A stretch of 64,000 nt of DNA, taken from contig CP179887.1 of the NCBI GenBank assembly GCA_047456295.1, positions 367,159 through 431,158 on the forward strand, read 5' to 3'. The notes beneath the pieces were generated by a model. That model made no database searches, was not told the origin of the DNA, and saw only the letters and a program-made list of their open reading frames with translations. The position numbers were made by a program, and so were the translations under genes. The DNA is from Candidatus Nealsonbacteria bacterium (GTDB lineage: Bacteria > Patescibacteriota > Minisyncoccia > Minisyncoccales > JANBVM01). Below are positions 1-64,000 of the stretch, piece by piece; within the stretch, counting starts at the first letter, position 1; every line of letters begins with the position of its first letter.

Positions 1-83
1 TAAAAGAAAGACAGAGAAACAACAGGATTTTGGATTTTGTCATAACAATTTGACAAAACTTCTGGCTTTACGTCTTAGTTTTC

Positions 84-794
84 TTATCTCACCTGACAGA
101 CATCAAAAAAAGGAGAAATTGCTTTTTGAATCTCCAAGAGATATTCCTGGGGGTAGGCCTTTTTGTTTTCGAATGCAGGATCAATTGTTTTTTCTGCCCT
201 GAAACTTTGCAAAAAATATTTTTGAGCAGGTTTAATCCAGTGAACAATCTTCAAAATATCTTGTTTTTCAAGCAACCCGGGAACAACAGTAGTCCTGAAT
301 TCAAAATCAAGGTCTGATTTTTTTAAAATATTAATGCTTTTTTCAATATTTCTTAACATTATGTCAGTCCAGCCATCCATCATTCCAACAACCTTTCCAT
401 ATTTTTCTCTGGGAGCCTTAATATCCATTGCCACATAGTCTATTAATTTTTTATCTATCATTTTTTTCAGCATCCCGGGGTTTGAACCATTGGTATCTAG
501 TTTTACCAGGTATCCTGATTTTTTAATTTTTTTAATAAAGGATGGCAAATCTTTATTGACGGTCGGCTCTCCCCCGCAAATTACTATGCCTTCCAATAAT
601 TTCTTTCTGTCTTTTAAAAAATCAAAAAACTCTTTTTTTGAAATCTGGGGTTGGTCCTTAATCTTTTGGGGCAATACCAGCTCTGATGAATAACAAAAAG
701 GACAGCGGAAATTACATCCTGCCAAAAAAACAGTGCCAGCCAAACGACCAGGAAAATCAATGATGGTAAGTTTTTGAAGGCCGCCAATCTTCAT
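84..794 (-). CDS. nrdG: Anaerobic ribonucleoside-triphosphate reductase activating protein (radical SAM)
   Basis: Radical SAM CX3CX2C motif CNFRCPFC and GGEPT motif; lies directly downstream of nrdD. The ORF-track start at 821 is a TTG; the ATG at 794 lies 1 nt after the nrdD stop and is preferred. Confidence 0.85.
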   Translation of the reverse strand: MKIGGLQKLTIIDFPGRLAGTVFLAGCNFRCPFCYSSELVLPQKIKDQPQISKKEFFDFLKDRKKLLEGIVICGGEPTVNKDLPSFIKKIKKSGYLVKLDTNGSNPGMLKKMIDKKLIDYVAMDIKAPREKYGKVVGMMDGWTDIMLRNIEKSINILKKSDLDFEFRTTVVPGLLEKQDILKIVHWIKPAQKYFLQSFRAEKTIDPAFENKKAYPQEYLLEIQKAISPFFDVCQVR

Positions 795-795
795 T

Positions 796-3700
796 TTAGG
801 TTTTTTTAACTCCCAAACCAAAGCCTGATGCCAATTTTCTGATTTTAAATTCCTTTCTCTCTTTGAACTCCTGTTTTTTCCCGATATTCCATTCCTGAAC
901 CGGTCTCAAATAACCAACAATCCTTGAGTAAACCTCACAGGGTTGTTTAATAGTGCACTTAGGACAGAAAAAGTGTTCTCCCTCTAAATAACCGTGAACC
1001 GGACAGATTGAGAAGGTGGGGGTTAAAGTAATGTATGGCAAATGGAAATTCTCAAAAACTTTCTTGATTAGATTCTTAACATTCTGGATTTCAGAAATGC
1101 GCTCGCCTAAAAACAGGTGCAAAACAGTATTATGAATAAACACCAAGCAGTTCTTTCCAGCCAGATAATTGTGATTCTTCTTTGTCATTAAATCGTAAAA
1201 CTGATTATCTCTTACGTCAACCTTAGAGACTTCTTTTACTCTAATTACTGGGAGATAACGTTTTTTTCTGTTTGATAAATCGTTTTTGATTTTTGAGGGA
1301 TTAATCGTAAGGATTAATTTTTCTTTTATCCTGGTTGCTTCATAGGTGGGAATCCTTAACCGAAATCCATCTACTTCATTGCTTCTTTTGGTGGGTTTTT
1401 CGAATTTTGAAACCATGATACCAGCTGTAGTACAAACTTCTAAAATATCTTCTGCTAACCTGGCAGAAACAGTAAAATATTCTATATCGCCATTTCTTTT
1501 TAATATATCTCCATCACTGTCGATTAATCCGCTCAAAAGAGCAAAGACATTAGCGTTGGTAATGTTTTCTTTCACCTTTTTAGGAATAGAAACATCATAG
1601 ACCTTCTCCCCTGCCTTAAATCCGTATTTAAAGAAAAACTTCCAAACTTCTTTTTTAGAAGTAGAAACCTCTTTTAAAACCTTGCTCCTTTTATCATTAT
1701 TAATTACTTTAACATTACAACCAAAATACTTGTTGAGTATTTGAACTATTTTTTCTAAAGATTTCTGATGTCTGCTAAAGAAGCGTAATTTATATCTTTT
1801 CAAGTTATTTCCTCCTCTATTATCAATAAATTTTGAAAGGCAACCATCACCAATAAAAAATCCGATAAGCCACATTAAATCATCATTTAGCTCTGTGGGG
1901 TGAGCTAAATATAAATTGGTAGAATTTTGTAAAATATAATCGCCGAATTTCAACTCATCTGCTCTCTTTTCCACTACCCTATATTTTGGCATTGCCCGAT
2001 ATCTTATCTGGCAATCTGAATTCCACTTTAAATGGACAGCGAAACCCTTGATATTTCCTACTCTTTCTTTACAAACAGGGCAACTGGGGTTAACCTTGAC
2101 TTTCTCTAAAACAAAGAAAGGATGCCAATCAGAAGTAGTAATATCTAAATTTCTTTCTCCTTTTATCCTGATTTTATTGTGTCTTTTAACATCAATCTTC
2201 ACTGCTTTTAAAATTTCGTCCCATTCACCTGCTTTTTTCTCCTGGTTATAACTCAAAGCCTTAATAGGTCTTAATCTGCCAAAATTTTCTACAATGTACT
2301 CTATTGGTATTAATCCTTTATCGGTCAATACCTTGTTTCCTTTTTCAATACATCCCCCCGTATACTTACACTGGGCTTTATCCTGGAGCTTTAAGGCTTC
2401 AAAGGCATCAGTGGTATGATTTACAGGTAATTGGGTTGAGTTGGTGTAGTAAGGCACCTTTTTTGTTCCAGCTGTAATGATGTCTGGATAATTCTTTCTG
2501 TCTTTTAGGGCTAAACGATAAGCAGTAGATTCAGCTGGAGTGGCTTCCAGATTATATATGTTTCCTGTCTCTTTTTGATATTTCACCAATCTTTCTCTCA
2601 TGAAATCCATTACCTCCAAAGTAAACCTCTGTCCTCTTTTTGAACCAATGTTATCTCCGATGAAATTCAAAAGGGCTTCGTTCATTCCAACCAGACCTAT
2701 GGTTGAAAAATGGTTATCGTAATACCTGTCTCTCATTTTCTTTATGCCCTCTAAATAGTGTCTTGAATAAGGATACAAACCTTTTGTTATAAAATTCTCC
2801 AGCACCTTTCTTTTTATTTCCAGACTTTCTTTTGCCAGATCCATTACCTTTATTAATCTCTTAAAGAAATCTTTTTTTGTCTTTGACAGATAACCGATCC
2901 TGGGAAGATTGATGGTAACCACCCCGACGCTGCCTGTGAGGGCGCCTGAACCAAACAATCCTCCTCCTCCTCGATTATGAAGTTCTTTTAAACTTAATCT
3001 GAGCCTGCAACACATGGATCTCACATCCTCTGGATTCATTTCAGAATTAATGTAATTTGCAAAATAATTAGTGCCGTACTTTGCCGAAGCTTTAAAAATT
3101 AAATCAAAAGCTGGATCATCCCAGGGAAAGTCTTTAGTAATATTTATGGTAGGAATAGGAAAATGAAATGGTCTTCCGCTCTTATCTCCATCCAACATTA
3201 TTTCATAAAAAGCTTTGTTAAAAGTCCTCATCTCTTCTTCAAACTCACTATAAGTTTCTTTCTGGGGTTTTCCTCCAATAATCACTGGCTGTTTAGCAAA
3301 GGCAGGAGAAGGTTTCAAATCTAAAGTAATATTAGAAAAAGGACACTGAAAACCTACTCTGGTAGGAACAGCCATGTTGTATAAAAATTCCTGGAAAGCC
3401 TGCTTTACTTGTTTGTAATTTAGGTTGTCATAACGAATGAAAGGAGCTAAAAGAGTGTCAAAATTTGAAAAAGCAACAGCTCCAGCTACCTCGCCTTGAA
3501 GAGTATACAAAAAATTTACTATCTGACCTAAAACTACCCTGAAATGTTTTGGTGGCTTTGATTCTATTTTACTTGAAACCCCGCCAAACCCCCTAAGCAA
3601 AAGGTCGTAAAGATCCCATCCCATACAATAGCAAGCAAGGCTGTCTAAATTATGAATATGAAAATCTCCTGACTCAAGAGCTTCTCTTATTTCTTTTGGA

Positions 3701-4167
3701 TAGATTTTATTCAACCAATATCTCTTAATAATGTAAGAGACGCCATAGTGGTTTAATCCCTGAAGAGAAAATGCCATGTTGGCATTCTCCTGAACCTCCC
3801 AGTCCAATCTTCCCAGATAATTGTCGATCCTCTCCACTGCTTCCTCGCTCACCGCTACAGCTTCCCTTATCCTTCTCCTTTGCTCCCTGTATAAAATAAA
3901 GGCTTTGGCAGTATCTACCAAGCCTTCTAATATCAAAACTTCCTCTATAATATCCTGAATCTGTTCAACACCAGGAATCTCCTCTTTTTTGAACCTTCGG
4001 CTTAAGAGCTGGACTACCTTATCAGACAGTTTTTTCGATTTCCTGCCGTCACCCTGACCAGTGGCAGTGATGGCTTTGTAAATAGCGTCTGAAATTCTCT
4101 TCTGGTCAAAATCTGCAATTGTCTTATCTCTTTTTTGAACTTTGGTAATTTTATTTTTAAGCATCAT
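796..4167 (-). CDS. nrdD: Anaerobic (class III) ribonucleoside-triphosphate reductase, intein-containing precursor
   Basis: N-terminal ATP-cone (KRDKTIADFDQKRISDAIYKAI), class III RNR core, C-terminal Zn ribbon (CPVHG...CPKC) and glycyl-radical motif SRIVGYLRP. An in-frame intein occupies residues 606-1013. Confidence 0.92.
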   Translation of the reverse strand: MMLKNKITKVQKRDKTIADFDQKRISDAIYKAITATGQGDGRKSKKLSDKVVQLLSRRFKKEEIPGVEQIQDIIEEVLILEGLVDTAKAFILYREQRRRIREAVAVSEEAVERIDNYLGRLDWEVQENANMAFSLQGLNHYGVSYIIKRYWLNKIYPKEIREALESGDFHIHNLDSLACYCMGWDLYDLLLRGFGGVSSKIESKPPKHFRVVLGQIVNFLYTLQGEVAGAVAFSNFDTLLAPFIRYDNLNYKQVKQAFQEFLYNMAVPTRVGFQCPFSNITLDLKPSPAFAKQPVIIGGKPQKETYSEFEEEMRTFNKAFYEIMLDGDKSGRPFHFPIPTINITKDFPWDDPAFDLIFKASAKYGTNYFANYINSEMNPEDVRSMCCRLRLSLKELHNRGGGGLFGSGALTGSVGVVTINLPRIGYLSKTKKDFFKRLIKVMDLAKESLEIKRKVLENFITKGLYPYSRHYLEGIKKMRDRYYDNHFSTIGLVGMNEALLNFIGDNIGSKRGQRFTLEVMDFMRERLVKYQKETGNIYNLEATPAESTAYRLALKDRKNYPDIITAGTKKVPYYTNSTQLPVNHTTDAFEALKLQDKAQCKYTGGCIEKGNKVLTDKGLIPIEYIVENFGRLRPIKALSYNQEKKAGEWDEILKAVKIDVKRHNKIRIKGERNLDITTSDWHPFFVLEKVKVNPSCPVCKERVGNIKGFAVHLKWNSDCQIRYRAMPKYRVVEKRADELKFGDYILQNSTNLYLAHPTELNDDLMWLIGFFIGDGCLSKFIDNRGGNNLKRYKLRFFSRHQKSLEKIVQILNKYFGCNVKVINNDKRSKVLKEVSTSKKEVWKFFFKYGFKAGEKVYDVSIPKKVKENITNANVFALLSGLIDSDGDILKRNGDIEYFTVSARLAEDILEVCTTAGIMVSKFEKPTKRSNEVDGFRLRIPTYEATRIKEKLILTINPSKIKNDLSNRKKRYLPVIRVKEVSKVDVRDNQFYDLMTKKNHNYLAGKNCLVFIHNTVLHLFLGERISEIQNVKNLIKKVFENFHLPYITLTPTFSICPVHGYLEGEHFFCPKCTIKQPCEVYSRIVGYLRPVQEWNIGKKQEFKERKEFKIRKLASGFGLGVKKT
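1129..2352 (-). mobile_element. Intein with LAGLIDADG homing-endonuclease domain inside NrdD (408 aa)
   Basis: N-terminal splice junction ...KYTGG|CIEKGNKVLTDKG and C-terminal junction ...CLVFIHN|TVLHLFLGE (terminal His-Asn, +1 Thr). Two LAGLIDADG motifs (LIGFFIGDGC, LLSGLIDSDGD). Codon positions were computed from the sequence and are in frame with nrdD. Confidence 0.9.
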
Positions 4168-4172
4168 ACTTT

Positions 4173-4200
4173 ATTTTATATGAAAAAAAAATTGGGTCAA
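4173..4200 (-). promoter_or_regulatory. Sigma70-like promoter of nrdDG (TTGACC-16 nt-TAAAAT), -10 ends 5 nt before the ATG
   Basis: Minus strand reads TTGACCcaatttttttttcataTAAAATaaagtATGATG. No Shine-Dalgarno fits in the 5 nt gap, suggesting a leaderless mRNA. Confidence 0.5.
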
Positions 4201-4342
4201 ACCCAATTAGAATCGGCTTCAAATTAGAGTTATCCACAGGGACTCGTAGATGATTTTTGAACGTTTAGGTAAACAGATTTTATTGAAAACTCAAACACTT
4301 CCTTAAAAGATCTAAAGAATCATTAGAATTTAGCTTAGAAAT

Positions 4343-4370
4343 AAAAAAAAACCGAGAACAAGACTCTCGG
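4343..4370 (-). terminator. Rho-independent terminator after ftsZ
   Basis: Minus strand CCGAGAGtcttgTTCTCGG followed by a run of nine T, 25 nt after the ftsZ stop. Confidence 0.7.
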
Positions 4371-4394
4371 ACTGGATGTGTCGCTCAGCTAAAA

Positions 4395-5324
4395 TTAGAA
4401 ACCAGTAACAATAACAGTTACCTTTATTTCTCCTTTCTTTAATCTCTCACTCTGGGCAGCTCCAAAGATTACCTTGGCCCTGGGATTAACTTCTTTGGTA
4501 ATGATTCTGCCTATTTCTTCAATCTCAGAAAGGGCAATGTCTTCACCAGAAACATTAAATAAAACTCCTCTTGCTCCTCTGGGGGTCGAATCCAGGAATG
4601 GAGAATTAAGAGCAAGACCTACAGCTTCTTCAGCTCTTTTTTCACCCTGGCTCTTGCCTATTCCAAAGAGAGCTGTACCTGAATTTTTAAGAATGGATCT
4701 CACATCAGCAAAATCAACGTTCACTATTCCTGGAAGTAAAATCAAATCTGAAATTCCTCTTACTGCCTCTCTTAAAATATCATCGCAAACCCAAAAGGCA
4801 TTAAGGAGCGGGGTTTCGGGATTGAGTTCTTCAAACAGTTTATCGTTTTTAATCACCACTAAAGCATCAACCTTTTCTTTCAATAAATCCCTGCTGGCTT
4901 CAGCAATCCTTCTTCTATAAGCGCCTTCAAAAGAAAAAGGAAGGGTTACTATGGCCACGGTCAGGGCTCCTGACTTTTTTGATATATCAGCCACAACAGG
5001 AGCTGCCCCGCTGCCTGTTCCTCCGCCCAAGCCTCCGGTAATAAAAACCATGTCTGCTCCTTTTAAAACTTCAGAAATATCTTTTTTGCTCTGTTTGGCT
5101 GCAGCTGCCCCAATCTCAGGTTTCATTCCAGTTCCCAGTCCCTGGGTTATATCCTCTCCAATCTTTAATTTTATATCAGCTCTGGTTTTTCCCAGATCCT
5201 GATAATCCGTATTTATGGCAATCAATTCTACGCCTTCAATTCTGGATTTCCTCATCCTCAAAACAGCATTTCCGCCTGAACCTCCCACTCCCACTACCTT
5301 GATTCTGGTGCCAATTTTTTTCAT
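4395..5324 (-). CDS. ftsZ: Cell division protein FtsZ (core only, no C-terminal linker/tail)
   Basis: Tubulin signature GGLGGGTGSGAAPV and NTDYQDL. The ORF ends at ...KVTVIVTGF, at the end of the globular core. ATGA overlap with the ftsA stop. Confidence 0.92.
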   Translation of the reverse strand: MKKIGTRIKVVGVGGSGGNAVLRMRKSRIEGVELIAINTDYQDLGKTRADIKLKIGEDITQGLGTGMKPEIGAAAAKQSKKDISEVLKGADMVFITGGLGGGTGSGAAPVVADISKKSGALTVAIVTLPFSFEGAYRRRIAEASRDLLKEKVDALVVIKNDKLFEELNPETPLLNAFWVCDDILREAVRGISDLILLPGIVNVDFADVRSILKNSGTALFGIGKSQGEKRAEEAVGLALNSPFLDSTPRGARGVLFNVSGEDIALSEIEEIGRIITKEVNPRAKVIFGAAQSERLKKGEIKVTVIVTGF

Positions 5325-6529
5325 GGAATAAAAATCTTAAACATTTTTTTTATTTTGGAAACCGTTTTCCTGCCAAATTCAAAACCTTGCTCTTTTCCCT
5401 CCAAATCAGCTCCCATTAAAACCAGACCGCAGACAGTGGCCAAACCCAAATCTTCTTCCATTCCCGAGATTCCTTTCGGTCTTCCCAGACGGACAGGTAA
5501 ATGAAATTTATTTTTAGCCAATGCCACTATCCTGGGGAGTTTTGCTCCACCGCCTGTCAAAACTATGCCGGCTGGCAGCAGTTTTTCTTTTGAAATGCTT
5601 TTTAATTTTTTATTAGCTTCTTCAAATATCTCTGAAACCCTGTCTGAAGTAATCTTTGTCAAGAATCTCTGGGAGAAAACCAAAGGTTCATCCTCTCCAA
5701 TATTGATTCTCCGTTTAACATCCTTTCCTTTCAAAACACAGGATCCATACTCAATCTTTATCCTTTCTGCTATGTCAATATCTGTTTTTAAACCAATGGC
5801 AATATCATTGGTGATGTTGCTGGAACCCATGGGCAATACTGTTAAATATATTAAATTCCCTTCTTCAAAAACAGCCAGACTGGTAATTCCAGCTCCAATA
5901 TCCAATAAGGCTACCCCCAGCTCTTTTTGTCTTTCTGTTAAAACTGCCCGGGAAGCTGCTATTGAAGAAGGCATCATGTCTAAAATCTCCAGATTGGAAT
6001 TTAAAACTGCCTGTCTAATGTTTTCTAAATAAGGAGAAAATCCTCCTAAAGCCAGAACCTCTACCTCCAGCCTTACCCCCTGAAGACCAAGGGGGTCTTT
6101 TATTCCTTTTTCTCCATCAACAATAAACTCTTTGGGAAAAACATCAAAAATCTCCTTGTTGGAAGACAGATTGATAGCTCGGGCAGCCTGTAAAACCCTT
6201 TGAATATCTTCTTCAGATATCTTCTGGTCTGCCCGGGAAACAGAAATTAATCCCCGGGAAGGAACAGAAAAAAGATGGCTTCCATTGAGATTAACGTATA
6301 TTGAACTAATTCTCCGGCGTAAATTCTGTGACTTTCTCGAGAAAAGATCCTTAAAAAGATTAGAAAGCTTTTCAACATTAACCACTGTTCCCCTTCTGAC
6401 CCCTTCTGAGGTTTCTTCAATCTTTGAAACCAATTCCAATCTTTCTTCTTTTAGATTCTGCTTAACTGTCAAAATCTTAACATTTGATGTCCCAATATCC
6501 AAACCTGTTATGAATTTTTCTTTTGCCAT
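5321..6529 (-). CDS. ftsA: Cell division protein FtsA
   Basis: Actin-like ATPase motifs (GLDIGTSNVK, LDIGAGITS, VLTGGGAKLP), C-terminal amphipathic tail SKIKKMFKIFIP, located upstream of ftsZ. Confidence 0.9.
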   Translation of the reverse strand: MAKEKFITGLDIGTSNVKILTVKQNLKEERLELVSKIEETSEGVRRGTVVNVEKLSNLFKDLFSRKSQNLRRRISSIYVNLNGSHLFSVPSRGLISVSRADQKISEEDIQRVLQAARAINLSSNKEIFDVFPKEFIVDGEKGIKDPLGLQGVRLEVEVLALGGFSPYLENIRQAVLNSNLEILDMMPSSIAASRAVLTERQKELGVALLDIGAGITSLAVFEEGNLIYLTVLPMGSSNITNDIAIGLKTDIDIAERIKIEYGSCVLKGKDVKRRINIGEDEPLVFSQRFLTKITSDRVSEIFEEANKKLKSISKEKLLPAGIVLTGGGAKLPRIVALAKNKFHLPVRLGRPKGISGMEEDLGLATVCGLVLMGADLEGKEQGFEFGRKTVSKIKKMFKIFIP

Positions 6530-6561
6530 TTTAGTTAGATTTTTCCTTCACTTTCCTATTT

Positions 6562-7008
6562 TTATTTAGATTTAACAAAATATTTATCTAGATAATAATT
6601 TTCTTTTTCTTCCATTTTTTCAGCTTCCCTGACTGATTTTTCGTGATTATAACCCAGCAGGTGCAATATTCCGTGAATCAAAACCTGGCACAGCTCTTTT
6701 TCAAACGGAGAATTAAACTTCCTGGCGTTTTTTTTTACCACCTGAGGACATATTACAATCTCTCCCAGAACATCATCTCCAGTTTTGAATTTCTTTTTTA
6801 AATACTTTGTTTCAGGAAAAGCCAATACGTCAGTGGCTTGATCTTTCCCCAGATATCTTTTGTTTAATTGCCTTATCTCTTTTTCCTTGATTAAAGCTAC
6901 TGACAATTTTGCTTTTTTCTTATTCTCTTTTTCTAAAACCTTCTGGCCGACTTTTTTAAAAAAATCTTTGTCTATTGAAGCAGAGGTTAAATTATTAATT
7001 TCTATCAT
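6562..7008 (-). CDS. ybeY: rRNA maturation endoribonuclease YbeY
   Basis: Metal-binding motif HGILHLLGYNH; typical size. Confidence 0.88.
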   Translation of the reverse strand: MIEINNLTSASIDKDFFKKVGQKVLEKENKKKAKLSVALIKEKEIRQLNKRYLGKDQATDVLAFPETKYLKKKFKTGDDVLGEIVICPQVVKKNARKFNSPFEKELCQVLIHGILHLLGYNHEKSVREAEKMEEKENYYLDKYFVKSK

Positions 7009-7505
7009 GATTGAGAAAGCATGTCTTTGACTATTTTTGAAACTAAACTACCTTCTGCTCTTCCTTTTATCTTTGGCATCAATTCAGACATCACTCTTCC
7101 CATGTCTTTAATATCGCTAGCTCCCATCTTTTCAATAACTTCTGATGCCATGTTTTTTATCTCTTGTTCTGGAATCTGCTCTGGTAAATATCTTTTTAAA
7201 ATCTCAATCTCTTGTTTTTCTTTCTTGACCAAATCATCTCTTTTCCCTTTTTCAAAACCAGAAATTGCTTCTTTGTTCTTTTTGATATTTGAAAGAATAA
7301 CATTTAAAATCTCTTCATTAATTAAGGAACTCTTTTTTTCCAACTCCTTTTCACTTAAATCTGTTTTCTCTCTGCTTAAATGATATCTTTTTTCCTTTTC
7401 TTTATTTAATATATCAGCTTTCAGCATCCTCAAGACAGAAACCTCAATTTGTTTTTTTTCCTTTAATGCTTGTTTAAAATCTGTTTCAATTTTCTTTTTC
7501 AGCAT
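7005..7505 (-). CDS. GatB/YqeY domain-containing protein
   Basis: N-terminal KQALKEKKQIEVSVLRMLKADI and C-terminal GRAEGSLVSKIVKDML pattern typical of YqeY; rpsU-yqeY-ybeY gene order. Confidence 0.75.
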   Translation of the reverse strand: MLKKKIETDFKQALKEKKQIEVSVLRMLKADILNKEKEKRYHLSREKTDLSEKELEKKSSLINEEILNVILSNIKKNKEAISGFEKGKRDDLVKKEKQEIEILKRYLPEQIPEQEIKNMASEVIEKMGASDIKDMGRVMSELMPKIKGRAEGSLVSKIVKDMLSQS

Positions 7506-7507
7506 AT

Positions 7508-7729
7508 TTAGTAAGTCTTTTGTCCCAGTTTTTTCATTTTCTCATACTCTTTTCTTTTTTCCTCTCTTCTCAAGGCGGCTCTCCTCTTTAACTGTTTTGA
7601 CCTTTTTCTTTTTCTGTACACCGACTTTCTTGCCCTAATCAAAAGCCCGCTATTTCTAACCCTTCTGGTAAAGCGGCGGATCAAACTCTGGGAATTTTCT
7701 CTTTCTTTTTTTCTTACTTCTAAAGCCAT
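7508..7729 (-). CDS. rpsU: 30S ribosomal protein S21
   Basis: Small highly basic protein; the LIRRFTRRVRNSGLL...YRKRKRSKQLKRR pattern is typical of bS21. Confidence 0.85.
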   Translation of the reverse strand: MALEVRKKERENSQSLIRRFTRRVRNSGLLIRARKSVYRKRKRSKQLKRRAALRREEKRKEYEKMKKLGQKTY

Positions 7730-7773
7730 TTTTTATAATGTTTAAGATTTAAAATTTAGTTTATAATTTTGAA

Positions 7774-8133
7774 TCAGGGCATTCCTGGGATATCCCTGTC
7801 TTTTGTACTCTTCCACCCTGCCAGGAGGTGTAAATGCAAATGATCAATAATCTGCCCTCCTCCTCTGCCGACATTAAATACTAATTTATAACCTTTTTTG
7901 CTTACTTTAATTTTTTCCGCTATCTCTTTGGTGAGCAAAAACATCTTTCCCATTAGTTCTTTGTCTTCCTGGTTTAAATGATTGATTGAAACTATGTGTT
8001 TCTTGGGAATAACCAGGATATGAATTGGGGCTTTAGGTTTAATATCCTTGAAAGCAATAAATTCATCGTCCTGGTAGACTATTTCAGCTGGAACCTCTCC
8101 TTTTGAAATCTTACAAAATATACAATTTTCCAT
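7774..8133 (-). CDS. HIT family (HinT-like) nucleotide hydrolase
   Basis: CIFCKI N-terminus and histidine triad HLHLHLL. The ORF-track start at 8154 is GTG; the ATG at 8133 (MENCIFCKI) matches family N-termini. Confidence 0.85.
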   Translation of the reverse strand: MENCIFCKISKGEVPAEIVYQDDEFIAFKDIKPKAPIHILVIPKKHIVSINHLNQEDKELMGKMFLLTKEIAEKIKVSKKGYKLVFNVGRGGGQIIDHLHLHLLAGWKSTKDRDIPGMP

Positions 8134-8173
8134 AATTTTTGACAAGCTCGGCACAGAACCAAAACTGTTCAGG

Positions 8174-9487
8174 TTATCTTTTTAAAGCTTTTTTCATTTC
8201 TTTTATTACTTTTTCTAATTTTACCTCTTTTTGTTTGCCTGTAGCCATGTGCCTGATTATTATTGTTCCTCCCAGGGCTTCTTTCTGGCCTAAAATCAAG
8301 GTATAATCCACTCCTGACCTGTCTGCTATCGCTAACTGGGCCCTTAAAGAATCCCTGCTAAGAGATTCCAAAACCGGGATTTCTGCTTTCCTGAATTCCT
8401 CTATTAATTTAAAAGTTTTCCTTTTGGCCAAACTGCCTAATTGGGCTAAAAAAATCTGGGGTTTTGTTTTCCTTGGGAATCTAATTGCCTTTTTTTTCAT
8501 CAGCCATATGATTCTGTCAATGCCCCCTGCCGCTCCTACAGCTGGAGTGTCCTTGCCTCCTAAGATTTTAACCAAACCATCGTACCTGCCTCCACCTGCA
8601 AAGGCATGCTTGATTGTTTCTGGAGTTTTCTCCTGTTTTTCTGAACTTTCTTTTTTCTCGGTTAATGGAGAAAAAATTTCAAAGACAGTCCTGGTATAAT
8701 AATCCAATCCCCTGACCAGGTAAGGATTTAAACGATAAGGTATTTCAATCTCATCCAAAGATTCCAAAACCTCTTTGAAATGCTGATGGCAGTTCTGACA
8801 AAGATGGTCTATTATCTGGGGGGCCTGGGAAATTATTCTTTGACACTTCTCCTCTTTACAGTCTAAGATTCCTAAAGGATTTTCTTTTAATCTTCGGCGG
8901 CAGGAAACACACAAACCAATAACCCTTGATTTGAGATAACTCACTAAAAGCTTTTTATAATACGGGCGGCAACTGCTGTCTCCAATGCTGTTTACTTCAA
9001 TGATTAAATCTTTTAATTTAAGCTTTTTTAAAATACTATAAAAAATCTGGATGATTTCAGTATCCCTTGCTGAACTCTCTTCTCCTATGATTTCCAGACC
9101 GAATTGCCAAAACTGACGGAATCTTCCCATCTGAGGTTTTTCATACCGGAAAAAGGGTCCAAAATACCAGAGCTTTACTGGTTTGGGAAAACTCTGCATT
9201 CCGTTTTGGATATATGCCCTGACCACAGGAGCTGTTCCCTCAGGCCTCAGGGTCAAATAATCCCTTCCCCTTGTTCTTAAGGAAAACATTTGTTTTTGAA
9301 CCACCTCTGTTTTCAAACCTATTCCTTTTGAAAAAAGCTCTGTTTCTTCCAAGATTGGGGTTTCTATTTTTTTGAAATTGTAAAAACCAACAATATCATT
9401 AATTACATCATAAATCTTTTGGAAATATCTCTGGTCCTCATCCAGGATATCGTGCATGCCGGTTGGAGATTGAAATTTAAGTTTCAT
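8174..9487 (-). CDS. hisS: Histidyl-tRNA synthetase
   Basis: Class II motifs (LRPEGTAPVVR, FRYEKPQMGRFRQFWQFG, GGGRYDGL) and a C-terminal anticodon-binding domain. Confidence 0.92.
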   Translation of the reverse strand: MKLKFQSPTGMHDILDEDQRYFQKIYDVINDIVGFYNFKKIETPILEETELFSKGIGLKTEVVQKQMFSLRTRGRDYLTLRPEGTAPVVRAYIQNGMQSFPKPVKLWYFGPFFRYEKPQMGRFRQFWQFGLEIIGEESSARDTEIIQIFYSILKKLKLKDLIIEVNSIGDSSCRPYYKKLLVSYLKSRVIGLCVSCRRRLKENPLGILDCKEEKCQRIISQAPQIIDHLCQNCHQHFKEVLESLDEIEIPYRLNPYLVRGLDYYTRTVFEIFSPLTEKKESSEKQEKTPETIKHAFAGGGRYDGLVKILGGKDTPAVGAAGGIDRIIWLMKKKAIRFPRKTKPQIFLAQLGSLAKRKTFKLIEEFRKAEIPVLESLSRDSLRAQLAIADRSGVDYTLILGQKEALGGTIIIRHMATGKQKEVKLEKVIKEMKKALKR

Positions 9488-9499
9488 AATAAATCTTTT

Positions 9500-10048
9500 T
9501 TAATAAGCAGGAGCTTCGAATTTAGCAAGAACTGTAAATGGCCAGGCCCTAAGATATACCCTGCCCACAATATTTTTTTCGGGCAGGACTCCCCAGCGCC
9601 TGGAATCTGAAGAAAACTTTCTGTTATCTCCCAGAACAAAATACTGGTTTTCTGCAAGAGAAATTCGAACAACTCCTCCTGTTTCTAATCCTGGAGACAG
9701 ATATTCTGACTCGTCTAAAGCCTGCATTCCTTCTCCATCAGAAATCAATATTTTGCCATCTTTAATCTCTATTGTCTCTCCAGGGAGACCAATGATTCTT
9801 TTAATGTAGCGTTGAGAAGGGTTTTGGGGATATTTAAAAACAACCACCTCTCCTCTCTGGGGATCTCTGAATCTATAGCTAATCTCGTCAATAATTAAAT
9901 AGTCCCCGGTTTCAAAATTAGGGCTCATTGATATACCCTGAACAAAAAAAGGTTGGAAAATAAGATAGCGGATAGGAATTATGATTATAACTGCCAATAT
10001 GAGAGTCTTTATGGTCTCAGATATAATAGGAAAAAGAAACTTTTTCAT
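9500..10048 (-). CDS. lepB: Signal peptidase I
   Basis: N-terminal TM, catalytic-Ser box GISMSPN, KRIIGLPGE and GDNRKFSSDSR boxes. Confidence 0.9.
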   Translation of the reverse strand: MKKFLFPIISETIKTLILAVIIIIPIRYLIFQPFFVQGISMSPNFETGDYLIIDEISYRFRDPQRGEVVVFKYPQNPSQRYIKRIIGLPGETIEIKDGKILISDGEGMQALDESEYLSPGLETGGVVRISLAENQYFVLGDNRKFSSDSRRWGVLPEKNIVGRVYLRAWPFTVLAKFEAPAY

Positions 10049-10152
10049 ATCTTATTATTTTAGCAGTTTTTTTCATTTTGGCAATCCCTCTTCAATTCAT
10101 GGTTTTTTACTCAAAGGTGTTTTGAACTTAAGGGATGGTATATAATAAGAAT

Positions 10153-10719
10153 ATGAAGATTATTGTTGGCCTGGGAAACCCAGATAAAAAATACAAACTT
10201 ACCCGTCACAACATTGGCAGACTGACACTCATTGAATGGCAGAAAACAGCTGGTTTTCCTGATTTTAAGTTAAAGAAAAAATACAAGGCTCAAACCACAG
10301 AAGCTAGTTTTGCCAGAAAGAAAATAATTCTTGTTCTGCCTGAAACACCTATGAATCTTTCAGGGCAATCGATTAAATCACTTTTTGCCAATTACAAAAC
10401 GCCCTCTACCCGTATCTGGGTGATTCATGACGATATTGACATTGATTTAGGAAAAATTAAAATTATTGAAAATAGAGGGGCTGCTGGCCACAAAGGGGTT
10501 CAATCAATAATCAATAAAATAAGGACCAAAAACTTTGTACGCTTCCGTATCGGCATTAAACCAAAGAATCTCAATCCTGAAGCCTTAGATAATTTTGTTC
10601 TCCAGAAATTTACAAAAAAAGAAAAAGAGATTATAAAAAAAACTGTTAAAAAAACAATTGAAGCAATTGAAACAGCTTTAAAACAAGGAGTGGCAAAAGC
10701 AATGAACAGGTTTAATTAA
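10153..10719 (+). CDS. pth: Peptidyl-tRNA hydrolase
   Basis: MKIIVGLGNPDKKYKLTRHNIG N-terminus is the canonical Pth start. The ORF-track start at 10135 would overlap a TATAAT box at 10141-10146. Confidence 0.9.
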   Translation: MKIIVGLGNPDKKYKLTRHNIGRLTLIEWQKTAGFPDFKLKKKYKAQTTEASFARKKIILVLPETPMNLSGQSIKSLFANYKTPSTRIWVIHDDIDIDLGKIKIIENRGAAGHKGVQSIINKIRTKNFVRFRIGIKPKNLNPEALDNFVLQKFTKKEKEIIKKTVKKTIEAIETALKQGVAKAMNRFN

Positions 10720-10774
10720 CTCTCACCAAATAAAAAAATTGGTTTTACTCAATAGATTATGGCTTAATGAAAAA

Positions 10775-12757
10775 ATGAGTAGTCCAAAAACAGCAAACAG
10801 CGTTGTTATTGCAGGCATCACCCCTTATTTTTTAAAAAGGGATAATTTTTGGTTTGAAAAAAATCTACATAAGATTCTGAAAACGAGAAAGACCCAGACC
10901 TTTTTTGAAAAAAATATATTTCTTGTCGAAAAAGACCAACAATATAATTTCTCTCAATTTCTAAGGAGATTAGATGAAATGGGTTATGAAAAGGTATATA
11001 AGGTGTCTGATATCGGAGAGTTTGCCCAGAGAGGAGGAATCATTGATGTCTTTCCCATAAATTCCAGAGAAGCTGTCAGGCTTGAATTCCTGGGAAATAA
11101 AATACAAACCATTGAAAAGCTTCCCATAACAATTGAGGATGAAAAATCAGCAAAAGAGATTTTACAAAAAAAGTTAAAATCTCAAAGATTATTTTCTGAT
11201 TTAAAGGATATCAAACCAGGAGATTATCTGGTTCATCTGGACCATGGAATTGCCACTTTCAAAGGAAAACAATCACTTTCTGTTTATAAACAGAAAGCTA
11301 CTGATTATTACATACTGGAGTATGCCAAAGGAGATAAACTCTATGTGCCGCTTGGTTTGGAAAGAAAACTATCAAGATATATTGGTTTTGTGGAACCCAA
11401 AATCTCCAGGTTGGGCTCTTTTCTCTGGCAGAAAACAAAGAAAAAAGTAAAAGAAGATACAGAAAAATTAGCCCGGGAACTTTTAGAAATTTATGCTAAA
11501 AGAGAGATGATAAAAAAACCACCATATCTGCCCGAAGACGAAATTGATTTTCAATTAGCCTCTTCTTTTCCTTATGAAGAAACCCCAGACCAAATCAAAT
11601 CTGTTCAAGATATTAAAAAAGACCTGGAAAGTACCAGGCCAATGGATAGACTATTGTGTGGCGACGTAGGGTTTGGTAAAACCGAGGTAGCTTTAAGGGC
11701 AATGGTAAAAACAGTGAAATCAGGCTGGCAAACAGCCATCCTGTGTCCAACAACCATCTTAGCCAACCAGCATTTTCAGAACTTTAGAGAAAGAATCAAA
11801 AACCTGCCAATTACCATTGCTCTTCTTTCAAGATTGAAATCAAAAAGAGAACAAAAACAAATAATTAAGAATGTAAATGAAGGGAAAACTGATATTTTAA
11901 TAGGGACCCATAGAATCTTATCAAGAGATGTTTCTTTTAAAAAATTAGGTTTGTTAATTATTGATGACGAACATAGGTTTGGAGTAAAACAAAAAGAAAA
12001 ATTAAAAAAAATCAGGACCTCCCTTAATGTCTTGTCTCTATCAGCTACCCCTATTCCCAGAACCCTTTATTTGTCTCTCTCTTCCTTAAGAGACATTAGT
12101 TTGATTAAAACCCCTCCTCCTGGAAGACTGCCTGTTAAAACCTTTATCCTCCCTTTTTCTGAAAAAACAATTAAAACAGCTATTGAGAATGAAATCTCCC
12201 GGAAGGGCCAGGTTTATTATTTGCACAACAGGATAGAAACCATTAAAACAGCAAAAAAGTTTTTACAAACACTCTTGCCCAAAGCCCGATTTGATATTGC
12301 CCATGGAAGATTAAAAGAGAAAAAAATAGTTGAAGTAATGAATAATTTCCAAAAAGGAAAAACAGATGTTTTGATTGCTACCACCATTATTGAAAGCGGT
12401 CTTGACCTGCCCAACGTCAATACCTTGATTATAGCTAACACGTCCCGTTTGGGTTTAGCTGAAACACACCAGATAAGAGGACGGGTTGGCAGATCCCATA
12501 TTCAAGCCTTTGCCTATCTTCTATGCCCAAAACATCTCTCAGAAAAGGCAAAGATAAGGTTAGAAACCTTAAAAGAATCCCAGGCCCTTGGTTCTGGCTA
12601 TAAGATAGCTTTAAAAGATTTGGAGATGAGGGGAGCTGGGAACATCTTAGGTAAAGAACAATCAGGAAATATAAACTCCATTGGTCTCAATCTTTATTGC
12701 CAGATACTCTCAGAATCAATTGAGAAATTAAAAAAAATAGGCCACAAAGGACCTTAA
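10775..12757 (+). CDS. mfd: Transcription-repair coupling factor, shortened form
   Basis: CarD/TRCF RNAP-interaction domain (GDYLVHLDHGIATFKG), DEAD/DEAH helicase motifs (GDVGFGKTEVA, DDEHRFG, SATPIPRT) and the translocation region. Only about 660 aa, so the N-terminal UvrB-homology part and C-terminal domain look reduced. Start uncertain (TTG 10739 or ATG 10775). Confidence 0.8.
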   Translation: MSSPKTANSVVIAGITPYFLKRDNFWFEKNLHKILKTRKTQTFFEKNIFLVEKDQQYNFSQFLRRLDEMGYEKVYKVSDIGEFAQRGGIIDVFPINSREAVRLEFLGNKIQTIEKLPITIEDEKSAKEILQKKLKSQRLFSDLKDIKPGDYLVHLDHGIATFKGKQSLSVYKQKATDYYILEYAKGDKLYVPLGLERKLSRYIGFVEPKISRLGSFLWQKTKKKVKEDTEKLARELLEIYAKREMIKKPPYLPEDEIDFQLASSFPYEETPDQIKSVQDIKKDLESTRPMDRLLCGDVGFGKTEVALRAMVKTVKSGWQTAILCPTTILANQHFQNFRERIKNLPITIALLSRLKSKREQKQIIKNVNEGKTDILIGTHRILSRDVSFKKLGLLIIDDEHRFGVKQKEKLKKIRTSLNVLSLSATPIPRTLYLSLSSLRDISLIKTPPPGRLPVKTFILPFSEKTIKTAIENEISRKGQVYYLHNRIETIKTAKKFLQTLLPKARFDIAHGRLKEKKIVEVMNNFQKGKTDVLIATTIIESGLDLPNVNTLIIANTSRLGLAETHQIRGRVGRSHIQAFAYLLCPKHLSEKAKIRLETLKESQALGSGYKIALKDLEMRGAGNILGKEQSGNINSIGLNLYCQILSESIEKLKKIGHKGP

Positions 12758-12777
12758 ATTTAATTTTTAATCTTCTT

Positions 12778-12945
12778 TTAATCTTCATCAAAAGGAAAAT
12801 CAAGAAAATCTAAAAGAGCAAAGATTCCTACTATCCCACCAAAACAAAAGATATTAAAGAATCCTTCCCCGATTGCTCCTATAATCTTTACTGTTCTTTT
12901 TAATAATTCTGACTCCTCAGGAGGATTATCACATATCGATCCCAT
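12778..12945 (-). CDS. Possible small hydrophobic protein (55 aa), below the ORF-track cutoff
   Basis: ATG preceded by AAAGGGGTGA 7 nt upstream. Translation MGSICDNPPEESELLKRTVKIIGAIGEGFFNIFCFGGIVGIFALLDFLDFPFDED. No homolog recognised. Confidence 0.35.
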   Translation of the reverse strand: MGSICDNPPEESELLKRTVKIIGAIGEGFFNIFCFGGIVGIFALLDFLDFPFDED

Positions 12946-13246
12946 TAATTTTCACCCCTTTTTAAATTTTAAATACAACTTATTTTTTTTATATAAATTG
13001 AGTGTCTAAATAATAAAATATTTGATTAAAAAAGTCAAATGTTTTCAAAATTTAAAGATTATTGTTATAGTAGTTTAACAATTATGGATGAAATAAAAGC
13101 CATCGCTCTAAAAAAACAAAAAATATCTGAAGCTCTAAATTTTGCCAAAGCAAAATTGTTTTGCTATTGTGGGAACAAGGTTTTGCTTTAATTACAAAAA
13201 ACAGATAGAAAAATAATATTTAAACTATCACCTTAACGTCAAAACA

Positions 13247-15292
13247 ATGAAATTAATAATAGTAGAAAGCCCTACAAAGTCTAAGACCCTAAAAAGATTT
13301 CTGGGGGAAAACTATCAAATCGCAGCTACCATGGGACACATCCGTGATTTGCCACAAAAGACCTTTGGTATTGACATAGATAAAGATTTTACCCCCAATT
13401 ACATTATTATTCCAAAAAGGGAAAGCACTATTAAAGAACTTAAAAAATTGCAGTCAAAAGCTGAACAGGTCTATTTGGCCATGGATCCTGACAGGGAAGG
13501 AGAAGCCATAGCCTGGCATCTCAGCCAGATTTTAAAAAGAAAAAATCTTCAAAGGATTGTTTTCCATGAAATTACAAAATCAGCCATTGAAAAGGCAATA
13601 GAAAATCCAAGAAAGATTGATATTAAATTGGTCAATGCCCAGCAAGCAAGGAGAATCTTGGACAGGATTGTAGGCTACAAATTATCTCCTTTTTTATGGA
13701 AGAAAGTGCTCAGGAGATTGTCAGCAGGAAGGGTTCAGTCAGTAACAGTAAGGCTGGTGGTAGAAAGGGAAAAAGAAATAAAAAACTTTGTCCCACAGGA
13801 ATATTGGACAATTGAAGCTCTCTTAAAAAAAGACAAGCAGGAAATAAAGGCTTTATTGGTTAAAAAACAAGGGAAAACAATTCCAAAATTAGGAATCAAA
13901 ACAAAGAAAGAAGCAACAAAGATAACAAAGGATTTAAAGGGAGCTGATTACAAAGTCATCAATGTTGAAAAAAAAGAAATAAAAAGGAATCCCCTTCCTC
14001 CTTTTATGACTTCCACCTTACAGCAAGAGGCCTGGAAAAGATTCCGTTTCCCGGCAAAGATAACAATGCAGACAGCCCAACATCTTTATGAAAGGGGTTT
14101 AATCACCTATCATCGTTCAGACTCTTTGAATCTTTCCAAAGAATCCCTTTTTAAAACCAAGGATTTCATTGTTGGAAATTACGGAGAAAACTACTGGGCA
14201 GGATTTTTAAGAAACTATAAAACAAAAAGCAAATCTGCCCAAGAAGCCCATGAAGCCATAAGACCGACCTATCCAGATAAAACACCAGAAAAAGTAGAGG
14301 AAAAAGAGAAATTAAACCGCAATGCCTCCCGTCTCTATGACTTAATCTGGAGAAGATTTATTGCCTGTCAAATGGCGCCTGCTGTCTTTGATTCCCTGAA
14401 AGCAGATATTGAGGTAAAAGAGTATATATTCAGAACTACCGGACAAACCTTAAAATTTGAAGGTTTCTTAAAGGTTTATCCATTAAAATTTGAGGAAACA
14501 AAACTGCCCGTATTAGTAAAAGATGAAATCTTAGAATTGATAAAACTCATTCCTTTCCAGCACTTTACCCAGGCTCCCCCAAGATATACCGAGGCCAGTT
14601 TAATAAAAACACTGGAAGAAAACGGGATTGGAAGACCGTCAACCTATGCCTCAATCATATCAACAATCCAGGAAAGGAACTATATACAAAAAGACGAGAA
14701 AAGACGTTTTCAGCCTACGGAAATCGGAACCGTGGTTAATAACCTCTTGGTAAATCATTTTAAAAACATTGTTGATATTAATTTTACTGCAAAAATGGAA
14801 GAGGATTTGGATGATATTGCCAAGGGAGAAAAAAAATGGATTCCAGTCATAAAGGAATTTTATACGCCTTTTGAAAAGAATTTAAAGGAAAAAGAAAAGG
14901 AAATCCCTGACAAAAAAACAACTTACCAAAAAACCAAGGAAAAATGTCCAAAATGCGGAGCTCCTATGGTTATAAAACTGGGCAAATACGGAAAATTCTA
15001 TGCTTGTTCTACCTTCCCAAAATGCAAATACACAAAAACCTTAAAAAAGAACAAGTTGGGAATAAAATGTCCTAAATGCAAGAAAGGAGAAGTTCTTGAA
15101 AAAAGAACCAAAAAAAGAAAGCTTTTTTACGGCTGTTCAAATTGGCCTGATTGTGATTTTGCCAGCTGGTATAAGCCAACTGGAAAAATCTGTCCAAGAT
15201 GCAGTTCTCTTTTAGTAAAAACAAAAAGAAATCAGGTAAAGTGTTCAAATAAAGAGTGTGATTATAAGAACCTGCCTTCGGCAGAACCTTGA
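13247..15292 (+). CDS. topA: DNA topoisomerase I
   Basis: Toprim N-terminus (MKLIIVESPTKSKTL), DPDREGEAIAWH, catalytic-Tyr region ITYHRSDS, three C-terminal zinc ribbons (CPKCG..., CPKCKKG..., CPRCSS...). Confidence 0.93.
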   Translation: MKLIIVESPTKSKTLKRFLGENYQIAATMGHIRDLPQKTFGIDIDKDFTPNYIIIPKRESTIKELKKLQSKAEQVYLAMDPDREGEAIAWHLSQILKRKNLQRIVFHEITKSAIEKAIENPRKIDIKLVNAQQARRILDRIVGYKLSPFLWKKVLRRLSAGRVQSVTVRLVVEREKEIKNFVPQEYWTIEALLKKDKQEIKALLVKKQGKTIPKLGIKTKKEATKITKDLKGADYKVINVEKKEIKRNPLPPFMTSTLQQEAWKRFRFPAKITMQTAQHLYERGLITYHRSDSLNLSKESLFKTKDFIVGNYGENYWAGFLRNYKTKSKSAQEAHEAIRPTYPDKTPEKVEEKEKLNRNASRLYDLIWRRFIACQMAPAVFDSLKADIEVKEYIFRTTGQTLKFEGFLKVYPLKFEETKLPVLVKDEILELIKLIPFQHFTQAPPRYTEASLIKTLEENGIGRPSTYASIISTIQERNYIQKDEKRRFQPTEIGTVVNNLLVNHFKNIVDINFTAKMEEDLDDIAKGEKKWIPVIKEFYTPFEKNLKEKEKEIPDKKTTYQKTKEKCPKCGAPMVIKLGKYGKFYACSTFPKCKYTKTLKKNKLGIKCPKCKKGEVLEKRTKKRKLFYGCSNWPDCDFASWYKPTGKICPRCSSLLVKTKRNQVKCSNKECDYKNLPSAEP

Positions 15293-15330
15293 TTCTTCGA
15301 ATTAAGAACCTGCCTTCGGCAGAACCTTGA
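15265..15330 (+). repeat. Direct duplication (2 x 28 nt, 38-nt period) of the topA 3' end including its stop codon
   Basis: TAAGAACCTGCCTTCGGCAGAACCTTGA occurs at 15265-15292 and again identically at 15303-15330. Each copy contains the small hairpin CTGCC-TTC-GGCAG. Confidence 0.85.
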
Positions 15331-15400
15331 AATGCTTCGCATTATAAAGAATAATAAATTGACGATTGGGTTAAAAATTAGTAAATTTAAGCAGTAATGA

Positions 15401-15484
15401 GCCGGAGTGCTGAAATTGGAAAACAGGGTGGATTCAAAATCCACTGTCCGTAAGGACTTGAGGGTTCAAGTCCCTCCTCCGGCA
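15401..15484 (+). tRNA. tRNA-Leu (anticodon CAA), class II with long variable arm
   Basis: Acceptor GCCGGAG/CTCCGGC, anticodon arm GTGGA-TTCAAAA-TCCAC, long variable arm, T arm GAGGG-TTCAAGT-CCCTC, discriminator A; CCA not encoded. Confidence 0.9.
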
Positions 15485-15494
15485 CTTTTAATTT

Positions 15495-15572
15495 CGGCTA
15501 AGATTCGAGCCGCGTAGCTCGCCCTGGTAGCCCGAGTCCGCCAGCTGGCGGATAAGTTCGTTTGACTTTTTT
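15495..15572 (+). other. GC-rich structured element of unknown nature just 3' of tRNA-Leu
   Basis: Visibly GC-rich against AT-rich flanks. Contains hairpin CGGCT-N8-AGCCG, direct repeat GTAGCYCG x2, a perfect 14-nt palindrome CCGCCAGCTGGCGG, then TTTTTT at 15567. It does not fold as a tRNA cloverleaf by hand. Confidence 0.3.
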
Positions 15573-15675
15573 GATGAGAATTGATAAAGTATAAATTCAT
15601 AAAAGATAGTTCGTTAACAATAAAAGAAAAGTAGTTGGAAATTATCTTTTAAAATTAAAACAGAGAGGAAAAAAA

Positions 15676-16035
15676 ATGCCATTAGTATATAAAGAACCAA
15701 AGTGGGAAAATAAAAGAGAGGAGAATTTTAATTTTACAGACACTGAGGAAAATGAAAAGGTTAAAGCCATTCTTAATCTTAAGAAAATAATTGATGATAT
15801 ACCACTTCGTGCTGAAGCTAAAATTAAAATAATTATAAAAAAGAAGAAGAAAATTGAAAAAGCTTACCCTTATATGGGAGTTTTAGAATACGAGGTTTTT
15901 AAAACAATAATAGATAATATAGAGGGTACTGGTAAACTAATTATTTTCTGGAATGAAAAAAAGAGTATATTTGAGAGCAAATGGGCTAAAAAAACTCAAA
16001 AAAAATCTAAAAAATTTATGAGGAAAATTAAATAA
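15676..16035 (+). CDS. Hypothetical Lys-rich protein (119 aa)
   Basis: ATG preceded by GAGAGGA; followed by its own terminator. No family recognised. Confidence 0.55.
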   Translation: MPLVYKEPKWENKREENFNFTDTEENEKVKAILNLKKIIDDIPLRAEAKIKIIIKKKKKIEKAYPYMGVLEYEVFKTIIDNIEGTGKLIIFWNEKKSIFESKWAKKTQKKSKKFMRKIK

Positions 16036-16044
16036 AAGAATAAT

Positions 16045-16074
16045 ACTGAAGTAATAATATTTCAGTTTTTTTTA
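16045..16074 (+). terminator. Rho-independent terminator after the 119-aa ORF
   Basis: ACTGAA-gtaataatat-TTCAGT followed by a T run. Confidence 0.6.
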
Positions 16075-16167
16075 TTCAAACTTTCGTTAACCAAGTTCTA
16101 ACCCAGTCGCGTAGACGACAAAAAACCGCCTTTTGAAGCGATTTTTTGTTTTTCTTAATGTTTCTTA

Positions 16168-17121
16168 TTACATTCTCTCAATTGCTAATTTTACTGCACC
16201 TATTACGGGTGCTTTTTTAGGTAAAATAAATTTTACTTTTGGGGCTATTTTTTTAATTTCTTTTTTAACTCTATTTAATACAATCTTTGATTTAAATATT
16301 CCTCCCACTAAAACCAAAGGAAATTTTAAAGATTCTAATTTTAATTTTTTAATAACCAGTTTTGCACCTAAAACTAATTCTTGTGCAGCTATAACCATAA
16401 TTTCTTTAGCAATCTTATCTCCTCTTTTGCTAGCCTTATCACAAATAATGGATAAAAGGGGAACAGTCACAGTTGGGTTTTTAGAATAAATAAAATCCAC
16501 TAAATCTTCTTTTTTTCTTAGTTTCAACTCTTTAAAAGTTAATTTTGTCAATAATGTTTTAGGCCCCCTACCATCCAGGTCTTTAAAAATTACCTGAAAT
16601 GTCTTCTGTCCCACAAAAAAAGCTGAACCCTCATCTGCCAACCATCCCCATGCGCTTACATGCAACTGTCTTTTCCCTTTCCAGCCTCGAACCACGCTGC
16701 CTGTGCCTGCAATTACCAAAACCCCATCTTTTTGGTCGCTACCCGATCTGAAAGCTACTTCCTGGTCAGAACCAATTTCTACTTTTCCTTTGAAAATTTC
16801 TGGAACTTTCTTTGAAATTTCTTTTTTTATTTCTTTCTTTTTAGATTTAAATTCCTCGGCTACAGCCGGCAATCCAATAAAAGTAGAAATAATTTTTGCA
16901 TCTTTTTTTTGTTTTAAGAGTTTATTTATTGCTTTAGCAACGTTGTCTGTTGCTTTTTTTATTCCTATATTTCTCGGACTGGAAGAACCTGCTCTTGCAA
17001 TTTTTAAAATTTTTCCTTCCAAATTAGCTAAGGCAGTAATTGTTTTTGTTCCTCCTCCATCGACTCCAATTACATATCCTTCGGTAAATTCAGGACTGGG
17101 TTTTTGTTTTTTGGTCTTCAT
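16168..17121 (-). CDS. BadF/BadG/BcrA/BcrD-type ATPase, N-acetylglucosamine kinase-like
   Basis: ASKHA motifs VIGVDGGGTKT, VIAGTGS, GWGWLADEGSAFFVG. Start set at internal ATG (MKTKKQ) to avoid overlap with the upstream gene; the ORF-track start is 17223. Confidence 0.7.
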   Translation of the reverse strand: MKTKKQKPSPEFTEGYVIGVDGGGTKTITALANLEGKILKIARAGSSSPRNIGIKKATDNVAKAINKLLKQKKDAKIISTFIGLPAVAEEFKSKKKEIKKEISKKVPEIFKGKVEIGSDQEVAFRSGSDQKDGVLVIAGTGSVVRGWKGKRQLHVSAWGWLADEGSAFFVGQKTFQVIFKDLDGRGPKTLLTKLTFKELKLRKKEDLVDFIYSKNPTVTVPLLSIICDKASKRGDKIAKEIMVIAAQELVLGAKLVIKKLKLESLKFPLVLVGGIFKSKIVLNRVKKEIKKIAPKVKFILPKKAPVIGAVKLAIERM

Positions 17122-17167
17122 ATTTTTGATTTTAGCAAAAAAAATAGGCTCATCTTTTAAAGAAATG

Positions 17168-18430
17168 TCAAATTTGTTTTTTAATTCCTTTAAACTTCGT
17201 ATAAAAAATTGTATTATCTTCAACGTTTTCCATTACCAAAGAACCAGGTCCAATAATACAATTAGAACCAATTAATATTCCCGGCATAAAAGAACAGTTA
17301 ATCCCTGTCTTGGTATTCTCACCTATTATACAACCCAAACTATCTAAACCGCTTCCTATTTTCTTGCCTGAAACAACAGGTTTTATTTCTTTTCTGTCGA
17401 TTCTTATATTTGCCGTAATGGATCCTGCACCAATCCAGCATCCTTGTCCTAAGATTGAATCGCCAATAAAATTTGAATGAATATGGACATCTTCCTGAAA
17501 GATTGAACGGGTAACCTCGCTGTTTGCCCCTACCAAGACATTTGTTTCCAAGTCAGTATATTCCCTGACCAGAGAGTTGTTCCCAATGATACAATTGTCC
17601 CCAATATAGCAAGGTCCTTTAATTACTGCATTTTCATAAACCTTTGTATTCTTACCAATATACACCTTTCCTTTCACCATTGCCGCTCTTGAAATCTTAG
17701 CTGATTTTTCAATCTTGTTTTGTAAAAACCTGTCAAACAAGTATCTCTCCATGTCAAATAAGTGCCAGGGATATTTTAAAGAAGGGGTTTTTTCTTCCTT
17801 TTTTTTCAACATTACCACTCCAACATTATTCTCCTTCATGTATCCTGATAAGGCATCTTCAAAGTCATAAGCATGTTTTTTCACCTTTTTGTAATAATTA
17901 AAGAATCCTGGCTCTAAAACATATATTCCCACCACCTTTATATTTGAAGATTTCCTGTCTTTTTTTGGCTTTTCAATGATTTTTAAAACCTTATTACCCT
18001 TAACCTGCATTATCCCGAACAAATGAGGGTTTTTTGTTTTTTGACCAAATAAAATATTTTTGAACTTTTGAATTCTGACTTTTGAATTTTGGATTATCTC
18101 TCCTGCATCCACCCTGCCTGCATCTACAACTAAAAATCTATCTTTCAATAAATTTCTTGCCTGCCATAAAGCATTACCCATTCCTTTTGGTTTTTGCTGG
18201 ACAAGATATTTAATTTTTGTCTTCAGCTTGTATTTTTTCAATTCTTTCTCAATGTTTCTTTGTTGTCCTTGTATAATTATCATTTCTGAAACCCCTGCTT
18301 TTTTTAATCCCTGTAAGGTATAAAAAATCAGGGGTTTTCCCATAACCTTGATTAAGGACTTGTGTCTCTTGTTTAAAGGCCAAAAACGACTTGATTTGCC
18401 GGCAGATAATATGACAGCTTGTTTTATCAT
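17168..18430 (-). CDS. Sugar-1-phosphate nucleotidylyltransferase with C-terminal left-handed beta-helix (GlmU-like)
   Basis: N-terminal [15 protein letters not shown] nucleotidyltransferase signature and C-terminal hexapeptide repeats. ATGA overlap with the upstream gene stop. Confidence 0.75.
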
Positions 18431-19413
18431 GCTAAAGACAAGATTACCTTTGTTAATTTATTGGGGTCATGGATGATTTCCCCTGATGAAGTTAAAAGAT
18501 TTCTTCCAATAAATTTTTTATTCCTGGACAGGTCTTTGTCAGTCTTTACTAAAGCTACTTGTTCAGGATGCAGTTTTTTGTTTAAGGTTAATCTCTTGGA
18601 AAAGGGCTTTTCCGTATTGTAGATAACATAATCTACCTCTTTTCCTAAAAGCCCTTCTATTTCACTTACAAAATCTAAAACGCTAAAATTATTCGTCTCA
18701 CCATGTTTTGTCATCAAATTACAAACATATACTTTTTTGGCTTTACTTTTCTTAATAATTTGAGGAATACCATCTACCAGTAAGATTTGAGCTAAAGAAG
18801 AATATAGGTCTCCAGGGCCTATAATAATGAGGTCTGCTTTTTTTATTGCTTTCAAGGCCCTGGGATAGGCTTTTGCTTTTGGTCTCAGGAATACTTTTTT
18901 AATTCTTAATTTCCCGTTATGTTTTGGGATGTCAATATTTGTTTCCCCAGAAACAATCCTGCCATTTTCTAAAACTGCATAAAGATGAGAATTATCAAGT
19001 GTTACGGGCAAGACCTCATGAGAAATATTCAACATCTTACACATTTCATTGTAGACCTTGTCATAATCATTCTTTGTGGCAAGCTCCAAGGCAGTAATCA
19101 AAAGATTGGCAAAATTATGACCCTTTAATTTGCCTGTTTGAAACCTGTAATTAAAAAGGTTCTCCACCACAGGAGAAGTGTTGGCTAAAGCTATAAATGC
19201 CCTCCTGATGTCTCCAGGAGAAATAATCTTATAATCCTTCCTCAACCTTCCGGCTGAACCCCCGGAATCCAACATAGCGCAAATAACAGAAATCTTTACA
19301 GGATGCTTTTTTAAAACTGTCAAAATAGCTTTGGGCATGGCATTTCCTCCACCAAGACAAACAATCCTGGGTAAATTTTTAGCTTTGCTTTTTGCCTTAA
19401 CCTTTTTTTTCAT
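18427..19413 (-). CDS. YvcK/CofD-family protein (UPF0052, gluconeogenesis factor-like)
   Basis: [10 protein letters not shown]...[13 protein letters not shown]...[13 protein letters not shown] pattern. Confidence 0.75.
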
Positions 19414-19458
19414 GATATTTATAGTAATACCTTATTTTGTACAATAACTATTTTAAAA

Positions 19459-20082
19459 TCAAATATTCAATATCTTTAAAATCTTACTTTTCTTAATCTG
19501 TCCTTTTCTTAATATTTTAAGATTTGTTAAATCAATGACGGTTGAAGGTAAAGAAGGTTTTAAATTTCCGGCATCTAAAAACAAATCTGGTTGATATTTT
19601 TGTTCCTCAAACTCTTTTAAAACCTCTTTGGCTTTTGTTAGTGCTTTTTTTCCTGAAATATTGGCTGAGGTCTCTACCAAGGGACGGTTTATTTTTTTCA
19701 GTAAATCCTTTAAAAATTTATAATCTGGCATTCTCAAACCAATCTTTTTATCTTTGCTTAAAATACCTTTTGGAAGATTCAAAGGTTTTGCTTTTAAAAC
19801 TGCTGTTAGCTTTCCGGGCCAGCAATTCTTTAAAATTTTTTCTTGTTTTTTATTAATATTGGCCAGATGCCTTGCCATTTTCAAATCTCTCACGAAAACA
19901 GGAAGAGGTTTTTTAATAGATCTTTTTTTAAGTTTAAAAATCTTTCTCACAGCAGTTTTATTCTCAGCATCTGCTATTAAACCATAAATCGTATCGGTAG
20001 GACAAACCACAACCCCTCCTTTAGTTATTACTTGTAAGGTTTTCCTTAATATTTGTTTAGATGAAAGTTTTAAGATTTTCAT
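19459..20082 (-). CDS. tsaC: L-threonylcarbamoyladenylate synthase (YrdC/Sua5 family)
   Basis: VVCPTDTIYGLIADA and SANISG motifs; size fits the single-domain YrdC type. Confidence 0.85.
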   Translation of the reverse strand: MKILKLSSKQILRKTLQVITKGGVVVCPTDTIYGLIADAENKTAVRKIFKLKKRSIKKPLPVFVRDLKMARHLANINKKQEKILKNCWPGKLTAVLKAKPLNLPKGILSKDKKIGLRMPDYKFLKDLLKKINRPLVETSANISGKKALTKAKEVLKEFEEQKYQPDLFLDAGNLKPSLPSTVIDLTNLKILRKGQIKKSKILKILNI

Positions 20083-20250
20083 TTTATCACCAGGGTTAAC
20101 ACTCTCATTTTTATACCATAATTCCGAATTGAATCAATAGTAAATTATATTAAAATTTGACAAAAATTAAAAAGGCTGTTAGGATTTAAACACAAAATTT
20201 AATAAAATTTCTTTAAAAATTTAATAAATTAATGAAAAAGGTGAAAGGGT

Positions 20251-20895
20251 TTGGTAAAATATGATTTGGTAATAGTTTTGTTGTCGCAAGTCAAGAAAAA
20301 AAGAAATATTTATTACCCAGCTCCCCATACTGAATTAAAAGCTAAAGCAGCCTCGATTGCATATCAAAGAGGATTCACTCAAAGGTTTATATTATTAGGA
20401 GGATACAATTTCTGGGTAAGATATAACGAAGAAGAAATTCTTAAAAATGCTGATTTTTCTTTTGAGACTTTTATTAGGGGAAGAGATGAAAAATCAGAAG
20501 CCGAAGTAGTCAGAGATTTTATGGAAGAACGAGGAGTTCCCCGAATTTCAATGTTCTTAGAAGAGACATCAGCAACGACTCAAGAGAATGCACAAATTCT
20601 AAAAATATTATTGAAGAGAACAACATTTGATTTTGTAAAAAAGATAGCTATATTAACACTTGCTTATCATATGTATCCCCGGGCATTCCCTTCTATTGAG
20701 CAAGTCTTCAAAGAAGCTAAATTAATTATTGAACCACTGTATGCAGAAGACCTGTTAGCTCTTGAAGGGGGTGGAATCGATAAAGTCTGTAACTATTATT
20801 CAGTACCCAAAGGTGGCAAGCAATGGCCCGTGAAAAGAATTAAAGAATTGTTGTCTAATGGCAAGAGTATCGATGAATTAATAAATATTAAATAA
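20251..20895 (+). CDS. DUF218/YdcF-family protein
   Basis: SEAEVVRDFMEERGVP...EETSATTQENA pattern typical of DUF218. TTG start with GGTGA upstream; start uncertain. Confidence 0.65.
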   Translation: MVKYDLVIVLLSQVKKKRNIYYPAPHTELKAKAASIAYQRGFTQRFILLGGYNFWVRYNEEEILKNADFSFETFIRGRDEKSEAEVVRDFMEERGVPRISMFLEETSATTQENAQILKILLKRTTFDFVKKIAILTLAYHMYPRAFPSIEQVFKEAKLIIEPLYAEDLLALEGGGIDKVCNYYSVPKGGKQWPVKRIKELLSNGKSIDELINIK

Positions 20896-20949
20896 ACGCT
20901 TCATTTTTTATTTTTTTTATATTTTATAAAATCGAAGCGTATTTTTTTT
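20896..20949 (+). terminator. Long AT-rich hairpin plus T run after the DUF218 gene
   Basis: ACGCTTC ... GAAGCGT arms enclosing an AT-rich, partly self-complementary loop, followed by ATTTTTTTT. Confidence 0.5.
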
Positions 20950-20987
20950 ATTTAAAATTAAATTCAATATAACTCTATTTATAAAAC

Positions 20988-21015
20988 TTGCCAAACTTAA
21001 GATTTAATTTATAAT
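20988..21015 (+). promoter_or_regulatory. Sigma70-like promoter of murA (TTGCCA-16 nt-TATAAT), -10 ends 8 nt before the ATG
   Basis: TTGCCAaacttaagatttaattTATAATaagaaaatATG read directly; no SD. Confidence 0.5.
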
Positions 21016-21023
21016 AAGAAAAT

Positions 21024-22283
21024 ATGACCGATAAATTTTTAATCAAAGGAGGAAAACCCTTAAAGGGTGAGGTTGAGATTTCTGGATATAAAAATTCAGC
21101 AGGAGCTGTCCTGGCAGCATCATTGCTTTCTGAAAAAACCTCGATTATTGGCAATCTACCGATCTGTCTGGATGTCTTAAACATGATTGAAATCCTAAAG
21201 GAAATTGGGGTGGGAATCAAATGGCTGGGTCCAAAAAAAATTAAGATAAATCCAGCAAATCTTGATCCAAGGAAAATTCCAGTCAATCTCTTTGAAAAAA
21301 TGAGGGTATCAGTATTGCTGGTAGGACCTCTTTTAGCCAGGTTTAGAAAATTCAAAATACCTCATCCTGGAGGAGACAAGATTGGATTGAGGCCAATCTC
21401 TGCCCATTTAGAGGCCTTAAAGAGTTTTGGAGTAAAGATTAAAGAGAAAAATGGTTTTTATTTTTTTGAAGCTCCCCTGAAGAAACAAGGGAAAAGAATT
21501 GTCTTAAAGGAATTCTCAGTGACTGCCACTGAAAATATAATGATGATAGCTGCCAAATCTAAAGGAAAGACCAAGATTGAGATTGCTGCCTGCGAACCCC
21601 AGATTCAAGATTTAGGGAGGTTTTTAAAAAAAATGGGTTTGAACATTAAGGGAGTGGGAACCCATACTATTGAGATTGAAGGGAAAAACAAATTATCTGG
21701 AGCAGAATTTTCAATTTCTCCTGACCCAACGGAGGCTGGAACCTTTCTCTTAGCCTTTGCATTAACAGGTGGAGAAGGAAAGATAAAGAAAGTAAATCCA
21801 GAACATTTATCTTTCTTTTTGGAAAAAATGAAGGAAATTGGAGTAAATTTTAAAGTTAAGAAAAATGAGATCTTAGTTAAGAAATCAAAAAGATTATTAC
21901 CAGCCAAACTTCAAATCCTTCCCTATCCTGGCTTTCCCACTGATTTACAACCTCAAACCTCGGTATTGCTAACCCAGGCTAAAGGAAAATCTTTAATCCA
22001 TGACCCCCTGTATGAAGGCAGATTTAACCATCTCAATGAATTAAGGAAAATGGGGGCAGATATTGAGATTACAGACCCCCACAGAGCTTTAATATTTGGA
22101 AAAACAAAACTAACTGGAAATAAAATAAAGGCCCCGGACATCAGGGCGGGAGCAGCATTGATATTGGCAGGATTAACTGCAAAAGGCACAAGTCAAATTG
22201 AAAATGTCTATCAAATTGACAGGGGATATGAAAAGTTTGATGAAAAATTAAGAAAGTTGGGAGCCAGAATTAAAAGGATTTAA
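21024..22283 (+). CDS. murA: UDP-N-acetylglucosamine 1-carboxyvinyltransferase
   Basis: Full-length match to the MurA pattern (KGEVEISGYKNSA, HPGGDKIGLRPI, PYPGFPTDLQ, IDRGYE). Confidence 0.93.
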   Translation: MTDKFLIKGGKPLKGEVEISGYKNSAGAVLAASLLSEKTSIIGNLPICLDVLNMIEILKEIGVGIKWLGPKKIKINPANLDPRKIPVNLFEKMRVSVLLVGPLLARFRKFKIPHPGGDKIGLRPISAHLEALKSFGVKIKEKNGFYFFEAPLKKQGKRIVLKEFSVTATENIMMIAAKSKGKTKIEIAACEPQIQDLGRFLKKMGLNIKGVGTHTIEIEGKNKLSGAEFSISPDPTEAGTFLLAFALTGGEGKIKKVNPEHLSFFLEKMKEIGVNFKVKKNEILVKKSKRLLPAKLQILPYPGFPTDLQPQTSVLLTQAKGKSLIHDPLYEGRFNHLNELRKMGADIEITDPHRALIFGKTKLTGNKIKAPDIRAGAALILAGLTAKGTSQIENVYQIDRGYEKFDEKLRKLGARIKRI

Positions 22284-22286
22284 TTT

Positions 22287-23153
22287 CTATTTAAAGGCTT
22301 TAATAGTTTTCTTAAAATTAATCTTTCTTTTTACCCTATACCAGGGTTTCTTTAATTGGGGCCACTGATCTTCAAAGGTGGGCCTTTTTATTTTATAGAA
22401 AATACCAATTGGGATCTTAGCTTTTTTTTCAAAAGAATAATCCCACTCCATACTTTTTGAAAAAGCCTGTTTGAAATTTGAAACCTTGTGATTTCTAAGC
22501 TTGTAAATATGTTTTTTAAGATAAGGGCTAAAATTATTAAACACCAGACAGGGCTGTAAAATATCAATAAAAGAAAAACCTTTATGTTTTATTGCTTCTT
22601 TAATAATTCCTTTTAAATGATTTATATCCAAAGCAGAACCCCTGGCTACAAAAGTAGCTCCATTAACAATAGCTGAAGCAATTGGATTTAAGGGTTTTTC
22701 TTTCACTCCCAAGGGAGTAGAACGTCCCACAAATCCCTTTTCAGAAGTAGGAGTAGCCTGACCTGTTGTTAAGGCAAACGCCTTATTATTATGAACGAGC
22801 ATTGTCATGTCAGCATTATAACGGCAGCTATGGATAAAATGAGAAACACCTTCAGCATAAGTGTCGCCATCTCCACCAAATCCAATTACTGTTAATTCTG
22901 GATTTGCAACCTTCATTCCAAAACAAAGCGGCAAAACCCTGCCGTGAAGCCCATAAAAACCATTTACGTTTAAATAATCAAATATTTTTGCATGACAACC
23001 AATACCACTGGCAATAGCAATATCTTTGGCCTTAATTCTCTTTTCCTTAACCAAATCACTCAAAGCATTCTTTACAGCCTGTAAAATCCCGAAATTCGGA
23101 CAGCCAGGACACCAGGTAATCTCTTCTTTTGTATTAAAGTCTTTAATGCTCAT
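22287..23153 (-). CDS. 2-oxoacid:ferredoxin oxidoreductase, beta (TPP-binding) subunit
   Basis: WCPGCPNFGIL N-terminus and GGDGDTYAEG TPP motif. Confidence 0.88.
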   Translation of the reverse strand: MSIKDFNTKEEITWCPGCPNFGILQAVKNALSDLVKEKRIKAKDIAIASGIGCHAKIFDYLNVNGFYGLHGRVLPLCFGMKVANPELTVIGFGGDGDTYAEGVSHFIHSCRYNADMTMLVHNNKAFALTTGQATPTSEKGFVGRSTPLGVKEKPLNPIASAIVNGATFVARGSALDINHLKGIIKEAIKHKGFSFIDILQPCLVFNNFSPYLKKHIYKLRNHKVSNFKQAFSKSMEWDYSFEKKAKIPIGIFYKIKRPTFEDQWPQLKKPWYRVKRKINFKKTIKAFK

Positions 23154-23156
23154 GGT

Positions 23157-24800
23157 TTATTTTTTTCTCTTTATTTTGCTGATTATATTATCAGGGATAA
23201 ATGGTCTGGCATCGTATTTCAAAACCTTGTCTTTAATAATGTAACCTATTTGTTCGGCAATTATGTCGCCTAACAAACCTGTAGCATTATTCTCAACTAA
23301 AATCACTCTTTTAGATTTTTTAATTTCGTTTTCTATAACTTTTTTGGGAAAGGGACTGATGTAGGAAACTTGTAAAAATCTAAAACTTTTAAGTTCTGGT
23401 AATGAATCTAATATAGCTCCTTTGGTTGAACCCCAACCAATTATTAAATTCTTACCTTTACCATAAATAGAAACAGGATTTAGTTTACTTATTTCTTTTT
23501 CTAAATATCTTACTTTTTTAAATCTTTTATCGTTCATTTTAATTGTCCATTTTGCATCTTCAATTGTATTTCCGTATTCGTTGTGTTCATAACTGGTAGC
23601 TCGAACCACAGGCTCTTGACCGGGTATAGCTCGTGGAGAAACTCCATTTTTTGTTATTTTATAGCTTTTGTAATTTTTAGGAGGATTCTTTAAAATAAAT
23701 TTTTGATTGGTTAAAGGAGATGCTTTTAATTCATTAAAACTGTAATCTGATTCAGCTCCATGTTTATCACTTATAATTATTGACAGGGTCCTGTATTTGG
23801 AAGAGAGATAAAAAGCTTCCTGGGTTCTTATAATCGCTTCCTGGGAATCGCCAGGAGCCACAACAATTCTTGGAAACTCTCCGTGTCCGGCATTAACTGC
23901 AAATTTTAAATCACTTTGAGCTGTATAAGTTGGAACACCCGTAGCAGGCCCTGTTCTTTGAGCTAAATAAACCACCAAAGGCAGCTCTGAGATACCTGCT
24001 AAACTCATAGCTTCTGTCATTAAGGCAAAACCTCCTCCAGAAGTTCCCACCATTGTTTTGGCTCCGGCAAAAGAAGCTCCTAAAGCTGAGTTTATTACCG
24101 AAATTTCATTTTCCAATTGTAAAACTAAAATATTATCTTTTAATTGTTTTCCTGCTAAAAAGTGCAGTACAGGAGTAGCTGGCGTCATGGGATAAGCAAT
24201 ATAAATATCAATTCCTGAATTTAAAGCCCCTATTCCTATTCCCTGACTCCCGGAAATAAAATATTTCTTCTTACCTCTTTTTTTCAATGTTTCTTTTTTT
24301 TCTCCCAAATCATATCCTATCCGGATGGCTTTTTTTATTAATCCTGTTTTTTTTCCTTTAAAAACTTTTCCTGCTTCTTTTAATAAAAATTCTTTATCAA
24401 CTCCAAAATATTTAAAAAGCCACCCTATTAAAATATCATTTTCTATAATTTTTGGGGCTTTTAATTTACTTAAAATAGGCTGAATATCAATTTTTTGCAA
24501 CCTCTTTGTTTTTAAGGTTTTATCTCCTAAAATAAAACCTTCTCTTTTTAAATTTTTTTGATGTAAATTTATTGTTTTTTGGTCAAAAGCTAAAATTATA
24601 TCGTATTTATCTTTATGAGAATAAACAGGTTTATCAGAAATTCTCAAGACATTAAAATTATGACCTCCCCTTATTAAAGAAGGGTAATCGCGGTAATTAA
24701 AAACATAATAACCCAGAGCACAAAATACCTTTCCTATAAAATATGAAGTCACGGCTGTGCCCTGACCTGCTCTTCCTCCAATTAAAATTGTTTTTTCCAT
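23157..24800 (-). CDS. 2-oxoacid:ferredoxin oxidoreductase, alpha (gamma-alpha fused) subunit
   Basis: N-terminal gamma-like GGRAGQG region followed by an alpha-subunit core (YPMTPATP, GTSGGGFALM); adjacent to the beta subunit. Confidence 0.85.
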   Translation of the reverse strand: MEKTILIGGRAGQGTAVTSYFIGKVFCALGYYVFNYRDYPSLIRGGHNFNVLRISDKPVYSHKDKYDIILAFDQKTINLHQKNLKREGFILGDKTLKTKRLQKIDIQPILSKLKAPKIIENDILIGWLFKYFGVDKEFLLKEAGKVFKGKKTGLIKKAIRIGYDLGEKKETLKKRGKKKYFISGSQGIGIGALNSGIDIYIAYPMTPATPVLHFLAGKQLKDNILVLQLENEISVINSALGASFAGAKTMVGTSGGGFALMTEAMSLAGISELPLVVYLAQRTGPATGVPTYTAQSDLKFAVNAGHGEFPRIVVAPGDSQEAIIRTQEAFYLSSKYRTLSIIISDKHGAESDYSFNELKASPLTNQKFILKNPPKNYKSYKITKNGVSPRAIPGQEPVVRATSYEHNEYGNTIEDAKWTIKMNDKRFKKVRYLEKEISKLNPVSIYGKGKNLIIGWGSTKGAILDSLPELKSFRFLQVSYISPFPKKVIENEIKKSKRVILVENNATGLLGDIIAEQIGYIIKDKVLKYDARPFIPDNIISKIKRKK

Positions 24801-24881
24801 ATATCTTTGATTATAATGCTTTTATTTTATCAATAAAAGCATTTAGATATTGTAAGCTGCTATGACTCATGACTTTCAATA

Positions 24882-26693
24882 TTATTCTACGGTAACGCTC
24901 TTTGCCAAATTTCTCGGTTTATCAACATCATGCTCAAGTAAAACTGCCATATAATAAGCAAAAAGATGAAGAGGGATAACTGACAAAATTGGCGTTAGCA
25001 TCTCCAGGGTTTTTGGAATATAAATTACATCATCAACCAGTTCCTTTATTTGTTCGTTTCCCTCTGTGGCAACTGCAATCACACAACCTCCCCTGGCTTT
25101 TATCTCTTCTACATTTGAAATCATTTTATTGTAAACCGAGTCTGAAGGACAAAGAGCTATTACAGGAAAGTTCTCGTCAATCAAAGCTAAAGGACCGTGT
25201 TTTAATTCACCGCCCGGCCCTCCTTCAGCATGTAAATAAGAAATCTCTTTTAATTTTAAGGCTCCTTCTAAGGCTATAGGGAAATTATATTTCCTTCCCA
25301 TAAACCAGAAGTTTTTAAACTCCTTGTATTTTTCTGCCAATTTTTTAATTTCAGGAGCTTTACTTAAAATCCTTCTAGATAAGTCAGGGATTCTTGAAAG
25401 TTCTGAAACAATCCTTCTTCCCATTACCAGGGACATATCTCTCTGTCTTCCCAGGTATACGGTAAGCATGGCTAAAGTGGATAATTGTCCTAAGAATGCC
25501 TTGGTGGAAGCCACAGCAATCTCAGGTCCTGATCTTGTGTAAATACCTGCATCTGTTTCTCTTGTCTGGCTTGAACCAATAACATTTGTGATTCCTATGG
25601 TTAAAATTCCCTTTTTCTTCATCTCTCTCAAACCAGCCAAGGTGTCAGCTGTTTCTCCAGATTGGGAAACAAAAACAGAGGCAGTATTTTTATCCAATAT
25701 ATGTTTTCTATACCTGAATTCTGAACCTATATCTACATCTGTGGGAATGCCAACGTATTCCTCCAGCATATATTTTCCTACCTTGGCAGCATAACCTGCA
25801 GTACCGCAGGCAACCAGAATTAATCTATTAATCTTTTTTAGTCTTTCAGAAACACTGTCTAAACCTCCCAATTTTACTGTTCCTTCTTTTATTATTAACC
25901 TCCCCCGAATTGCATTTTCAATGGCATCGGGTTCCTCCATTATTTCTTTCAACATAAAATGGGGGTAATCCTTTTTCTCCACTTCTTTTGGACTCCACTC
26001 AATGGAAACCATTGGTTTTTCTTTTAGAATAAAGAAATCATCAGGCTTTAAAACAGCAATCTCATTATCATCCAGATTAATCACCTGTCTGGTATAAGTA
26101 ATAATGGCAGCTGGATCTGAAGCTACCAAAAACTCATCCTTCCCTATTCCCAGAATAATGGGAGAAGAAAGACGGGCAGCCACAATCTTCTGGGGTTCTT
26201 TCTTGGAAATCACTACAATCCCATAGGTTCCTCTTACCTCTTTTAAGGCCCTTCTTACTGCTTGTTCTAAATTATTATTAAAATATTTTTCAATGAGATG
26301 AGCCAAAACCTCTGTGTCTGTTTCAGAGGTAAATCTATGACCTTCTGTTATTAGTTTTTGTTTGAGTTCTTTGTAGTTTTCAATAATTCCATTGTGCACC
26401 AAAAAAATATCTTTTTGGCAGTCAAAATGGGGATGGGCATTCTCCCTTGTCACAGCTCCTGTGGTTGCCCATCTTGTTTGGGCCTGGCCGATATTTCCCT
26501 TAATATCTAAATTTAAGAGCTCGTGTTCTGCTTCTGAAATCTTCCCTGTTCTTTTATATAAAAAGGGTTCATCCTTGTTGTTCAGAACGCAAAAACCGTA
26601 GCTGTCGTAGCCACGATACTCCATTCGTTTTAATCCAGATTTAAGAACAGGAAAGGCAGGTTTCCTGCCTATATAACCTATAATGCCGCACAT
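24882..26693 (-). CDS. glmS: Glutamine--fructose-6-phosphate aminotransferase
   Basis: MCGIIGY Ntn amidotransferase start, two SIS domains, C-terminal ...NLAKSVTVE. Confidence 0.95.
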   Translation of the reverse strand: MCGIIGYIGRKPAFPVLKSGLKRMEYRGYDSYGFCVLNNKDEPFLYKRTGKISEAEHELLNLDIKGNIGQAQTRWATTGAVTRENAHPHFDCQKDIFLVHNGIIENYKELKQKLITEGHRFTSETDTEVLAHLIEKYFNNNLEQAVRRALKEVRGTYGIVVISKKEPQKIVAARLSSPIILGIGKDEFLVASDPAAIITYTRQVINLDDNEIAVLKPDDFFILKEKPMVSIEWSPKEVEKKDYPHFMLKEIMEEPDAIENAIRGRLIIKEGTVKLGGLDSVSERLKKINRLILVACGTAGYAAKVGKYMLEEYVGIPTDVDIGSEFRYRKHILDKNTASVFVSQSGETADTLAGLREMKKKGILTIGITNVIGSSQTRETDAGIYTRSGPEIAVASTKAFLGQLSTLAMLTVYLGRQRDMSLVMGRRIVSELSRIPDLSRRILSKAPEIKKLAEKYKEFKNFWFMGRKYNFPIALEGALKLKEISYLHAEGGPGGELKHGPLALIDENFPVIALCPSDSVYNKMISNVEEIKARGGCVIAVATEGNEQIKELVDDVIYIPKTLEMLTPILSVIPLHLFAYYMAVLLEHDVDKPRNLAKSVTVE

Positions 26694-26697
26694 AAAA

Positions 26698-29094
26698 TTA
26701 AATCACTATATTAATTAACTTCCCGGGAACAAAGATAATCTTTTTAATTTCTTTTTCACCTATCCTTTTTTTAATCTTCTCTCTGCTTAATGTCAAATCC
26801 CTGGCTTCTTTTTCAGAAATATCTGCCTTAACCTCCACCTTGTCACGAACCCTGCCGTTTACCTGAATAATCAATGTTATGATTTCTTCCTTTATCAGTC
26901 CTGAATCGTATTTGGGCCAGGGTTGATTATGCACCGAATCTTTATTTCCCAAATAATGCCAGAGTTCTTCTGTGATATGAGGGACAAAAGGAGCCAATAA
27001 AATCAACATCCTCTGGATTGTATCTTTTCCAATATCTTTTTTGTTTTCAAAGCAAAAATTAATAAACTCCATGAAAGCTGCAATAGCAGTATTAAACTTC
27101 ACAACCTCCATATCCTCTTGTATTTTTTTATTGAGTTTGTGAATTGCTTTTACAGTTTTTTTTGCACTGTTTTCATTCTTAGCGCATTCTAAAGTCAAAT
27201 TCCAAAGCCTGTCTAAAAACCTATAAACCCCTTTTACTCCCTGACTGTTCCAAATGATGGTCTGGTCAAAAGGACCCATAAACATCTCATAAGCCCTGAG
27301 GGTATCAGCCCCGTATTCTCTCACAATATCATCAGGATTTAGCACATTACCAAAAGATTTTGACATCTTGCGACCGTCTTCAGCTAAAACCATGCCGTGA
27401 GAGGTTCTTTTCTGGTAAGGCTCTGATTGGGGAACCACTCCAATATCAAAAAGGAATTTATAAATAAAGCGGGAGTATAACAAATGCAGGGTTGTGTGTT
27501 CCATACCGCCGTTATACCAATCAACAGGCATCCAGTATCCTGCCTTTTTCTTATCTACCAGTTCCTTTTCATTCTTTGGATCGCAATAACGCACGTAATA
27601 CCAGTTTGAACCTGCCCAGTTTGGCATGGTATCGGTCTCCCGTTTGCCTGGGCCCCCACATTCAGGACACTTTGTATCTACCCATTTAGTAATAACAGCT
27701 AAGGGAGATTCACCTGTCTCTGTTGGTTTGTATTTCTCCACATAAGGAAGTTTAACTGGTAAATCCTTTTCTGGCACAGGAACAGCTCCACAAGACTGAC
27801 AATGGACAATAGGAATTGGTTCTCCCCAATAATGCTGGCGGGAAAATACCCAGTCTCTCAATTTATACTGGACTTTTTTTGTCCCGACATTATTTTTCTC
27901 CAGCCATTCATCAATCTTCTCTATTGCTTTTTTAGAAGATAATCCATTAAACTGACCTGAATTAACCAGGGTTCCTGATTCAACAAAAGCTTGCTTTGAT
28001 ATGTCTCCGCCTTTTACAACCTCTCTAATCTCTAATCCATAGCGTTTGGCAAATTCATAATCCCTTTTATCGTGAGCTGGCACTACCATTACTGCTCCTC
28101 CACCATAAGTAGCAACCACATAATCACCCACCCAAACAGGCACCTTTTCATTATTAATTGGATTTATACAATAAGAACCAGTAAATACCCCTGTTTTTTC
28201 TTTTTCCAACTTTGTTCTCTCAAACTCTGTCTTGTCTTGAGATTCTTTAATATATTTTTTAACTTCGCTTAAACGGTCTTTGGCAATTAATGTTTTGGTT
28301 AAGGGATGCTCGGGAGCCAATACCAGTGCTGTAACCCCGAAAATAGTATCAGCCCTGGTGGTAAAGACCTTTACCTCTTTTTTTGAATTTTCCACCTTAA
28401 AATTTATCTCTACTCCGTAACTCCTTCCAATCCAATCCTTCTGCTGGCTTTTAATATTTTCCCAGTAATCAACCTTGTCTAAATCTTCAATGAGTCTGTC
28501 AGCATATTTTGTAATTCTTAACATCCATTGTTTAAGTTCTTTCTGGCTAACCTTTGTTCTACATCTTTCACATTTTCCATCAATCACCTCTTCATTAGCC
28601 AATCCAATCTTACAAGAAGGACACCAATTAATGGGAATTTCAGCCTGATAAGCCAGATTATTTTCAAAGAGTTTTAAAAAAATCCATTGGGTCCATTTAT
28701 AATATTTGGGGTCAGTGGTATTAATTTCTCTGCTCCAATCAAAAGAAATGCCCAAACTTTTTAATTGTCTTTTGTAGTTTGAAATGTTTTTTTCTGTAGC
28801 TACCTGAGGATGAATTCCAGTTTTAATAGCATAATTTTCAGTAGGTAAACCAAAAGCATCCCAACCTATGGGAAACAAAACATTAAAACCTTCCATTCTC
28901 TTTTTCCTGGCTATTACATCTAATGCTGAATAGCTCCTGCAATGACCCACATGAAGCCCTTGGCCAGAAGGATAGGGAAATTCAATAAGAATGTATTTTT
29001 TGGGTTTGTCTGAAAAATCTTCTGCCTTGTAGAAATCATTTTTCTCCCAAAACCTCTGCCATTTAGGCTCTATTTCCTGAGGTCTATATTTCAT
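26698..29094 (-). CDS. leuS: Leucyl-tRNA synthetase
   Basis: HVGH (HIGH-type) and KMSKS motifs, CP1 editing domain, typical N-terminus MKYRPQEIEPKWQRFW. Confidence 0.95.
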   Translation of the reverse strand: MKYRPQEIEPKWQRFWEKNDFYKAEDFSDKPKKYILIEFPYPSGQGLHVGHCRSYSALDVIARKKRMEGFNVLFPIGWDAFGLPTENYAIKTGIHPQVATEKNISNYKRQLKSLGISFDWSREINTTDPKYYKWTQWIFLKLFENNLAYQAEIPINWCPSCKIGLANEEVIDGKCERCRTKVSQKELKQWMLRITKYADRLIEDLDKVDYWENIKSQQKDWIGRSYGVEINFKVENSKKEVKVFTTRADTIFGVTALVLAPEHPLTKTLIAKDRLSEVKKYIKESQDKTEFERTKLEKEKTGVFTGSYCINPINNEKVPVWVGDYVVATYGGGAVMVVPAHDKRDYEFAKRYGLEIREVVKGGDISKQAFVESGTLVNSGQFNGLSSKKAIEKIDEWLEKNNVGTKKVQYKLRDWVFSRQHYWGEPIPIVHCQSCGAVPVPEKDLPVKLPYVEKYKPTETGESPLAVITKWVDTKCPECGGPGKRETDTMPNWAGSNWYYVRYCDPKNEKELVDKKKAGYWMPVDWYNGGMEHTTLHLLYSRFIYKFLFDIGVVPQSEPYQKRTSHGMVLAEDGRKMSKSFGNVLNPDDIVREYGADTLRAYEMFMGPFDQTIIWNSQGVKGVYRFLDRLWNLTLECAKNENSAKKTVKAIHKLNKKIQEDMEVVKFNTAIAAFMEFINFCFENKKDIGKDTIQRMLILLAPFVPHITEELWHYLGNKDSVHNQPWPKYDSGLIKEEIITLIIQVNGRVRDKVEVKADISEKEARDLTLSREKIKKRIGEKEIKKIIFVPGKLINIVI

Positions 29095-29156
29095 ACAATC
29101 TCATCTTATACTCTAAATTTTAATTTGTAAAATTTGACCTGTTTTCTCAATATAAA

Positions 29157-29165
29157 TGTTATAAT
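29157..29165 (+). promoter_or_regulatory. Extended -10 element TGtTATAAT, 10 nt before the deacetylase ATG
   Basis: aaTGtTATAATaaatgagtttATG read directly. A TTGACC at 29134 is 20 nt upstream, which is too far for a standard spacer. Confidence 0.4.
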
Positions 29166-29175
29166 AAATGAGTTT

Positions 29176-30273
29176 ATGAAAACTGCCTTGGTCTATAACC
29201 CGAAAATAAAAGAATATAGTTTTGGCAAAGGACATCCTTTTACAAGCGAGAGGTTTGAAAACTTCATTAACTTTGCAAAAGAGAAATTGCCAAATTTCAG
29301 AGATATCTTTGAACAAATAATACCTGATACTGCCAAAGACAAAGATTTAAAGCTGATTCATTCCAAAGAATATATTGAGGTTATGATAAAGGCCTCAAAA
29401 GGAATTGTCTTACCTGACATATTGAGATATACCACCGAGGATAACTTCAATCCCTCAACAGGTTATCTGCCAAAGGGAATTGATAAAGCTGCAAGAATGG
29501 CTGTGGGCACATCTCTGAAAGCTGCTGACCTGGTTTTTGAAGGTAGATTTAAAAAAGCAATTGCTTTGGGCGGAGGGCTTCATCATGCAAAAAAAGAAAA
29601 GGGAGAGGGTTTTTGTATTTATAATGACGTTGCTATTTGTGCCAAAAAATTAATCATCAAAGGATTTAAAAGAATTTTAATTTTAGATACCGATGCCCAT
29701 GCCGGCAATGGAACAGCTGAAGCCTTTTATACAGAAAACCAAGTCTTATTCATTGACATCCATCAAGACCCTTCAACCTTGTATCCTGGAACAGGTTTTA
29801 TAAATGAAATAGGTGCAGGAAAAGGAGAGGGCTTTACCGTTAATATTCCTCTTCCTCCAGGAGCCAGTGATAAATCATATCAATATGTATTTGAACAACT
29901 TATCTTTCCTTTAACAAAAGAATTTAAACCACAAATCATTATCAGAAATGGCGGTTCTGATCCTTATTTTACCGATGGCTTAACCAATCTGGGTTTAACC
30001 TTAGACGGCTTTAGAATAATTGGAGAAAAAGTAAGGATATTAGCTGAACAGATCTGCCAGGGAAAAGAAGTGGATCTTATTGCTTCAGGATATAATCAAA
30101 GAGTTCTACCTTTAGCCTGGCTTTCTTTAATGAACGGTCTTTTAGATTTAAAAATAAAGCTAAAAGAGCCTCAAAAACCAGTCTTTCACAAAGATTTCAA
30201 ATTAAGAGAAACAAAAGAAATATTAAAAGAGATTAAACTTTATTTGAAGAAATATTGGAAATGCTTTAAGTAA
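29176..30273 (+). CDS. Histone deacetylase/AcuC/AphA-family deacetylase
   Basis: GGGLHHAKKEKGEGFCIYNDVA and DTDAHAGNGT motifs. Start set at MKTALVYNP (the ORF-track start 29134 is upstream of the promoter element). Confidence 0.85.
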   Translation: MKTALVYNPKIKEYSFGKGHPFTSERFENFINFAKEKLPNFRDIFEQIIPDTAKDKDLKLIHSKEYIEVMIKASKGIVLPDILRYTTEDNFNPSTGYLPKGIDKAARMAVGTSLKAADLVFEGRFKKAIALGGGLHHAKKEKGEGFCIYNDVAICAKKLIIKGFKRILILDTDAHAGNGTAEAFYTENQVLFIDIHQDPSTLYPGTGFINEIGAGKGEGFTVNIPLPPGASDKSYQYVFEQLIFPLTKEFKPQIIIRNGGSDPYFTDGLTNLGLTLDGFRIIGEKVRILAEQICQGKEVDLIASGYNQRVLPLAWLSLMNGLLDLKIKLKEPQKPVFHKDFKLRETKEILKEIKLYLKKYWKCFK

Positions 30274-31110
30274 CTAAATATTAAAAAGCTCTTTTGCGTT
30301 TTGAGTTGTAATTTCAGCTAATTTTTCAAAGCTGATTTTTTTTATTCCAGCCAATCTCTCTGCAATATATTTTACAAAAACAGGTTCGTTACGCTCTATT
30401 TTCAAGACAGGCGGCACTAAATAAGGGCAATCTGTCTCAATTAATATCTTATTAAAAGGCGTATTCTCAATGACTTGTTCAAAACTTACACCTTCAATTT
30501 TTTTAAAGATTATCCCGTTAAATCCGATATAGAATCCGAAAGCTAAATATTTTTTAAGCTCAGCCAATCCTCCCACAAAACTGTGGGCTACGGCTTTTTC
30601 AGGTCTTACCTTTGGATTCTCTAATAAAAATTTAATTAATTCCTGGTGAGCCATTCTGCAGTGAAAGATGACGGGCAGATTTAATTCTTTTGCCAGATTT
30701 AATTGTTTTAAAAGCAATTCTTTTTGCTTTTGTTTGAATAACTCCTTTTTTTTAGTAGTCTTTGGTTTCCAATAATAATCCAAACCAATTTCACCAATGG
30801 CTACCACCTTTTTAGAATCTGCCAGTTCTTTGTATTTTTCATACTCAAAATCTCTTTCAATGCTTTTTCTTTCATTTACATCTGCTTTTATTTTTAGTAA
30901 TCCTGTTTCCAAATTTATTGGATGAAGCCCGACAGCAGCATAAATACCTTTTTCATAATCTTGGGCAAGTTCAACAACTTGTTTTGAAGTTTTCAAATTT
31001 GTTCCAGCATTAATAACCCAGACATTATTGTCCAGACATTTTTTAATAATTTTATCTCTGTCTTTATTAAAAGCAGAAAAATTTAAATGGGCATGAGTGT
31101 CGATCAACAT
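30274..31110 (-). CDS. tatD: TatD-family metal-dependent hydrolase
   Basis: MLIDTHAHL start, GEIGLDYYW, ETDCPYL motifs. Confidence 0.9.
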   Translation of the reverse strand: MLIDTHAHLNFSAFNKDRDKIIKKCLDNNVWVINAGTNLKTSKQVVELAQDYEKGIYAAVGLHPINLETGLLKIKADVNERKSIERDFEYEKYKELADSKKVVAIGEIGLDYYWKPKTTKKKELFKQKQKELLLKQLNLAKELNLPVIFHCRMAHQELIKFLLENPKVRPEKAVAHSFVGGLAELKKYLAFGFYIGFNGIIFKKIEGVSFEQVIENTPFNKILIETDCPYLVPPVLKIERNEPVFVKYIAERLAGIKKISFEKLAEITTQNAKELFNI

Positions 31111-31135
31111 ATTCTTATTCTATCTTTTCTAAAGA

Positions 31136-31160
31136 ATAAAAAAAAGTGCCCCGTAGGGCG
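31136..31160 (-). terminator. Rho-independent terminator after the 126-aa ORF
   Basis: Minus strand GCCC-tacg-GGGC followed by a T run. Confidence 0.5.
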
Positions 31161-31179
31161 AGAATTTATAATTTAGAAA

Positions 31180-31560
31180 TTAAGCTTCTTCAGCTAAATC
31201 GATTCTAGGGCGTTCGAAAAACTTCAGATTATAAGTTTTGCAAAACCCTGTTATTAATCCCATATCAGTAGAGCTAGGATTATACAAGATGAATTGATTT
31301 AGATTAGTTGAAACTCTCTTTTGAAAGAAAACTATACCATTTTCAAATCCATGCAATACCCAATGTCTCCAATAGTCTTTATAGTCTTTATTCTCTTCTA
31401 TTTCTACGTCTTTTTCTCCTTCTTTCATCTTTTGCTCTTTTTTCTTTGCTTTTAAATAGTCTGAGAAATACATCCCTTTGAAAATATTTAAAAGCTTTGA
31501 AGCCTCTCCAGTTGTGAATATTAAGGGCTTTACCTTTATTTGTTTTTCATTCAAATTCAA
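31180..31560 (-). CDS. Hypothetical protein (126 aa)
   Basis: Open frame in an operon context. Only a TTG start is available near the 5' end. No family recognised. Confidence 0.45.
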   Translation of the reverse strand: MNLNEKQIKVKPLIFTTGEASKLLNIFKGMYFSDYLKAKKKEQKMKEGEKDVEIEENKDYKDYWRHWVLHGFENGIVFFQKRVSTNLNQFILYNPSSTDMGLITGFCKTYNLKFFERPRIDLAEEA

Positions 31561-31659
31561 TTCTTATCACATTATTTTATTTTGTTTTTAATTTTCTATA
31601 TTTAGTGAGTTTACTCTATCACATCTCTTTTCAAAGTCAAGAGCAAAAAAATTAAAACA

Positions 31660-33144
31660 TTATTTAGAATTTAATCGAGGAAAAAGGGATTCTGTTTTTT
31701 TTACGGCAAAAACACACTTTTTCTCATCAGATTTTAATCCTAATTGACATAAAATCTTATTGGAGGTTTCAGGTAAAAAGGATTCTAACATCTTAGCGAT
31801 CTCAGAGATAGTGTATAACAAACATAAAACACAGATTTTCTGTTCTTTGCTTTCTTCCCAGACTCTTTTCTTTTCAATATATTGGTCGCAAAAAGCAATT
31901 AACTTCCAGATGGAATCCAAGGCTTTATCAAGTTTAAATTCATCAAGGGCTCTTTCATAATTTTTCCAAGCGGCATCAATTTGCTTTCCAATCTCAGTAC
32001 TATGAACCTGACGAAGTTTTAAGGCTTCGGATTTAAAACCTAATGTATCTCCAATAGTTATCACCCTTGATACCAAATTACCTATCCCTTTTGCCAAGTC
32101 TGCATTATATTTTTCTTTTAATTTCCCCCAGGATATATCCCCGTCTTTTCCAAAACAACAAGCTGACAGGAGTAAATAGCGAGTACCATCAACTCCAAAT
32201 TTCTCAATTAACTCTTCAGGCCAAATAACATTTCCCAGAGACTTTGACATTTTTTGACCTTCAATAGTAAAGTACCCGTGAACAAATATTTGCTTAGGTA
32301 AAGCAATTTCCAAACCCAAGAGTACAGCCGGCCATATGGTAGCGTGAACCCTGGCAATATCCTTTGCCATTAAATGAACATCAGCTGGCCAAAATTCAGG
32401 CAGTTTTTTAGGATTACCCTCCCAACCAACACCAGTGAGATAATTTAAGAATGCCTCTATCCAAACATAGGTTGTAAGGTGAGGAGCAAAAGGCAAAGGA
32501 ATACCCCATTTTACCTTCTTCCTGGAAATAGAAATATCTTTCAGGCCTCCTTTTAAAAATTCCAAAACTTCTTTCTTTTTATCTTCTGGTCTTATTAAAA
32601 GTTCGTCTTGTTTAATTTTTTTCCTAATCTCTTCCCCAAATTTAGAGAGTCTAAAAAGATAGCTTTCTTCTTCTATTATTTCTGGCTTTTTTTTATGGTC
32701 AGGGCATTTACCATTAACCAGATCGCTTTCAGTTTTATATTGTTCACAACCCAAACAATAAAGTCCTCTATAAACTCCTTTATAAATTAATCCTTTTTTA
32801 TGTAATATCTCCAGGGCTTTTTTAACTGCTTCCTCATGATAAGAATCTGTAGTTCTTATAAAATTATCATAAGAAATATTCAATTTTTCCCAGCCTTTTT
32901 TAAATCTTCTAACATTATCATCGCATAATTGCTTTGGACTTTTACCAAGCTTTTCGGCTGCTTTCTCTATTTTACCACCATGTTCATCTGTACCTGTTAA
33001 AAAGAAAACTTTTTCTCCTTTTAACCTATGATAGCGAGCCAGAACATCAGCTGCTATAGTAGTATAGGCATGGCCTAGGTGCATTCTATCGTTTACGTAG
33101 TAAATAGGTGTTGTTATATAGAATTTTTTTACTTTACTATTCAT
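31660..33144 (-). CDS. metG: Methionyl-tRNA synthetase (short form without C-terminal tRNA-binding domain)
   Basis: HLGH and KMSKS motifs, zinc knuckle CLGCEQY...CPDH. Confidence 0.93.
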   Translation of the reverse strand: MNSKVKKFYITTPIYYVNDRMHLGHAYTTIAADVLARYHRLKGEKVFFLTGTDEHGGKIEKAAEKLGKSPKQLCDDNVRRFKKGWEKLNISYDNFIRTTDSYHEEAVKKALEILHKKGLIYKGVYRGLYCLGCEQYKTESDLVNGKCPDHKKKPEIIEEESYLFRLSKFGEEIRKKIKQDELLIRPEDKKKEVLEFLKGGLKDISISRKKVKWGIPLPFAPHLTTYVWIEAFLNYLTGVGWEGNPKKLPEFWPADVHLMAKDIARVHATIWPAVLLGLEIALPKQIFVHGYFTIEGQKMSKSLGNVIWPEELIEKFGVDGTRYLLLSACCFGKDGDISWGKLKEKYNADLAKGIGNLVSRVITIGDTLGFKSEALKLRQVHSTEIGKQIDAAWKNYERALDEFKLDKALDSIWKLIAFCDQYIEKKRVWEESKEQKICVLCLLYTISEIAKMLESFLPETSNKILCQLGLKSDEKKCVFAVKKTESLFPRLNSK

Positions 33145-33155
33145 AGATTAATAGC

Positions 33156-33848
33156 TTATCCTTTATTGATAATCACCACAAATTCTCCTTTTACTTTATC
33201 TTTTTTAATATTTTCAATCACTTCGTTAATATTCCCTCGATAAACTGTTTCGAATTTTTTTGTTAATTCACGACAAACAACAATCTTAGTATTTTGTATC
33301 TTGTATTTAGTATTCAGAGAATTTCTCAATTCCTCCAAAGTTTTTATTATTCTATAAGGGGATTCATAAAAAGCAACAAGATATTTTGAATTTATTAATT
33401 CTTCAAAAAACTTTTTTCTTTTTTTCTTTTTTGGAGGAAATCCTAAAAACAAAAATCTATCTGTTCCAAATCCAGAAATACTAAGAGCCGTAGTGACTGC
33501 TGAAGGACCTGGTATTGGTATAATTTTAACTTCATTGCCCAACGAAACGATAATGTCTCTTACTAATTTATTTCCAGGGTCAGAAATGCCAGGGGTGCCT
33601 GCGTCTGAAACCAAAGCTAAATCCTTTCCTTGTTTTAGCAACTCTATGATATAGTTTACTTTTTTTAACTTACTATACTGATGATAACTAATGAGTTGTT
33701 TTTTTATCTGATAATGATTCAGTAATTTTCTCGTTACCCTTGTGTCTTCGCATAAAATCAAATCAACCTCTTTTAAGGTTTGAATGGCTCTGAAACTGAT
33801 ATCTTTAAGATTCCCAATGGGAGTGCTGACAATATAAAGGGTTGACAT
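33156..33848 (-). CDS. rsmI: 16S rRNA (cytidine1402-2'-O)-methyltransferase
   Basis: LYIVSTPIGNLKDIS...CEDTR...SDAGTPGISDPG pattern of tetrapyrrole-methylase-fold RsmI. Confidence 0.88.
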   Translation of the reverse strand: MSTLYIVSTPIGNLKDISFRAIQTLKEVDLILCEDTRVTRKLLNHYQIKKQLISYHQYSKLKKVNYIIELLKQGKDLALVSDAGTPGISDPGNKLVRDIIVSLGNEVKIIPIPGPSAVTTALSISGFGTDRFLFLGFPPKKKKRKKFFEELINSKYLVAFYESPYRIIKTLEELRNSLNTKYKIQNTKIVVCRELTKKFETVYRGNINEVIENIKKDKVKGEFVVIINKG

Positions 33849-33861
33849 AATTTACAAATTC

Positions 33862-34890
33862 TTAAACCAACTCAGCTTTTTCTTCCCTTCTTTTCTTTAA
33901 TAAGTCTCTTAAGAATTCATAAATCATTCCTGTTAAGGGAATGATCAGGATTGCTCCTAAAATTCCCCACAACCTGCCGCCAACCAATAAGGCTATTAAA
34001 ACCAGGATGGCTGGCAGGCCCACCATTTTTTCGGTCAACAGCGGAGTTAATACGTTCCCCTCTATCTGCTGGATTAAAATAAAAGCTATTAACACAAGGA
34101 GGGCCTTTGACCAGGAATCCAAAGCAGCCAACATTACAATCAGTATTGTTGCAAAAATAGGGCCTAACACCGGAACAATATCCATTACCCCGCTAAACAA
34201 GCCTAAAACAAAAGCATAATTTATATTAAAGATTTCAAGCGTAAGGTAAGATACCAGCCCCACAAACACACTGCTTAAAACCCTGGTTCCAAACCAGGCA
34301 GCTGTTTTAGCCTGACATCTTTCCCATAAATCCAAGAAATAGGCTTCGTTTTTTTTAGGAACCAGAAGTTTAATCGTCTGCTCTACTTCTTTCTCTTCCA
34401 TTGAGAAAAAAAAGGCTAGGGCAAAGATGGTGACCATAGAAAGAATCCCTCCAAAAATAGAAATGATGGCTCCAAAAATACTGGAGGAAACCTTAACCAG
34501 CCAATCCTGAAGGGCCTGGGTAAAAGTCTCGAAACTCTCAAAAGCCTCAATATCCAGGCTTCTTAAAGGAGGGGCTAACCTTTCAAAATATTGAGGAAAG
34601 AGCTGGGTGAAATCTTGAATCTCAAAAAGAAATACAGGAATGGTCCAGTAAAAGAGAAAACTAAAAACAGCAAAAACAGCAACATAAACAACCAGGGTGG
34701 CTATAACCCTGGGTATTCGTATCTTCTGCAAAAGGTTGATTACCGGGTTAAACAAAATGGAGATTATGAAAGCAAAGAGGATCCAGATTAAAATATCCTT
34801 TATTAAAAAAAGTATGTAAATGCCGAGAAAGACAATGGCAATCTTTAAAATTGTTCCCCATGATATATCTAAAATTCTTTCATCTTCCAT
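33862..34890 (-). CDS. AI-2E family transporter (PerM-like)
   Basis: Multi-TM protein with the characteristic C-terminal QQIEGNVLTPL motif. Confidence 0.8.
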   Translation of the reverse strand: MEDERILDISWGTILKIAIVFLGIYILFLIKDILIWILFAFIISILFNPVINLLQKIRIPRVIATLVVYVAVFAVFSFLFYWTIPVFLFEIQDFTQLFPQYFERLAPPLRSLDIEAFESFETFTQALQDWLVKVSSSIFGAIISIFGGILSMVTIFALAFFFSMEEKEVEQTIKLLVPKKNEAYFLDLWERCQAKTAAWFGTRVLSSVFVGLVSYLTLEIFNINYAFVLGLFSGVMDIVPVLGPIFATILIVMLAALDSWSKALLVLIAFILIQQIEGNVLTPLLTEKMVGLPAILVLIALLVGGRLWGILGAILIIPLTGMIYEFLRDLLKKRREEKAELV

Positions 34891-34910
34891 AATTTTTAAG
34901 TTTTGATTAA

Positions 34911-36176
34911 TTATATCCTAAGAATCTTTTTAAACCTTTCTTTGTCTTTAAAAGAACCTATTATGGCTAGATTTAATTTTGAAGGTTGAAAAATATCTTT
35001 TGCTACTTTTAAAATATCAGTTGGGGTAACCTTGTCAATTTTGGCAAAGAGCTGCTCTGGGGTTAAAATCCTGTTTTCTAAAAGCTCCTGATTTGCATAA
35101 AAGGAAGCCTGAACATCGGAAGATTCCAATAAGAGTGCTGTCTTTCCTTTTATGTAATCTTTGACTTTTTTTAATTCATCAACCGGAACCTTTTTCTGAG
35201 AAATATCTTTGTATGCCTCCAGAATAGCCAAGATTACCTTTTCTACCTTTCTATTATCCACCCCTGCCCGGGTAGCTAAATATCCGGTATCAGGATTTGC
35301 GGAAGAATCTGTATCAATATAATAGGCAGCTCCCATCTCCTCCCTTATTTTAATAAACAGTCTTGAGCTCATCATCCCGCCCAAAATCAGGGACAATATC
35401 TTCTGGATGTATCTGTGGGGATGGAAAAGATTATATGCCCTAACCCCCAAATACAAATGGACCTGATCAGTGTTTCTTGATTGTAAAAGTAAATTAGGAC
35501 TTAATTGCTGTTCAATCACTGGAACTTTTTTAAATGGCTGGGGCTTTTTTATCTTAGAAAAATATTTCTTTACCTGTCTTAAGGCTGAAGAATCAGTTAT
35601 CCTTCCTGCTATGCAAACAATTGTATTTGGGGCTGTATATTGCTTTTTCATATAATCAATTAACTTTTCCTGATTAATATTGTTTACGCTTTGTTTTGTT
35701 CCTGCAATATCCCAACCAGCTGGCTGGTCTCCGTATAAAAGTTCTGACCATAATACCTGGATATAGGATATGGGATGGTCATAACGCATATTAATCTCTT
35801 CAACAATCACTCCTTTTTCTTTTTCTATTTCTTTTTCTGGCAAAGTAGAATTCAAAAAAATGTCAGAAACCCAATCTAAAGCAGTTTCAAAATAAGGAGA
35901 AGCTACCTTGGCAAAATATCCTGTATGTTCTTCAGAAGTAAAAGCATTGTAAATCCCTCCTATCCTGTCCAAGGTTTCGCTGATAGCTATAGGTGAAGGT
36001 CTTTTTTTCGTTCCCTTAAAATACATGTGTTCTAAAAAATGAGAGATTCCATTAATCTCTTTTGTTTCGTACTTTGAACCTGTGCCAACCAATACCAAGA
36101 CCGTCACTGCCTGGGTGTTTTTTTGAGGAATGGTTATCAGTCTGAGTTTGTTTTTAAAAGTAGTTTTTTTATACAT
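34911..36176 (-). CDS. M16-family (pitrilysin-like) zinc peptidase
   Basis: Inverted zinc motif HFLEH followed by MYFKGT. Confidence 0.85.
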   Translation of the reverse strand: MYKKTTFKNKLRLITIPQKNTQAVTVLVLVGTGSKYETKEINGISHFLEHMYFKGTKKRPSPIAISETLDRIGGIYNAFTSEEHTGYFAKVASPYFETALDWVSDIFLNSTLPEKEIEKEKGVIVEEINMRYDHPISYIQVLWSELLYGDQPAGWDIAGTKQSVNNINQEKLIDYMKKQYTAPNTIVCIAGRITDSSALRQVKKYFSKIKKPQPFKKVPVIEQQLSPNLLLQSRNTDQVHLYLGVRAYNLFHPHRYIQKILSLILGGMMSSRLFIKIREEMGAAYYIDTDSSANPDTGYLATRAGVDNRKVEKVILAILEAYKDISQKKVPVDELKKVKDYIKGKTALLLESSDVQASFYANQELLENRILTPEQLFAKIDKVTPTDILKVAKDIFQPSKLNLAIIGSFKDKERFKKILRI

Positions 36177-36197
36177 TTTTTTCTTATGAGCTCTATT

Positions 36198-37526
36198 TTA
36201 ATCTTCTAATCTCTCTTTTAAAACCTCAACTAAATCTTTAATTTTTACCCTTTTTTGCTTCATGGTATCGCGGTCACGGATGGTAACATCGTTTTCTTTT
36301 AAAGTTTCAAAATCAATAGTAATTGTATATAAGACTCCAATTTCATCTCCTCTACGATATCTCCTGCCAATGGAACCCACTTCATCATACTGACAAACAA
36401 AATAGGGTTTTAATAATTGATAAACTTCTTTTGCTTTTTTCACTAATTCGGGCTTATTTCTAACCAAAGGCAAAACAGCTACCTTAACCGGAGTAATTTT
36501 CTTGTCCAAGTTCAACAAAATTTCAACTTCTTTGGCTGATTTTGTCGTCCTCGTTCTACCTCCTTTTATCTCTTGATAGGCATTACATAAAAAGGCAAGA
36601 AGGGCTCTTTCTACCCCAACTGAAGTTTCAACAACATGTGGGAAGTATTTTCCTTTGCTCCCTTCATCAAAATATCTTAAATCCTTTCCTGAATGTTGTG
36701 AATGGTTTGATAAATCCCAATCTCCTCGATTATGGATTCCTTCAATTTCCCCCCAGCCAAAAGGAAAGCGGTATTCAATGTCCACCTGTCTTTTTGCATA
36801 ATGAGCCCTTTCTTTAGCTGGAATTTCTTTAGCTCTCAAATTTTCTTTTTTAATCCCTAAACTCAAATGCCATTTTATCCTTTCTTTTTTCCATAACTCA
36901 AACCATTTATTAGCTTCTTTAGGACGACAGAACCATTGCATTTCCATTTGTTCAAACTCCCGAGTTCTGAAAATAAAATTTTTGGGATTAATTTCATTAC
37001 GGAAAGCTTTACCAATCTGGGCAATACCAAAAGGTATTTTACATCTCATTGTTCTTACAATGTTCCCAAAATTCACATAGATTCCCTGGCATGTTTCTGG
37101 CCGCAAATAAGTAGTAGAGGCTTCTTCTTGTACTGGACCGACAAAAGTTCTCATCATTAAATTGAATTTTCTAGGTTTGGTTAATTCTCCCCCACATTCT
37201 GGACAACGGTCTTTTTTTATCTCGTCTTTTTTAAATCTTTTATGGCATTTTTTACATTCCCTCAGTGTATCGGCAAAACCAGCAGTTAAGTGTCCTGAAG
37301 CCTGCCAAACTTTGGGATTCATTAAAATTGCTGCATCTAACCCAATAATATTTTCATGATTTTTAATCATCCCTGACCACCAGACCTGTTTAAGGTTCCC
37401 TTTCATCTCAACCCCTAAAGGTCCGAAATCATAACCTGATCCAAAACCGCCATAAATTTCTGAAGACTGGAAGATAAACCCTCTACTTTTGGCCAAAGAT
37501 ATAATTTTTGACATTAAGTCTGTCAT
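36198..37526 (-). CDS. glyQS: Glycyl-tRNA synthetase (dimeric GlyQS type)
   Basis: Typical N-terminus (LAKSRGFIFQSSEIYGG), class II motifs, C-terminal anticodon-binding domain. Confidence 0.93.
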   Translation of the reverse strand: MTDLMSKIISLAKSRGFIFQSSEIYGGFGSGYDFGPLGVEMKGNLKQVWWSGMIKNHENIIGLDAAILMNPKVWQASGHLTAGFADTLRECKKCHKRFKKDEIKKDRCPECGGELTKPRKFNLMMRTFVGPVQEEASTTYLRPETCQGIYVNFGNIVRTMRCKIPFGIAQIGKAFRNEINPKNFIFRTREFEQMEMQWFCRPKEANKWFELWKKERIKWHLSLGIKKENLRAKEIPAKERAHYAKRQVDIEYRFPFGWGEIEGIHNRGDWDLSNHSQHSGKDLRYFDEGSKGKYFPHVVETSVGVERALLAFLCNAYQEIKGGRTRTTKSAKEVEILLNLDKKITPVKVAVLPLVRNKPELVKKAKEVYQLLKPYFVCQYDEVGSIGRRYRRGDEIGVLYTITIDFETLKENDVTIRDRDTMKQKRVKIKDLVEVLKERLED

Positions 37527-37528
37527 AA

Positions 37529-39196
37529 TTATCTAACAACCCCCATTTGATTAGTTATGGTTGGATCATCTGGCAGGGTTGTGTTTATTGCTGGCGCCAA
37601 GGCCTCAATCGTTGTTTCTGTCCAGCTGTCTTCTCCTGTTATTCTTGCCTCTCTAATAATTTCAGCGGTTTGATGTCTCTGATAACTGAAGGGAGTAAAA
37701 GCAACCTGGAAAGCAAGGGTTAAACCCTGTTTAGAAATACCCGTCCCTTTTTGCAAATCCCCCACTGACCAGACAATTTCTCTTGACTGGGAATCAAAGG
37801 TGAATCTTGAAATCTCTTGTTCAGGAAAAATCTCTCCGGTTAATTCTACATTCTGTGGCATGACAGCTTTTACTTTTGCATTTCTCACATCAGAATAATA
37901 GTTTTTCACCTGCCACATTATGGTATAAGTGGTGGTATCTCCCACTGCTGGCGGAACAGGTCCTGAATTTCCAAAAACCTCATCCTGGAAATATCCTTTT
38001 TGAATTATTTCCATTTTTGAACTGATCCTGGTAATAAACTCTTCTTTTGCCTCTCCAATAAATATCTTATTCCTCAAGATAGAATTTTTAACATTTCCCA
38101 GATCATCCTTTAATTTTATCCAGAATTCAACCTTTCCTTCTTCCAAAGGAATCAAATATTGCAGTTTAGAAACCTTTCTCCAGTCAAAAACCACAGAACT
38201 GTCTCCTGCTTGATAATTGCCTAAATCTGATTTAATTGTCTCAAAATCAAAAGCTTCTCCCTCGAGATTGTTAACCATGAATAAATTATTTAAACTCTCC
38301 TCTCCTATGTTTTTAAAGTAGATTTCATAATGCAGCCAGTCACCTGGCAGAGCCATGTGTTGGGGATTTCCGTTAATCTCCTGCCTGAGATAAAGGAAGG
38401 GTCTTACAATCTCCACCCCTTTGACAATTTCTTTTAATAAAATGAATTCATCTTGCTTCCAAACCCCTAATTTAGCCTTAAACACCCTGGCTTCTCCCAC
38501 TTCTCCTGAGAGTTTGCCGGTAATCTCAATCCTTCCTCCTTCTGATTTATTTAAAACAGGGATATCCCATTCTGTCTTCTCAATAGATTTGGGAAGAGAG
38601 TTAATAAATTCAAAACTAAAAGGATACTCAATCTGACACCTCAGGTCGGTTAAAAGATAATCTGCATTGGAAAAGTAGTTTATTCTGAAAATAAAATCTT
38701 TACCTCCAGCTACCTTGGAAGGCAAGTCAAACTCAAGAGTCAGGGGAACTGATTTTATCTGGCTGGTAAAACTGGAAGAGGATTCATATTGGGCTTTTAA
38801 ATCCTTTGGCTGATAGGTTAAGGAAACCCTGGCTATCTTTATTTCATCTTGCTTTCCCAATATTGTCATTTTGAAAGAAAAAGTCTTTTCCTCTCCAGGA
38901 TAAATCGCCTCTCCCAACTTCTCTGGTCCCAGAACCTGTCTTTCAAATATCTCTCCTTCTTTAAAAGAGTATTCCGGCGGCTCAAAGATAAGCTCTGGAT
39001 TATCCAGACGGAAGTTACCGTTGTTTTTATATCTGACAATATATTCCACTTCCTGACCAAGGGTAATCTCAGAGAGGCCTAAAATCTCTAATCTTAATAT
39101 CTCCTTTGAATAAATATTGCTCTGCCACCTCCAAATAAAACCAGCTATCCCGGCAACAAGGAGCAAAATAATTAAAAAACTAAAAAACTTGTTCAT
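37529..39196 (-). CDS. Hypothetical membrane-anchored protein with repeated beta-sandwich-like modules (555 aa)
   Basis: N-terminal TM (FFSFLIILLLVAGIAGFIW). Four segments show the G-x-V/L-x-Y-x-I-x-hydrophobic-x-N motif (GQEVEYIVRYKNNG, DFIFRINYFSN, GDWLHYEIYFKNIG, GDTTTYTIMWQVKN), reminiscent of DUF11/CARDB-type repeats. Confidence 0.6.
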   Translation of the reverse strand: MNKFFSFLIILLLVAGIAGFIWRWQSNIYSKEILRLEILGLSEITLGQEVEYIVRYKNNGNFRLDNPELIFEPPEYSFKEGEIFERQVLGPEKLGEAIYPGEEKTFSFKMTILGKQDEIKIARVSLTYQPKDLKAQYESSSSFTSQIKSVPLTLEFDLPSKVAGGKDFIFRINYFSNADYLLTDLRCQIEYPFSFEFINSLPKSIEKTEWDIPVLNKSEGGRIEITGKLSGEVGEARVFKAKLGVWKQDEFILLKEIVKGVEIVRPFLYLRQEINGNPQHMALPGDWLHYEIYFKNIGEESLNNLFMVNNLEGEAFDFETIKSDLGNYQAGDSSVVFDWRKVSKLQYLIPLEEGKVEFWIKLKDDLGNVKNSILRNKIFIGEAKEEFITRISSKMEIIQKGYFQDEVFGNSGPVPPAVGDTTTYTIMWQVKNYYSDVRNAKVKAVMPQNVELTGEIFPEQEISRFTFDSQSREIVWSVGDLQKGTGISKQGLTLAFQVAFTPFSYQRHQTAEIIREARITGEDSWTETTIEALAPAINTTLPDDPTITNQMGVVR

Positions 39197-39942
39197 ATGT
39201 TCAGTGTATCAAATTGACCGGTTCTCTCCAAAATAAAGGATAGATAGTCTTTTGATATCTGTTCTAATAATTTATAATGTTTATCTTCAATCTTTAACCT
39301 GGGCATAATGTTTTTATCCTTGTTTAAAATAATCCTCAATATCTTTACCGTATCAGGATCAATCTCTTTGCCAAAACCCTGTTTTGAAAAGCAAGACTGG
39401 CAGATTACTCCTCCTTCCTTCTGGCTGAAATACAGTTTTTCCGGTCTTAACTTTTCCCGGCACACAGGACATTGGTAAAATTCAGGACCGTAACCTAAGA
39501 TAGAGAGGAGATTCCAAAAAAAATAATGATAAATTAATTTTGGGTTTTTGATTCCCAGCTTACCGCTATTTAATTCTTCAAAAGCCTCTTTTAATAAATT
39601 CCAGATTCTCTCCTCTTTCTCCTGCCCCTGAATCAAACCATCTAAAACTTCTGAAATATTATATGCAATGGTTAATCTTTCCAAATCTTTTCTTAAATCT
39701 TTAAATTTCTCTATCAATATGGCGTCGGTAAGGGTTTTGTAGGCTTTACCCTGAATAAACTCAATTTCTGATAAATAAAAAATTTCCATTCCCGACCTAA
39801 GCTTTGAAGATATCTTCCGTATGGCTTTTCCCAAAATCTCTAACTTCCCGAAATCTTTTGTGTAAACAATAAATAGCTGGTCAGCTTCTTTTCTATCAAG
39901 TTTTTTTAAAATAATTCCTTTAGTCCGGTAATGAATAAACAT
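39193..39942 (-). CDS. recO: DNA repair protein RecO
   Basis: N-terminal OB-fold region and zinc-finger CPVC...CQSC; typical length. Confidence 0.85.
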   Translation of the reverse strand: MFIHYRTKGIILKKLDRKEADQLFIVYTKDFGKLEILGKAIRKISSKLRSGMEIFYLSEIEFIQGKAYKTLTDAILIEKFKDLRKDLERLTIAYNISEVLDGLIQGQEKEERIWNLLKEAFEELNSGKLGIKNPKLIYHYFFWNLLSILGYGPEFYQCPVCREKLRPEKLYFSQKEGGVICQSCFSKQGFGKEIDPDTVKILRIILNKDKNIMPRLKIEDKHYKLLEQISKDYLSFILERTGQFDTLNI

Positions 39943-39950
39943 CTAAATCT

Positions 39951-40358
39951 CTATTTTTTTCTAAAAATCTCTCTCATCAATCTTAACCCTTGCCTTGCCT
40001 TTAGCTGTCCTTTTGCAGTAGGTCCATGGGCTTCTCTCCTTAATTCTTTTAACACCTTCCTTTCTTCTCCTTTTTTAATGAAATACCTTTTTCCCTTGAA
40101 TCGCTTTTCAAAAAATTCACTTCTTTGCTTCTTTGTCATTCCACCAGTCTTTGTAAAAAGACGGGGGTCTGTAAATTTCCGCTTAAGCTCCTTTTTGGAA
40201 AGAGAACCTTTACCCTTACCCTTCCAAATATCTGTGTCTTTCTTTATATCTGTATCTTTCTTCACTTCAGTTCTTTTTTCTTCTCGACGAGAGGAAGGAA
40301 CTTCAGGTTTTTTTCCTTTCTGGGTGAATTGTTGTTTTTTTTCGCTTAACAAAGACAT
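39951..40358 (-). CDS. Hypothetical highly basic protein (135 aa) with internal KKDTDI tandem repeat
   Basis: Lys/Arg-rich ORF between ileS and recO on the same strand. An 18-nt tandem duplication lies at 40227-40262. Confidence 0.55.
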   Translation of the reverse strand: MSLLSEKKQQFTQKGKKPEVPSSRREEKRTEVKKDTDIKKDTDIWKGKGKGSLSKKELKRKFTDPRLFTKTGGMTKKQRSEFFEKRFKGKRYFIKKGEERKVLKELRREAHGPTAKGQLKARQGLRLMREIFRKK

Positions 40359-40367
40359 AAAATTTAA

Positions 40368-43300
40368 TTAAGATTCTAAATTTTCGACCTTTGAAATTTT
40401 CTTAATGGATAGTTGCAACTTTTCTCCCTCGATATTAACTTCTTTCTTTATTTTGAATTTTCCTCCTTTACCTGACTTTAAATCTTTTGCCCTTGTCCCT
40501 TTTATAATCTTCTCCTTGTTTTTTAACAAGAGCTCAGTTATATGAGAACCTCCATTAAACTGGATTGATATGACATCTCTGGGAGTAAAGCCTGCTTCCT
40601 TTCTCATTTGCTGGAGGTTTCTGAGAATTTCTCTTAATATCCCTTCTTCTTTTAATTCAGGAGTGATTGTTGTATTTAATTTAAGGCTTTTGCCAAAGCT
40701 GATTTTTTTTACATTGACTTCTTTTTTAATCAAATCCAATAAATCTTTCTTATTCTTTAAATCGTAATCTGTGATTGTTAATTCGTTTAATGATTGACGA
40801 GTCTTAATCTTGGCTTTGGATCTTTCAGCTAAAGCTAAAGCTACTATCTTTCTGACTTTTTCCATTTTTTTATTCAAGTTTTTATTAATCAGTTTCTTAT
40901 CTGCTTTCGGCCAATCATCCAGATGAACGCTTCTCACGTTTTTAGTTCCAATCTTTAAATCCTGAATATTTTTATAAACCTCTTCACTTAAAAAAGGAAT
41001 GAAGGGAGCTGTTATCTTGCTTAAGGTTAATAACACAAAACCTAAAACCTCAGAAGCTTCTTTTAATTCTTTCTCTGTTTCTGGTTTCTGAAATCTTTTC
41101 CTTGACCTTCTGATATACCATAAAGAAAGGTTATTAATGACAAAGTTTTCAATTAAACGAGAAGCTGAGGTAATATCGTATTTGTTCAATAAATCCGTTA
41201 CCCCTAAAATTAATTCATTTAATCTGGAAATAATCCATCTGTCTAGAATATTTTTACTCTTTGGTTTTTGCAATTTTGTTTTAAAACGGTCGCTGGCTAT
41301 ATAGATAGCAAAGAATGAAAAACAATTCCAGAAAGTCATGATAAACTTTTTCAGTTTTTCCTCAACATCTTTTTCTGAAAATAATTTCGGGTCGCCGGGT
41401 TGGCTAACGGTATAGAAATACCAACGAACAGCATCTATGCCGTATTTTTCAGCAACATACAAGGGATCCACCACGTTTCCCTTTGATTTGGACATCTTTT
41501 CTCCTTTTTCATCCAGAATATGTCCCAAAGAAATAACATTCTTATAACAGGAACCCTTATTGAGCAAGGTTGAAATGGCCAGCAGGGTATAAAACCAGCC
41601 CCGGGTCTGGTCTACTCCCTCTGAAATAAAGTCTGCTGGAAACTGCTTTTTTTGATTAATTAATTTTTTGTTTTCAAAAGGATAATGGTATTGGGCAAAA
41701 GGCATTGAACCTGCATCAAACCAGCAATCGATTACTTCTGGAACCCTTTCCATTAAATCCCCGCATTTTTCACAGTAAAATTTCACCTTATCAATGTAGG
41801 GCCGGTGAAAATCTAATTCTGCTTTATCATTAAAAGGCATTAAGGTAAATTTTATTTTCCTCAATTCCCCTGTCTTTATCATCTTTTTCTGTAAAAACTC
41901 TCTCACCAATTCTTGCTGGGACAATCCTTTCATTGCTCCTTCCAACATCCACAAAGGATCTCCATGGCTGACAATTAAAATGGTTTTGTCTTTATATTTC
42001 TTATCAATATCCCTTATAAACCTGAGTGTCCTTTTTCTGCAATTCAGCCAGGTTTCCCCACCATCTGGTTTTCTATAAAACCTTTCCTTTGCATTGTTGA
42101 AATCGCTATAAAATTCATCTTTTGATTTTCCGTGATAAACTCCCAAATTCACGTCTCTAAGCCTTTTGTCAAACTTCACCTTAAGATGAAGTTCTTTATT
42201 AATAATTTCTGTGGTTTGTTTGGTCCTGAGATAATCTGAAGAAAAAATTAAATCAATGTTAGTTTTTTTCAGCCTTGGTATTAAAGCTTTTATTTGGCTT
42301 TTTCCTTTCTTGGTCAATTCCACAGAAAGTTTTTGTGAATGGGGGTAAACTATTTTTTTTAGTTTGGTCTGGTGAATTGTTTCTCCATGCCGCAAAATAA
42401 AGTATCTGTTGCTGCTGTATTTTTGTTCTGAGAGATCTTTTTTGCTGCCAATCATTTCCAGGTTCCGACACCCCCTACACTCCCAGACAGGCAAAGGGGT
42501 TCCCCAATACCTTTCCCTGGAAAGGGCCCAGTCTTTTACCTCTCTCAGCCATTCTCCGAACCTGCCCTCTTTCAGGTAAGCTGGAACCCAGTTGATTCTT
42601 TTATTATTCCTAATCAAGTCTTTTCTAACTTTCCTCATCCTGATAAACCAGCTCTTTTTTGCATAATAAAGCAAGGGATTTTTACATCTCCAGCAAAAAG
42701 GATAATCATGTTCATATAATTCTTCTTTAAATAAAAGATTTCTTTGTTTTAAATCTTTAATTATTAAGGGGTCAGCGTCCTTGAAAAACATTCCTGCCCA
42801 TTGTTTAACATCAAGGGTGAATCTTCCTTCTTTATTAATGGTCAATAAAATCGGAATTTCAGGAATCTTTTGAATTTTATGTTTTTTATTCTGGGATTTA
42901 ACTGCCTCCATATCTTCCACCCCAAAAGCAGGGGCAATATGAACAAGACCTGTTCCTTCTTTTAAAGAAACAAAATCACCGGGAATTATCCTGTAAGCAT
43001 TCTTGGAAACCTCATCTGTTGAAGGATAAAGACCCTCATATCTTAAATCAAGCAAATCCTTTCCTTTAAACTCTTCTGCAACCTCTCCTTTAACACCGCA
43101 AGCTGAAACCCTTTGTTTGGCTAATATTAAATATTCATTATTAATCTTTACCTTCACATAAGTAAAATCAGGATTTAAGGCAATAGCCACGTTTCCTGAC
43201 AATGTCCAGGGGGTTGTTGTCCAAACCAATAAATAGGAATCTTTGAATTCTAAATTCCTTATTCTGAATTTAATGTAAATGGCAGGTTCTTTTATTTTCT

Positions 43301-43877
43301 TATAACCCTGAGCTACCTCGTGGGTAGAAAGAGAAGTACCGCATCTAGGGCAATAATGAACAACCTTAAAATCCCTGTACAGCAATCCTTTCTTATAAAT
43401 CTCTTTTAAAATCCACCAGACTGATTCTATATAATCTGGATCATAGGTAATGTAAGGATCATCCATATCCAGCCAGAAACCAATTCTCTCTGTTAGTTTC
43501 TCCCAATCCCCTTTGTATTTCCAGACAGAACCTTTACATTTTTTGTTGAATTTTGAAATCCTGTATTTCTCAATGTCTTTTTTTGATTTTAAACCCAGCT
43601 TCTTTTCAACTTGCAGTTCAACGGGCAAACCATGGGTGTCCCAGCCTGCTTTTCTCACAACCCTAAAACCCTGCATTGTTTTGTATCGACAAACAATATC
43701 TTTAAAAACCCTGGTTAAGACGTGGTGAATCCCGGGCTTTCCATTGGCTGTTGGCGGACCCTCATAAAAAACAAAATTAGCCTTTTTCTTTCTTTTTTTC
43801 AGGCTCTTTTTAAATGTTTCATCTTCCTTCCAAAATTTCAGGATTTTATTTTCTAATTTTGGAAAATTAACCTTCAT
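40368..43877 (-). CDS. ileS: Isoleucyl-tRNA synthetase carrying an internal histidine-phosphatase domain
   Basis: HHVLTR (HIGH-type) and KMSKS motifs, CP1 editing domain, zinc knuckles; 1169 aa including an in-frame insert of about 200 aa. Confidence 0.93.
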   Translation of the reverse strand: MKVNFPKLENKILKFWKEDETFKKSLKKRKKKANFVFYEGPPTANGKPGIHHVLTRVFKDIVCRYKTMQGFRVVRKAGWDTHGLPVELQVEKKLGLKSKKDIEKYRISKFNKKCKGSVWKYKGDWEKLTERIGFWLDMDDPYITYDPDYIESVWWILKEIYKKGLLYRDFKVVHYCPRCGTSLSTHEVAQGYKKIKEPAIYIKFRIRNLEFKDSYLLVWTTTPWTLSGNVAIALNPDFTYVKVKINNEYLILAKQRVSACGVKGEVAEEFKGKDLLDLRYEGLYPSTDEVSKNAYRIIPGDFVSLKEGTGLVHIAPAFGVEDMEAVKSQNKKHKIQKIPEIPILLTINKEGRFTLDVKQWAGMFFKDADPLIIKDLKQRNLLFKEELYEHDYPFCWRCKNPLLYYAKKSWFIRMRKVRKDLIRNNKRINWVPAYLKEGRFGEWLREVKDWALSRERYWGTPLPVWECRGCRNLEMIGSKKDLSEQKYSSNRYFILRHGETIHQTKLKKIVYPHSQKLSVELTKKGKSQIKALIPRLKKTNIDLIFSSDYLRTKQTTEIINKELHLKVKFDKRLRDVNLGVYHGKSKDEFYSDFNNAKERFYRKPDGGETWLNCRKRTLRFIRDIDKKYKDKTILIVSHGDPLWMLEGAMKGLSQQELVREFLQKKMIKTGELRKIKFTLMPFNDKAELDFHRPYIDKVKFYCEKCGDLMERVPEVIDCWFDAGSMPFAQYHYPFENKKLINQKKQFPADFISEGVDQTRGWFYTLLAISTLLNKGSCYKNVISLGHILDEKGEKMSKSKGNVVDPLYVAEKYGIDAVRWYFYTVSQPGDPKLFSEKDVEEKLKKFIMTFWNCFSFFAIYIASDRFKTKLQKPKSKNILDRWIISRLNELILGVTDLLNKYDITSASRLIENFVINNLSLWYIRRSRKRFQKPETEKELKEASEVLGFVLLTLSKITAPFIPFLSEEVYKNIQDLKIGTKNVRSVHLDDWPKADKKLINKNLNKKMEKVRKIVALALAERSKAKIKTRQSLNELTITDYDLKNKKDLLDLIKKEVNVKKISFGKSLKLNTTITPELKEEGILREILRNLQQMRKEAGFTPRDVISIQFNGGSHITELLLKNKEKIIKGTRAKDLKSGKGGKFKIKKEVNIEGEKLQLSIKKISKVENLES
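41820..42425 (-). other. Histidine phosphatase superfamily (PGAM-like) domain inserted within IleRS (about residues 486-686)
   Basis: YFILRHGET, LTKKGKSQ, SSDYLRTKQTTEI, DKRLRDVNLGVYHG, PDGGETW, ILIVSHGDP give the full branch-1 catalytic motif set. Flanked by IleRS blocks WECRGCRNLEMIGS and DFHRPYIDKV. Confidence 0.8.
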
Positions 43878-43959
43878 ATATAATTTAGACTATCATTTTT
43901 ATCGGCTCTTTTCAATAAAAACCCTTGAAATAAGGGTTCTTATAATACATTGTTTCTGA

Positions 43960-44448
43960 GTGGGAAAAGGGGTGTTGGGGATTTATGATTCAAACAAGAA
44001 GACCCAACTAGAGTATGAGGGTAAAACATATGATTGGGATGATTATGTAAAGATTCAAAATATAGCTAACCGAGAAACTGTAATTATAGCCAAGATAGAG
44101 AACGATTGGATAAGTAGTGGTTTAATGCCAAAAGAATTTATCGAGACAGAAGAGTTTGAAAAGTCAATTTTGGAAATAAAAAAGCTTTGGGTAAAACATA
44201 ATCCCAAAGCAGAGAAATTATCAGTGATGGAAATATCGCTAGCATTAGAGGAAAGATTAGCAAATTCCCTAGGTGAAGACATTACTTCAGCCCGAAAATG
44301 GTTGAATGTTCAGTTGGAAAGAGCTAAAACTCCCGAGGAAAAGAGAAAATGGAAGGAAAAGTATGAAGAAATCCGAAAAATGAAACTAATTGACAGTATT
44401 AAGAGATTATCAAAAACAGCAAGAGAAATTTATTTAGAAACTGAATAG
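43960..44448 (+). CDS. Hypothetical protein (about 160 aa, helical/charged)
   Basis: Open frame with GTG/TTG candidate starts after GGAAAAGGGG. No family recognised. Confidence 0.5.
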   Translation: MGKGVLGIYDSNKKTQLEYEGKTYDWDDYVKIQNIANRETVIIAKIENDWISSGLMPKEFIETEEFEKSILEIKKLWVKHNPKAEKLSVMEISLALEERLANSLGEDITSARKWLNVQLERAKTPEEKRKWKEKYEEIRKMKLIDSIKRLSKTAREIYLETE

Positions 44449-44451
44449 GGA

Positions 44452-44688
44452 TTAGAAATAGATAATAATATCTATAAAAAAGCGAAAGAACTGGATAAAA
44501 CCAATTATAATTCCTATTATAAGGATTAAAATTCCGATATTTCCTAACCAGTCTTTATATGTTTTGACAGTAAGAGGTATAAATTTTTTAAAAAAAGGTT
44601 TTCCTGCCCAACAATAAATCCCAACGGTAATTAAGATAATGGAAATTAACCCAATTGTTTCTATAAATTGTTTTAATGTGGAGTTCAT
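44452..44688 (-). CDS. Hypothetical small membrane protein (2 TM)
   Basis: Two hydrophobic helices. The ATG at 44688 (MNSTLKQF) is preferred to the TTG at 44718. Confidence 0.45.
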   Translation of the reverse strand: MNSTLKQFIETIGLISIILITVGIYCWAGKPFFKKFIPLTVKTYKDWLGNIGILILIIGIIIGFIQFFRFFIDIIIYF

Positions 44689-44695
44689 AAAAAAA

Positions 44696-45067
44696 CTAAA
44701 ATGGATAAGCAAAACCAAATGTCAATGTACGAATTATATTTAAAATAACGCAAGTTACAAATAAAATTCCAATATATTTTAATAAAGTTTTCCAATTCCG
44801 TTTTTCTTCCCTTTCTTCGTTAAAAACATAATAAGGTAAATAAAATAATCCACCAGAAAAAATAACATCAGAAAAAAAGACAGGAACTAAGAAAGGGGAA
44901 AAGACAAAAAGTAGGGCGCCAGTATATATTGGATGAAGCCAGAAAGCATTAACTAAAAATATAATTCCCGAAATTAAAGAGACAACAAACAAAATTATAA
45001 GAATAATTCCAAGAGGAATTTTAATAACAGAATATCCACTTTTAGGATGAAACCACCATTTCCACAT
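44696..45067 (-). CDS. Hypothetical membrane protein (123 aa, 3-4 TM)
   Basis: Hydrophobic segments throughout; ATG start. Confidence 0.5.
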   Translation of the reverse strand: MWKWWFHPKSGYSVIKIPLGIILIILFVVSLISGIIFLVNAFWLHPIYTGALLFVFSPFLVPVFFSDVIFSGGLFYLPYYVFNEEREEKRNWKTLLKYIGILFVTCVILNIIRTLTFGFAYPF

Positions 45068-45097
45068 TCTTTAATAATAACATAAAAACCCATTGTT

Positions 45098-45127
45098 AAA
45101 CAAACCAAAAGTCCCCTTATGGGGACT
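45098..45127 (-). terminator. Rho-independent terminator downstream of the ACU tRNA
   Basis: Minus strand AGTCCCC-ataa-GGGGACT (perfect 7-bp stem) followed by TTTTGGTTTGTTT. Confidence 0.6.
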
Positions 45128-45266
45128 GATGGCGACGAAGAAGAAAAAGCATAAATTGCTAAATCTTCTGTCAGATAACTCATTGGTTATTTACCAAGAG
45201 TCACATCCTACTGTTTTAATTATAGTAATAATTAAAAAGGTGTGTCAAGTGGATAGACAAGACATA

Positions 45267-45338
45267 TGCCCCCAGAAGGATTTGAACCTTCCCCGACATC
45301 TTAGTAGGATGTAGCTCTGTCCAATAAGCTATGGGGGC
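45267..45338 (-). tRNA. tRNA with anticodon ACU; class I cloverleaf with Arg-like features
   Basis: Acceptor GCCCCCA/TGGGGGC, D arm GCTT-ATTGGACA-GAGC, anticodon arm ACATC-CTACTAA-GATGT, 4-nt variable region, T arm GAAGG-TTCAAAT-CCTTC, discriminator A. Folded by hand. Confidence 0.8.
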
Positions 45339-45351
45339 ATATGCCAACTAC

Positions 45352-45380
45352 ATTTTATCAATCTAAAAAAATTGGGTCAA
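45352..45380 (-). promoter_or_regulatory. Sigma70-like promoter (TTGACC-17 nt-TAAAAT) 13 nt upstream of the ACU tRNA
   Basis: Minus strand TTGACCcaatttttttagattgaTAAAATgtagttggcatat then tRNA G1. It shares the 18-nt string TTTGACCCAATTTTTTT with the nrdD promoter. Confidence 0.55.
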
Positions 45381-45385
45381 ACGAT

Positions 45386-45562
45386 ATGTTAGAACAAAAT
45401 AAAAAAGTAAATTGGACAATCTTTTCTTGGGCAATAGGAATCATCTTTGCTCTGTTTGTTTGGGTATTTGGTGGGATGGCAGCAATCAATGGAAGAATAA
45501 ATCAAGCTAATGGCGATGTTTCAAAAATGGAAAAGGAGATTTTAGAACAGCTTACTAAGTAG
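45386..45562 (+). CDS. Hypothetical small membrane protein (58 aa, 1 TM)
   Basis: MLEQNKKVNWTIFSWAIGIIFALFVWVFGG... The ORF-track start at 45341 would overlap the tRNA and its promoter. Confidence 0.4.
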   Translation: MLEQNKKVNWTIFSWAIGIIFALFVWVFGGMAAINGRINQANGDVSKMEKEILEQLTK

Positions 45563-45757
45563 ATATCTTATAATAATTAAGATTAGTGATACCGTAACCC
45601 AAATTCCAAAATCTTCTGGATTGAACAATATCACGGAAAAAAATCCACCAATAATTATAAGCCAATACATTGCTTCAAGATAGAAGATAAAGTTTTCTTT
45701 AGAAGAATAAGAAATTCTTTCATCATTCCGTCCGACCATATCTGTTAGTTTGCTCAT
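45542..45757 (-). CDS. Hypothetical small membrane protein (71 aa, 2 TM)
   Basis: ATG start and two hydrophobic helices. Its 3' end overlaps the convergent 58-aa ORF by 21 nt. Confidence 0.4.
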   Translation of the reverse strand: MSKLTDMVGRNDERISYSSKENFIFYLEAMYWLIIIGGFFSVILFNPEDFGIWVTVSLILIIIRYLLSKLF

Positions 45758-45797
45758 AATTTAAATATAATAGCACAAATTTTATATATTAGTTCTT

Positions 45798-46376
45798 TCA
45801 TAAGTTATTATTGAATTTTAATTCCTTCATTACTTCATCCCGAACTAAAAGAGAAGCAGCTTCTAAGATAACCCTAACATTTATACTATTTTTGAAAGCA
45901 TGATCTTTAATGGGTTTCATCATTGGGTCATCGATTAGATCATTTAGCAATACATTTTTAGAATATTCCTGAATATCATAATTTGTTTGAGGTCTGTGAG
46001 ATTTAACCGCATTGATAATTTTATCTCTATTTTCTTTAAAAACTTTAGGAAAACCACTCTCATTAACAAGTTTTTTACCATAATCAGTCAAAACAAGAGG
46101 ACTACCAGGTTTCATAGTTAAAAGATGGAGGATCTCCCGTCCTTGTTCTTCAAAATAAGGTTTAAGAAATGATTGAATTTCTGCAATGGCATTGTTTAAT
46201 TGATTTAATGCTCCTGTTAAATCCGTTTTAAGAAAATTAAAACAAATAATTAGTATAAAGAATAAGAATAGTATAATTACGGCACTATTAATATTAATAA
46301 TATTTGTAACAACAAGACCAAAAACAGATCCTATAACAAGTACGATTCCGCCTATAATTGTAAATAATTCATTCAT
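45798..46376 (-). CDS. Hypothetical membrane-anchored protein (192 aa; 2 N-terminal TM plus soluble domain)
   Basis: ATG start, N-terminal hydrophobic helices, C-terminal domain of about 120 aa with no family recognised. Confidence 0.55.
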   Translation of the reverse strand: MNELFTIIGGIVLVIGSVFGLVVTNIININSAVIILFLFFILIICFNFLKTDLTGALNQLNNAIAEIQSFLKPYFEEQGREILHLLTMKPGSPLVLTDYGKKLVNESGFPKVFKENRDKIINAVKSHRPQTNYDIQEYSKNVLLNDLIDDPMMKPIKDHAFKNSINVRVILEAASLLVRDEVMKELKFNNNL

Positions 46377-46646
46377 TTTAACAAAAATTAAAAAACGGCC
46401 CTCTTTTATTTCAGGATATTGGCCGCAAAAAGGATTGTTTTAATAAAATCCTTCATCAATTTCATTATTAAAAAATCGGAAGTCATTGTCAAGCAAAAAT
46501 AAGGAGGAAATCTATTTTTTTCTCGCATATTGATTACTCTTCATTTGTATAGAACGAAGTTTATAGCCACATTTACGAGAATAGCATTTTATTCTCTTGT
46601 GAGCACGAGGCACCTCAAACGCTTTATTATAAATAAGGGTAGCTAT

Positions 46647-48371
46647 CTACATCTTTTCTAAGACCATAATCCCTAAGAGATTTAAGCCGTTTTTAACGAT
46701 TTGACAGGTTCCATTAACCAAAGCCAAACGGGCCATCTTTAATTTTTTGGTCTCTGCTTTTAACACAGGTAAAGATTCATAAAAAGCATTAAAGGTTTGG
46801 GTCAATTCAAAAAGAAAGTTAGAAATTAGATTTGGGCTGTAGCTTATTGCTGCTCGCTCAACCACTTCTGGAAACTGAGATAACAATTTCAATAATGTAA
46901 TTTCCTTTTCTTCTTTCAACTCTATTTCTTTAAACTCCTGTTCTTTGATTTTTGACTTCCTTAAAACGCTACGAGCCCTGGCATAAGCGTACTGAAGATA
47001 GGGGCCAGAATTGCCCTCTAAAGAAATTGATTCATTAATATCAAAAAGCATAGCTGTCAGTGGCCTTATTTTCAAGAATGAATATTTTACTGCTCCAACA
47101 GCTATTATTTCTGCCGAATCATTAGGAATATTGCTAAAATTTTCTTGAATCCTTTTTTTTACTTCATCTAAAAGCCATTGACCCTTTATAATATTCCCTT
47201 TTCTGGAACTCATTTTTCCTTGTTTAAGACTTACCCACCCAGAGACAAGGTGGTATTCTTTTCCCTTGGTATAAGGAAAGACTTGAGTTAAAGCCTTAAA
47301 AACAACCTGGAAATATTCTTTTTGCTCTGGCCCGACATTATGAATAACTAAATCAGGCTTGTATTCTTTAAACTGCAGTCTTCCCAGCTCCATGTCTTTT
47401 GCTTCATAAGTAGGGTTGCCTTCAGAAGTTATGAAAACCCTGTCATGTAAGCCATATCTTGAACCAGGAAATATGACAGCTCCCTTGCTTTTAATAAAGG
47501 TTCCTTTTTTTAAAGCTTTTAAAACAATATCTTTTCCTGGTTGAGCAACTTCTCCTTCAAAATAGTATCTGTCAAAATGAGTGTAAACCCTTTTATATAT
47601 GTTTTCAAAATAATCCAAACTCCACTTTCTTGTTTTCTGCCAGAGATCTTTAATTTCAGGATCTTTATCATATATCTGATTGTTGATTTTTAAAATTGTC
47701 TCCTTTGCCTTCTCATCTTCCTCATAGGCTTTGTTGCCAGCAACATAATACTTTCCTAGAAAATCAACTTTTTCGTTTATGGTTTTTAGTTGATTAATTT
47801 TAGCTTCTAAATCCTTTATCTCTTTCATTGCCCACAAGCACTTGGCAATATGAAGACCAACATCTCCCTGATAATTTGCTCTGATTATTTTAAAACCAGA
47901 AGTTTCCAAGATTCTTGCTATTGCCTCACCATTGGTAATGTTTCGTAAATGACCGATATGGAAGAGTTTGTGGGTGTTTGGATGAGCATACTCAACCATT
48001 ACTGTTCTGCCTTTTCCAATATTGCCTGAACCATAATGTTTCTTCTCTTTTAAAATCTTCTTGAGCTCGTTTGTAAAAACACTCCTTGAAATAAAAAAAT
48101 TAATAAAACCAGGTTTGACAATTTCAACCTTCTCAAAGATTGGAGAATCTAAAGCTTGAATTTTGAGTTTTATTAATCGTGCTGTCTCCATCGGGTCTTT
48201 CTTAGTTTTTTCAGCAATCCTCATTGCAAGGTTTGTCGTGTAATCTCCGTGAGACTTTATCTGGGGATGTTTAATGTTAATCTTGGAAAGGTCAAATTCG
48301 GGAAAAACCCCTTCTTTTTGAAGGTCTTTTATGACTTTCTTTATTGAATTTAATATTTCTTCTCTTAACAT
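46647..48371 (-). CDS. argS: Arginyl-tRNA synthetase
   Basis: HIGHLRN motif, N-terminal Add-1 domain, C-terminal DALR anticodon-binding domain ending in the canonical ...M. Confidence 0.93.
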   Translation of the reverse strand: MLREEILNSIKKVIKDLQKEGVFPEFDLSKINIKHPQIKSHGDYTTNLAMRIAEKTKKDPMETARLIKLKIQALDSPIFEKVEIVKPGFINFFISRSVFTNELKKILKEKKHYGSGNIGKGRTVMVEYAHPNTHKLFHIGHLRNITNGEAIARILETSGFKIIRANYQGDVGLHIAKCLWAMKEIKDLEAKINQLKTINEKVDFLGKYYVAGNKAYEEDEKAKETILKINNQIYDKDPEIKDLWQKTRKWSLDYFENIYKRVYTHFDRYYFEGEVAQPGKDIVLKALKKGTFIKSKGAVIFPGSRYGLHDRVFITSEGNPTYEAKDMELGRLQFKEYKPDLVIHNVGPEQKEYFQVVFKALTQVFPYTKGKEYHLVSGWVSLKQGKMSSRKGNIIKGQWLLDEVKKRIQENFSNIPNDSAEIIAVGAVKYSFLKIRPLTAMLFDINESISLEGNSGPYLQYAYARARSVLRKSKIKEQEFKEIELKEEKEITLLKLLSQFPEVVERAAISYSPNLISNFLFELTQTFNAFYESLPVLKAETKKLKMARLALVNGTCQIVKNGLNLLGIMVLEKM

Positions 48372-48383
48372 GAAAAGGCAACT

Positions 48384-49667
48384 TTAAATATTTTTTTCTA
48401 AAATCTCTTTAGCTCTTCCAAGTTCAATCCTTTTTTCTCTAATCATTTTATTGGCTACCTTTTCAATCATTTTTCCTTTTGCTCCAGCTTCCATAGCAAT
48501 GTTTTTGGCATGCAACCTCATATGACCTGACTGAATTCCTTCTACAACCAAAGCTCTTAAGGCCCCCAGATTTTGAACCAAACCAACAGAAGCTATCACC
48601 TGAGCAAGTTCTTGAGCTGATTTAATCTTTAAAATCTTCAAGGAAATCTTGCTTATTGGATGAATCTTGATTATTCCCCCCAATATTCCAATTGTTATAG
48701 GAACCGTCATTTCACCGACCAAATCTCCCTGTTTATTCTTTCTCCAGCGAGCCAAAGGTAAATATCTTCCTGATTTGGCAGCAAAGCCATGAGCTCCTGC
48801 TTCAAGTGCCCGCCAGTCATTTCCAGTAGCCAAAGCCACTGCTCCCATTCCATTTAAAATTCCTTTGTTATTAGTAACAGCCCGATAGATATCAATATCA
48901 GCTATGGCTTGAGCCTTAACAATCCTCTGGATTACTTCTTTACCTGAAAAACCTTTCATTGTTAAAGCTTTTTTTGTCACCATTGCTTTTACCTTTACCA
49001 ATCTCTTTTCAGCTAAATTGGAAACTATTTTCAAAAGAGCTTCCCTTCCTACAATCTTTTCAATCAATGGCGCTGTTCCTTCAATTATTGTATTTACTGT
49101 ATTAGCTCCCATAGCGTCTCTGGTATCTATCAATAAATGAATCCTTAAAACTGAACCTATCTCTTGGCTTTTAAAAAGCTTCACCTCCAGACCCCTTACT
49201 CCTCCCCCTATTTTTACCAAATCAGGTTTCTGCTGATTGGCAATTTTTAAAATTTCTTGTTTGTTTTTTAAAATCCTTAGCTTTGCTCTTTTGGGATTTT
49301 TCAAATCAACAACATAAATCTGACCTATCATTAAATTTCCTAAATTCTCAGCTGATATACCCCCGCTCTCCCTTGTCAATCTTGCACCATAACAGGCAGC
49401 AGCTACCACTGAAGACTCTTCAGTAACCATTGGTACAAGATATTCTTTTTTATTAATGAGAAAGTTTACAGCAATAGAATATGGAAGAGGAAAGGTACCA
49501 ATAACGTTTTCAACCATTCTATCCCTTATTTCTGAATCAAAAATCCCTTTTTCAATTATTTTAACTTCTTTATTAGTTAAATCAGCAAAATCTTTAACTA
49601 TTTCAATTTTTTTCTTTCTGGATAGTTTAAAAAATCCAGGAATCCTACTGCTTTTCTTTCTTTTCAT
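48384..49667 (-). CDS. Hydroxymethylglutaryl-CoA reductase (class II type)
   Basis: About 427 aa with no membrane domain; EESSVVAAA, DAMGANTVN, GTVGG-like (IGILGG) and ...HMRLHAKN motifs. Confidence 0.85.
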   Translation of the reverse strand: MKRKKSSRIPGFFKLSRKKKIEIVKDFADLTNKEVKIIEKGIFDSEIRDRMVENVIGTFPLPYSIAVNFLINKKEYLVPMVTEESSVVAAACYGARLTRESGGISAENLGNLMIGQIYVVDLKNPKRAKLRILKNKQEILKIANQQKPDLVKIGGGVRGLEVKLFKSQEIGSVLRIHLLIDTRDAMGANTVNTIIEGTAPLIEKIVGREALLKIVSNLAEKRLVKVKAMVTKKALTMKGFSGKEVIQRIVKAQAIADIDIYRAVTNNKGILNGMGAVALATGNDWRALEAGAHGFAAKSGRYLPLARWRKNKQGDLVGEMTVPITIGILGGIIKIHPISKISLKILKIKSAQELAQVIASVGLVQNLGALRALVVEGIQSGHMRLHAKNIAMEAGAKGKMIEKVANKMIREKRIELGRAKEILEKNI

Positions 49668-49747
49668 ATTTTAATAAAATGTATCCCTCAATCTTATTGA
49701 AGGCTTGTCAATTTAAGCTTATCTAATTTTTCTGTTAAAATCAAAGT

Positions 49748-49830
49748 ATGAAAGAAATTACCAGAAATAAAAAAGCCTAGTTTGATCATAAAATCTTGAA
49801 AAAGTCCATAGCTGGAATTTCTTTGATGAG
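49748..49830 (+). pseudogene. Decayed duplicate of the smpB 5' end
   Basis: ATGAAAGAAATTACCAGAAATAAAAAAGCCTAG... matches smpB 50363-50445: 31 of the first 32 nt are identical and, by hand count, roughly three quarters overall. There is an in-frame TAG at codon 11. It is preceded by TGtTAAAAT at 49733-49741. Confidence 0.8.
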
Positions 49831-49842
49831 AAAACAAACAAT

Positions 49843-49871
49843 TTGACAAATATTACTTTAGAAATTATCAT
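49843..49871 (+). promoter_or_regulatory. Consensus-like promoter of the toxin-antitoxin cassette (TTGACA-17 nt-TATCAT), -10 ends 7 nt before the ATG
   Basis: TTGACAaatattactttagaaatTATCATaaagttgATG read directly. Confidence 0.55.
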
Positions 49872-49878
49872 AAAGTTG

Positions 49879-50100
49879 ATGAGTCAAAAAACTTTAGAAA
49901 AAATAAATCGAGAAATTTCTAATCTCAAGGGAGAAATGAAAATCTTTCGTTCTCTTATTATTGGACTTTTAGGTAAAGATCGAGAAGGAGAATATAGATC
50001 AGAATTTGTAAAAAAAATTTTAAGGCTCTCTAAAAAAAGAGCAGGTTTTGCCTTTAAAAATGCTGAATCTTTCCTGAAACAAATCCAAAAAAGCTTATGA
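49879..50100 (+). CDS. Putative antitoxin (73 aa)
   Basis: Small ORF immediately upstream of, and overlapping (ATGA), a RelE/ParE-family toxin. The antitoxin family was not recognised. The ORF-track start at 49843 is the TTG of the -35 box. Confidence 0.6.
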   Translation: MSQKTLEKINREISNLKGEMKIFRSLIIGLLGKDREGEYRSEFVKKILRLSKKRAGFAFKNAESFLKQIQKSL

Positions 50101-50366
50101 TTCGAATAATCTATAGTAAGCACTTTTTAAGGGAAACTAAAAAATTCCCCACAAATATTCAGACAAAGCTCGCAGAACAATTAGAGCTCTTACAACAGAA
50201 TCCTTTTCATTCCTTTTTACACACTAAATCTTTAACCGGTCGACTAGCCGGTTTTTATTCGTTTAGAATTACTCGGGATTGGCGGGTGATTTTTCAATTT
50301 AAGAAACCAGAGATTATAAAGTTAATTGGAATTGGTCATCGTAAAGATATTTATAAAGAAAAGTGA
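50097..50366 (+). CDS. RelE/ParE-superfamily toxin (89 aa)
   Basis: ...LTGRLAGFYSFRITRDWRVIFQFKKPEIIKLIGIGHRKDIY matches the RelE/StbE-type consensus (R-x-G-D/x-Y/W-R-hydrophobic-I, ...GHRKDIY). Confidence 0.8.
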   Translation: MIRIIYSKHFLRETKKFPTNIQTKLAEQLELLQQNPFHSFLHTKSLTGRLAGFYSFRITRDWRVIFQFKKPEIIKLIGIGHRKDIYKEK

Positions 50367-50815
50367 AAGAAATTACCAGAAATAAAAAAGCCTACTTTAA
50401 TTATGAAATCCTGAAGAAATTTGAGGCAGGGATTTCTTTAATTGGCCAGGAGGTAAAATCAATAAAATCAGGAAGAATAAACCTGAAGGGAACTTATGTA
50501 ATATTAAAAGACCAAGAGGTCTTCTTGGTGGGAGCCAATATCCCTCCTTACCAGCCCAAAAACGCCCCCCCTGATTATAATCCCAAGAGGTCAAGGAAGC
50601 TTTTGCTTAAAAAGCCTGAAATCAAGTATTTAATCGGCAAAACAAAGCAAAAAGGTTTGACAATTGTGCCTTTAAGGGTTTATACTATAAAAAGAAAAAT
50701 AAAGTTAGAGTTTGCTCTGGCCAAAGGAAAGAAACAATTTGACAAGAGAGAAATAATCAAAAAAAGAGAAACAGAAAGGGATATAAGGAAAATAATAAAG
50801 GGAGAAAAACCTTAA
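50363..50815 (+). CDS. smpB: SsrA-binding protein
   Basis: NKKAYFNYEILKKFEAGISLIGQEVKSIK pattern. GTG start overlaps the toxin TGA (GTGA). The tmRNA gene lies 22 nt downstream. Confidence 0.9.
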   Translation: MKEITRNKKAYFNYEILKKFEAGISLIGQEVKSIKSGRINLKGTYVILKDQEVFLVGANIPPYQPKNAPPDYNPKRSRKLLLKKPEIKYLIGKTKQKGLTIVPLRVYTIKRKIKLEFALAKGKKQFDKREIIKKRETERDIRKIIKGEKP

Positions 50816-50837
50816 GGGCTGCAATCAAGAAAATATT

Positions 50838-51176
50838 GGGGGTGACATGTTTCGACAGAAATTTAACCAAGAAAGGCAGGTGGAGTATTCTCAAATCTCC
50901 TAAAACTTTGAGAAAAAAATAAGTGCCAACTTATTTCAAAAACCTGCATTAGCTTACGTCTAATGCCATCTGCCTTATTGATTCTCGATAAGTAAGGTCA
51001 GGTGTCATATATCGAGATAGATAGTTTTTAAAGACCTAGAAAAGCTATTGAAAAAACAGGTCAAAAGCAGAGAAATTTTGTCCAATTTAAATTTTCTGTT
51101 ATTCTTTAATTGGAATAAACTTGTAGAACTGCCTTGGTGATAATTTTTGGACGCGAGTTCATCCTCGCCACCTCCA
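50838..51176 (+). ncRNA. ssrA: tmRNA (SsrA)
   Basis: 5' GGGGGTGACATGTTTCGACAG pairs with 3' CACCTCC, giving a G3:U wobble. T arm GCGAG-TTCATCC-CTCGC. PK1 is formed by GGAG/CTCC plus TCTCAAA/TTTGAGA. The tag frame is GCC AAC TTA TTT CAA AAA CCT GCA TTA GCT TAC GTC TAA (50925-50963), preceded by AAAAAAATAAGT, like E. coli AAAAAUAGUC. Confidence 0.85.
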
Positions 51177-51183
51177 CAAAACC

Positions 51184-51714
51184 TTGATAAAAAAACCATT
51201 AGTCAACAATAGAATAAGGGCTCCTGAAATCAGATTAATTGACGATGCCGGAAAACAGGTAGGTATTGTTTCCTTGGAAAAAGCGCTCCAGATGGCTAGG
51301 GAGCGCAATTTAGATTTAATCCAGGTTACTGACAAGGCAGACCCTCCAGTCTGTAAAATAATGGATTACGGAAAATATCTTTACCGGCTCCAGAAAAAAG
51401 AAAAAAAAGTAAAAAAAAGTACCGGAATAAAGGGGATAAGGTTAAGATTCAACATATCTTCACACGATTTGGAAACAAGAGTTCTCCAAGCAGAAAAGTT
51501 TCTAAAAAAAGGAAATAAAGTAAAGGTGGAAATGGTTTTAAGGGGAAGAGAAAAAAGGCTTTCTAGGTTTGCCAAAGAGAAAGTAAGTCAATTTATCGAG
51601 GATTTAAAAAAGAGGATTCCGATAAAACCCGAGGGGGAATTAAAAAGAACTCCCAGGGGTTTCATAATAATTATTTCAAGCAGTAAAGAACAACAAACAA
51701 CAAAAGACAATTAA
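51184..51714 (+). CDS. infC: Translation initiation factor IF-3
   Basis: NNRIRAPEIRLIDDAGKQVG and the YGKYLY...KKQK linker; non-ATG (TTG) start as is common for infC; infC-rpmI-rplT order. Confidence 0.9.
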   Translation: MIKKPLVNNRIRAPEIRLIDDAGKQVGIVSLEKALQMARERNLDLIQVTDKADPPVCKIMDYGKYLYRLQKKEKKVKKSTGIKGIRLRFNISSHDLETRVLQAEKFLKKGNKVKVEMVLRGREKRLSRFAKEKVSQFIEDLKKRIPIKPEGELKRTPRGFIIIISSSKEQQTTKDN

Positions 51715-51726
51715 TTATTTCTAACC

Positions 51727-51912
51727 ATGAAAACAAGAAAATCTGTTCTAAAACGCTTTAAATTCACTAAAACCGGCAAGGTCCTAAGAAGACAAACCGG
51801 TCTTGATCATTATCGAGCAAAAAAATCAGGGAAGATAAAAAGAAAAAAAAGAAAATTGGTAGAAGTATCGAAATCTGAGGCAAAAAAAATTAAAAAATTA
51901 TTATATACTTAA
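51727..51912 (+). CDS. rpmI: 50S ribosomal protein L35
   Basis: MKTRKSVLKRFKFTKTGKVLRR pattern; position between infC and rplT. Confidence 0.9.
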   Translation: MKTRKSVLKRFKFTKTGKVLRRQTGLDHYRAKKSGKIKRKKRKLVEVSKSEAKKIKKLLYT

Positions 51913-51917
51913 AACTT

Positions 51918-52265
51918 ATGGTTAGGGTAAAACGCGGCAAGACTGCTCACAAAAGAAGGAAACGGGTTTTGAAACAGACAAAAGGTTTTCTCTTGGGAAG
52001 GAAATCAAAATATCGCCTGGCAAAAGATGCCCTGTTTCATGCCTGGACCCACGCTTATCGGGACAGGAAAAAGAAAAAGAGGAGTTTTAGAGGTCTCTGG
52101 CAAATTCAGATTAATGCTGCCTGCAGAGAAAAAGGAATCTCTTATAGTAAATTCATTAATGGTTTGAAGAAAAATAAAATTGAAATTGACAGAAAGGTTT
52201 TATCAGAATTAGCTCGAAAACATCCAGAAATATTTGAAAAAATCGTAGAAAAGATAAAGAAATAA
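51918..52265 (+). CDS. rplT: 50S ribosomal protein L20
   Basis: MVRVKRGKTAHKRRKRVLKQTKGF... canonical bL20 N-terminus. Confidence 0.93.
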   Translation: MVRVKRGKTAHKRRKRVLKQTKGFLLGRKSKYRLAKDALFHAWTHAYRDRKKKKRSFRGLWQIQINAACREKGISYSKFINGLKKNKIEIDRKVLSELARKHPEIFEKIVEKIKK

Positions 52266-52285
52266 AAAGAGATGAAATCTTCTTT

Positions 52286-52711
52286 TTACTTTTCGCTATA
52301 TTTCCTAAGAAAGTTATTCACTTTCTTTAATGTCTCTTTGGCGTTTTTATGGGTTAACTTAATTAAAGCTTCTTTAAAAGGCGTCCATTCAAAATCTTTG
52401 TGTTCCCGGGAGAGCTTTATCTCTCTTGTTTTTGTTTCAACTAAGAAAAATACCACTGTCTTAAAAATAGTTTTACCTTTTAATTTATAAAAGTATTCTA
52501 TATTTTCTTCAAATCCTGGGATAAATTCTATGTCTTCAATTCCTGTTTCTTCTTTTATTTCTCTTTTTACTGTCTCTTTCATTTTCTCTCCTCTTTCAAT
52601 ATTCCCTTTTGGAAAATCCCAATGACCAGCTTGATAATACAAAAGAAGGTAACTTATATTACCTTTTTCTTTTCGGAAAACTACAGCTCCTGCTGACCTT
52701 TCAATTGGCAT
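52286..52711 (-). CDS. NUDIX hydrolase
   Basis: Nudix box GHWDFPKGNIERGEKMKETVKREIKEETG. Confidence 0.88.
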   Translation of the reverse strand: MPIERSAGAVVFRKEKGNISYLLLYYQAGHWDFPKGNIERGEKMKETVKREIKEETGIEDIEFIPGFEENIEYFYKLKGKTIFKTVVFFLVETKTREIKLSREHKDFEWTPFKEALIKLTHKNAKETLKKVNNFLRKYSEK

Positions 52712-52712
52712 A

Positions 52713-54437
52713 CTATTTAAAATATTTTAATAATTTGTTTAAGGGTTGGCTATTGATAATATCCTTTTTTTCTGCCCAGCCCCGCCGGGCTTGAGCAACC
52801 CCAAGCTCAATATATCTCATCTGGTCTCTGTGATGAGAATCAGTATTAATGACCATTTTAACCCCTGCTTCTTTGCATCTTTTAATATTCTGGTCATTTA
52901 AATCCAACCTCTGAGGAAAAGAATTAATCTCCAGGATAGCCCCAAATTCTTTTGCCGCTCTTAATATCTTATCAAAATCAATCTGGTATTCTTCTCTCTT
53001 TTTTAATAATCTTCCTGTGGGATGAGAAATAATATCAATATTTGGATTCTTTATTGCTCTGATGATTCTTTCTGTCATTTTCTTTCTGGACATTTTAAAA
53101 CTAGAGTGAATCCCGGCAATGGCATAATCTAATTTTTTTAAAGCCTCGTCTGTAATATCAATTGAACCGTCATTTAAAATATTTGTCTCAGCTCCCTGCA
53201 ATATTCTAAACCTTAAACCCTGCTTTTTAAATTTTTCATTCAACTTATCAATTTCCTTTCTTTGTAAACCCAATTGTTTTTCATTTAAGCCGTGTTCAAT
53301 TACTAAAAATTTTGTATGGTCTGAAATCCCTAAATAATCATAACCCATTTCCATTGCTTTTTTTGCCATCTCCAGGATTGAATGATGTCCTCCGTCCCAT
53401 TTTGAATGACAATGCAGGTCACCCTTAATATCTTTTAATTCAATCAGGCTCGGCAACTTCCCTTTAAGAGCTGCTTCAATCTCTCCCTGGTCTTCCCTTA
53501 ATTCAGGAGGAATCCACTGCATACCTAAGGCTTTATAAATCTGCTCTTCGGTTTTTCCGGCAATCATCTTTTGACCCTTAAATAATCCATATTCATTCAG
53601 TTTCAATCTTTTACTAATGGCAATTTTTCTGGTAACAATATTGTGTTCTTTAGAACCTGTAAAATACTGAAGAGCTGCTCCATAACTTTTTTCAGGGACA
53701 ACCCTCACATCTACATTAAAACCATCTTTCATTCTGACCGATGATTTGGTATGTCCTTTTCCCCAGACCTTGACGACTCCTGGTAAAGAAACAAAAAAAT
53801 CCATTACTTTCTTTGGATTTTTAGAAGCTATTAAAAAATCAGCATCACCAATAGTTTCTTTCATTCTTCTGAGAGAACCCACGGTAGTAATCTTTTTAAT
53901 CTCTTTAAAATTTTTTAACTTTTCGTAAATCTCTTTTACTATCGGTAAAATCTCACCCAACAAAACCCTGCCCTTGCTTTTTTTTAAAAATTCAATTGCC
54001 TCAAGAATATTTTTTTCTGTTTTTTCGCCGAATCTAAATAAAGGGGCTATTTTATGGGATTTAGCTGCCTTTTCTAAATCCTTTAAATTCTTAATTCCCA
54101 GTTTCTGGTATAAAACCTTGATTCTCTTTGGTCCCAATCCTTCCACAGCAGTGAGCTCTTCTAATTTAAGGGGCGTCTTTTTCTTCAGCTTCTCATAATA
54201 TTTTATTTTTCCGGTTTTAAGATATTCTACAATCCTTGAGGCAATAGCTTCTCCCACTCCAGGTATTTTCTTAAGCCCTTTTACTCCTTCTTTTTTATAG
54301 ATTCCCCCAATGTCTTGTTCTAAATTCTCCAAGGTAACAGCTGCTCTCTGATAAGCATAGGGTTTAAAAGGAACCTCTTCCATTTCTAAATACTCTGCAA
54401 TCAAATAGAATATTTTAGCAATTTCTAGATTCACCAT
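52713..54437 (-). CDS. polX: DNA polymerase X family protein with C-terminal PHP domain
   Basis: N-terminal HhH/8-kDa region (FKPYAYQRAA, IPGVGEAIA), pol-beta-like nucleotidyltransferase GSLRRMKETIGDADFL, PHP motif GDLHCHSKWDGG. Confidence 0.9.
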   Translation of the reverse strand: MVNLEIAKIFYLIAEYLEMEEVPFKPYAYQRAAVTLENLEQDIGGIYKKEGVKGLKKIPGVGEAIASRIVEYLKTGKIKYYEKLKKKTPLKLEELTAVEGLGPKRIKVLYQKLGIKNLKDLEKAAKSHKIAPLFRFGEKTEKNILEAIEFLKKSKGRVLLGEILPIVKEIYEKLKNFKEIKKITTVGSLRRMKETIGDADFLIASKNPKKVMDFFVSLPGVVKVWGKGHTKSSVRMKDGFNVDVRVVPEKSYGAALQYFTGSKEHNIVTRKIAISKRLKLNEYGLFKGQKMIAGKTEEQIYKALGMQWIPPELREDQGEIEAALKGKLPSLIELKDIKGDLHCHSKWDGGHHSILEMAKKAMEMGYDYLGISDHTKFLVIEHGLNEKQLGLQRKEIDKLNEKFKKQGLRFRILQGAETNILNDGSIDITDEALKKLDYAIAGIHSSFKMSRKKMTERIIRAIKNPNIDIISHPTGRLLKKREEYQIDFDKILRAAKEFGAILEINSFPQRLDLNDQNIKRCKEAGVKMVINTDSHHRDQMRYIELGVAQARRGWAEKKDIINSQPLNKLLKYFK

Positions 54438-54497
54438 ATCTAATAAAGATTTTTAAATTAAAAAAATATCCTCAATCCCAATTTACCCAACCATAGC

Positions 54498-55142
54498 CTA
54501 AAAAGGGTAAGGATATCTAGGAAAAACATGGTCTCGAGGAAGAATGTCTTTATAGATTAATAAAAGAAGACAGGTTGCCAGCATGGTAAAACTTCCCACT
54601 AATATGAAAATGATCTTAAAGCCGAAAAAAGCAGCGATGATTCCTCCAACAGCACCTGTGATTCCAACTCCAAATCCTAAAGATGTGCTCCTTACACTCC
54701 ATTCATAGGCCTCCTTACCTTTATCAATATGTCTGGTAAAAATAGCTGACCAGGAAGGTATTACCATTGCCATACCAATAGCATGAAAAGCATGAAAAGC
54801 ATAAATATGCCAGGGCTCAAAAGAAACCATAAAACCAAAAGGAACAAAACCTGTTAAAAAGGTACCGAAGACCATAAACAGGAAATCATCTTTTTCTCCA
54901 TGGTTTTTATCAAGATACCTGCCGATTGGAATCTGTAAGGTGGATTTTACAATCCAGTATATTAAAGAAGCAAAACCAGCTATTTTTGCAGCTTGGGTAG
55001 CGCTTCCACCCACAATATTTTGAACAATGAATATGGCAAAGATAGGACCCAAAAAACCCCAACCACTATTCAAAACAAAATCACTGACTATCAATGTCTT
55101 AATGATTCTATTAATGGGTTTTGACATATATTTATCAACCAC
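54498..55142 (-). CDS. Hypothetical 6-TM membrane protein (MFS-half-like)
   Basis: Six hydrophobic segments. GTG start at 55142 or ATG at 55127. Confidence 0.5.
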   Translation of the reverse strand: MVDKYMSKPINRIIKTLIVSDFVLNSGWGFLGPIFAIFIVQNIVGGSATQAAKIAGFASLIYWIVKSTLQIPIGRYLDKNHGEKDDFLFMVFGTFLTGFVPFGFMVSFEPWHIYAFHAFHAIGMAMVIPSWSAIFTRHIDKGKEAYEWSVRSTSLGFGVGITGAVGGIIAAFFGFKIIFILVGSFTMLATCLLLLIYKDILPRDHVFPRYPYPF

Positions 55143-55539
55143 TGATTATTTTTACTAATATTTCTCTTTTTCTGGGCCGGTTGTCAAAATCAATAAAAGC
55201 AATCTGCTGCCATGTCCCCAACACTAATCTTCCTTTTTCAATGGGAAGGGTTAAAAAAGGTCTTAATAAGGCTGAACGAATATGGGCATAACCATTGCAG
55301 TCTCCCCATTTTTTACAATGTTCGTAATCCTTTGACATTGGAGCAATTTTTTCCAGTATCCTTTTTAAGTCTTCAATCAAACCTGATTCATATTCAATGG
55401 TGGTTATGCCGCAGGTTGAACCAGGACAGGATATCGAACAAATCCCCTCTTTTATTTTAGATTTCTTTATAATATCAGAAACTTCTGGGGTTATATCAAT
55501 GATATCTGTAAATCCTTTTGTGCTAACAGAAAATCTCAT
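55135..55539 (-). CDS. YjbQ/UPF0047-family protein (secondary thiamine-phosphate synthase-like)
   Basis: FTDIIDITPEV..., ...NGYAHIRSALL..., LVLGTWQQIAFIDFD pattern. Confidence 0.8.
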   Translation of the reverse strand: MRFSVSTKGFTDIIDITPEVSDIIKKSKIKEGICSISCPGSTCGITTIEYESGLIEDLKRILEKIAPMSKDYEHCKKWGDCNGYAHIRSALLRPFLTLPIEKGRLVLGTWQQIAFIDFDNRPRKREILVKIISG

Positions 55540-55645
55540 ATTGGTTAATTATAACTTAATTATCCCTAAACCAAAAACCCGAGGAAAATCTCGGGATTCT
55601 GTTTAATAGGTTCTTTATGGAATCAACCAAAGTTTCCCAGCATTT

Positions 55646-56071
55646 TTACTTAAGCCCTCTTCTTATTTGATTTTTTAATTCATTTAACACAGAGGGGGAC
55701 AACTTTACTTTTTCATAAGGTGAATGAATATTATTCCATCTTTTATCGAAAAATCCTATATTTTCGAATATCCGTTTGTCTTTATATCTTGGAATAATAT
55801 GAATATGGAGATGTCTTATCTGGTTTCCCAGAGAGGCATAATTGAATAAATCAGGTTTAAATAAATCATTTAACCTTGTTTTTAACTGTTTCATTATTTC
55901 TAAAAGCTCTTTTTTTTCCTCCTCATTACTATCAAAAAAATCAATCATATGCCGGTTTAGTTTAATCATACATCTTCCCAGATAACATTGGTAAGGGTGA
56001 ATAAGGATTGTCCAGTATTTATATTTTTTAATTAACAAGTCCTTATTGTCTTTACAGAAAAAACATTTCAT
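55646..56071 (-). CDS. HIT-family protein (second copy in window)
   Basis: Histidine triad HLHIHIIPR; N-terminal CFFC. Confidence 0.8.
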   Translation of the reverse strand: MKCFFCKDNKDLLIKKYKYWTILIHPYQCYLGRCMIKLNRHMIDFFDSNEEEKKELLEIMKQLKTRLNDLFKPDLFNYASLGNQIRHLHIHIIPRYKDKRIFENIGFFDKRWNNIHSPYEKVKLSPSVLNELKNQIRRGLK

Positions 56072-56072
56072 A

Positions 56073-57089
56073 CTATAAATTGTTTTTGTTTACCAATTTC
56101 TTAATACTTTTGAAAATAAAGTTTTTAAGAAATATTGCTCCCAGTCGAAGAAAAATTACCACTCCCGCTAAAGCAAATAAAAGCTCAGCTGCTCTAATAA
56201 TCATGGTAAAAGCAGTGGCAGTAGAAACCCCTAAACCCAAAGAGTTAAAAGAAAAAATCTGAATTACCTCATGAGAACCTAAAGCAGCTGGAATGGGAAT
56301 CATTGCTGCCAAATAAGTAAAACCAAGAATAGATAAAACAGATAGAGCAGAGATGTTTTTCCCTAAAAACATTATTAAAAACCAGGTTCTCACATACATT
56401 ACAGCTGCCCTGAGAAAAGAAATAGCAAAACTCCTCCACATTGATTTTTTTTCAAGTTTAAAAAAATCAAAAATTTCCTTTTCGGTTTGTACAGGCTCTT
56501 TATCCAATCTGCCATTAAAAATCCTGCCAAATGTCTTTGTAATGCTTTCTCTTTTAAAAGTTTTGAAATAAAAAAGGAAAATTGCAATGACAAAAAGTAA
56601 AAATACGCCTCCAAAAGCTATTCCTAAATTTTTTGGAGGGAGACCAATCTTATAAAGGAAAAATAAAAGCCCTAAAAAAATAACCACCAGATTGGCGGTC
56701 CATTCCAAAATTCTATCTATTATTACAGAAGATAAAGCCTTTGACCAAGAAATCTGTTCTTTTTCTTTTAAAGTATATGTTCGAAATATCTCTCCAACCC
56801 AAAGCAAAATTGGAGCTAAAAACATTACGGCAAAACCAGCCAGATAAACTTTAAATAGTTCCCAAAATGAAATTTTAACTTCTTGTCCTTTCAAAATTTC
56901 CTTCCATTTCCAGTTCCCTATCAACATCATCAATAATGTCAGAATAAAAATTACTATTCCCTGCCAACCAGTAAAAACCAAAAATGCATTTTTAATATCC
57001 TGCCATCCGACAAAATTAATAATCCAGATAAAAAGCCCGATACCAATAAAAAGAGAGAGAAAAAAAAGTAAAAACTTCTTCATATACAT
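56073..57089 (-). CDS. Flippase-like/UPF0104 (LPG-synthase-TM type) integral membrane protein
   Basis: Eight or so TM segments; the overall pattern resembles the TIGR00374/PF03706 family. Recognition is moderate. Confidence 0.6.
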   Translation of the reverse strand: MYMKKFLLFFLSLFIGIGLFIWIINFVGWQDIKNAFLVFTGWQGIVIFILTLLMMLIGNWKWKEILKGQEVKISFWELFKVYLAGFAVMFLAPILLWVGEIFRTYTLKEKEQISWSKALSSVIIDRILEWTANLVVIFLGLLFFLYKIGLPPKNLGIAFGGVFLLFVIAIFLFYFKTFKRESITKTFGRIFNGRLDKEPVQTEKEIFDFFKLEKKSMWRSFAISFLRAAVMYVRTWFLIMFLGKNISALSVLSILGFTYLAAMIPIPAALGSHEVIQIFSFNSLGLGVSTATAFTMIIRAAELLFALAGVVIFLRLGAIFLKNFIFKSIKKLVNKNNL

Positions 57090-57120
57090 TTAATTATAAC
57101 TCAACCTTTTCCATAAAACA

Positions 57121-57144
57121 AAATCCCTTAAAATTAAGGGATTT
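57121..57144. terminator. Perfect 10-bp hairpin between mvk and the downstream membrane-protein gene
   Basis: AAATCCCTTA-aaat-TAAGGGATTT; T-rich on both sides (weak T run on the minus strand). Confidence 0.45.
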
Positions 57145-57284
57145 TATTATCCTTTATATCTTAATTATCTACTGTATCTATCAATAATTAAAGCCCGTAT
57201 AACTCTTGAACTCCCGTAATATCTGGTTGATCAAGACTCCTTACATCTTGTCAAATCACTTAAAAACAGACCTAAAAACCTATT

Positions 57285-58301
57285 TCAGGAAATTAATTTT
57301 ACTCCTTCAACTCCAATTTTAGCTTGAAAAGATTTAAATCCTTTTCTCTCAAAAACCTCTATTAAATCAGTTATTCTTTTTTGATTTTTCGCCAAAACCA
57401 CACAACAACCCCCACCCCATCCTCCTGTTGGTTTAACTCCCAAGGCTCTATTTTGTAAAGCAATCTCTATAATTTGATCTAATCTTGAAGTTGAGATATC
57501 CAGTTTTTTTAATTCCTTATAATATCTATACATTAATTTTCCTAAATTCTCGAAATCCTGAAGCTTCAAAGGCTCCAAGGCTTTTTCAGAAATATCATTT
57601 AAAGAATCTAAAACAGAATTTATAAATTCAGGATTCTCTTGCCTCCTTTTCCTTATATAAGAAACAGTTTCTCCTGTTATTGTTTTTTCTCCACTATCAA
57701 CAATCAATAAAGGAATCTTAAAATCAACCTTCAGAAACTCAATACCTTTTGATTTTCTATATTTTAAATAGCCGCCGTAAGTAACAATACTATTGTCTAT
57801 GCCAGAAGGAGTCCCTCCATGAGCTATCAAATCTCCCTGATAAGCAAAATCAGAAATTTCTTTTTTAGATACCTTTTTTCCTAAAAAACTTAAAACAGCC
57901 AGGCTGATGGCAGAAAAGACAGCAGAGCTCGAACCCAGATTTTTGGGAACTTCTGATTTAATTTTAAGCTTTAATCCTTTGAAACCGTACTCTTTCAAGA
58001 TATTGGAAATAACAAAGAAACTAGGAATCAACTGGTTTTTTTTAAAAATCTCTCTTATCTCCTTGAATCTTTTTCCATTAATTAAATAATTAATCTCTTC
58101 ACATAAATTAAACAATTCTCTTTTTTTAAGAGAATCTGTTAAATTAAAATCCTCTGCCTCAATAAAAACATTATTTTCTTTATTGGGAAGAATCTTTACA
58201 TTACACCTTTTATCAATACTGCAGGCAATTCCCAGCTTATCATACACAACAGCATGTTCGCCAAATAAGATAATTTTACCCGGGGCAGATGTAATTATCA
58301 T
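57285..58301 (-). CDS. mvk: Mevalonate kinase (GHMP kinase family)
   Basis: N-terminal APGKIILFGEHAVVY and GHMP motif PKNLGSSSAV. Confidence 0.85.
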   Translation of the reverse strand: MIITSAPGKIILFGEHAVVYDKLGIACSIDKRCNVKILPNKENNVFIEAEDFNLTDSLKKRELFNLCEEINYLINGKRFKEIREIFKKNQLIPSFFVISNILKEYGFKGLKLKIKSEVPKNLGSSSAVFSAISLAVLSFLGKKVSKKEISDFAYQGDLIAHGGTPSGIDNSIVTYGGYLKYRKSKGIEFLKVDFKIPLLIVDSGEKTITGETVSYIRKRRQENPEFINSVLDSLNDISEKALEPLKLQDFENLGKLMYRYYKELKKLDISTSRLDQIIEIALQNRALGVKPTGGWGGGCCVVLAKNQKRITDLIEVFERKGFKSFQAKIGVEGVKLIS

Positions 58302-58366
58302 TTAAAAATAAATTAAAAGCTTTTAATTAATAAGGGAATTTTTACTAACTTATTCAAATTATCAGC

Positions 58367-59122
58367 CTAAAAATTCTGGGGAGCAAATTTATCTCTAATA
58401 AAGGCTGTAATTTGACCGCCAGTAGTTGATGAGTCCCAAAAATATTCATGACCGGGAATATGAAGGGCTCTGGAAAGAGAAATATTCTCCCCAGATATTT
58501 TTCCCAAAAGCCATTTAAAAGGAGTTTTAAACAAAGAAAAAACTAAAATCCCTGCCTCTCCTTTGGAAAGAGGATCTTTACCTTCATTATTTAAAAAGAG
58601 AACATTTTCAGAATCAAAAGACTCTTCCCAAAAAGGAATTCCCAGCTCAATAGTAAAGATATTACTTATGTTTTTTTCTGACACACACTCCATCGTCTTA
58701 TCAACAAAAGCTCCCCCGCTCGATAATCCTGCCACAATTACCTTGGTGTTGGGATTATTTTCTACAAAATCCTCAATCTCTTGAGCTAATTTTGCTGATT
58801 GGCTTTTAAAAGAAGTTAAAAAACTCCTTATTCCCTCAATCTTTCCCCAAAAACTATCTTTGGTTCTTTTATAGGGCACTACTATTGATTTATATCCCAA
58901 ATCATTGAGGGTTTCTTGAACCCCTTCTATAATCGGCTTAAAATCGCCTGCCTCATCTACGGGAGTATTTCCCCAACCACCAGAATTAAAAACAATAACA
59001 ATCTCATCTTGAGAAACAGAATTTAAACCCTCTTGAAATTGAGAGTTATCAGGAAGATCCCCTGGTTCAAACAGGATAATTAAACCTATCAGTAAAAAAG
59101 AAATGACAATATTTTTTTTCAT
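58367..59122 (-). CDS. Hypothetical membrane-anchored protein, possible alpha/beta-hydrolase fold
   Basis: N-terminal signal anchor (MKKNIVISFLLIGLIILF) and a GxSxG-like motif in VIVAGLSSGGAF. Function is a weak guess. The ORF-track start at 59161 is TTG. Confidence 0.5.
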   Translation of the reverse strand: MKKNIVISFLLIGLIILFEPGDLPDNSQFQEGLNSVSQDEIVIVFNSGGWGNTPVDEAGDFKPIIEGVQETLNDLGYKSIVVPYKRTKDSFWGKIEGIRSFLTSFKSQSAKLAQEIEDFVENNPNTKVIVAGLSSGGAFVDKTMECVSEKNISNIFTIELGIPFWEESFDSENVLFLNNEGKDPLSKGEAGILVFSLFKTPFKWLLGKISGENISLSRALHIPGHEYFWDSSTTGGQITAFIRDKFAPQNF

Positions 59123-59243
59123 TTTTACACTTATTTTAGTTTCTTTTAAATAATCTCTCAAAATGGTTTATTTGTCAAAAACAAAACATATCAGTTGCAA
59201 ACTGATATATTATGCCATAATTTATCTTGGGTCTCAATAAATA

Positions 59244-59717
59244 TTATGATAAACGGTATACCACTTTTTTAATCTTATAAATTACTTTTACAGGAGAAGC
59301 CATTGTTACCTTATCACCAATCTTATGACCCAAGAGAACCTTACCTATGGGGGATTCTGAAGATATCTTCCCTTCCCCAGGATTAGCCTCCAATGTCCCA
59401 ACAATCATAAACTCATTAATCTTGCCATTGGATTCCTGTAAGGTAACTGTGGCTCCCAAATTCACGATGTTTCTTTTTCTTTTTGGAGGAATCTTGATTA
59501 GTTCAATATTCTTTAAGATATGCTCAATTTCAGTCATCCTTGTTTCCAAAAAACTAAGGTCTTCTCTAAAAGAAAGATATTCAGGATTTAAATCTTCGGA
59601 ATGCAAAATCCGAGGAGATTCTCCTTTTGTTTTAGCTATCTTAATTCTCTTTAAGTCTTGATACTCTTTTTTTATTTTTACTAGACCTTGTTTGGTTAAA
59701 TAAAATTTTTCTGCCAT
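59244..59717 (-). CDS. greA: Transcription elongation factor GreA
   Basis: N-terminal coiled-coil (LTKQGLVKIKKEYQDL) and C-terminal SPIGKVLLGHKIGDKV motif. Confidence 0.9.
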   Translation of the reverse strand: MAEKFYLTKQGLVKIKKEYQDLKRIKIAKTKGESPRILHSEDLNPEYLSFREDLSFLETRMTEIEHILKNIELIKIPPKRKRNIVNLGATVTLQESNGKINEFMIVGTLEANPGEGKISSESPIGKVLLGHKIGDKVTMASPVKVIYKIKKVVYRLS

Positions 59718-60074
59718 ATTTAAGTAAAAAAGCCCTCCTGTAATGAGAGGCTTAGTATTTATATTGTTTTTTTTATTTATACTATTTTTATTTTTTTCTC
59801 ATGCTTGTACTAAACCTCTTAGTCTTTTCTTTACAGATAACAATGGGAAAAATATAACCAGCCCAGCTTTTAGTGGGCCTAGTGAATGTTAGAGATTTAG
59901 TTTTTCGGTCTCTGATATTCATGGTTTACAACTTGTTTAATTATAGTCAGGAGGAAATACTTTTGTCAAGGACGGTGTAAATCTAAAAAATACTTTTTTT
60001 CAAACCTCTTTTTATTTATTAAAAATTGATTTAAAATCAAGAAAGATAGAAGGTGTTTTAACAATCTTCAAAAC

Positions 60075-61115
60075 ATGTTAGAAATTGACGGTTCAACTCT
60101 TGAAGGAGGCGGTCAGATATTAAGAACAGCTGTCGCTCTTTCTGTAATTCTCAAAAAACCCTGCCGAATATTTAATATCAGACAGGGGAGAAAAAAACCT
60201 GGTTTAGCTGCCCAGCATCTTTTGGGAATCAGGGCTTTGTCTCAATTCTGCAATGGTTCTTTGCAGGGAGACGATTTGGGAAGTGAACAAATCCAATTCC
60301 ATCCTGGTTCAGATTATAGAAAACATATCTCCATTAACATCCCGACAGCAGGAAGTATCAGCCTTGTTTTGCAAACCCTAATTCCTCCTGCCCTGTTTGC
60401 CCATTCAACAGACCCGCAAAAAAACCCAGTAAAAATCAGTTTCAATGGCGGAGCTACAGATACTTTTTTCTCGCCAACCATTGATTATTTTCAATATGTT
60501 TTTTTGAAATTATTAGAAAAAATGGGCGGGAAGGTGAAGATTAATATTTTAAAAAGAGGTTATTACCCTGAAGGTGGGGCAAAATTAGAAATTGAAATTT
60601 TTCCTTCCCAATTAAAACAAATTAATCTAACTAAACGGGAATCATTTAAAAAAATAAGTGTAATTTCTGGAGCTTCAGAATTATTAAAGAATAAAAAGGT
60701 AGCCGAGCGCCAGATTGCTGGCTTAAGAGAGATTTTTAGAAAATTAAAATTACCCATTGAAGAAAAAGTGGAATATTATCAAACTCAATGTCCGGGCAGC
60801 CAGATTTGCCTGATAGCTGATTTTGAAAATACAGTAATGGGAATCGATAACCTGGGAAAATTAGGGAAAAGAGCAGAGGATGTTGGAAAAGAAGCTGCCT
60901 TAGAATTATTGAAAGAACAAAAATCTGAAGCCTGTTTAGATAAACGCTTGGCTGATCAAATTTTACCTTATTTAGCTTTAATTCCAAAAAAATCCCAGAT
61001 TACGGTTTCAGAAATTACAAATCACTGTAAAACCAACATCTGGGTGATTGAAAAATTTATTGAAGGAAAGTTTGAAGCAAAGGGTAATTTAATCAGATGG
61101 ACTCCGGCAGGTTGA
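60075..61115 (+). CDS. rtcA: RNA 3'-terminal phosphate cyclase
   Basis: IDGSTLEGGGQILRTAVALS N-terminus; a catalytic His-region equivalent (TNHCKTNIWVIEKF) near the C-terminus. Confidence 0.88.
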   Translation: MLEIDGSTLEGGGQILRTAVALSVILKKPCRIFNIRQGRKKPGLAAQHLLGIRALSQFCNGSLQGDDLGSEQIQFHPGSDYRKHISINIPTAGSISLVLQTLIPPALFAHSTDPQKNPVKISFNGGATDTFFSPTIDYFQYVFLKLLEKMGGKVKINILKRGYYPEGGAKLEIEIFPSQLKQINLTKRESFKKISVISGASELLKNKKVAERQIAGLREIFRKLKLPIEEKVEYYQTQCPGSQICLIADFENTVMGIDNLGKLGKRAEDVGKEAALELLKEQKSEACLDKRLADQILPYLALIPKKSQITVSEITNHCKTNIWVIEKFIEGKFEAKGNLIRWTPAG

Positions 61116-61173
61116 TTATCTCTTTTTAACTTCTCTTTATTTTCCCGGGTTGACTACCAGATTTTTGTATCTA

Positions 61174-62076
61174 TTATTCCCGATAGAGTCTTTTTAGACC
61201 AGCTATTTTGACTAGTTCAACTGCTCTCTGGAATTCTTCCCTTGTAATTCTCCTCGAGAACTCGGGAAACTGAAAAGCCTTATGGTAAGGATAATATTGA
61301 TCCATAATATTCAAAAAAGTATTCGGGGAAATCTCTTTTGACAAGAATTCAAAAGTCTTTTCAGAGCCTGCCAAATTATTCGGCAAAACCAAATGTCTCA
61401 CCAATAAACCCTGTCTGGCTATCCCCTCTTTGTCTAAAACCAGATCTCCCACCTGCCGGTGCATCTCTTTAATGGCTTTTTTCATAATCTCAAAATAATG
61501 GGGGGCTTTTGAATATTTCAAAGCAACCTTATTGTTAGAGTATTTTGTATCTGGCAGATAAATATCAATAATTCCATCTAAAAACCGTAAGGTCTCAACT
61601 GAATCGTAAGAACTGGTATTATAAATCAAGGGAATGTTGAGACCAGACTCAATTGCTATTACAAGTGATTTCAAAATCTGGGGAACATGGCAGGTAGGAG
61701 TGACCAGATTAATGTTATGACAAAGGCGATCCTGAAGTTCTAACATCATTTTTGCCAATCTCTCAAAAGAAATCTCTTTTCCAATCCGTAATTGAGAAAT
61801 TTCATAATTTTGACAATAAACACACGACAGATTACAGGATGTAAAAAAAATGGTTCCTGAACCAAACCTTCCCACCAGAGGGGCTTCTTCTCCAAAATGG
61901 GGGTGGAAAGCAGAAACAATGGGTAGAAAACCTAATTGACAATATCCCTTTTCTCCTTTTATTCTGTTCACATGGCATTTTCTCGGACAAATCTCACAAT
62001 CTTCTAAAAGCTTAAAGAGTTTTTCTATCCTTTGTTTTAAATCCTTTTTAGATAAATTTAAGTAGCTCGGGTACAT
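61174..62076 (-). CDS. PflX-type (COG1313-like) radical SAM protein
   Basis: N-terminal CEICPRKCHVNR...GYCQ cluster, radical SAM CNLSCVYCQN, and the LVTPTCHVPQI...YNTSSYDS...DIYLPDTKY pattern typical of PflX homologs of PFL-activating enzymes. Confidence 0.75.
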   Translation of the reverse strand: MYPSYLNLSKKDLKQRIEKLFKLLEDCEICPRKCHVNRIKGEKGYCQLGFLPIVSAFHPHFGEEAPLVGRFGSGTIFFTSCNLSCVYCQNYEISQLRIGKEISFERLAKMMLELQDRLCHNINLVTPTCHVPQILKSLVIAIESGLNIPLIYNTSSYDSVETLRFLDGIIDIYLPDTKYSNNKVALKYSKAPHYFEIMKKAIKEMHRQVGDLVLDKEGIARQGLLVRHLVLPNNLAGSEKTFEFLSKEISPNTFLNIMDQYYPYHKAFQFPEFSRRITREEFQRAVELVKIAGLKRLYRE

Positions 62077-62093
62077 TTTCTTTCTTCATTATA

Positions 62094-62120
62094 TAACAAA
62101 AAAGCCGTTTTTGGCGGCTT
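62094..62120 (-). terminator. Rho-independent terminator after the Mth938-like gene
   Basis: Minus strand AAGCCG-ccaaaaa-CGGCTT followed by TTTTGTT, 16 nt after the stop. Confidence 0.55.
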
Positions 62121-62135
62121 TTAGAATTGCTCTTT

Positions 62136-62498
62136 TTAACAGGTCAGGTGAAATAAACCTATTACCTTCTCTTGTTTTCCTTCTTCTCTTTGTGATTCTG
62201 CCAGGATAATATTAAAGGTCTTAACTGATTGTTCGGTCTTATCAATAATTAATTTAATACCTTTCTGTTCAATAGAATCCTGACATCTTTGAGTAACCCT
62301 GGCCATGCCTGCTTGTCCAGTACCAATAATAATTGTATCTGGATTCTGTCCTACCGCTCTTTCTGTATCTGCTGTATCTATTGTATGGCTCTTTACCCTC
62401 CACCACTTCAGAACCTCGCCTGACCAATAAACCTCCACATCTTGATGATAAGTTTTCTTATCAATGGTTATTGAGCCAAATTTATATTCCTCAATCAT
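62136..62498 (-). CDS. Mth938-like (DUF498) domain protein
   Basis: FGSITIDKKTYHQDV..., IIIGTGQAGM..., C-terminal FHLTC match my recollection of the MTH938 family. ATGA overlap with the upstream activase stop. Confidence 0.7.
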   Translation of the reverse strand: MIEEYKFGSITIDKKTYHQDVEVYWSGEVLKWWRVKSHTIDTADTERAVGQNPDTIIIGTGQAGMARVTQRCQDSIEQKGIKLIIDKTEQSVKTFNIILAESQREEGKQEKVIGLFHLTC

Positions 62499-64000
62499 AT
62501 CTCATTTGAATCTGTTATATTCAATCCCGACCACTTACCACACCTGTCTCCCCAGCGAGCAACAACCTTTCCATCTATTCTTGCCTCTATTACCTCACAT
62601 TGGTTGGGACATCCCTTACAGTGAAAAGAGGTACATTTAATGTCTTTATCTGAAATTCCAAAACCTAAAAATTTAGTTTTTTGAGGCGGGTTTTCTTTTA
62701 TTAAAACAGCTGCCCCAAACGCTCCCAATATCGTATTATATTTAGGCACAATGATTTTTTGTTTTAAGGCATCTTCAAAAGCCTTTTTCATTCCCACATT
62801 TTCAGAAACGCCTCCTAGAAAAACAATTGGTTTCTGAATATTCTTGCCTTTGGCCACATTGGCTAAGAAATTTCTAGCCAGACCCTGACAGAGACCAGCT
62901 ACAATATCTTCTATTTTGTGACCTATCTGTTGTTTGTGAATCATATCTGATTCGCAAAACACCGTGCATCTACTTCCAATATTGGTCGGGTTTTTTGAGA
63001 TTAAAGCCAACTCTCCAAATTTTTCAATCGGAATCTTTAAACGAAAAGCCTGAGCATCAAGAAAAGAACCTGTACCTGCAGCGCAATTGTGAACCGTTAA
63101 GGTGTTAGCTATATAGGAATTATCACCCTTAACCTCGAGGTTATAAACTTTACCTTTAAATCTATATTTTCTAATTTTTCTAATCGGTTCAAAAAGCCAC
63201 TTTGAATAAATAAAAGATTTGTCGCTTCTCTTTTTTAAACTAATTATGTGTTTATCTTCCAGATTATTGATTTTCTCTCCAAATATTTCAAGAAAATAAA
63301 CGTATTTTCCTCCCTTGGTCTTATTAGAAGATTTATTTATCGTACATTTAATTTTATTTCTCAGTAAGAGCCAGTATAACTGGTGAGCTAAATCTTCGGA
63401 AACAGTAGAGGCACAATACCTGTTCCCTTTTTTATTTGGACCTGAAACATCTTTTGGTCTCTGGCGTAGATGTCCATCTCCCCTGAAAAATCCTTTCAAA
63501 ATTTGTTTTTGTAAAGATGGCTCTAAATTTAACAACTCAGTACTCAATCTCTTTTTATCTGCCATTGAACCACAGAGATATTTCATATACTCCGATAAAG
63601 TTTTACTATAGATACCAACTGTAAGAGTTTTATGTTCAGGAATTTTATTAACTGTAATATTAAGATTTTCGAAATTTTGGGAGACAATATTTTTAATATC
63701 TTCCACATAGTTTTGTTCATTAATATTGAACACAAAACTTATCCCACAAGGATATTTTACTTTTTTATCCCACCGAGCTTTGTTGTACAAAATACAGCCT
63801 TCAGCTAAATAATAACCCAATAACCTAAGCGAGTCTGGCGTAAAGATAAATTTATCTATTTCTTTAAATGGTTTAAATATTTTAGGTTCTGTTTTAACTA
63901 CCGAATAATCTATGGAAGGCGGGTCATCTATTTCATTTTCTAAAGATAAAGGTGTGGCAATAAAATCTCCTTTCTTAAGTTCTTTTACTGGAATAAATCT
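62495..64000 (-). CDS. BcrAD/BadFG/HgdC-type ATPase (CoA-substrate-specific enzyme activase-like), intein-containing; 5' end outside window
   Basis: C-extein CAAGTGSFLD...IGSRCTVFCESD...FLGGVSENVGMKKAF...GAFGAAVL aligns with HgdC-like activators and is followed by a Cys-rich tail (CTSFHCKGCPNQC...CGKW). The frame stays open from 63820 to the window edge (no stop in 63821-64000; the M at 63820 is a TTG Leu codon). Confidence 0.75.
   Translation of the reverse strand, partial: RFIPVKELKKGDFIATPLSLENEIDDPPSIDYSVVKTEPKIFKPFKEIDKFIFTPDSLRLLGYYLAEGCILYNKARWDKKVKYPCGISFVFNINEQNYVEDIKNIVSQNFENLNITVNKIPEHKTLTVGIYSKTLSEYMKYLCGSMADKKRLSTELLNLEPSLQKQILKGFFRGDGHLRQRPKDVSGPNKKGNRYCASTVSEDLAHQLYWLLLRNKIKCTINKSSNKTKGGKYVYFLEIFGEKINNLEDKHIISLKKRSDKSFIYSKWLFEPIRKIRKYRFKGKVYNLEVKGDNSYIANTLTVHNCAAGTGSFLDAQAFRLKIPIEKFGELALISKNPTNIGSRCTVFCESDMIHKQQIGHKIEDIVAGLCQGLARNFLANVAKGKNIQKPIVFLGGVSENVGMKKAFEDALKQKIIVPKYNTILGAFGAAVLIKENPPQKTKFLGFGISDKDIKCTSFHCKGCPNQCEVIEARIDGKVVARWGDRCGKWSGLNITDSNEI
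63086..64000 (-). mobile_element. Intein with LAGLIDADG endonuclease domain in the activase gene (N-terminal part beyond window edge)
   Basis: LAGLIDADG motifs LLGYYLAEGC and LKGFFRGDGH. C-terminal splice junction ...YIANTLTVHN|CAAGTG, with the Asn codon at 63086-63088 and the +1 Cys at 63083-63085. Confidence 0.85.

Follow-up and report, generated by a model that had tools for sequence, protein, structure and literature searches.

An intact arginine-type tRNA gene with the anticodon ACU in a strain-specific islet beside argS of a CPR bacterium

The window, by which we mean the whole 64,000-nt stretch of DNA that was analysed, contains an islet that separates the genes of two synthetases, argS and ileS, and that holds an unusual tRNA gene together with six small open reading frames (ORFs; Table 1). 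The islet is placed between the stop codon of argS and the terminator hairpin of that gene. In a sibling contig (L002, GCA_030665965.1), which matches the window at 98.4% nucleotide identity over 33949–43943 and 46647–57423 and encodes an ArgRS that is 97% identical, ileS follows argS after 98 nt, and about 30 nt stand where the islet would be. A more distant relative (L004, ArgRS 71% identical) likewise has no islet, its argS lying directly beside ileS. Because both relatives have this direct argS-ileS arrangement, we regard the segment as a strain-specific insert which, as judged from these alignments, is not kept even within the species. The original prediction had placed the tRNA gene in an accessory islet about 1.3 kb from argS, and both the distance (1.3 kb) and the accessory status are confirmed by the comparison. 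The tRNA gene sits at the middle of the islet and not at its edge. No integrase, transposase, target duplication or terminal repeats were found in the islet, and no further copies of it elsewhere in the window.

The ArgRS encoded next to the islet comprises an N-terminal domain that reads the D-loop and a DALR anticodon-binding domain, both recognized by Pfam. Its homologues are from the Candidate Phyla Radiation (CPR), with named matches to Microgenomates, Beckwithbacteria and Shapirobacteria, and on these grounds we place the organism, which is uncultivated, in the CPR. Searches of Pfam, PHROGs, PADLOC and NCBIfam gave no significant hit for any of the six islet ORFs. The ORF of 192 aa belongs to a conserved family that occurs in CPR bacteria only and in varied genomic contexts; modelled with AlphaFold2 (pLDDT 84), the protein resembles no fold in the PDB. 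No ACU tRNA was found near the homologues of this ORF, and the viral contigs contain no relatives of it.

Table 1. Positions of the tRNA gene, the islet, its flanking genes and the neighbouring sequence elements in the window.
Feature	Position	Strand	Basis or remark
Class I tRNA, 72 nt, anticodon ACU, arginine-type	45267..45338	-	ARAGORN, Rfam, stem count, BLAST
Anticodon ACU (AGT on + strand)	45303..45305	-	Sequence; same base in Logan contig L182
Strain-specific islet, 2,703 nt; tRNA and six small ORFs	43944..46646	.	Alignment to sibling contig L002
argS, ArgRS 574 aa, islet flank	46647..48371	-	Pfam PF03485, PF00750, PF05746
ileS, IleRS 1169 aa, other islet flank	40368..43877	-	Pfam; adjoins argS in relatives
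Islet ORF 192 aa, membrane-anchored helical protein	45798..46376	-	Homologues, alignment, AlphaFold2
Islet ORF 162 aa, soluble	43960..44448	+	2 homologues only among 5.8 billion proteins
Islet ORF 123 aa, small hydrophobic, overlaps 88-aa ORF	44696-45067	-	ORF list
Islet ORF 88 aa, small hydrophobic, overlaps 123-aa ORF	44452-44718	-	ORF list
Islet ORF 73 aa, small hydrophobic	45341-45562	+	ORF list
Islet ORF 71 aa, small hydrophobic	45542-45757	-	ORF list
Sigma-70-like promoter site TTGACC-17-(TG)TAAAAT	45352..45380	-	Consensus scan, 10/12 matches; 13 nt upstream of tRNA
Terminator-like 7-bp hairpin	45127..45110	-	Promoter and terminator scan; 139 nt past tRNA 3' end
Perfect promoter-like site TTGACA-18-TATAAT	45248..45219	-	Scan; between tRNA and terminator-like hairpin
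Precursor helix, leader-trailer pairing	45260..45345	-	Fold of 45100-45345
Five-palindrome cluster downstream of tRNA	45100..45266	.	Fold vs shuffles; includes promoter-like site and terminator-like hairpin

ARAGORN calls a tRNA with the anticodon ACT at 45266–45339 on the minus strand, one of two tRNAs in the window, and the Rfam model RF00005 scores 60.0 bits over 45338..45267 (gathering score 29), with all aligned stem pairs standard. As RNA, the sequence reads GCCCCCAUAGCUUAUUGGACAGAGCUACAUCCUACUAAGAUGUCGGGGAAGGUUCAAAUCCUUCUGGGGGCA. Our own stem count gave 21 standard pairs out of 21 (acceptor 7/7, D 4/4, anticodon 5/5, T 5/5). The D-loop, AUUGGACA, provides G18, G19, A20, C20a and A21; the anticodon loop is the 7-nt CUACUAA, the variable region measures 4 nt (CGGG), and the discriminator is A73. 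The conserved nucleotides U8, A14, G18G19 and U33 are present, as is the T-loop UUCAAAU, while positions 15 and 48, in our own numbering and by inspection, combine U15 with G48 instead of forming the usual R15-Y48 Levitt pair. CCA is not encoded in the gene, which is no mark of a foreign or defective tRNA, because the window's tRNA-Leu(CAA) lacks it as well. ARAGORN, Rfam and the stem count thus all bear out the canonical 72-nt class I cloverleaf with anticodon ACU that had been proposed, and the sequence agrees in having a T at 45305 of the plus strand as the counterpart of wobble base A34. With perfect stems and a score of 60 bits, the gene shows neither the disrupted stems nor the sub-threshold score of a pseudogene.

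A tRNA-Ser identity was considered and rejected, since the long variable arm of class II is absent and only 4 nt stand in its place; the label ‘Ser’ that ARAGORN assigns reflects the anticodon alone. The lack of the long arm is also what the original prediction had held against a serine type despite the anticodon ACU. The bacterial arginine identity set, in turn, consists of A20, C35, U/G36 and A/G73, with A20 as the main determinant and unique to arginine, and position 34 lies outside this set (PMC9976931). The ACU tRNA has the set complete (A20, C35, U36, A73), and hence all four of the arginine-type elements predicted for it.

The nearest relatives point in the same direction. A BLAST search with the 72 nt against 50,697 phage genomes gave six matches, all of them tRNA-Arg-TCT and 85–86% identical over 64 nt, the best being those of the Salmonella phages SE131 and 7-11, which have an identical T stem. 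Among 72,556 plasmids there was a single match, on a Kitasatospora plasmid; it is a tRNA-Arg(UCU) by ARAGORN and has the same acceptor stem as the ACU tRNA, GCCCCCA/UGGGGGC. Furthermore, we compared the gene with the 504 tRNAs contained in all the loci retrieved, a set enriched in Arg-UCU by design, where the 29 nearest tRNAs (the identical copy in L182 set aside) comprise 24 Arg-UCU, 4 other ACU and 1 tRNA-Lys, and where UCU isoacceptors are on average more similar to the gene (identity 0.66) than ACG isoacceptors are (0.50). Owing to this enrichment, the BLAST result carries more weight than the 504-tRNA comparison. Because both point to Arg-UCU, we assign the ACU tRNA, by its sequence affinities, to the tRNA-Arg(UCU) family, as a member with A for U at the wobble position: its anticodon is not UCU, base 34 being A, and its body is closest to the UCU isoacceptors. 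A 23-mer from its 3' end also occurs in unrelated tRNA-Arg(ACG/GCG) and tRNA-Lys(UUU), and is therefore uninformative.

With bacterial and phage tRNA-Arg(UCU) of the argU type, the ACU tRNA has in common the class I architecture, A20, C35, U36, A37, A38, A73 and the loop C-U-N-C-U-A-A, and like many phage and plasmid copies of tRNA-Arg(UCU) it lies on accessory DNA. It differs in having A34 instead of U34, so that it matches AGU instead of AGA/AGG, and also in the 4-nt variable region, the unusual U15/G48 and a 7-bp pairing of leader and trailer that is described below. Its backbone, whatever the anticodon, was not found in metagenome contigs or viral contigs; since no collection searched yielded a tRNA of the same backbone, the gene appears to bear no sign of conservation.

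A single base separates ACU from UCU and the source is a metagenome-assembled genome, so that an error of sequence or assembly might have turned an ordinary accessory tRNA-Arg with the true anticodon UCU into the variant seen here; moreover, ACU variants occur in public data at roughly the frequency expected of rare errors or mutations. We nevertheless hold such an error to be extremely improbable. The Logan contig L182, from a second assembly that was built separately (run DRR463593), is 100% identical to the window over 12,375 bases including the ACT, which, its reads being possibly shared, supports the assembly step only, and on either side of the islet the window aligns in good order with the sibling genome.

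The frequency of such tRNAs was surveyed with an exact pattern, namely an Arg-like class I tRNA with the loop CUACUAA. With this pattern, which covers only part of tRNA-Arg diversity, 24 of 185,579 species-representative genomes were matched, scattered over many phyla, and 17 viral contigs; a control pattern for GCU, an anticodon that has no more place in a class I tRNA than ACU, was found about as often, in 14 viral contigs, and the UCU control gave at least 120 viral matches. The stems of these tRNAs differ strongly. Whereas 107 of the 120 UCU controls among the viral matches listed have fully paired stems (mean mismatches 0.17), this holds for none of the 17 viral ACU tRNAs (mean 2.2 stem mismatches), for 5 of the 24 ACU tRNAs in species genomes (mean 1.5) and for 2 of the 14 viral GCU tRNAs (mean 3.8). 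Such a pattern would be expected if redundant or hybrid copies of tRNA-Arg sporadically suffer mutations of the wobble base, and is not that of a selected class. The window copy has in common with these sporadic tRNAs the loop CUACUAA in an Arg-type body. In contrast to them, most having broken acceptor or anticodon stems, it is perfect and ranks among the few intact ones, and none of them has its backbone. In the literature we found no description of an Arg-type tRNA with the anticodon ACU. The proposal that the gene is no decaying pseudogene thus stands as far as its own structure is concerned, which is intact, yet it is tempered by the finding that ACU Arg tRNAs elsewhere are rare, unconserved and mostly decayed.

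A tRNA of arginine identity that matches AGU raises the question of what this codon means in the organism, and the original prediction had allowed for its reassignment from serine to arginine. ArgRS codons 251 and 388 are AGT; of 119 homologues, all have Ser in the column of the first and 95 in that of the second, while the AGA and AGG codons of the same gene fall on invariant Arg columns. The codons at 251 and 388 are no different in the sibling L002, which has no such tRNA. Within the islet itself, the 192-aa ORF encodes both an invariant serine (Ser92 of a GSP motif, 20 of 20 sequences) and the near-invariant Ser107 by AGT. In 14 pairs of orthologues from the window and L004, the 37 AGT codons show a serine-like profile, aligning with S (15), N (6), D (4), A (4), G (3), K (2) and R only once, whereas AGA codons align with R (81) and K (33). 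ArgRS codon 381, an AGT in a column that is mostly R/K, was considered as a hint of recoding and discarded: the column is variable in close relatives (T/N/A/H/R/S), and the codon is the same in the tRNA-less sibling. By this comparison of conserved positions, AGU reads as a serine codon for host and islet alike. Because it behaves as serine in genes of both, and relatives in the clade lack the tRNA at this locus, the proposed reassignment to arginine is rejected; a low level of Ser-to-Arg ambiguity, the other effect that the prediction had allowed for, may still occur.

When more than 250,000 genomes were surveyed with Codetta, no change of AGU was reported, and no known code splits U- and C-ending codons into separate meanings (PMC8629427). 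The sense reassignments of that survey (AGG to Met; CGA/CGG changes) were deduced by combining the tRNA gene with the use of the codon at conserved sites, and have in common with the present case arginine-box tRNAs and AT-rich small genomes (PMC8629427). Here, in contrast, the codon test is negative, AGU being Ser, and the clade does not conserve the tRNA.

The decoding properties of the ACU tRNA also depend on the state of A34, for which the original prediction had considered deamination to inosine. tRNA-Arg(ACG) is the one standard bacterial tRNA known to have A34, which is deaminated to inosine by TadA. The ACU tRNA has in common with it A34, C35, the loop C-U-A-C-N-A-A and arginine identity, and differs in base 36, which is U and not G and breaks the UACG motif of TadA (PMC12255301). 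TadA requires UACG, and when the enzyme is at its native level, a single change in this motif leaves little or no editing (PMC12255301). As the loop here reads UACU, A34 should stay mostly unedited, pairing best with AGU, which makes the suggested inosine unlikely.

Another possibility is that the tRNA serves as a functional decoder of AGA/AGG, its A34 being unusually modified or reading all four AGN codons loosely, and thereby helps to meet the demand for AGR decoding. That demand is very high in an AT-rich genome such as this one: AGA and AGG occur at 23.9 and 14.3 per 1000 codons and make up 84% of the Arg codons in the window, so that one more UCU-family tRNA would be of use. In Mycoplasma and in mitochondria, an unmodified A34 pairs with several third bases. 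However, the AGN box is split, and loose reading would strike the normally used serine codons AGU and AGC as well. A:A and A:G are moreover the least favoured wobble pairs, and we know of no bacterial enzyme that turns A34 into an A/G-specific reader. Given also the need of TadA for UACG (PMC12255301), we find this role distinctly improbable.

A sigma-70-like site precedes the gene, and a consensus promoter 13 nt upstream was part of the original prediction. TTGACC-17-TAAAAT is indeed present at this distance, yet the AT-rich 1.5-kb stretch around it holds a chance-level number of promoter-like sites (10 against 8.5 ± 3.3 in shuffles). Since the stretch is not enriched over shuffles, the site argues only weakly for a promoter when taken by itself. 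The perfect 7-bp stem terminator of the same prediction likewise stands in part: the hairpin exists, but it lies 139 nt downstream, with the perfect promoter-like site TTGACA-18-TATAAT in between.

More unusual are the ends of the predicted precursor. A CATATG palindrome at each end of the tRNA lets the 5' leader and the 3' trailer pair over 7 bp beyond the acceptor stem, including U-1:A73, and acceptor stem and leader-trailer pairing together form an unusually long helix of 14 bp. Among 119 phage tRNA-Arg(UCU) and 41 other ACU tRNAs this extension does not exceed 3 bp; the 7 bp are unique to the window copy. A leader-trailer end sealed in this way is expected to hinder RNase P and 3' trimming, as follows from established knowledge of those enzymes.

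Downstream of the tRNA, the five palindromes form a 167-nt cluster with a minimum free energy on the minus strand of -54.1 kcal/mol, compared to -28.8 ± 3.4 kcal/mol in shuffles (z = -7.5). The plus strand gives z = -6.4, i.e. the cluster folds equally on both strands, and the palindromes therefore need not act as RNA. A T-box or other known RNA was looked for downstream of the tRNA and dismissed, no Rfam family being found at E <= 1. At 45197–45212, just downstream of the perfect promoter-like site, lies a 16-nt near-complement of tRNA positions 21–36. An antisense RNA against the anticodon arm was considered as well and rejected: shuffles give P ~0.04, and an equally good inverted match occurs in 8 of 96 control tRNA-Arg loci.

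The 14-bp acceptor helix and the five adjacent palindromes, with the whole 246 nt highly structured, could be taken to mean that the locus has a role outside translation, be it as a decoy or spare when a nuclease targets tRNA-Arg, as a primer, as a site of recombination or as a structured regulatory RNA that includes the palindromes. In favour of such a role, some ACU tRNAs elsewhere adjoin mobile-element genes, an integrase in one case (L022) and transposases in two CPR-type bins (L159, L165), and sub-families of ACU tRNAs have conserved mismatches of the anticodon stem in common. On the other hand, no nuclease, integrase, reverse transcriptase or defence gene is recognizable in the islet, the position of the tRNA is not that of an edge, the palindromes show no strand preference and match no Rfam family, and nothing comparable was found in metagenome contigs, viral contigs or the rest of the window. 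A role of this kind thus seems improbable to us.

On balance, we lean towards the view that the gene is a young, strain-specific spare copy of the tRNA-Arg(UCU) family with U34 changed to A, which is a dead end or causes mis-sense and stands outside the decoding system of the organism. A tRNA-Arg(UCU)-family gene would have arrived with the 2.7-kb islet, its wobble base being changed from U34 to A, and could be transcribed from the promoter-like site upstream. Since the tRNA retains every ArgRS determinant, base 34 not being among them, the ArgRS encoded next to the islet should still accept it and charge it with arginine. With A34 mostly unedited, a mature ACU tRNA would put arginine at Ser-AGU codons, which should be harmful or costly. 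The leader-trailer helix that seals the acceptor end should hinder RNase P and 3' processing, and may limit this damage. Either its recent origin or its poor maturation would then explain why the copy is tolerated.

Two observations run counter to this view. The gene has none of the usual signs of decay, with U15/G48 as its only non-canonical feature and an extended -10 promoter at the right distance. Furthermore, a mistranslator that is strongly deleterious ought soon to be lost or disrupted, and the intactness of the gene could mean that it is of some use.

The tRNA might, alternatively, be an active mistranslator that is expressed, charged with arginine and reads AGU (weakly also other AGN codons), causing regulated or low-level substitution of Arg for Ser, which might be an adaptive means to diversify the proteome or else a trait that makes the islet selfish or toxic. 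The intact cloverleaf with its complete arginine identity set is consistent with this, as are the promoter-like site 13 nt upstream, the ArgRS with a D-loop-reading N-terminal domain encoded 1.3 kb away and the existence of other intact Arg-like ACU tRNAs (the 5 of 24 in species genomes). By the wobble rules, a Watson-Crick A34:U3 pair should also compete well with the G:U wobble of tRNA-Ser(GCU). Against it, AGU stands at invariant catalytic-core serines of ArgRS and of the islet ORF and is used 7.0 times per 1000 codons in the window, so that misreading it efficiently would come at a cost. The islet is not even shared throughout the species, the putative antisense regulator downstream does not rise above chance, and the leader-trailer helix speaks against efficient maturation. 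We therefore judge active mistranslation to be unlikely. A purposeful version of it, in which the Arg-charged tRNA(ACU) inserts arginine at AGU as a trait of a mobile islet, its dosage limited by the sealed helix, appears very improbable. The spare, young tRNA-Arg(UCU)-family copy outside the decoding system thus remains the reading that we lean towards.

Altogether, an intact cloverleaf with an odd anticodon, even when accompanied by a promoter, is not proof of a change in the genetic code. No such change is indicated here, because the gene is strain-specific, the codon is normal and the same variant is mostly decayed elsewhere. As the survey shows, genomes bear wobble-base mutants of Arg-type tRNAs at a low background rate, which helps to judge odd tRNA calls in metagenome-assembled genomes. 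If active, the ACU tRNA would offer a rare natural example of a bacterial tRNA that retains the identity for one amino acid but has an anticodon aimed at the codon of another, and its carriage on transferable DNA would bear on genetic-code drift and natural mistranslation. Should the mistranslating reading be true, the islet would represent a natural, horizontally transferable mistranslation module.

In the precursor of the window tRNA, a class I arginine-type tRNA with anticodon ACU, the acceptor stem is lengthened by 7 bp through CATATG palindromes that flank both ends of the tRNA. We found no comparable leader-trailer extension in 160 comparison tRNAs (119 phage tRNA-Arg(UCU) and 41 other ACU tRNAs), among which the maximum was 3 bp. 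Five palindromes follow one another in a 167-nt cluster (minus strand, z = -7.5; plus strand, z = -6.4), which contains a perfect TTGACA-18-TATAAT site whose -10 element sits within a 10-bp AU palindrome. Rfam returned no match for this cluster, and no further copy was found within the window.

The 192-aa ORF of the islet that carries the tRNA belongs to a conserved protein family that is confined to CPR and is marked by the motifs NAIVEIQ, PGSPLxLTDYG, NPQTNYDIQEYS and LRDEVMKELKF. The protein carries a membrane helix at its N-terminus and its predicted structure is all-helical; the model had no match among solved structures. A homologous gene is present on an unrelated contig (L186), where the DNA is 82% identical over 213 nt.

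Coordinates of features in the window and of ACU tRNAs in two CPR-type bins
Feature	Location	Coordinates	Strand
Isoleucyl-tRNA synthetase, 1169 aa	window	40368-43877	-
Palindrome cluster	window	45100-45266	
tRNA precursor with extended acceptor stem	window	45260-45345	-
Islet ORF, 192 aa	window	45798-46376	-
Small ORF and toxin-like gene	window	49843-50366	+
tmRNA gene	window	50838-51179	
ACU tRNA	L159	94-171	
ACU tRNA	L165	4253-4329	

Elsewhere, ACU Arg-like tRNAs fall in part into recurrent sub-types. In one of these (loci L011, L012, L015, L022, L168 and L172), the anticodon stem retains U30-U40 and 27-43 mismatches, while 28-42 covaries between unrelated lineages; at L022, a phage integrase lies ~330 nt from the tRNA. 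This sub-type may be related to att sites or may constitute a conserved tRNA-like family. A second conserved type (L013, L019, L023, L171, L174 and L179) shares the anticodon arm GGTCC-CTACTAA-GTTCC, with GGTGC (L019) or GGTTC (L174) as variants of the 5' side and one or two mismatches remaining in the arm; it is common to alphaproteobacterial genomes and phage contigs, with differing acceptor stems. At L159 and L165, which come from CPR-type bins (a MAG of Saccharibacteria and a contig assigned to Bathyarchaeia by binning), a transposase gene of the IS1595 family or IS6-like (DDE_Tnp_IS240 plus rve_3) is located ~120 nt from the ACU tRNA.

Class I Arg-like tRNAs with a GCU anticodon, nominally Ser AGY, are carried by 14 viral contigs (L024-L037). 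Most of their acceptor stems are badly broken, which suggests that these are hybrid or decayed genes. Separately, a 436-kb viral contig of a jumbo phage (L193/L194) holds at least 35 tRNA genes within ~14 kb; four or five of these are tRNA-Arg isoacceptors, and the ACG one has exactly the T arm and acceptor 3' strand of the window tRNA.

Also in the window, a small ORF and a HigB/YafQ/ParE-like toxin gene form a pair a short distance upstream of the tmRNA gene, with the HMG-CoA reductase gene on one side and smpB on the other; the pair is present in the sibling contig L002 and absent from the more distant relative L004. In the isoleucyl-tRNA synthetase, residues 493-659 form a complete histidine-phosphatase (His_Phos_1) domain inserted within the class I catalytic region. 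Since L002 and L004 both share this architecture, the insertion is a feature of the lineage.

Follow-up and report, generated by a model that had tools for sequence, protein, structure and literature searches.

A toxin-antitoxin (TA) cassette of ~0.53 kb is inserted in part of a recombining population of Candidatus Nealsonbacteria, a CPR bacterium, and it probably entered the first codons of smpB by homology-guided recombination, as a selfish addiction module whose link to smpB would be incidental. The source population is described as that of a groundwater, ultra-small bacterium, and only some of its strains carry the cassette.

In the window, by which we mean the whole 64-kb stretch of DNA that was analyzed, all features of the locus lie on the forward strand. 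The native smpB promoter, an extended −10 element (TGTTAAAAT, 49733–49741), is followed after 6 nt by the original ATG (promoter and start together, 49733–49750), and both are now stranded upstream of the cassette. They lead into the upstream copy of a 31-nt perfect core, which corresponds to smpB codons 1–10 and is native in sequence (49749–49779), and then into a cassette-borne, decayed smpB-like piece covering codons 11 to ~35 (49780–49842). The TA promoter, TTGACA-17-TATCAT (49843–49871; 11/12 in a promoter scan), stands 7 nt before the ATG at 49879 and is followed by the genes for a putative antitoxin of 73 aa (49879–50100) and a RelE/YoeB/YafQ-type toxin of 89 aa (50097–50366), which overlap by ATGA. 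The TGA of the toxin in turn overlaps the GTG start of an intact, 150-aa smpB (GTGA; 50363–50815, Pfam SmpB E 8e-52), with the tmRNA gene, ssrA, 22 nt 3′ of it (50838–51179). A first-pass annotation made from the sequence had described a two-gene cassette with a near-consensus promoter of its own and with both overlaps, and these features were found as described.

The 5′ end of smpB is present twice, at an offset of 615 nt. Pairwise comparison of 49749–49779 with 50364–50394 gave 31 identities in 31 positions, and the sole difference in the first 32 nt of the two copies is the start codon, ATG upstream and GTG downstream, in agreement with the earlier reading. The following 49780–49830 is identical to the downstream copy at 34 of 51 positions (67%), and outside the repeat, on either side, identity drops to ~32%; the repeat totals 79–83 nt, of which 31 nt are perfect. 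When this 51-nt stretch was scored against every other 51-nt stretch of the window, the in-register partner was the top match, with 34 identities and the next best at 30 (mean 14.2, sd 3.3), indicating that the repeat is real beyond its A-rich first 32 nt, as had been claimed. The entire window has no other direct repeat of ≥30 nt within 3 kb, and no further copy of the cassette was found in it. The downstream copy (50364–50445) is the functional smpB 5′ end, native from its second base on by comparison with the empty site and identical to the empty-site alleles apart from known strain SNPs. A second similarity, between 49829–49849 and 50725–50745 in the 3′ part of smpB (19/21), would make the stub an internally deleted smpB; it was attributed to chance, as 4 of 500 shuffles reached its score, and comparison with sister cassettes identified the stretch 49829–49849 as smpB codons 30–35 plus the −35 box.

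The upstream copy translates as MKEITRNKKA*FDHKILKKSIAGISLM, compared to (V)KEITRNKKAYFNYEILKKFEAGISLI for SmpB. Its decayed piece (49780–49842) is interrupted by a TAG at codon 11, lacks ~11 nt internally, and abuts the TA promoter directly. The upstream copy had been called a dead remnant that diverges progressively; the remnant is indeed dead, but its divergence is abrupt, since the mismatch string of the repeat consists of 31 zeros followed at once by ~33% mismatches (17 in 51 nt). Under uniform decay at the adjoining 33% divergence, 31 perfect matches have a probability of 3.5e-6. The sharp in-register boundary at repeat position 31 is a junction and not the product of in-place decay. The decayed piece changes faster than its surroundings, with 5–6 changes per 95 nt between occupied alleles compared to 1–2.4% elsewhere. 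The strains differ by only 1–2% in nucleotide sequence, so the time since separation of the alleles is too short for a divergence of 33% to have built up in place. The foreign 51 nt match the resident gene at 34/51 and the lineage of L004 at ~37/51 (hand count) and are no closer to locus L171, and a donor was not identified among these three.

Both occupied alleles (the window, L001, L002, and L183) and empty alleles (L009, L010, and L003) were found among conspecific contigs at 98% nucleotide identity. In the empty alleles, the promoter, the ATG, and the core run directly into native codons 11 onward and smpB is undisrupted; because the same sequence heads smpB there, the upstream promoter, ATG, and first 10 codons in the window are the native smpB 5′ end, as the annotation had proposed. 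The SmpB of the window is 98% identical to that of the empty-site alleles, which start with ATG. An outgroup of three complete genomes and two contigs (L004–L008; SmpB identity 82%) is likewise empty, with the same promoter-ATG architecture. One occupied allele, L183, has lost its toxin to a truncation (R63 to TAG), and its smpB starts with ATG, while GTG is found in the three alleles whose toxin is intact. Flanking SNPs are mosaic, the left flank of the window being L003-like from −650 to −314 and occupied-specific SNPs extending from −197 to +616, which indicates that the cassette moves between strains together with its flanks. These SNPs do not polarize the original event as gain or loss.

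The toxin belongs to the RelE/ParE superfamily by sequence profile and by its RelE fold. In profile searches, the 89-aa open-reading frame passed the cut-offs of PF05016 ParE_toxin (30.1; cut-off 23), PF05015 HigB-like (28.4; cut-off 27), and NCBIfam TIGR02385 RelE_StbE (41.6; cut-off 27.9), the last of which is named an mRNA interferase, and this confirmed the class first assigned to it. An AF2 model (pLDDT 93, pTM 0.82) gave the elements E-H-H-E-E-E-H, and its top Foldseek matches in the PDB were M. tuberculosis RelE1, YoeB, YafQ, and an archaeal RelE (TM 0.75–0.8), with ParE2 at 0.63. All 21 family-invariant residues are present (21/21), including K44, R57, R60, R63, R82, K83, and Y86; in an alignment read by eye, R63 aligns with YoeB R65, and a Lys occupies the position of YoeB Glu46. 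From profile and modeled fold, the toxin is probably a ribosome-dependent mRNA endonuclease. Members of the family normally end in RKDIYK*, and the toxin of the window has a 2-residue C-terminal extension (EK) because the junction with smpB created it.

The antitoxin matches Pfam DUF2683 at E 3.6e-4, under the gathering score, while 21 of 29 members of its family match this profile (best E 2.9e-7). No NCBIfam match and no solved relative were found for it, no RHH, Phd/YefM, or other recognized DNA-binding domain was detected in it, and a single-sequence model predicted two long helices at low confidence (pLDDT 70). In all 91 homologous loci, an antitoxin of this family (65–90 aa) is encoded directly upstream of, and overlapping, the toxin gene, and this gene order and co-conservation mark the pair as a putative type II TA module. 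The TA genes look functional, given the intact predicted fold, the retained invariant residues, and the few non-synonymous changes among occupied alleles (2 synonymous and 1 non-synonymous in the antitoxin; 4 and 1 for both genes combined). The TA promoter is conserved in L171, L178, L179, and L181, and from its distance of 7 nt to the ATG the TA mRNA is probably leaderless.

Downstream of the cassette, smpB retains an intact domain (PF01668, 175 bits, residues 4–146) and is adjoined by a full-length tmRNA gene (Rfam RF00023, 134 bits, E 2e-53), which ARAGORN missed; the two make up the SmpB/tmRNA trans-translation pair. Only 6 nt separate the native −10 element from its ATG, which implies that the native smpB mRNA would be leaderless. 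In the occupied allele, transcription of smpB probably combines read-through from the old smpB promoter with the TA promoter, and its translation probably proceeds by termination-reinitiation after the toxin open-reading frame. The covariation of GTG with an intact toxin and ATG with a truncated one would fit translational coupling, as one anecdote provided by the single allele L183. The annotation had also placed the tmRNA gene as a possible distal member of the TA operon. This is doubtful, as a promoter-like site inside smpB (50657–50686; 11/12 in the promoter scan) may drive ssrA independently.

The nearest relatives of the cassette, with toxin identities of 71–75%, also sit at smpB, in other Paceibacteria lineages (L171–L176, L178, L179/L180, and L181/L182). 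The window, L171, and L178 have a common left junction, in which smpB is joined near codon 35 to the −35 box of the TA promoter (junction sequence AAATTTGACA), while the perfect stretch falls at codons 1–10 in the window, 23–35 in L171, and 12–17 in L178. At L178, the remnant still encodes an undecayed SmpB N-terminus (MKILAQNKKANFDYQ...) unlike that of the functional copy (MKVLVQNRKANFDYQ...), from which it follows that the present 5′ end at this locus came with the cassette. No remnant was detectable at L179 or L181. Divergence between the smpB-associated lineages is similar for toxin (67–75%), antitoxin (60–75%), and SmpB (62–75%), a pattern that is also compatible with long vertical co-inheritance and losses. 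Adjacency to smpB is limited to this closest sub-lineage (toxin identity ≥70%), and SmpB is encoded nearby in 0 of ~140 homologous cassettes with a toxin identity of ≤67%.

Cassettes of the other sub-lineages carry the same kind of repeat beside other genes. Flanking direct repeats (score ≥50) of 30–120 nt were present at 24 of 128 homologous cassettes, compared to 4 of 331 shifted controls (Fisher p = 6e-11). In the five cassettes from other sub-lineages for which targets were read, the duplication pattern recurs beside ychF, gatB, fmt, or a DHH-family gene, the repeats comprising the 5′ end of ychF (L147 and L167), the 3′ ends of gatB (L042) and fmt (L018), and the promoter and first 5 codons of the DHH-family gene (L011). 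Targets of sister sub-lineages also include uvrA and intergenic sites, and no core is common to different targets; Rfam found no RNA gene as a target in 13 repeat-flanked sister loci. Where the target is a coding sequence, differences between the two repeat copies fall at 8, 8, and 38 sites in codon positions 1, 2, and 3, respectively, and affect 34 codons synonymously and 13 non-synonymously (chi-square p = 6e-8). The copies therefore look like functional genes of different lineages and not like a decaying duplicate. The presence of such repeats beside a variety of genes, a few of them clearly essential, suggests a recombinase-free route of spread for selfish modules.

We propose that the insertion was guided by homology, without a dedicated recombinase. 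The cassette lineage would carry smpB-5′-like sequence on both flanks, with the old decayed piece (codons 11 to ~35) on the promoter side and a start codon on the toxin side, and would have recombined with the resident smpB inside its first 31 nt. Such an event would fuse the resident promoter, ATG, and codons 1–10 to the decayed foreign piece, leaving a dead stub with a coding capacity of ≤10 residues, would place the cassette 3′ of this stub, and would let the intact resident smpB start at a cassette-supplied GTG overlapping the toxin stop. That the incoming element supplies a replacement 5′ end had been suggested in the first-pass annotation, and the suggestion stood, with the GTG and the toxin junction on the cassette side and codons 11–35 traveling with the TA promoter in sister cassettes; it is supported by L171 and L178 because the same smpB piece joins the TA promoter there. 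The intermediate may have been a circle that crossed over once or a linear molecule whose crossovers lay at staggered points. A circle with a single reciprocal crossover requires that the cassette core be identical to the resident over 31 nt, and since the core region is not conserved between lineages, either the hybrid would have arisen within the species or the ends would have recombined at staggered points. An identity of 31 nt is short for RecA-type recombination, and this counts against the homology model. The host group would be capable of such an event, since Patescibacteria reportedly retain genes for homologous recombination together with DNA uptake of the comEC type (PMC12455944). 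Phages and plasmids were considered as vehicles and rejected, as no toxin profile match on IMG/VR contigs exceeded 39% identity and none on PLSDB plasmids exceeded 37%.

Several other histories could be drawn for the locus. An ancient insertion in a Paceibacteria ancestor, with a true target duplication of ~105 nt (smpB codons 1–35), would have been followed by vertical inheritance, decay of the upstream copy, and short-patch gene conversion, the empty alleles (L009, L010, L003, and the L004 lineage) being secondary precise deletions. Linkage of TA and smpB in at least five lineages with roughly parallel divergence, and the left junction common to the window, L171, and L178, fit one such founding event; the varied positions of the perfect stretch are what sporadic conversion would give, and deletion between 31-nt repeats 615 nt apart would be easy and would regenerate the exact empty allele. 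We nevertheless consider this history unlikely, as a neutral remnant with 33% divergence should not keep 31 perfect bases beside a sharp boundary, the remnant at L178 is undecayed and unlike its own functional copy, being neither ancient nor converted from that copy, the closest outgroup is empty with the same architecture, and the repeats at ychF and gatB differ mainly at synonymous sites. Far less probable is a miniature integrative element mobilized in trans by a tyrosine or serine site-specific recombinase, with the 31-nt core as its attachment site. An identical core, diverged arms, and a regenerated gene end are the classical attL/attR signature, yet no integrase gene is present in the cassette, and no integrase or transposase gene was found among genes called up to ~6 kb to either side. 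A site-specific recombinase would also cut at one place, and the perfect stretch of sister cassettes at smpB lies at other codons, while the targets of other sub-lineages (ychF, gatB, fmt, and intergenic sites) show 30–120-nt repeats and no common core.

An adaptive reading, in which the position of smpB (and ssrA) downstream of a RelE-type toxin gene would couple output of the trans-translation factor to that of the toxin, so that ribosomes stalled on RelE-cut mRNAs are rescued proportionately and the arrangement is for that reason retained, appears improbable to us. It would draw on the GTGA overlap, on the association of GTG with an intact toxin (three alleles) and of ATG with a truncated one (one allele), and on the at least five lineages that keep the TA cassette adjoining smpB. 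Christensen and Gerdes are said to have shown in 2003 that RelE-cleaved mRNAs are tmRNA substrates, which also counts in its favor. The annotation had regarded the RelE-SmpB-tmRNA linkage as functionally suggestive, but as a family trait this finds no support, given the lack of smpB beside the ~140 more distant family members, sister sub-lineages at ychF, gatB, fmt, or uvrA, and empty and dead-toxin alleles coexisting in the same population; in addition, the promoter-like site inside smpB may drive ssrA separately, and transcription from the old smpB promoter probably still enters the operon. The polymorphic state of the site and the origin of the genomes as MAGs could also raise suspicion of a metagenome assembly artefact, in which strain variants were collapsed or joined at smpB. 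We give this almost no credence, as four independent assemblies from differing samples and pipelines (the 689-kb contig of the window, GCA_030665965.1, Logan SRR30888635, and Logan SRR14803104) have the same structure, each with its own SNPs, and analogous structures occur in many unrelated assemblies. Homology-guided entry remains our preferred explanation, and in it the link to smpB would reflect a landing site allowed by portable homology, with no RelE-SmpB circuit having been selected.

Among known phenomena, the smpB locus comes nearest to the 'insertion with long target duplication' of restriction-modification (RM) genes (2000, Gene 259:99; Furuta, Abe & Kobayashi 2010, PMC2853133; review PMC3874152) and works like a variant of it. 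That phenomenon is defined by direct repeats of >30 bp, the lack of a linked mobility gene, and an empty site with one repeat copy in a close relative (PMC2853133), and all three were found here, in the smpB repeat, in the called genes within ~6 kb, and in the empty alleles L009, L010, and L003. In both cases, the inserted unit is compact and of the addiction type, without a transposase or integrase, the target repeats range from tens to ~100 bp with a clean empty site in a close relative, and the repeats often span a translation start or stop while the target gene survives; the predominance of naturally transformable bacteria among hosts of the RM insertions can be listed as a further likeness. 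The smpB case differs in its host, a CPR bacterium, and in its cargo, a type II RelE-family TA pair, because of which the common property invoked by the RM authors, double-strand breakage, is not available. It also differs in how much of the repeat is resident sequence: in both copies this holds for the 31-nt core alone, and the ≥51 nt that follow in the upstream copy are 33% diverged and shared with the cassette lineage. These copies are not simple duplicates, in view of the foreign part here and the synonymous differences elsewhere, which indicates homology-guided entry with gene-end replacement. A literature search of incomplete coverage returned nothing directly relevant on TA modules with long target duplication or on TA modules at smpB.

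Other systems resemble the locus in part. Islands and prophages at tRNA and tmRNA 3′ ends, whose attP carries a replacement end, are alike in the substitute end, the remnant of the native end, the identical core, and the diverged arms, but here a protein-coding gene is hit at its 5′ end, the element is only ~0.6 kb and has no integrase, and the crossover position varies by lineage. RelBE, YefM-YoeB, and DinJ-YafQ share the toxin fold and profiles, the antitoxin-first overlapping operon, the small size, and presumably the ribosome-dependent mRNA cleavage, and are unlike the present pair in that its antitoxin is of an uncharacterized, DUF2683-like family and its toxin carries Lys where YoeB has Glu46. 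Homology-facilitated illegitimate recombination, or Campbell-type single-crossover integration in natural transformation, reportedly treated by de Vries and Wackernagel in 2002, is alike in its short identity anchor and in an insertion flanked by duplicated homologous sequence. It is a laboratory phenomenon with arbitrary DNA, whereas at smpB the homologous stretch seems to be inherited stably within the cassette lineage.

The movement of chromosomal TA modules is largely unexplained, and hitch-hiking on plasmids, phages, and transposons is usually assumed. This locus gives an occupied/empty polymorphism at nucleotide resolution together with ~20 distinct homologous cassettes that have the same type of repeat, and it suggests that a bare TA pair may spread by borrowing conserved gene ends as landing pads. 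Long target duplication is now seen with a cargo unable to cut DNA, which argues against nuclease activity as its cause and points to host recombination. The locus also shows how an essential gene, smpB, can exchange its own promoter and start codon for those of a selfish element and remain functional, which is relevant to the evolution of gene expression in minimal CPR genomes. The linkage of RelE to SmpB is suggested to be incidental, and their juxtaposition still offers a natural test bed for toxin translation gating the synthesis of a ribosome-rescue factor. A more general proposal, which we advance tentatively and to which we give a little less than even weight, is that CPR bacteria harbor minimal, recombinase-less TA cassettes of ~0.5 kb that carry portable homology to the ends of housekeeping genes (such as smpB, ychF, and gatB) and enter diverged genomes via host homologous recombination, probably after DNA uptake, with the target regenerated and addiction penalizing loss through the flanking repeats. 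If this were true, the window would show one such entry event caught within a population.

The sequence of the locus was found to be as the first-pass annotation had described it. An extended -10 box, TGTTAAAAT (49733-49741), stands 6 nt before the ATG at 49748 that opens the upstream copy of the smpB 5′ end. The ensuing 31 nt (49749-49779) recur without change just past the start of smpB itself (50364-50394), the next 51 nt of the two copies share 34/51 positions, and outside the repeat the similarity on both sides is at background, about 32%. Among all positions of the 64-kb window, none matches the 51-mer better than its in-register partner (34 identities vs 30 for the next best; mean 14.2, sd 3.3), and the window has no other direct repeat of 30 nt or longer with its copies within 3 kb. 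The upstream copy, which translates as MKEITRNKKA*FDHKILKKSIAGISLM, is followed by a near-consensus toxin-antitoxin (TA) promoter, TTGACA-17-TATCAT (49843-49871, 11/12 match), a 73-aa antitoxin ORF (49879-50100), and an 89-aa toxin ORF (50097-50366) joined to it by an ATGA overlap. The GTG start of smpB (50363-50815; SmpB family match 8e-52) overlaps the toxin TGA, and a full-length tmRNA gene (50838-51179) was detected by Rfam at 134 bits, though ARAGORN did not report it. The G+C content of the cassette (49831-50362) is 29.5% compared to 34-35% in the neighboring genes and the whole window, a weak hint of foreign origin. The neighbors are ordinary housekeeping genes, with HMG-CoA reductase upstream on the other strand and IF3, L35, and L20 downstream, and SmpB homologues place the host in Candidatus Nealsonbacteria, a CPR/Patescibacteria lineage. 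Elsewhere in the window, a 74-nt tRNA gene with a short variable arm and the anticodon ACT (45266-45339, minus strand; confirmed by Rfam at 60 bits) would read Ser(AGU), an unusual case of A34 in a type-I body.

The 89-aa toxin scored above the curated cut-offs of Pfam ParE_toxin, the Pfam HigB-like toxin, and NCBIfam TIGR02385 (RelE/StbE mRNA interferase family), and a profile built from 28 homologues gave YoeB as its best solved relative. Its AlphaFold model (pLDDT 93) superposed best on M. tuberculosis RelE1, YoeB, YafQ, and an archaeal RelE, with TM scores of 0.75-0.8, compared to 0.63 for ParE2. All 21 of the family-invariant residues are present. Homologues usually terminate in RKDIYK*, to which the window toxin adds two residues (EK) from the smpB junction. 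The putative 73-aa antitoxin comes from a conserved family found ahead of the toxin at 91 homologous loci, and 21 of 29 family members match DUF2683; its model consists of two helices at low confidence, and a search for a solved relative found none.

Conspecific contigs, at 98-99% nucleotide identity, were retrieved by exact-sequence look-ups and carried either of two alleles. The stub-cassette-smpB structure of the window is repeated in L001, L002, and L183, while L009, L010, and L003 are empty, with 80 nt between the HMG-CoA reductase gene and an smpB that starts with ATG. The empty sequence matches the window's upstream promoter, ATG, and 31-nt core exactly and runs on into native codons 11 onward. 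The site is likewise empty in the three complete genomes and two contigs of the next lineage out (SmpB 82%), whose promoter-ATG architecture is the same. It follows that the upstream promoter and start are the original ones and that the cassette is an insertion/deletion polymorphism. The left flank of the window from -650 to -314 is nearest to the empty allele L003, and SNPs specific to occupied alleles span about -197 to +616. The population is mosaic at this locus, and the cassette therefore passes among strains with its flanks by ordinary homologous recombination. Coding polymorphisms inside the cassette comprise four synonymous and one non-synonymous change, and the stub gathers changes several times faster. 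In L183 (Logan SRR14803104; 697-965, equivalent to window 50097-50365), toxin codon 63 is changed from CGG to TAG, leaving a 62-aa product; in part of the population, then, the toxin is decaying.

Between the two copies, 31 matches give way abruptly to one mismatch in three. The probability of a neutral remnant retaining 31 perfect bases at that divergence is 3.5e-6, and the strains differ among themselves by just 1-2%, so 49779/49780 is best read as the point where recombination joined resident sequence to a diverged smpB-like piece. This piece appears to belong with the cassette lineage. At 71-75% identity, the nearest toxins directly precede smpB in other Paceibacteria lineages (L171-176, L178, L179/180, L181/182), with one such cassette, P0125, adjoining uvrA. 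The same stretch of smpB, which stops around codon 35, leads into the TA -35 box of both L171 and L178, with differing small deletions. The perfect stretch covers codons 23-35 in L171 (38/38), 12-17 in L178, and 1-10 in the window, a shift in position that counts against a fixed site-specific crossover. The L178 remnant is an undecayed SmpB N-terminus (MKILAQNKKANFDYQ...), unlike that of the functional gene (MKVLVQNRKANFDYQ...), and the present smpB 5′ end of L178 arrived with the cassette. Right beside its 38-nt smpB remnant, the P0121 lineage has the start of a 71-aa ORF of unknown function (L171:2491-2706, minus strand) that fills the spot expected for the native smpB promoter and codons 1-22, which suggests a further rearrangement at that site.

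Flanking repeats were also found across the toxin family. From GTDB genomes and JGI metagenomes, we gathered 170 loci that encode toxin homologues and compared the DNA upstream of the antitoxin with that downstream of the toxin, at a score threshold of at least 50. Direct repeats of 30-120 nt flank 24 of 128 testable loci (about 20 distinct), compared to 4 of 331 position-shifted controls (Fisher p = 6e-11). The unique part of those measured is about 510-550 bp and holds promoter, antitoxin, toxin, and nothing else; Rfam RNAs and integrase, phage, or plasmid associations were looked for and none was found. Targets vary, and include the ychF 5′ end, the gatB 3′ end, a convergent fmt 3′ end, a DHH-family gene, where the target is a promoter and the first five codons, and intergenic sites. 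At ychF, which encodes a GTPase, the 5′ end is the target in two lineages of a sister sub-lineage (L147:346-1012 and L167:264-1005; toxins about 76% identical to each other), where an upstream remnant (MSLKIGIVGLPNVGKSTLF...) retains its own promoter, the intact downstream gene begins MLSIGIVGLPN..., and differences between the copies are almost confined to synonymous sites. At gatB in L042, 102-nt repeats (1739-1840 and 2522-2623) surround a homologous cassette; they share a 46-nt perfect center, their arms differ at 4/2/14 sites in codon positions 1/2/3, and both still encode the GatB C-terminus. Over all coding repeats, the copies differ at 8, 8, and 38 sites in codon positions 1, 2, and 3, and of the affected codons 34 are synonymous and 13 non-synonymous (p = 6e-8). 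The copies look like orthologous functional sequences of different lineages rather than a duplicate decaying in place.

Several further repeats were observed. In four unrelated loci (L012:1091-1197, L134:3331-3370, L029:3265-3280, and L022:3273-3348), the downstream repeat opens directly after the toxin gene with a near-identical motif, TT(C/A)AAAGAACT, which may reflect either a target in common or a cassette end that is conserved. The 89-nt repeat of L030 (2636-2724 and 3265-3354) contains a terminator-like hairpin and inverted termini, TAGTTCTAAC...GTTAGAACTG, recalling a miniature inverted-repeat element. Toxin homologues of 32-38% identity are flanked by direct repeats of 48-120 nt in non-CPR contigs labeled Methylobacter, Methylocucumis, Ignavibacteria, and Phycisphaerales (L059, L063, L067, and L072), so the pattern may extend beyond CPR bacteria.

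The reading with most support is homology-guided insertion, in line with the first-pass proposal that the element entered at a gene 5′ end and supplied the replacement. A TA cassette would carry along short copies of a conserved gene's end and recombine with the resident gene within a stretch of identity, leaving the displaced resident end and its promoter outside the cassette and the regenerated gene inside. Patescibacteria reportedly retain recombination genes and comEC-type competence (PMC12455944). The intermediate could be either a circle with one crossover or linear DNA with two ends recombining at staggered points. A circle needs a cassette-borne core that was identical to the resident one, and this region is not conserved between lineages. 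This hints either that the ends were staggered or that a hybrid had formed in the species beforehand. In the main rival reading, the insertion would be ancient, the upstream copy would have decayed in place with patches of gene conversion, and the empty alleles would be secondary precise deletions. Such a history would fit the roughly parallel divergences of TA and SmpB and the absence of remnants at two sister loci, but it accounts poorly for the abrupt junction, for an L178 remnant that has not decayed, and for differences between copies that are of the synonymous type.

Insertion also bears on smpB expression. The smpB of the empty allele is probably leaderless, its -10 box lying 6 nt before the ATG. 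In the occupied allele, smpB has neither its own promoter nor a recognizable Shine-Dalgarno sequence, so its transcription must come from the old promoter, by way of the 10-codon stub, from the TA promoter, or from both. Its GTG start lies inside GTGA, and its translation probably depends on reinitiation once the toxin ORF has ended. This start is GTG in the three alleles with an intact toxin and ATG in L183 (R63 to TAG), which, as a single-allele anecdote, fits a loss of translational coupling. Within the toxin gene, a hairpin, AACCGGTCGACTAGCCGGTT, with a T-run after it (given as 50234-50253 and as 50234-50263) covers the conserved LTGxLAGFYSF motif and may attenuate transcription or modulate read-through into smpB; a similar terminator-like hairpin was judged by eye in L171. 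A near-consensus promoter match, TTGACA-18-TATACT (50657-50686, 11/12), falls in the second half of smpB, some 150 nt before the tmRNA gene begins, and may serve ssrA independently. A functional RelE-SmpB-tmRNA circuit, as suggested at first pass, is not supported as a family property, as 0 of about 140 more distant cassettes lie near smpB, and empty and dead-toxin alleles coexist with occupied ones.

Insertions with long target duplication, a class known for restriction-modification genes, lack mobility genes, have repeats of tens to about 100 bp that commonly run across a start or stop codon, are matched by a relative in which the site is empty, and come mostly from competent species (Nobusato 2000; Furuta 2010, PMC2853133). 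By these operational criteria the window locus belongs to this class, but its cargo is a predicted RNase-type TA pair, unable to provide the DNA breakage those authors invoked, and part of one repeat copy is foreign. Like tRNA- and tmRNA-targeting islands with attP-borne gene-end replacement, it replaces a gene end, but the end is a 5′ one and there is no integrase. In the literature searched, coverage of which was incomplete, no report of such insertion was found for TA modules. The window provides an unusually clean population-level example of a wider, apparently undescribed pattern.

What the first reader, a model, noticed from the sequence alone, without database searches (positions are those of the whole stretch)
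63083..64000. LAGLIDADG intein inserted immediately before the predicted [4Fe-4S]-ligand cysteine of an HgdC/BcrAD-type activase
The open frame runs to the window edge and contains an intein with LAGLIDADG blocks LLGYYLAEGC and LKGFFRGDGH. It ends ...TLTVHN, and the +1 nucleophile is the Cys of CAAGTGSFLD. In the archetypal activator HgdC of Acidaminococcus fermentans the homologous sequence is, as I recall it, NDKCAAGTGRFL. There this Cys, together with the Cys of SSTCTVFAESE (here IGSRCTVFCESD), ligates the inter-subunit [4Fe-4S] cluster; I recall these as Cys127 and Cys166. The splice-junction nucleophile would therefore be the cluster ligand itself, and the enzyme could not assemble its cluster until splicing has occurred. 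I do not recall inteins being described in this ATPase family.
Basis: partly seen in the sequence, partly recalled or inferred. Interest (0 to 1): 0.58.

Follow-up and report, generated by a model that had tools for sequence, protein, structure and literature searches.

The report
Intein at an iron-sulfur ligand cysteine
A self-splicing, mobile protein insert (an intein) interrupts an ATP-driven electron-transfer enzyme of an ultra-small bacterium exactly at one of the two cysteines that hold its iron-sulfur cluster. This is a real, apparently unpublished insertion site, but it works like an ordinary intein.

Summary
Window 62495-64000 (-) is one open frame running off the window edge. It contains the last 305 codons of a LAGLIDADG intein (63086-64000), ending TLTVHN, then Cys+1 (63083-63085) and a 196-aa C-extein.

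The C-extein is an HgdC/BcrAD-type activase ("archerase"). Cys+1 aligns with Cys127 of HgdC and with C115 of DCCP-R. The Cys of SRCTVF aligns with HgdC Cys166 and DCCP-R C152. C115 and C152 are published ligands of the subunit-bridging [4Fe-4S] cluster.

About 50 Patescibacterial homologues carry the same insertion, with invariant Cys1, terminal Asn and Cys+1. A 98.7%-identical intein-free allele begins matching the window exactly at the Cys+1 codon. Endonuclease-less mini-inteins occupy the same site. Intein and extein similarities disagree strongly. Together these indicate a mobile, probably splicing-competent intein.

Related inteins also sit before the second ligand cysteine of the same enzyme, and before the third cluster-type cysteine of its DUF2229/HGD-D partner, sometimes in the same operon.

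No paper in the searchable library describes inteins in this family.

Not shown: the N-terminal junction of this copy, splicing itself, and any regulatory role.

Verdict: new member of a known kind; moderate interest.

The parts
63086..64000 (-). C-terminal 305 codons of a ~417-aa class-1 LAGLIDADG intein (site 'a'); about 112 N-terminal residues lie outside the window
   Evidence: Translation; Pfam LAGLIDADG_3 and Intein_splicing; 66-73% identity to full-length inteins in P0001-P0027; alignment A1
63794..63823 (-). LAGLIDADG motif 1 (block C), LLGYYLAEGC, with the catalytic-type Glu
   Evidence: G174 Y175 Y176 L177 E179 G180 are invariant in A1
63470..63499 (-). LAGLIDADG motif 2 (block E), LKGFFRGDGH, with the catalytic-type Asp
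   Evidence: F284 G286 D287 G288 are invariant in A1
63086..63148 (-). Intein blocks F and G, VYNLEVKGDNSYIANTLTVHN, ending in penultimate His and terminal Asn
   Evidence: terminal Asn is invariant in 54 site-a inteins
63083..63085 (-). Cys+1 codon (TGC): the C-terminal splice nucleophile and first [4Fe-4S] ligand position (HgdC Cys127 / DCCP-R C115)
   Evidence: DNA identity to intein-free L001 starts here
62495..63085 (-). C-extein: 196 aa plus stop codon; C-terminal half of the archerase ATPase plus a C-terminal Cys-rich domain
   Evidence: BcrAD_BadFG 1.6e-21; phmmer to 4eht_A 4.8e-23, 9gai_D 6.1e-23, 1hux_A 6.3e-17; 98% identical to intein-free P0055
62966..62968 (-). Second [4Fe-4S] ligand position (Cys of SRCTVF; HgdC Cys166 / DCCP-R C152). 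In other genomes this Cys is the +1 residue of a different intein (site 'b')
   Evidence: site-b junction ...SSR|CLTEDN...CHN|CTIFAESD in P0070, P0078, P0094, P0111, P0121
62531..62635 (-). C-terminal five-Cys motif CTSFHCKGCPNQC...x18...C, absent from the solved archerases
   Evidence: C281, C286, C289, C293 and C312 are invariant in A2 and (apart from C281) A3; modelled as a three-strand domain not covered by PDB archerase matches; shared with ~1400-aa fusion proteins
62136..62498 (-). Downstream DUF498 gene; its ATG overlaps the activase stop in an ATGA overlap, consistent with co-expression
   Evidence: same arrangement in L001

Best explanation
This is a canonical (class 1) mobile intein with an intact-looking LAGLIDADG homing endonuclease. 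It is inserted in the gene for the ATP-dependent electron-activating subunit ('archerase': HgdC/HadI/BcrAD/DCCP-R family, TIGR00241) of a Patescibacterial three-gene system: DUF2229 alpha, DUF2229/HGD-D beta, and the activase. The insertion lies between Ile-1 and the cysteine corresponding to HgdC Cys127 / DCCP-R C115.

After translation the intein should excise itself by the standard four steps. Cys1 forms a thioester, which is transferred to the thiol of Cys+1. The terminal Asn then cyclises, and an S-to-N shift restores ...DFAMNLI-CAAGTG.... Only then is that thiol positioned, together with the SRCTVF cysteine and the same two residues of a second subunit, to bind the bridging [4Fe-4S] cluster.

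The position is best explained by selfish-element logic. An intein needs a Cys/Ser/Thr at +1, and its endonuclease needs an invariant DNA target. The invariant ligand cysteine in the CAAGTG motif provides both.

Shown: intein anatomy, exact boundaries, ligand homology, presence/absence polymorphism and mobility. Inferred: splicing competence of this copy, inability of the precursor to bind the cluster, and endonuclease activity.
For: Intein and junction. Ligand homology: one search aligns Cys+1 to 1hux_A 127, 4eht_A 125, 9gai_D 127 and 7yyl_E 115, and the second Cys to 1hux 166 and 7yyl_E 152. PMC9351452 names C115 and C152 as the [4Fe4S] ligands. Host family: TIGR00241 at 209 bits; AF2 model of the intein-free orthologue P0055 with pLDDT 91.3; Foldseek TM 0.84-0.92 to MbdQ, HadI, HgdC and DCCP-R. 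Intact junctions elsewhere: all 54 site-a inteins have Cys1, terminal Asn and Cys+1. Block B TPEHP and both LAGLIDADG acidic residues are conserved. Precise empty site: intein-free contig L001 is 98.7% identical in DNA, starting exactly at the junction. Life-cycle stages: 140-184-aa mini-inteins without an endonuclease occupy the same site. Mobility: exteins 95% identical with inteins 61% identical (P0029 vs P0036), and inteins 68.5% identical with exteins 48% identical (P0051 vs P0054). The intein has 30.4% GC against 38.2% for the C-extein. Operon: alpha and beta genes lie directly upstream in L001-L007, L082 and L083.
Against: The N-terminal 112 intein residues and the N-extein of this copy are outside the window. 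Exact-match scans for the source contig found nothing, so Cys1 and block B are unverified here. The closest intein-bearing relative is only about 72% identical across the intein. Roughly 40% of site-a homologues lack the penultimate His (KN, GN, AN, SN, RN), so splicing efficiency may vary across the family, although this copy has HN. No experiment shows splicing, endonuclease cleavage or cluster binding. The function of the host system is unknown.
Confidence: 0.85

Rival explanations
1. The intein has been co-opted as a conditional switch. The splice nucleophile is itself an iron ligand, and Cys1 sits next to it in the precursor. Iron, an Fe-S cluster, zinc or oxidation (a Cys1-Cys+1 disulfide) could therefore reversibly block splicing. 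Production of the oxygen-sensitive archerase would then be tied to redox or iron status.
For: The nucleophile is the ligand. Three related inteins sit at Fe-S-type cysteines in one system, sometimes two per operon. Precedents exist for stress-responsive splicing in mycobacterial DnaB (PMC6195587 abstract) and SufB (title of Topilina et al. 2015, as listed in the references of PMC4760082). The intein carries a conserved four-Cys insert.
Against: Near-identical genomes lack the intein entirely. The endonuclease is conserved and the intein and extein histories disagree. Endonuclease-less and empty stages coexist. All of this is the pattern of a selfish element, not of a fixed regulator. There are no experimental data.
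Confidence: 0.12
2. This particular copy is a dead intein or a pseudogene. The gene is broken upstream of the window, or the intein no longer splices, so the activase is not made.
For: The N-terminal junction is not visible and could not be retrieved. The penultimate His is degenerate in many relatives.
Against: The frame has 501 stop-free codons (P about 5e-14). HN, Cys+1, block F and both LAGLIDADG motifs match the family consensus. The C-extein is 98% identical to intact intein-free orthologues. The ATGA-coupled downstream gene is intact.
Confidence: 0.08
3. The +1 cysteine is not a cluster ligand in this subfamily. For example, the extra C-terminal five-Cys domain might bind the metal instead, so the position would have no special meaning.
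For: The five-Cys C-terminal domain is absent from solved archerases and its role is unknown.
Against: Both canonical cysteines are invariant or nearly so across the family (C170 invariant and C131 at 90% or more in A3). They align without gaps to the ligands in four solved archerases. The model superposes on those structures at TM 0.84-0.92.
Confidence: 0.03
4. The feature is an assembly chimera or a chance open frame.
For: None found.
Against: The same insertion with the same boundaries is found in dozens of independent assemblies from JGI, ENA, NCBI and Logan.
Confidence: 0.01

Closest known systems
Archerases: HgdC (1HUX), HadI (4EHT/4EHU), BCR MbdQ/MbdP (9GAI), DCCP-R (7YYL)
   Same: The host protein shares the ASKHA ATPase fold, the CAAGTG and (S/T)xCTVFAES motifs holding the two cluster-ligand cysteines, and an adjacent HAD/BCR/DCCP-like partner.
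   Different: None of the characterised members is reported to carry an intein. The Patescibacterial protein has an extra C-terminal five-Cys domain. Its partners are two small DUF2229 proteins. Its nearest relatives are the second ATPase domain of uncharacterised ~1400-aa fusion proteins.
SufB (Pps1) inteins, e.g. Mycobacterium tuberculosis SufB intein
   Same: Both are class-1 inteins with Cys1/Cys+1 and a LAGLIDADG endonuclease in an Fe-S-related protein (PMC8891592). SufB inteins in many GTDB genomes are the commonest distant relatives (27-32% identity) of this intein.
   Different: The host and insertion site differ. In SufB the +1 Cys belongs to a cluster-assembly scaffold; from memory it corresponds to E. 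coli SufB C254, which I did not test. Here it is a permanent ligand of a catalytic electron-transfer cluster.
Inteins in conserved ATPase motifs (DnaB, RecA, RadA, MCM; census of Novikova et al., PMC4760082)
   Same: The general rule applies here too: inteins sit at the most conserved, functionally critical residues of conserved proteins, and several sites can occur in one protein.
   Different: That census emphasises replisome and P-loop proteins, and its main text does not mention CoA, dehydratase or Fe-S hosts. Here the host is an ASKHA ATPase and the site is the metal-binding residue, not the nucleotide pocket.
Sister inteins found here: archerase site b, DUF2229/HGD-D beta-subunit site, IscU/NifU_N site
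   Same: They share the same intein clade (34-42% identity to the window intein), the Cys1...HN|Cys architecture, and a position before an Fe-S-type cysteine.
   Different: The insertion points differ...SSR|C-TIFAES...LLPFG|C-MPE and ...GNPV|C-GD. Site b is rare, with about six protein clusters.

Membership tests
Class-1 intein with LAGLIDADG homing endonuclease | In-frame insertion whose exact removal restores the orthologous intein-free protein | tested here: met
   Intein-free P0055/L001 reads ...DFAMNLI-CAAGTGSFLD. DNA identity of 98.7% to the window begins at the Cys+1 codon. MAFFT places the whole insert as one gap between I130 and C131.
Class-1 intein with LAGLIDADG homing endonuclease | Block G: terminal Asn (usually preceded by His) followed by a Cys/Ser/Thr +1 nucleophile | tested here: met
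   Window reads ...TLTVHN|C. Asn and Cys+1 are invariant in 54 homologues.
Class-1 intein with LAGLIDADG homing endonuclease | Block A nucleophile (Cys1/Ser1) and block B TxxH at the N-terminal splice site | not testable with these tools
   These lie beyond base 64000, and the source contig was not found. In homologues Cys1 is invariant and TPEHP is conserved.
Class-1 intein with LAGLIDADG homing endonuclease | Two LAGLIDADG motifs, each with a catalytic acidic residue | tested here: met
   LLGYYLAEG and LKGFFRGDG are present. Pfam LAGLIDADG_3 scores 33.7 bits against a cut-off of 22.5. E179 and D287 are invariant.
Class-1 intein with LAGLIDADG homing endonuclease | Match to the Pfam Intein_splicing model above its gathering score | tested here: inconclusive
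   The window fragment scores 29.7 bits against a cut-off of 35.8 because it is truncated. The full-length homologue P0008 scores 48.8 bits.
Class-1 intein with LAGLIDADG homing endonuclease | Autocatalytic protein splicing and site-specific DNA cleavage (homing) | not testable with these tools
   The evidence is indirect only: empty, full and mini-intein alleles and intein/extein discordance.
HgdC/HadI/BcrAD/DCCP-R archerase (PF01869, TIGR00241) | Family HMM match above the curated cut-off | tested here: met
   For the window C-extein, PF01869 scores 77.5 bits against a cut-off of 31.5. For the orthologue P0055, TIGR00241 scores 209 bits against 125.
HgdC/HadI/BcrAD/DCCP-R archerase (PF01869, TIGR00241) | ASKHA ATPase fold | tested here: met
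   The AF2 model of P0055 (98% identical C-extein) has pLDDT 91.3. Foldseek gives E 1e-26 to 3e-19 and TM 0.84-0.92 to 9gai_D, 4ehu_B, 1hux_A and 7yyl_E.
HgdC/HadI/BcrAD/DCCP-R archerase (PF01869, TIGR00241) | Two conserved cysteines per subunit that ligate the subunit-bridging [4Fe-4S] cluster | tested here: met
   Both cysteines are present and aligned to 1hux 127/166 and 7yyl_E 115/152. The ligand role of C115 and C152 is stated in PMC9351452. Actual cluster binding was not tested.
HgdC/HadI/BcrAD/DCCP-R archerase (PF01869, TIGR00241) | Encoded next to a HAD/BCR/DCCP-type Fe-S acceptor protein | tested here: inconclusive
   The upstream region is outside the window. In L001-L007, L082 and L083 two DUF2229 genes lie directly upstream, one with an HGD-D C-terminus.
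SufB (Pps1) intein allele | Insertion in SufB at ...VEG|C-TAP | tested here: not met
   The host here is an archerase. SufB inteins are only 27-32% identical.
Bacterial intein-like (BIL) / other HINT domains | HINT domain in variable proteins, without a conserved +1 nucleophile, homing endonuclease or empty-site orthologues (definition from my own knowledge) | tested here: not met
   Here there are canonical HN|C, an endonuclease, a conserved host and precise empty-site alleles.

The most novel reading that the evidence does not exclude
One clade of LAGLIDADG inteins in Patescibacteria (and Dehalococcoidia) has colonised every class of Fe-S-ligand cysteine in a two-component archerase/HAD-like system: both bridging-cluster ligands of the ATPase and the third ligand-type cysteine of the acceptor subunit. 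It has also colonised IscU and SufB. Because the same thiol must act first as splice nucleophile and then as iron ligand, cluster or metal loading and splicing are mutually exclusive. Maturation of the complex, which needs up to two splicing events per operon, would then be gated by iron or redox status. That would be a natural Fe-S-responsive conditional-splicing system.
Probability: 0.12. Interest if true: 0.75.

Novelty: new member of a known kind. Interest (0 to 1): 0.5.

Why it matters
This adds a new host family, an ASKHA-fold electron-activating ATPase, and three new insertion sites to the intein repertoire. The splice nucleophile is a structurally assigned [4Fe-4S] ligand, so the enzyme's cofactor site does not exist until splicing is finished.

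That makes it a clean natural system for asking whether metal or cluster binding competes with protein splicing. It also bears on the open question of whether inteins at cofactor sites are purely selfish or are used as post-translational switches.

There is a practical point as well. Patescibacterial activase and DUF2229 genes that look twice their normal size in metagenome annotations are intein-bearing, not fusions. The spliced sequence should be used for metabolic inference.

Tried and rejected
(1) Retrieving the source contig to see the N-terminal junction. A 50-nt exact match from window 63951-64000 found nothing in genome contigs or metagenome contigs. The best protein relative in 5.8 billion sequences is only 77% identical.

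(2) Literature confirmation of 'Cys127/Cys166' by residue name. There were no relevant hits, so I used the DCCP-R structure paper for the homologous C115 and C152.

(3) A first AlphaFold run on an alignment of intein-free sequences that were all about 80% identical gave an unusable model (pLDDT 50). Adding diverged, intein-bearing homologues raised pLDDT to 91.

(4) A search for other copies of this intein clade elsewhere in the window found only the one locus.

(5) The BCR structure paper gave no ligand numbering for MbdQ. The supplement of the intein census is not held, and the SufB-sensor PNAS paper is not held.

(6) Considered and rejected: a BIL/HINT domain, an assembly chimera, a gene fusion, and the possibility that the +1 Cys is not a ligand (see the rival explanations).
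Full report
**Observation**

The feature is on the minus strand. Translating window:62495-64000:- gives 501 sense codons and a stop, and the frame is open to the window edge. In this 34% GC sequence the chance of such a stop-free run is about 5e-14.

- LLGYYLAEGC at 63794-63823
- LKGFFRGDGH at 63470-63499
- ...TLTVHN, with the Asn codon at 63086-63088
- CAAGTGSFLD, with the Cys codon at 63083-63085 (the finding's start coordinate)
- IGSRCTVFCESD, with the Cys codon at 62966-62968

Pfam finds BcrAD_BadFG (1.6e-21) on residues 304-433 and LAGLIDADG_3 (4.5e-8), both above their cut-offs. It also gives a sub-threshold Intein_splicing match of 29.7 bits against a cut-off of 35.8. That shortfall is expected, because only the C-terminal three-quarters of the intein is inside the window.

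**What the host protein is**

The 196-aa C-extein matches solved archerases by sequence: HadI 4eht_A (4.8e-23), MbdQ 9gai_D (6.1e-23), HgdC 1hux_A (6.3e-17) and DCCP-R 7yyl_E (2.3e-9). The intein-free orthologue P0055, whose C-extein is 98% identical, exceeds the curated cut-off of TIGR00241, 'acyl-CoA dehydratase activase' (209 bits against 125).

An AlphaFold model of P0055 reached pLDDT 91.3 once diverged homologues were added to the alignment. A first attempt with a shallow alignment had failed. Foldseek places the model on MbdQ, HadI, HgdC and DCCP-R with target-normalised TM 0.84-0.92 over about 262 columns.

The last ~60 residues form an extra three-strand domain with five invariant cysteines. 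This domain is missing from the solved archerases. An exhaustive HMMER search shows that the nearest non-Patescibacterial relatives (45-49% identity) are the second ATPase domain, plus this Cys-rich segment, of uncharacterised ~1400-aa proteins.

**Ligand assignment**

In the ungapped phmmer alignments:

| Window residue | HgdC (1hux_A) | HadI (4eht_A) | MbdQ (9gai_D) | DCCP-R (7yyl_E) |
|---|---|---|---|---|
| Cys+1 | 127 | 125 | 127 | 115 |
| Cys of SRCTVF | 166 | not read off | not read off | 152 |

[quoted passage not shown] In the model, C170 (P0055 numbering) immediately precedes helix 171-183, and C131 lies in the loop after strand 121-127.

The ligand role of those two HgdC residues rests on my own knowledge of the 1HUX paper and on the homologous DCCP-R statement.

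**Is it a real, complete intein elsewhere?**

A search of 5.8 billion proteins returned dozens of ~740-aa homologues with the same architecture. Some are labelled Candidatus Paceibacterales or Nealsonbacteria. Several JGI entries are auto-named 'activator of 2-hydroxyglutaryl-CoA dehydratase/intein/homing endonuclease'.

An alignment with the intein-free P0055 puts the entire insert in one gap between Ile130 and Cys131. All 54 inserts begin with Cys, end with Asn and are followed by Cys. Block B (TPEHP), both LAGLIDADG acidic residues (E179, D287) and block F are conserved.

The full intein is ~417 aa, so about 112 intein residues and about 130 N-extein residues of this copy lie beyond base 64000. 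The penultimate residue is His in this copy but K, G, A, S or R in roughly 40% of relatives.

**Mobility**

- The intein-free contig L001 (JGI Ga0311295_1365782) is 98.7% identical in DNA to the window, and the match begins exactly at the junction.
- Of the nine C-extein differences, two are synonymous changes in codons +2 and +3, right at the insertion point. This suggests a co-conversion tract or a target-site variant, but the numbers are small.
- Mini-inteins of 140-184 aa that keep the splicing blocks but lack the endonuclease occupy the same site in other genomes.
- Intein and extein similarities are discordant. P0029 and P0036 have 95% identical exteins but 61% identical inteins. P0051 and P0054 have 68.5% identical inteins but 48% identical exteins.
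- The intein is more AT-rich (30.4% GC) than the C-extein (38.2%).

Together these show the classic invasion, fixation, degeneration and loss cycle of a homing intein.

**Context**

In the intein-free relative and in six GTDB Patescibacteria species representatives that carry the intein, the activase is preceded by two DUF2229 genes: alpha (~300-360 aa) and beta (~357 aa, with an HGD-D-type C-terminus). These in turn are preceded by a TIGR00375/MJ0043_C PHP-domain gene.

Beta has only three extein cysteines (PEMxC, GGSC, FGCMPE). The third aligns with the Cys of HadC 'MKFCDPE' (3o3m_B) and of DCCP 'LQFCQP' (7yyl_C). It therefore sits in the conserved Cys motifs that the family review assigns to cluster binding (PMC7317905). 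That it is actually a ligand in this protein is inferred.

In the window the activase stop overlaps the start of a DUF498 gene in an ATGA overlap. The alpha and beta genes would lie beyond the window edge.

**Beyond the finding**

The same protein family has a second, rarer intein site. In P0070, P0078, P0094, P0111 and P0121, site a is empty, and a related LAGLIDADG intein (34-42% identical) is inserted as ...SSR|CLTEDN...CHN|CTIFAESD. That is immediately before the second cluster ligand, HgdC Cys166.

A third related intein interrupts the beta partner at ...LLPFG|C...HN|CMPE, in P0133, L082, L083, L004, L008 and Dehalococcoidia L009/L010. In L082 and L083 both the beta gene and the activase gene of a single operon carry inteins.

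More distant relatives (27-32% identity) are mostly SufB inteins (...VEG|C...HN|CTAP). Others sit in NifU_N/IscU (GNPV|C...HN|CGD), in a WCPG|C...CG context that looks like 2-oxoacid:ferredoxin oxidoreductase beta, and in PHP/TIGR00375 proteins.

The 'nucleophile = cluster ligand' situation is therefore a recurring habit of this intein clade, not a one-off.

**Mechanism and rivals**

The best-supported reading (confidence 0.85) is a selfish, splicing-competent class-1 intein. Its site reflects two needs: a +1 thiol, and an invariant DNA target for the endonuclease.

It is an inference that the precursor cannot bind the bridging cluster. The argument is that a ~48-kDa domain is inserted at the dimer-interface ligand, and that the thiol is consumed transiently as the branched-intermediate thioester.

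A regulatory, conditional-splicing role (0.12) is attractive because stress-sensing inteins have been reported in mycobacterial DnaB and SufB. The presence/absence polymorphism between near-identical genomes argues against a fixed function. A dead copy (0.08) cannot be excluded without the upstream sequence. A non-ligand Cys (0.03) and an artefact (0.01) are essentially excluded.

**Novelty**

No paper in the 8-million-paper library combines intein with 2-hydroxyglutaryl-CoA dehydratase or with benzoyl-CoA reductase (0 hits each). Papers combining intein with activase concern mainly ribonucleotide reductase, and none concerns this family. A search combining inteins with CPR or Patescibacteria found nothing relevant. 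The main text of the 2015 intein census does not mention such hosts, and its supplement is not held. InBase could not be queried.

The sequences themselves are public and partly auto-annotated. I classify this as a new member (a new insertion allele and host family) of a known kind, with moderate interest (0.5). The mechanism is canonical. What is unusual is that three sister sites all fall at Fe-S cysteines of one system, which offers a direct way to test metal-gated splicing.

Noticed in passing
Proteins P0070, P0078, P0094, P0111, P0121 (loci L083-L085); homologous to window 62966-62968: A second, rarer intein site exists in the same activase family. A related LAGLIDADG intein is inserted immediately before the other [4Fe-4S] ligand cysteine (...SSR|CLTEDN...CHN|CTIFAESD), while site a is empty in these proteins.
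   Followed up: partly
L082 4794-7004; L083 2756-4951; P0133; also L004, L008 (=P0065), L009/L010 (Dehalococcoidia): The DUF2229/HGD-D beta partner gene, directly upstream of the activase, carries a third related intein before its third extein cysteine (...LLPFG|C...HN|CMPE). That Cys aligns with a Cys in HadC and DCCP. In L082 and L083 two adjacent genes of one operon each carry an intein.
   Followed up: partly
P0126, P0130 (NifU_N/IscU); L011-L070 (SufB); L041/L044 (WCPG|C...CG context); L027/L029/L058 (PAH|C...CWTPW, PHP/TIGR00375-like): Distant relatives of this intein (25-32% identity) sit before conserved cysteines of other Fe-S-related proteins, including the first cluster-ligand-type Cys of IscU (GNPV|C-GD) and SufB (VEG|C-TAP). 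The host assignments for L041/L044 and for the PHP proteins were made by eye only.
   Followed up: no
Intein alignment A1 columns ~78-112 (outside the window in this copy); also in the site-b intein: A conserved four-cysteine insert (IKCYQ...ICKP...C-x3-C) lies between block B and the endonuclease domain. It is lost in the mini-inteins. It may be a zinc-binding or DNA-recognition module.
   Followed up: no
window 62531-62635 (-): The activase has a C-terminal five-Cys segment (C-x4-C-x2-C-x3-C-x18-C), modelled as a small three-strand domain that is absent from solved archerases. It is shared with the second ATPase domain of ~1400-aa uncharacterised fusion proteins. It may bind a metal or a cluster.
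   Followed up: partly
window 63077-63082 (-) versus L001 6278-6283: Two of the nine DNA differences between the intein-bearing and intein-free alleles are synonymous changes in codons +2 and +3, next to the insertion point (GCT GCA versus GCC GCT). This could be a co-conversion tract or an endonuclease target-site variant.
   Followed up: partly
window 62318-62406 (-) versus L001 ~6952: An 89-bp segment inside the DUF498 gene is present in the window, where the ORF is an intact 120 aa, but absent from the otherwise 97-99% identical contig L001, where the gene is cut to 46 aa. This is a deletion or an assembly error in L001.
   Followed up: no
window 61174-62076 (-): A radical-SAM protein (Pfam Radical_SAM 3.8e-10; weak NrdG2 and AmmeMemoRadiSam-like NCBIfam hits) lies two genes downstream of the activase. 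Any link to the system is unknown.
   Followed up: no
window 50838-51179 (+); 45267-45338 (-); 15401-15484 (+): One tmRNA gene (134 bits) and two tRNA genes are the only Rfam gathering-level hits in the window.
   Followed up: no
L082 824-2232; L083 2315-2707 and 4959-5363: In relatives, other mobile or accessory genes sit at the same operon. A bAvd plus reverse-transcriptase pair (resembling a diversity-generating retroelement) lies upstream in L082. Small PDDEXK_3 genes are wedged between the operon genes in L083 and L084.
   Followed up: no
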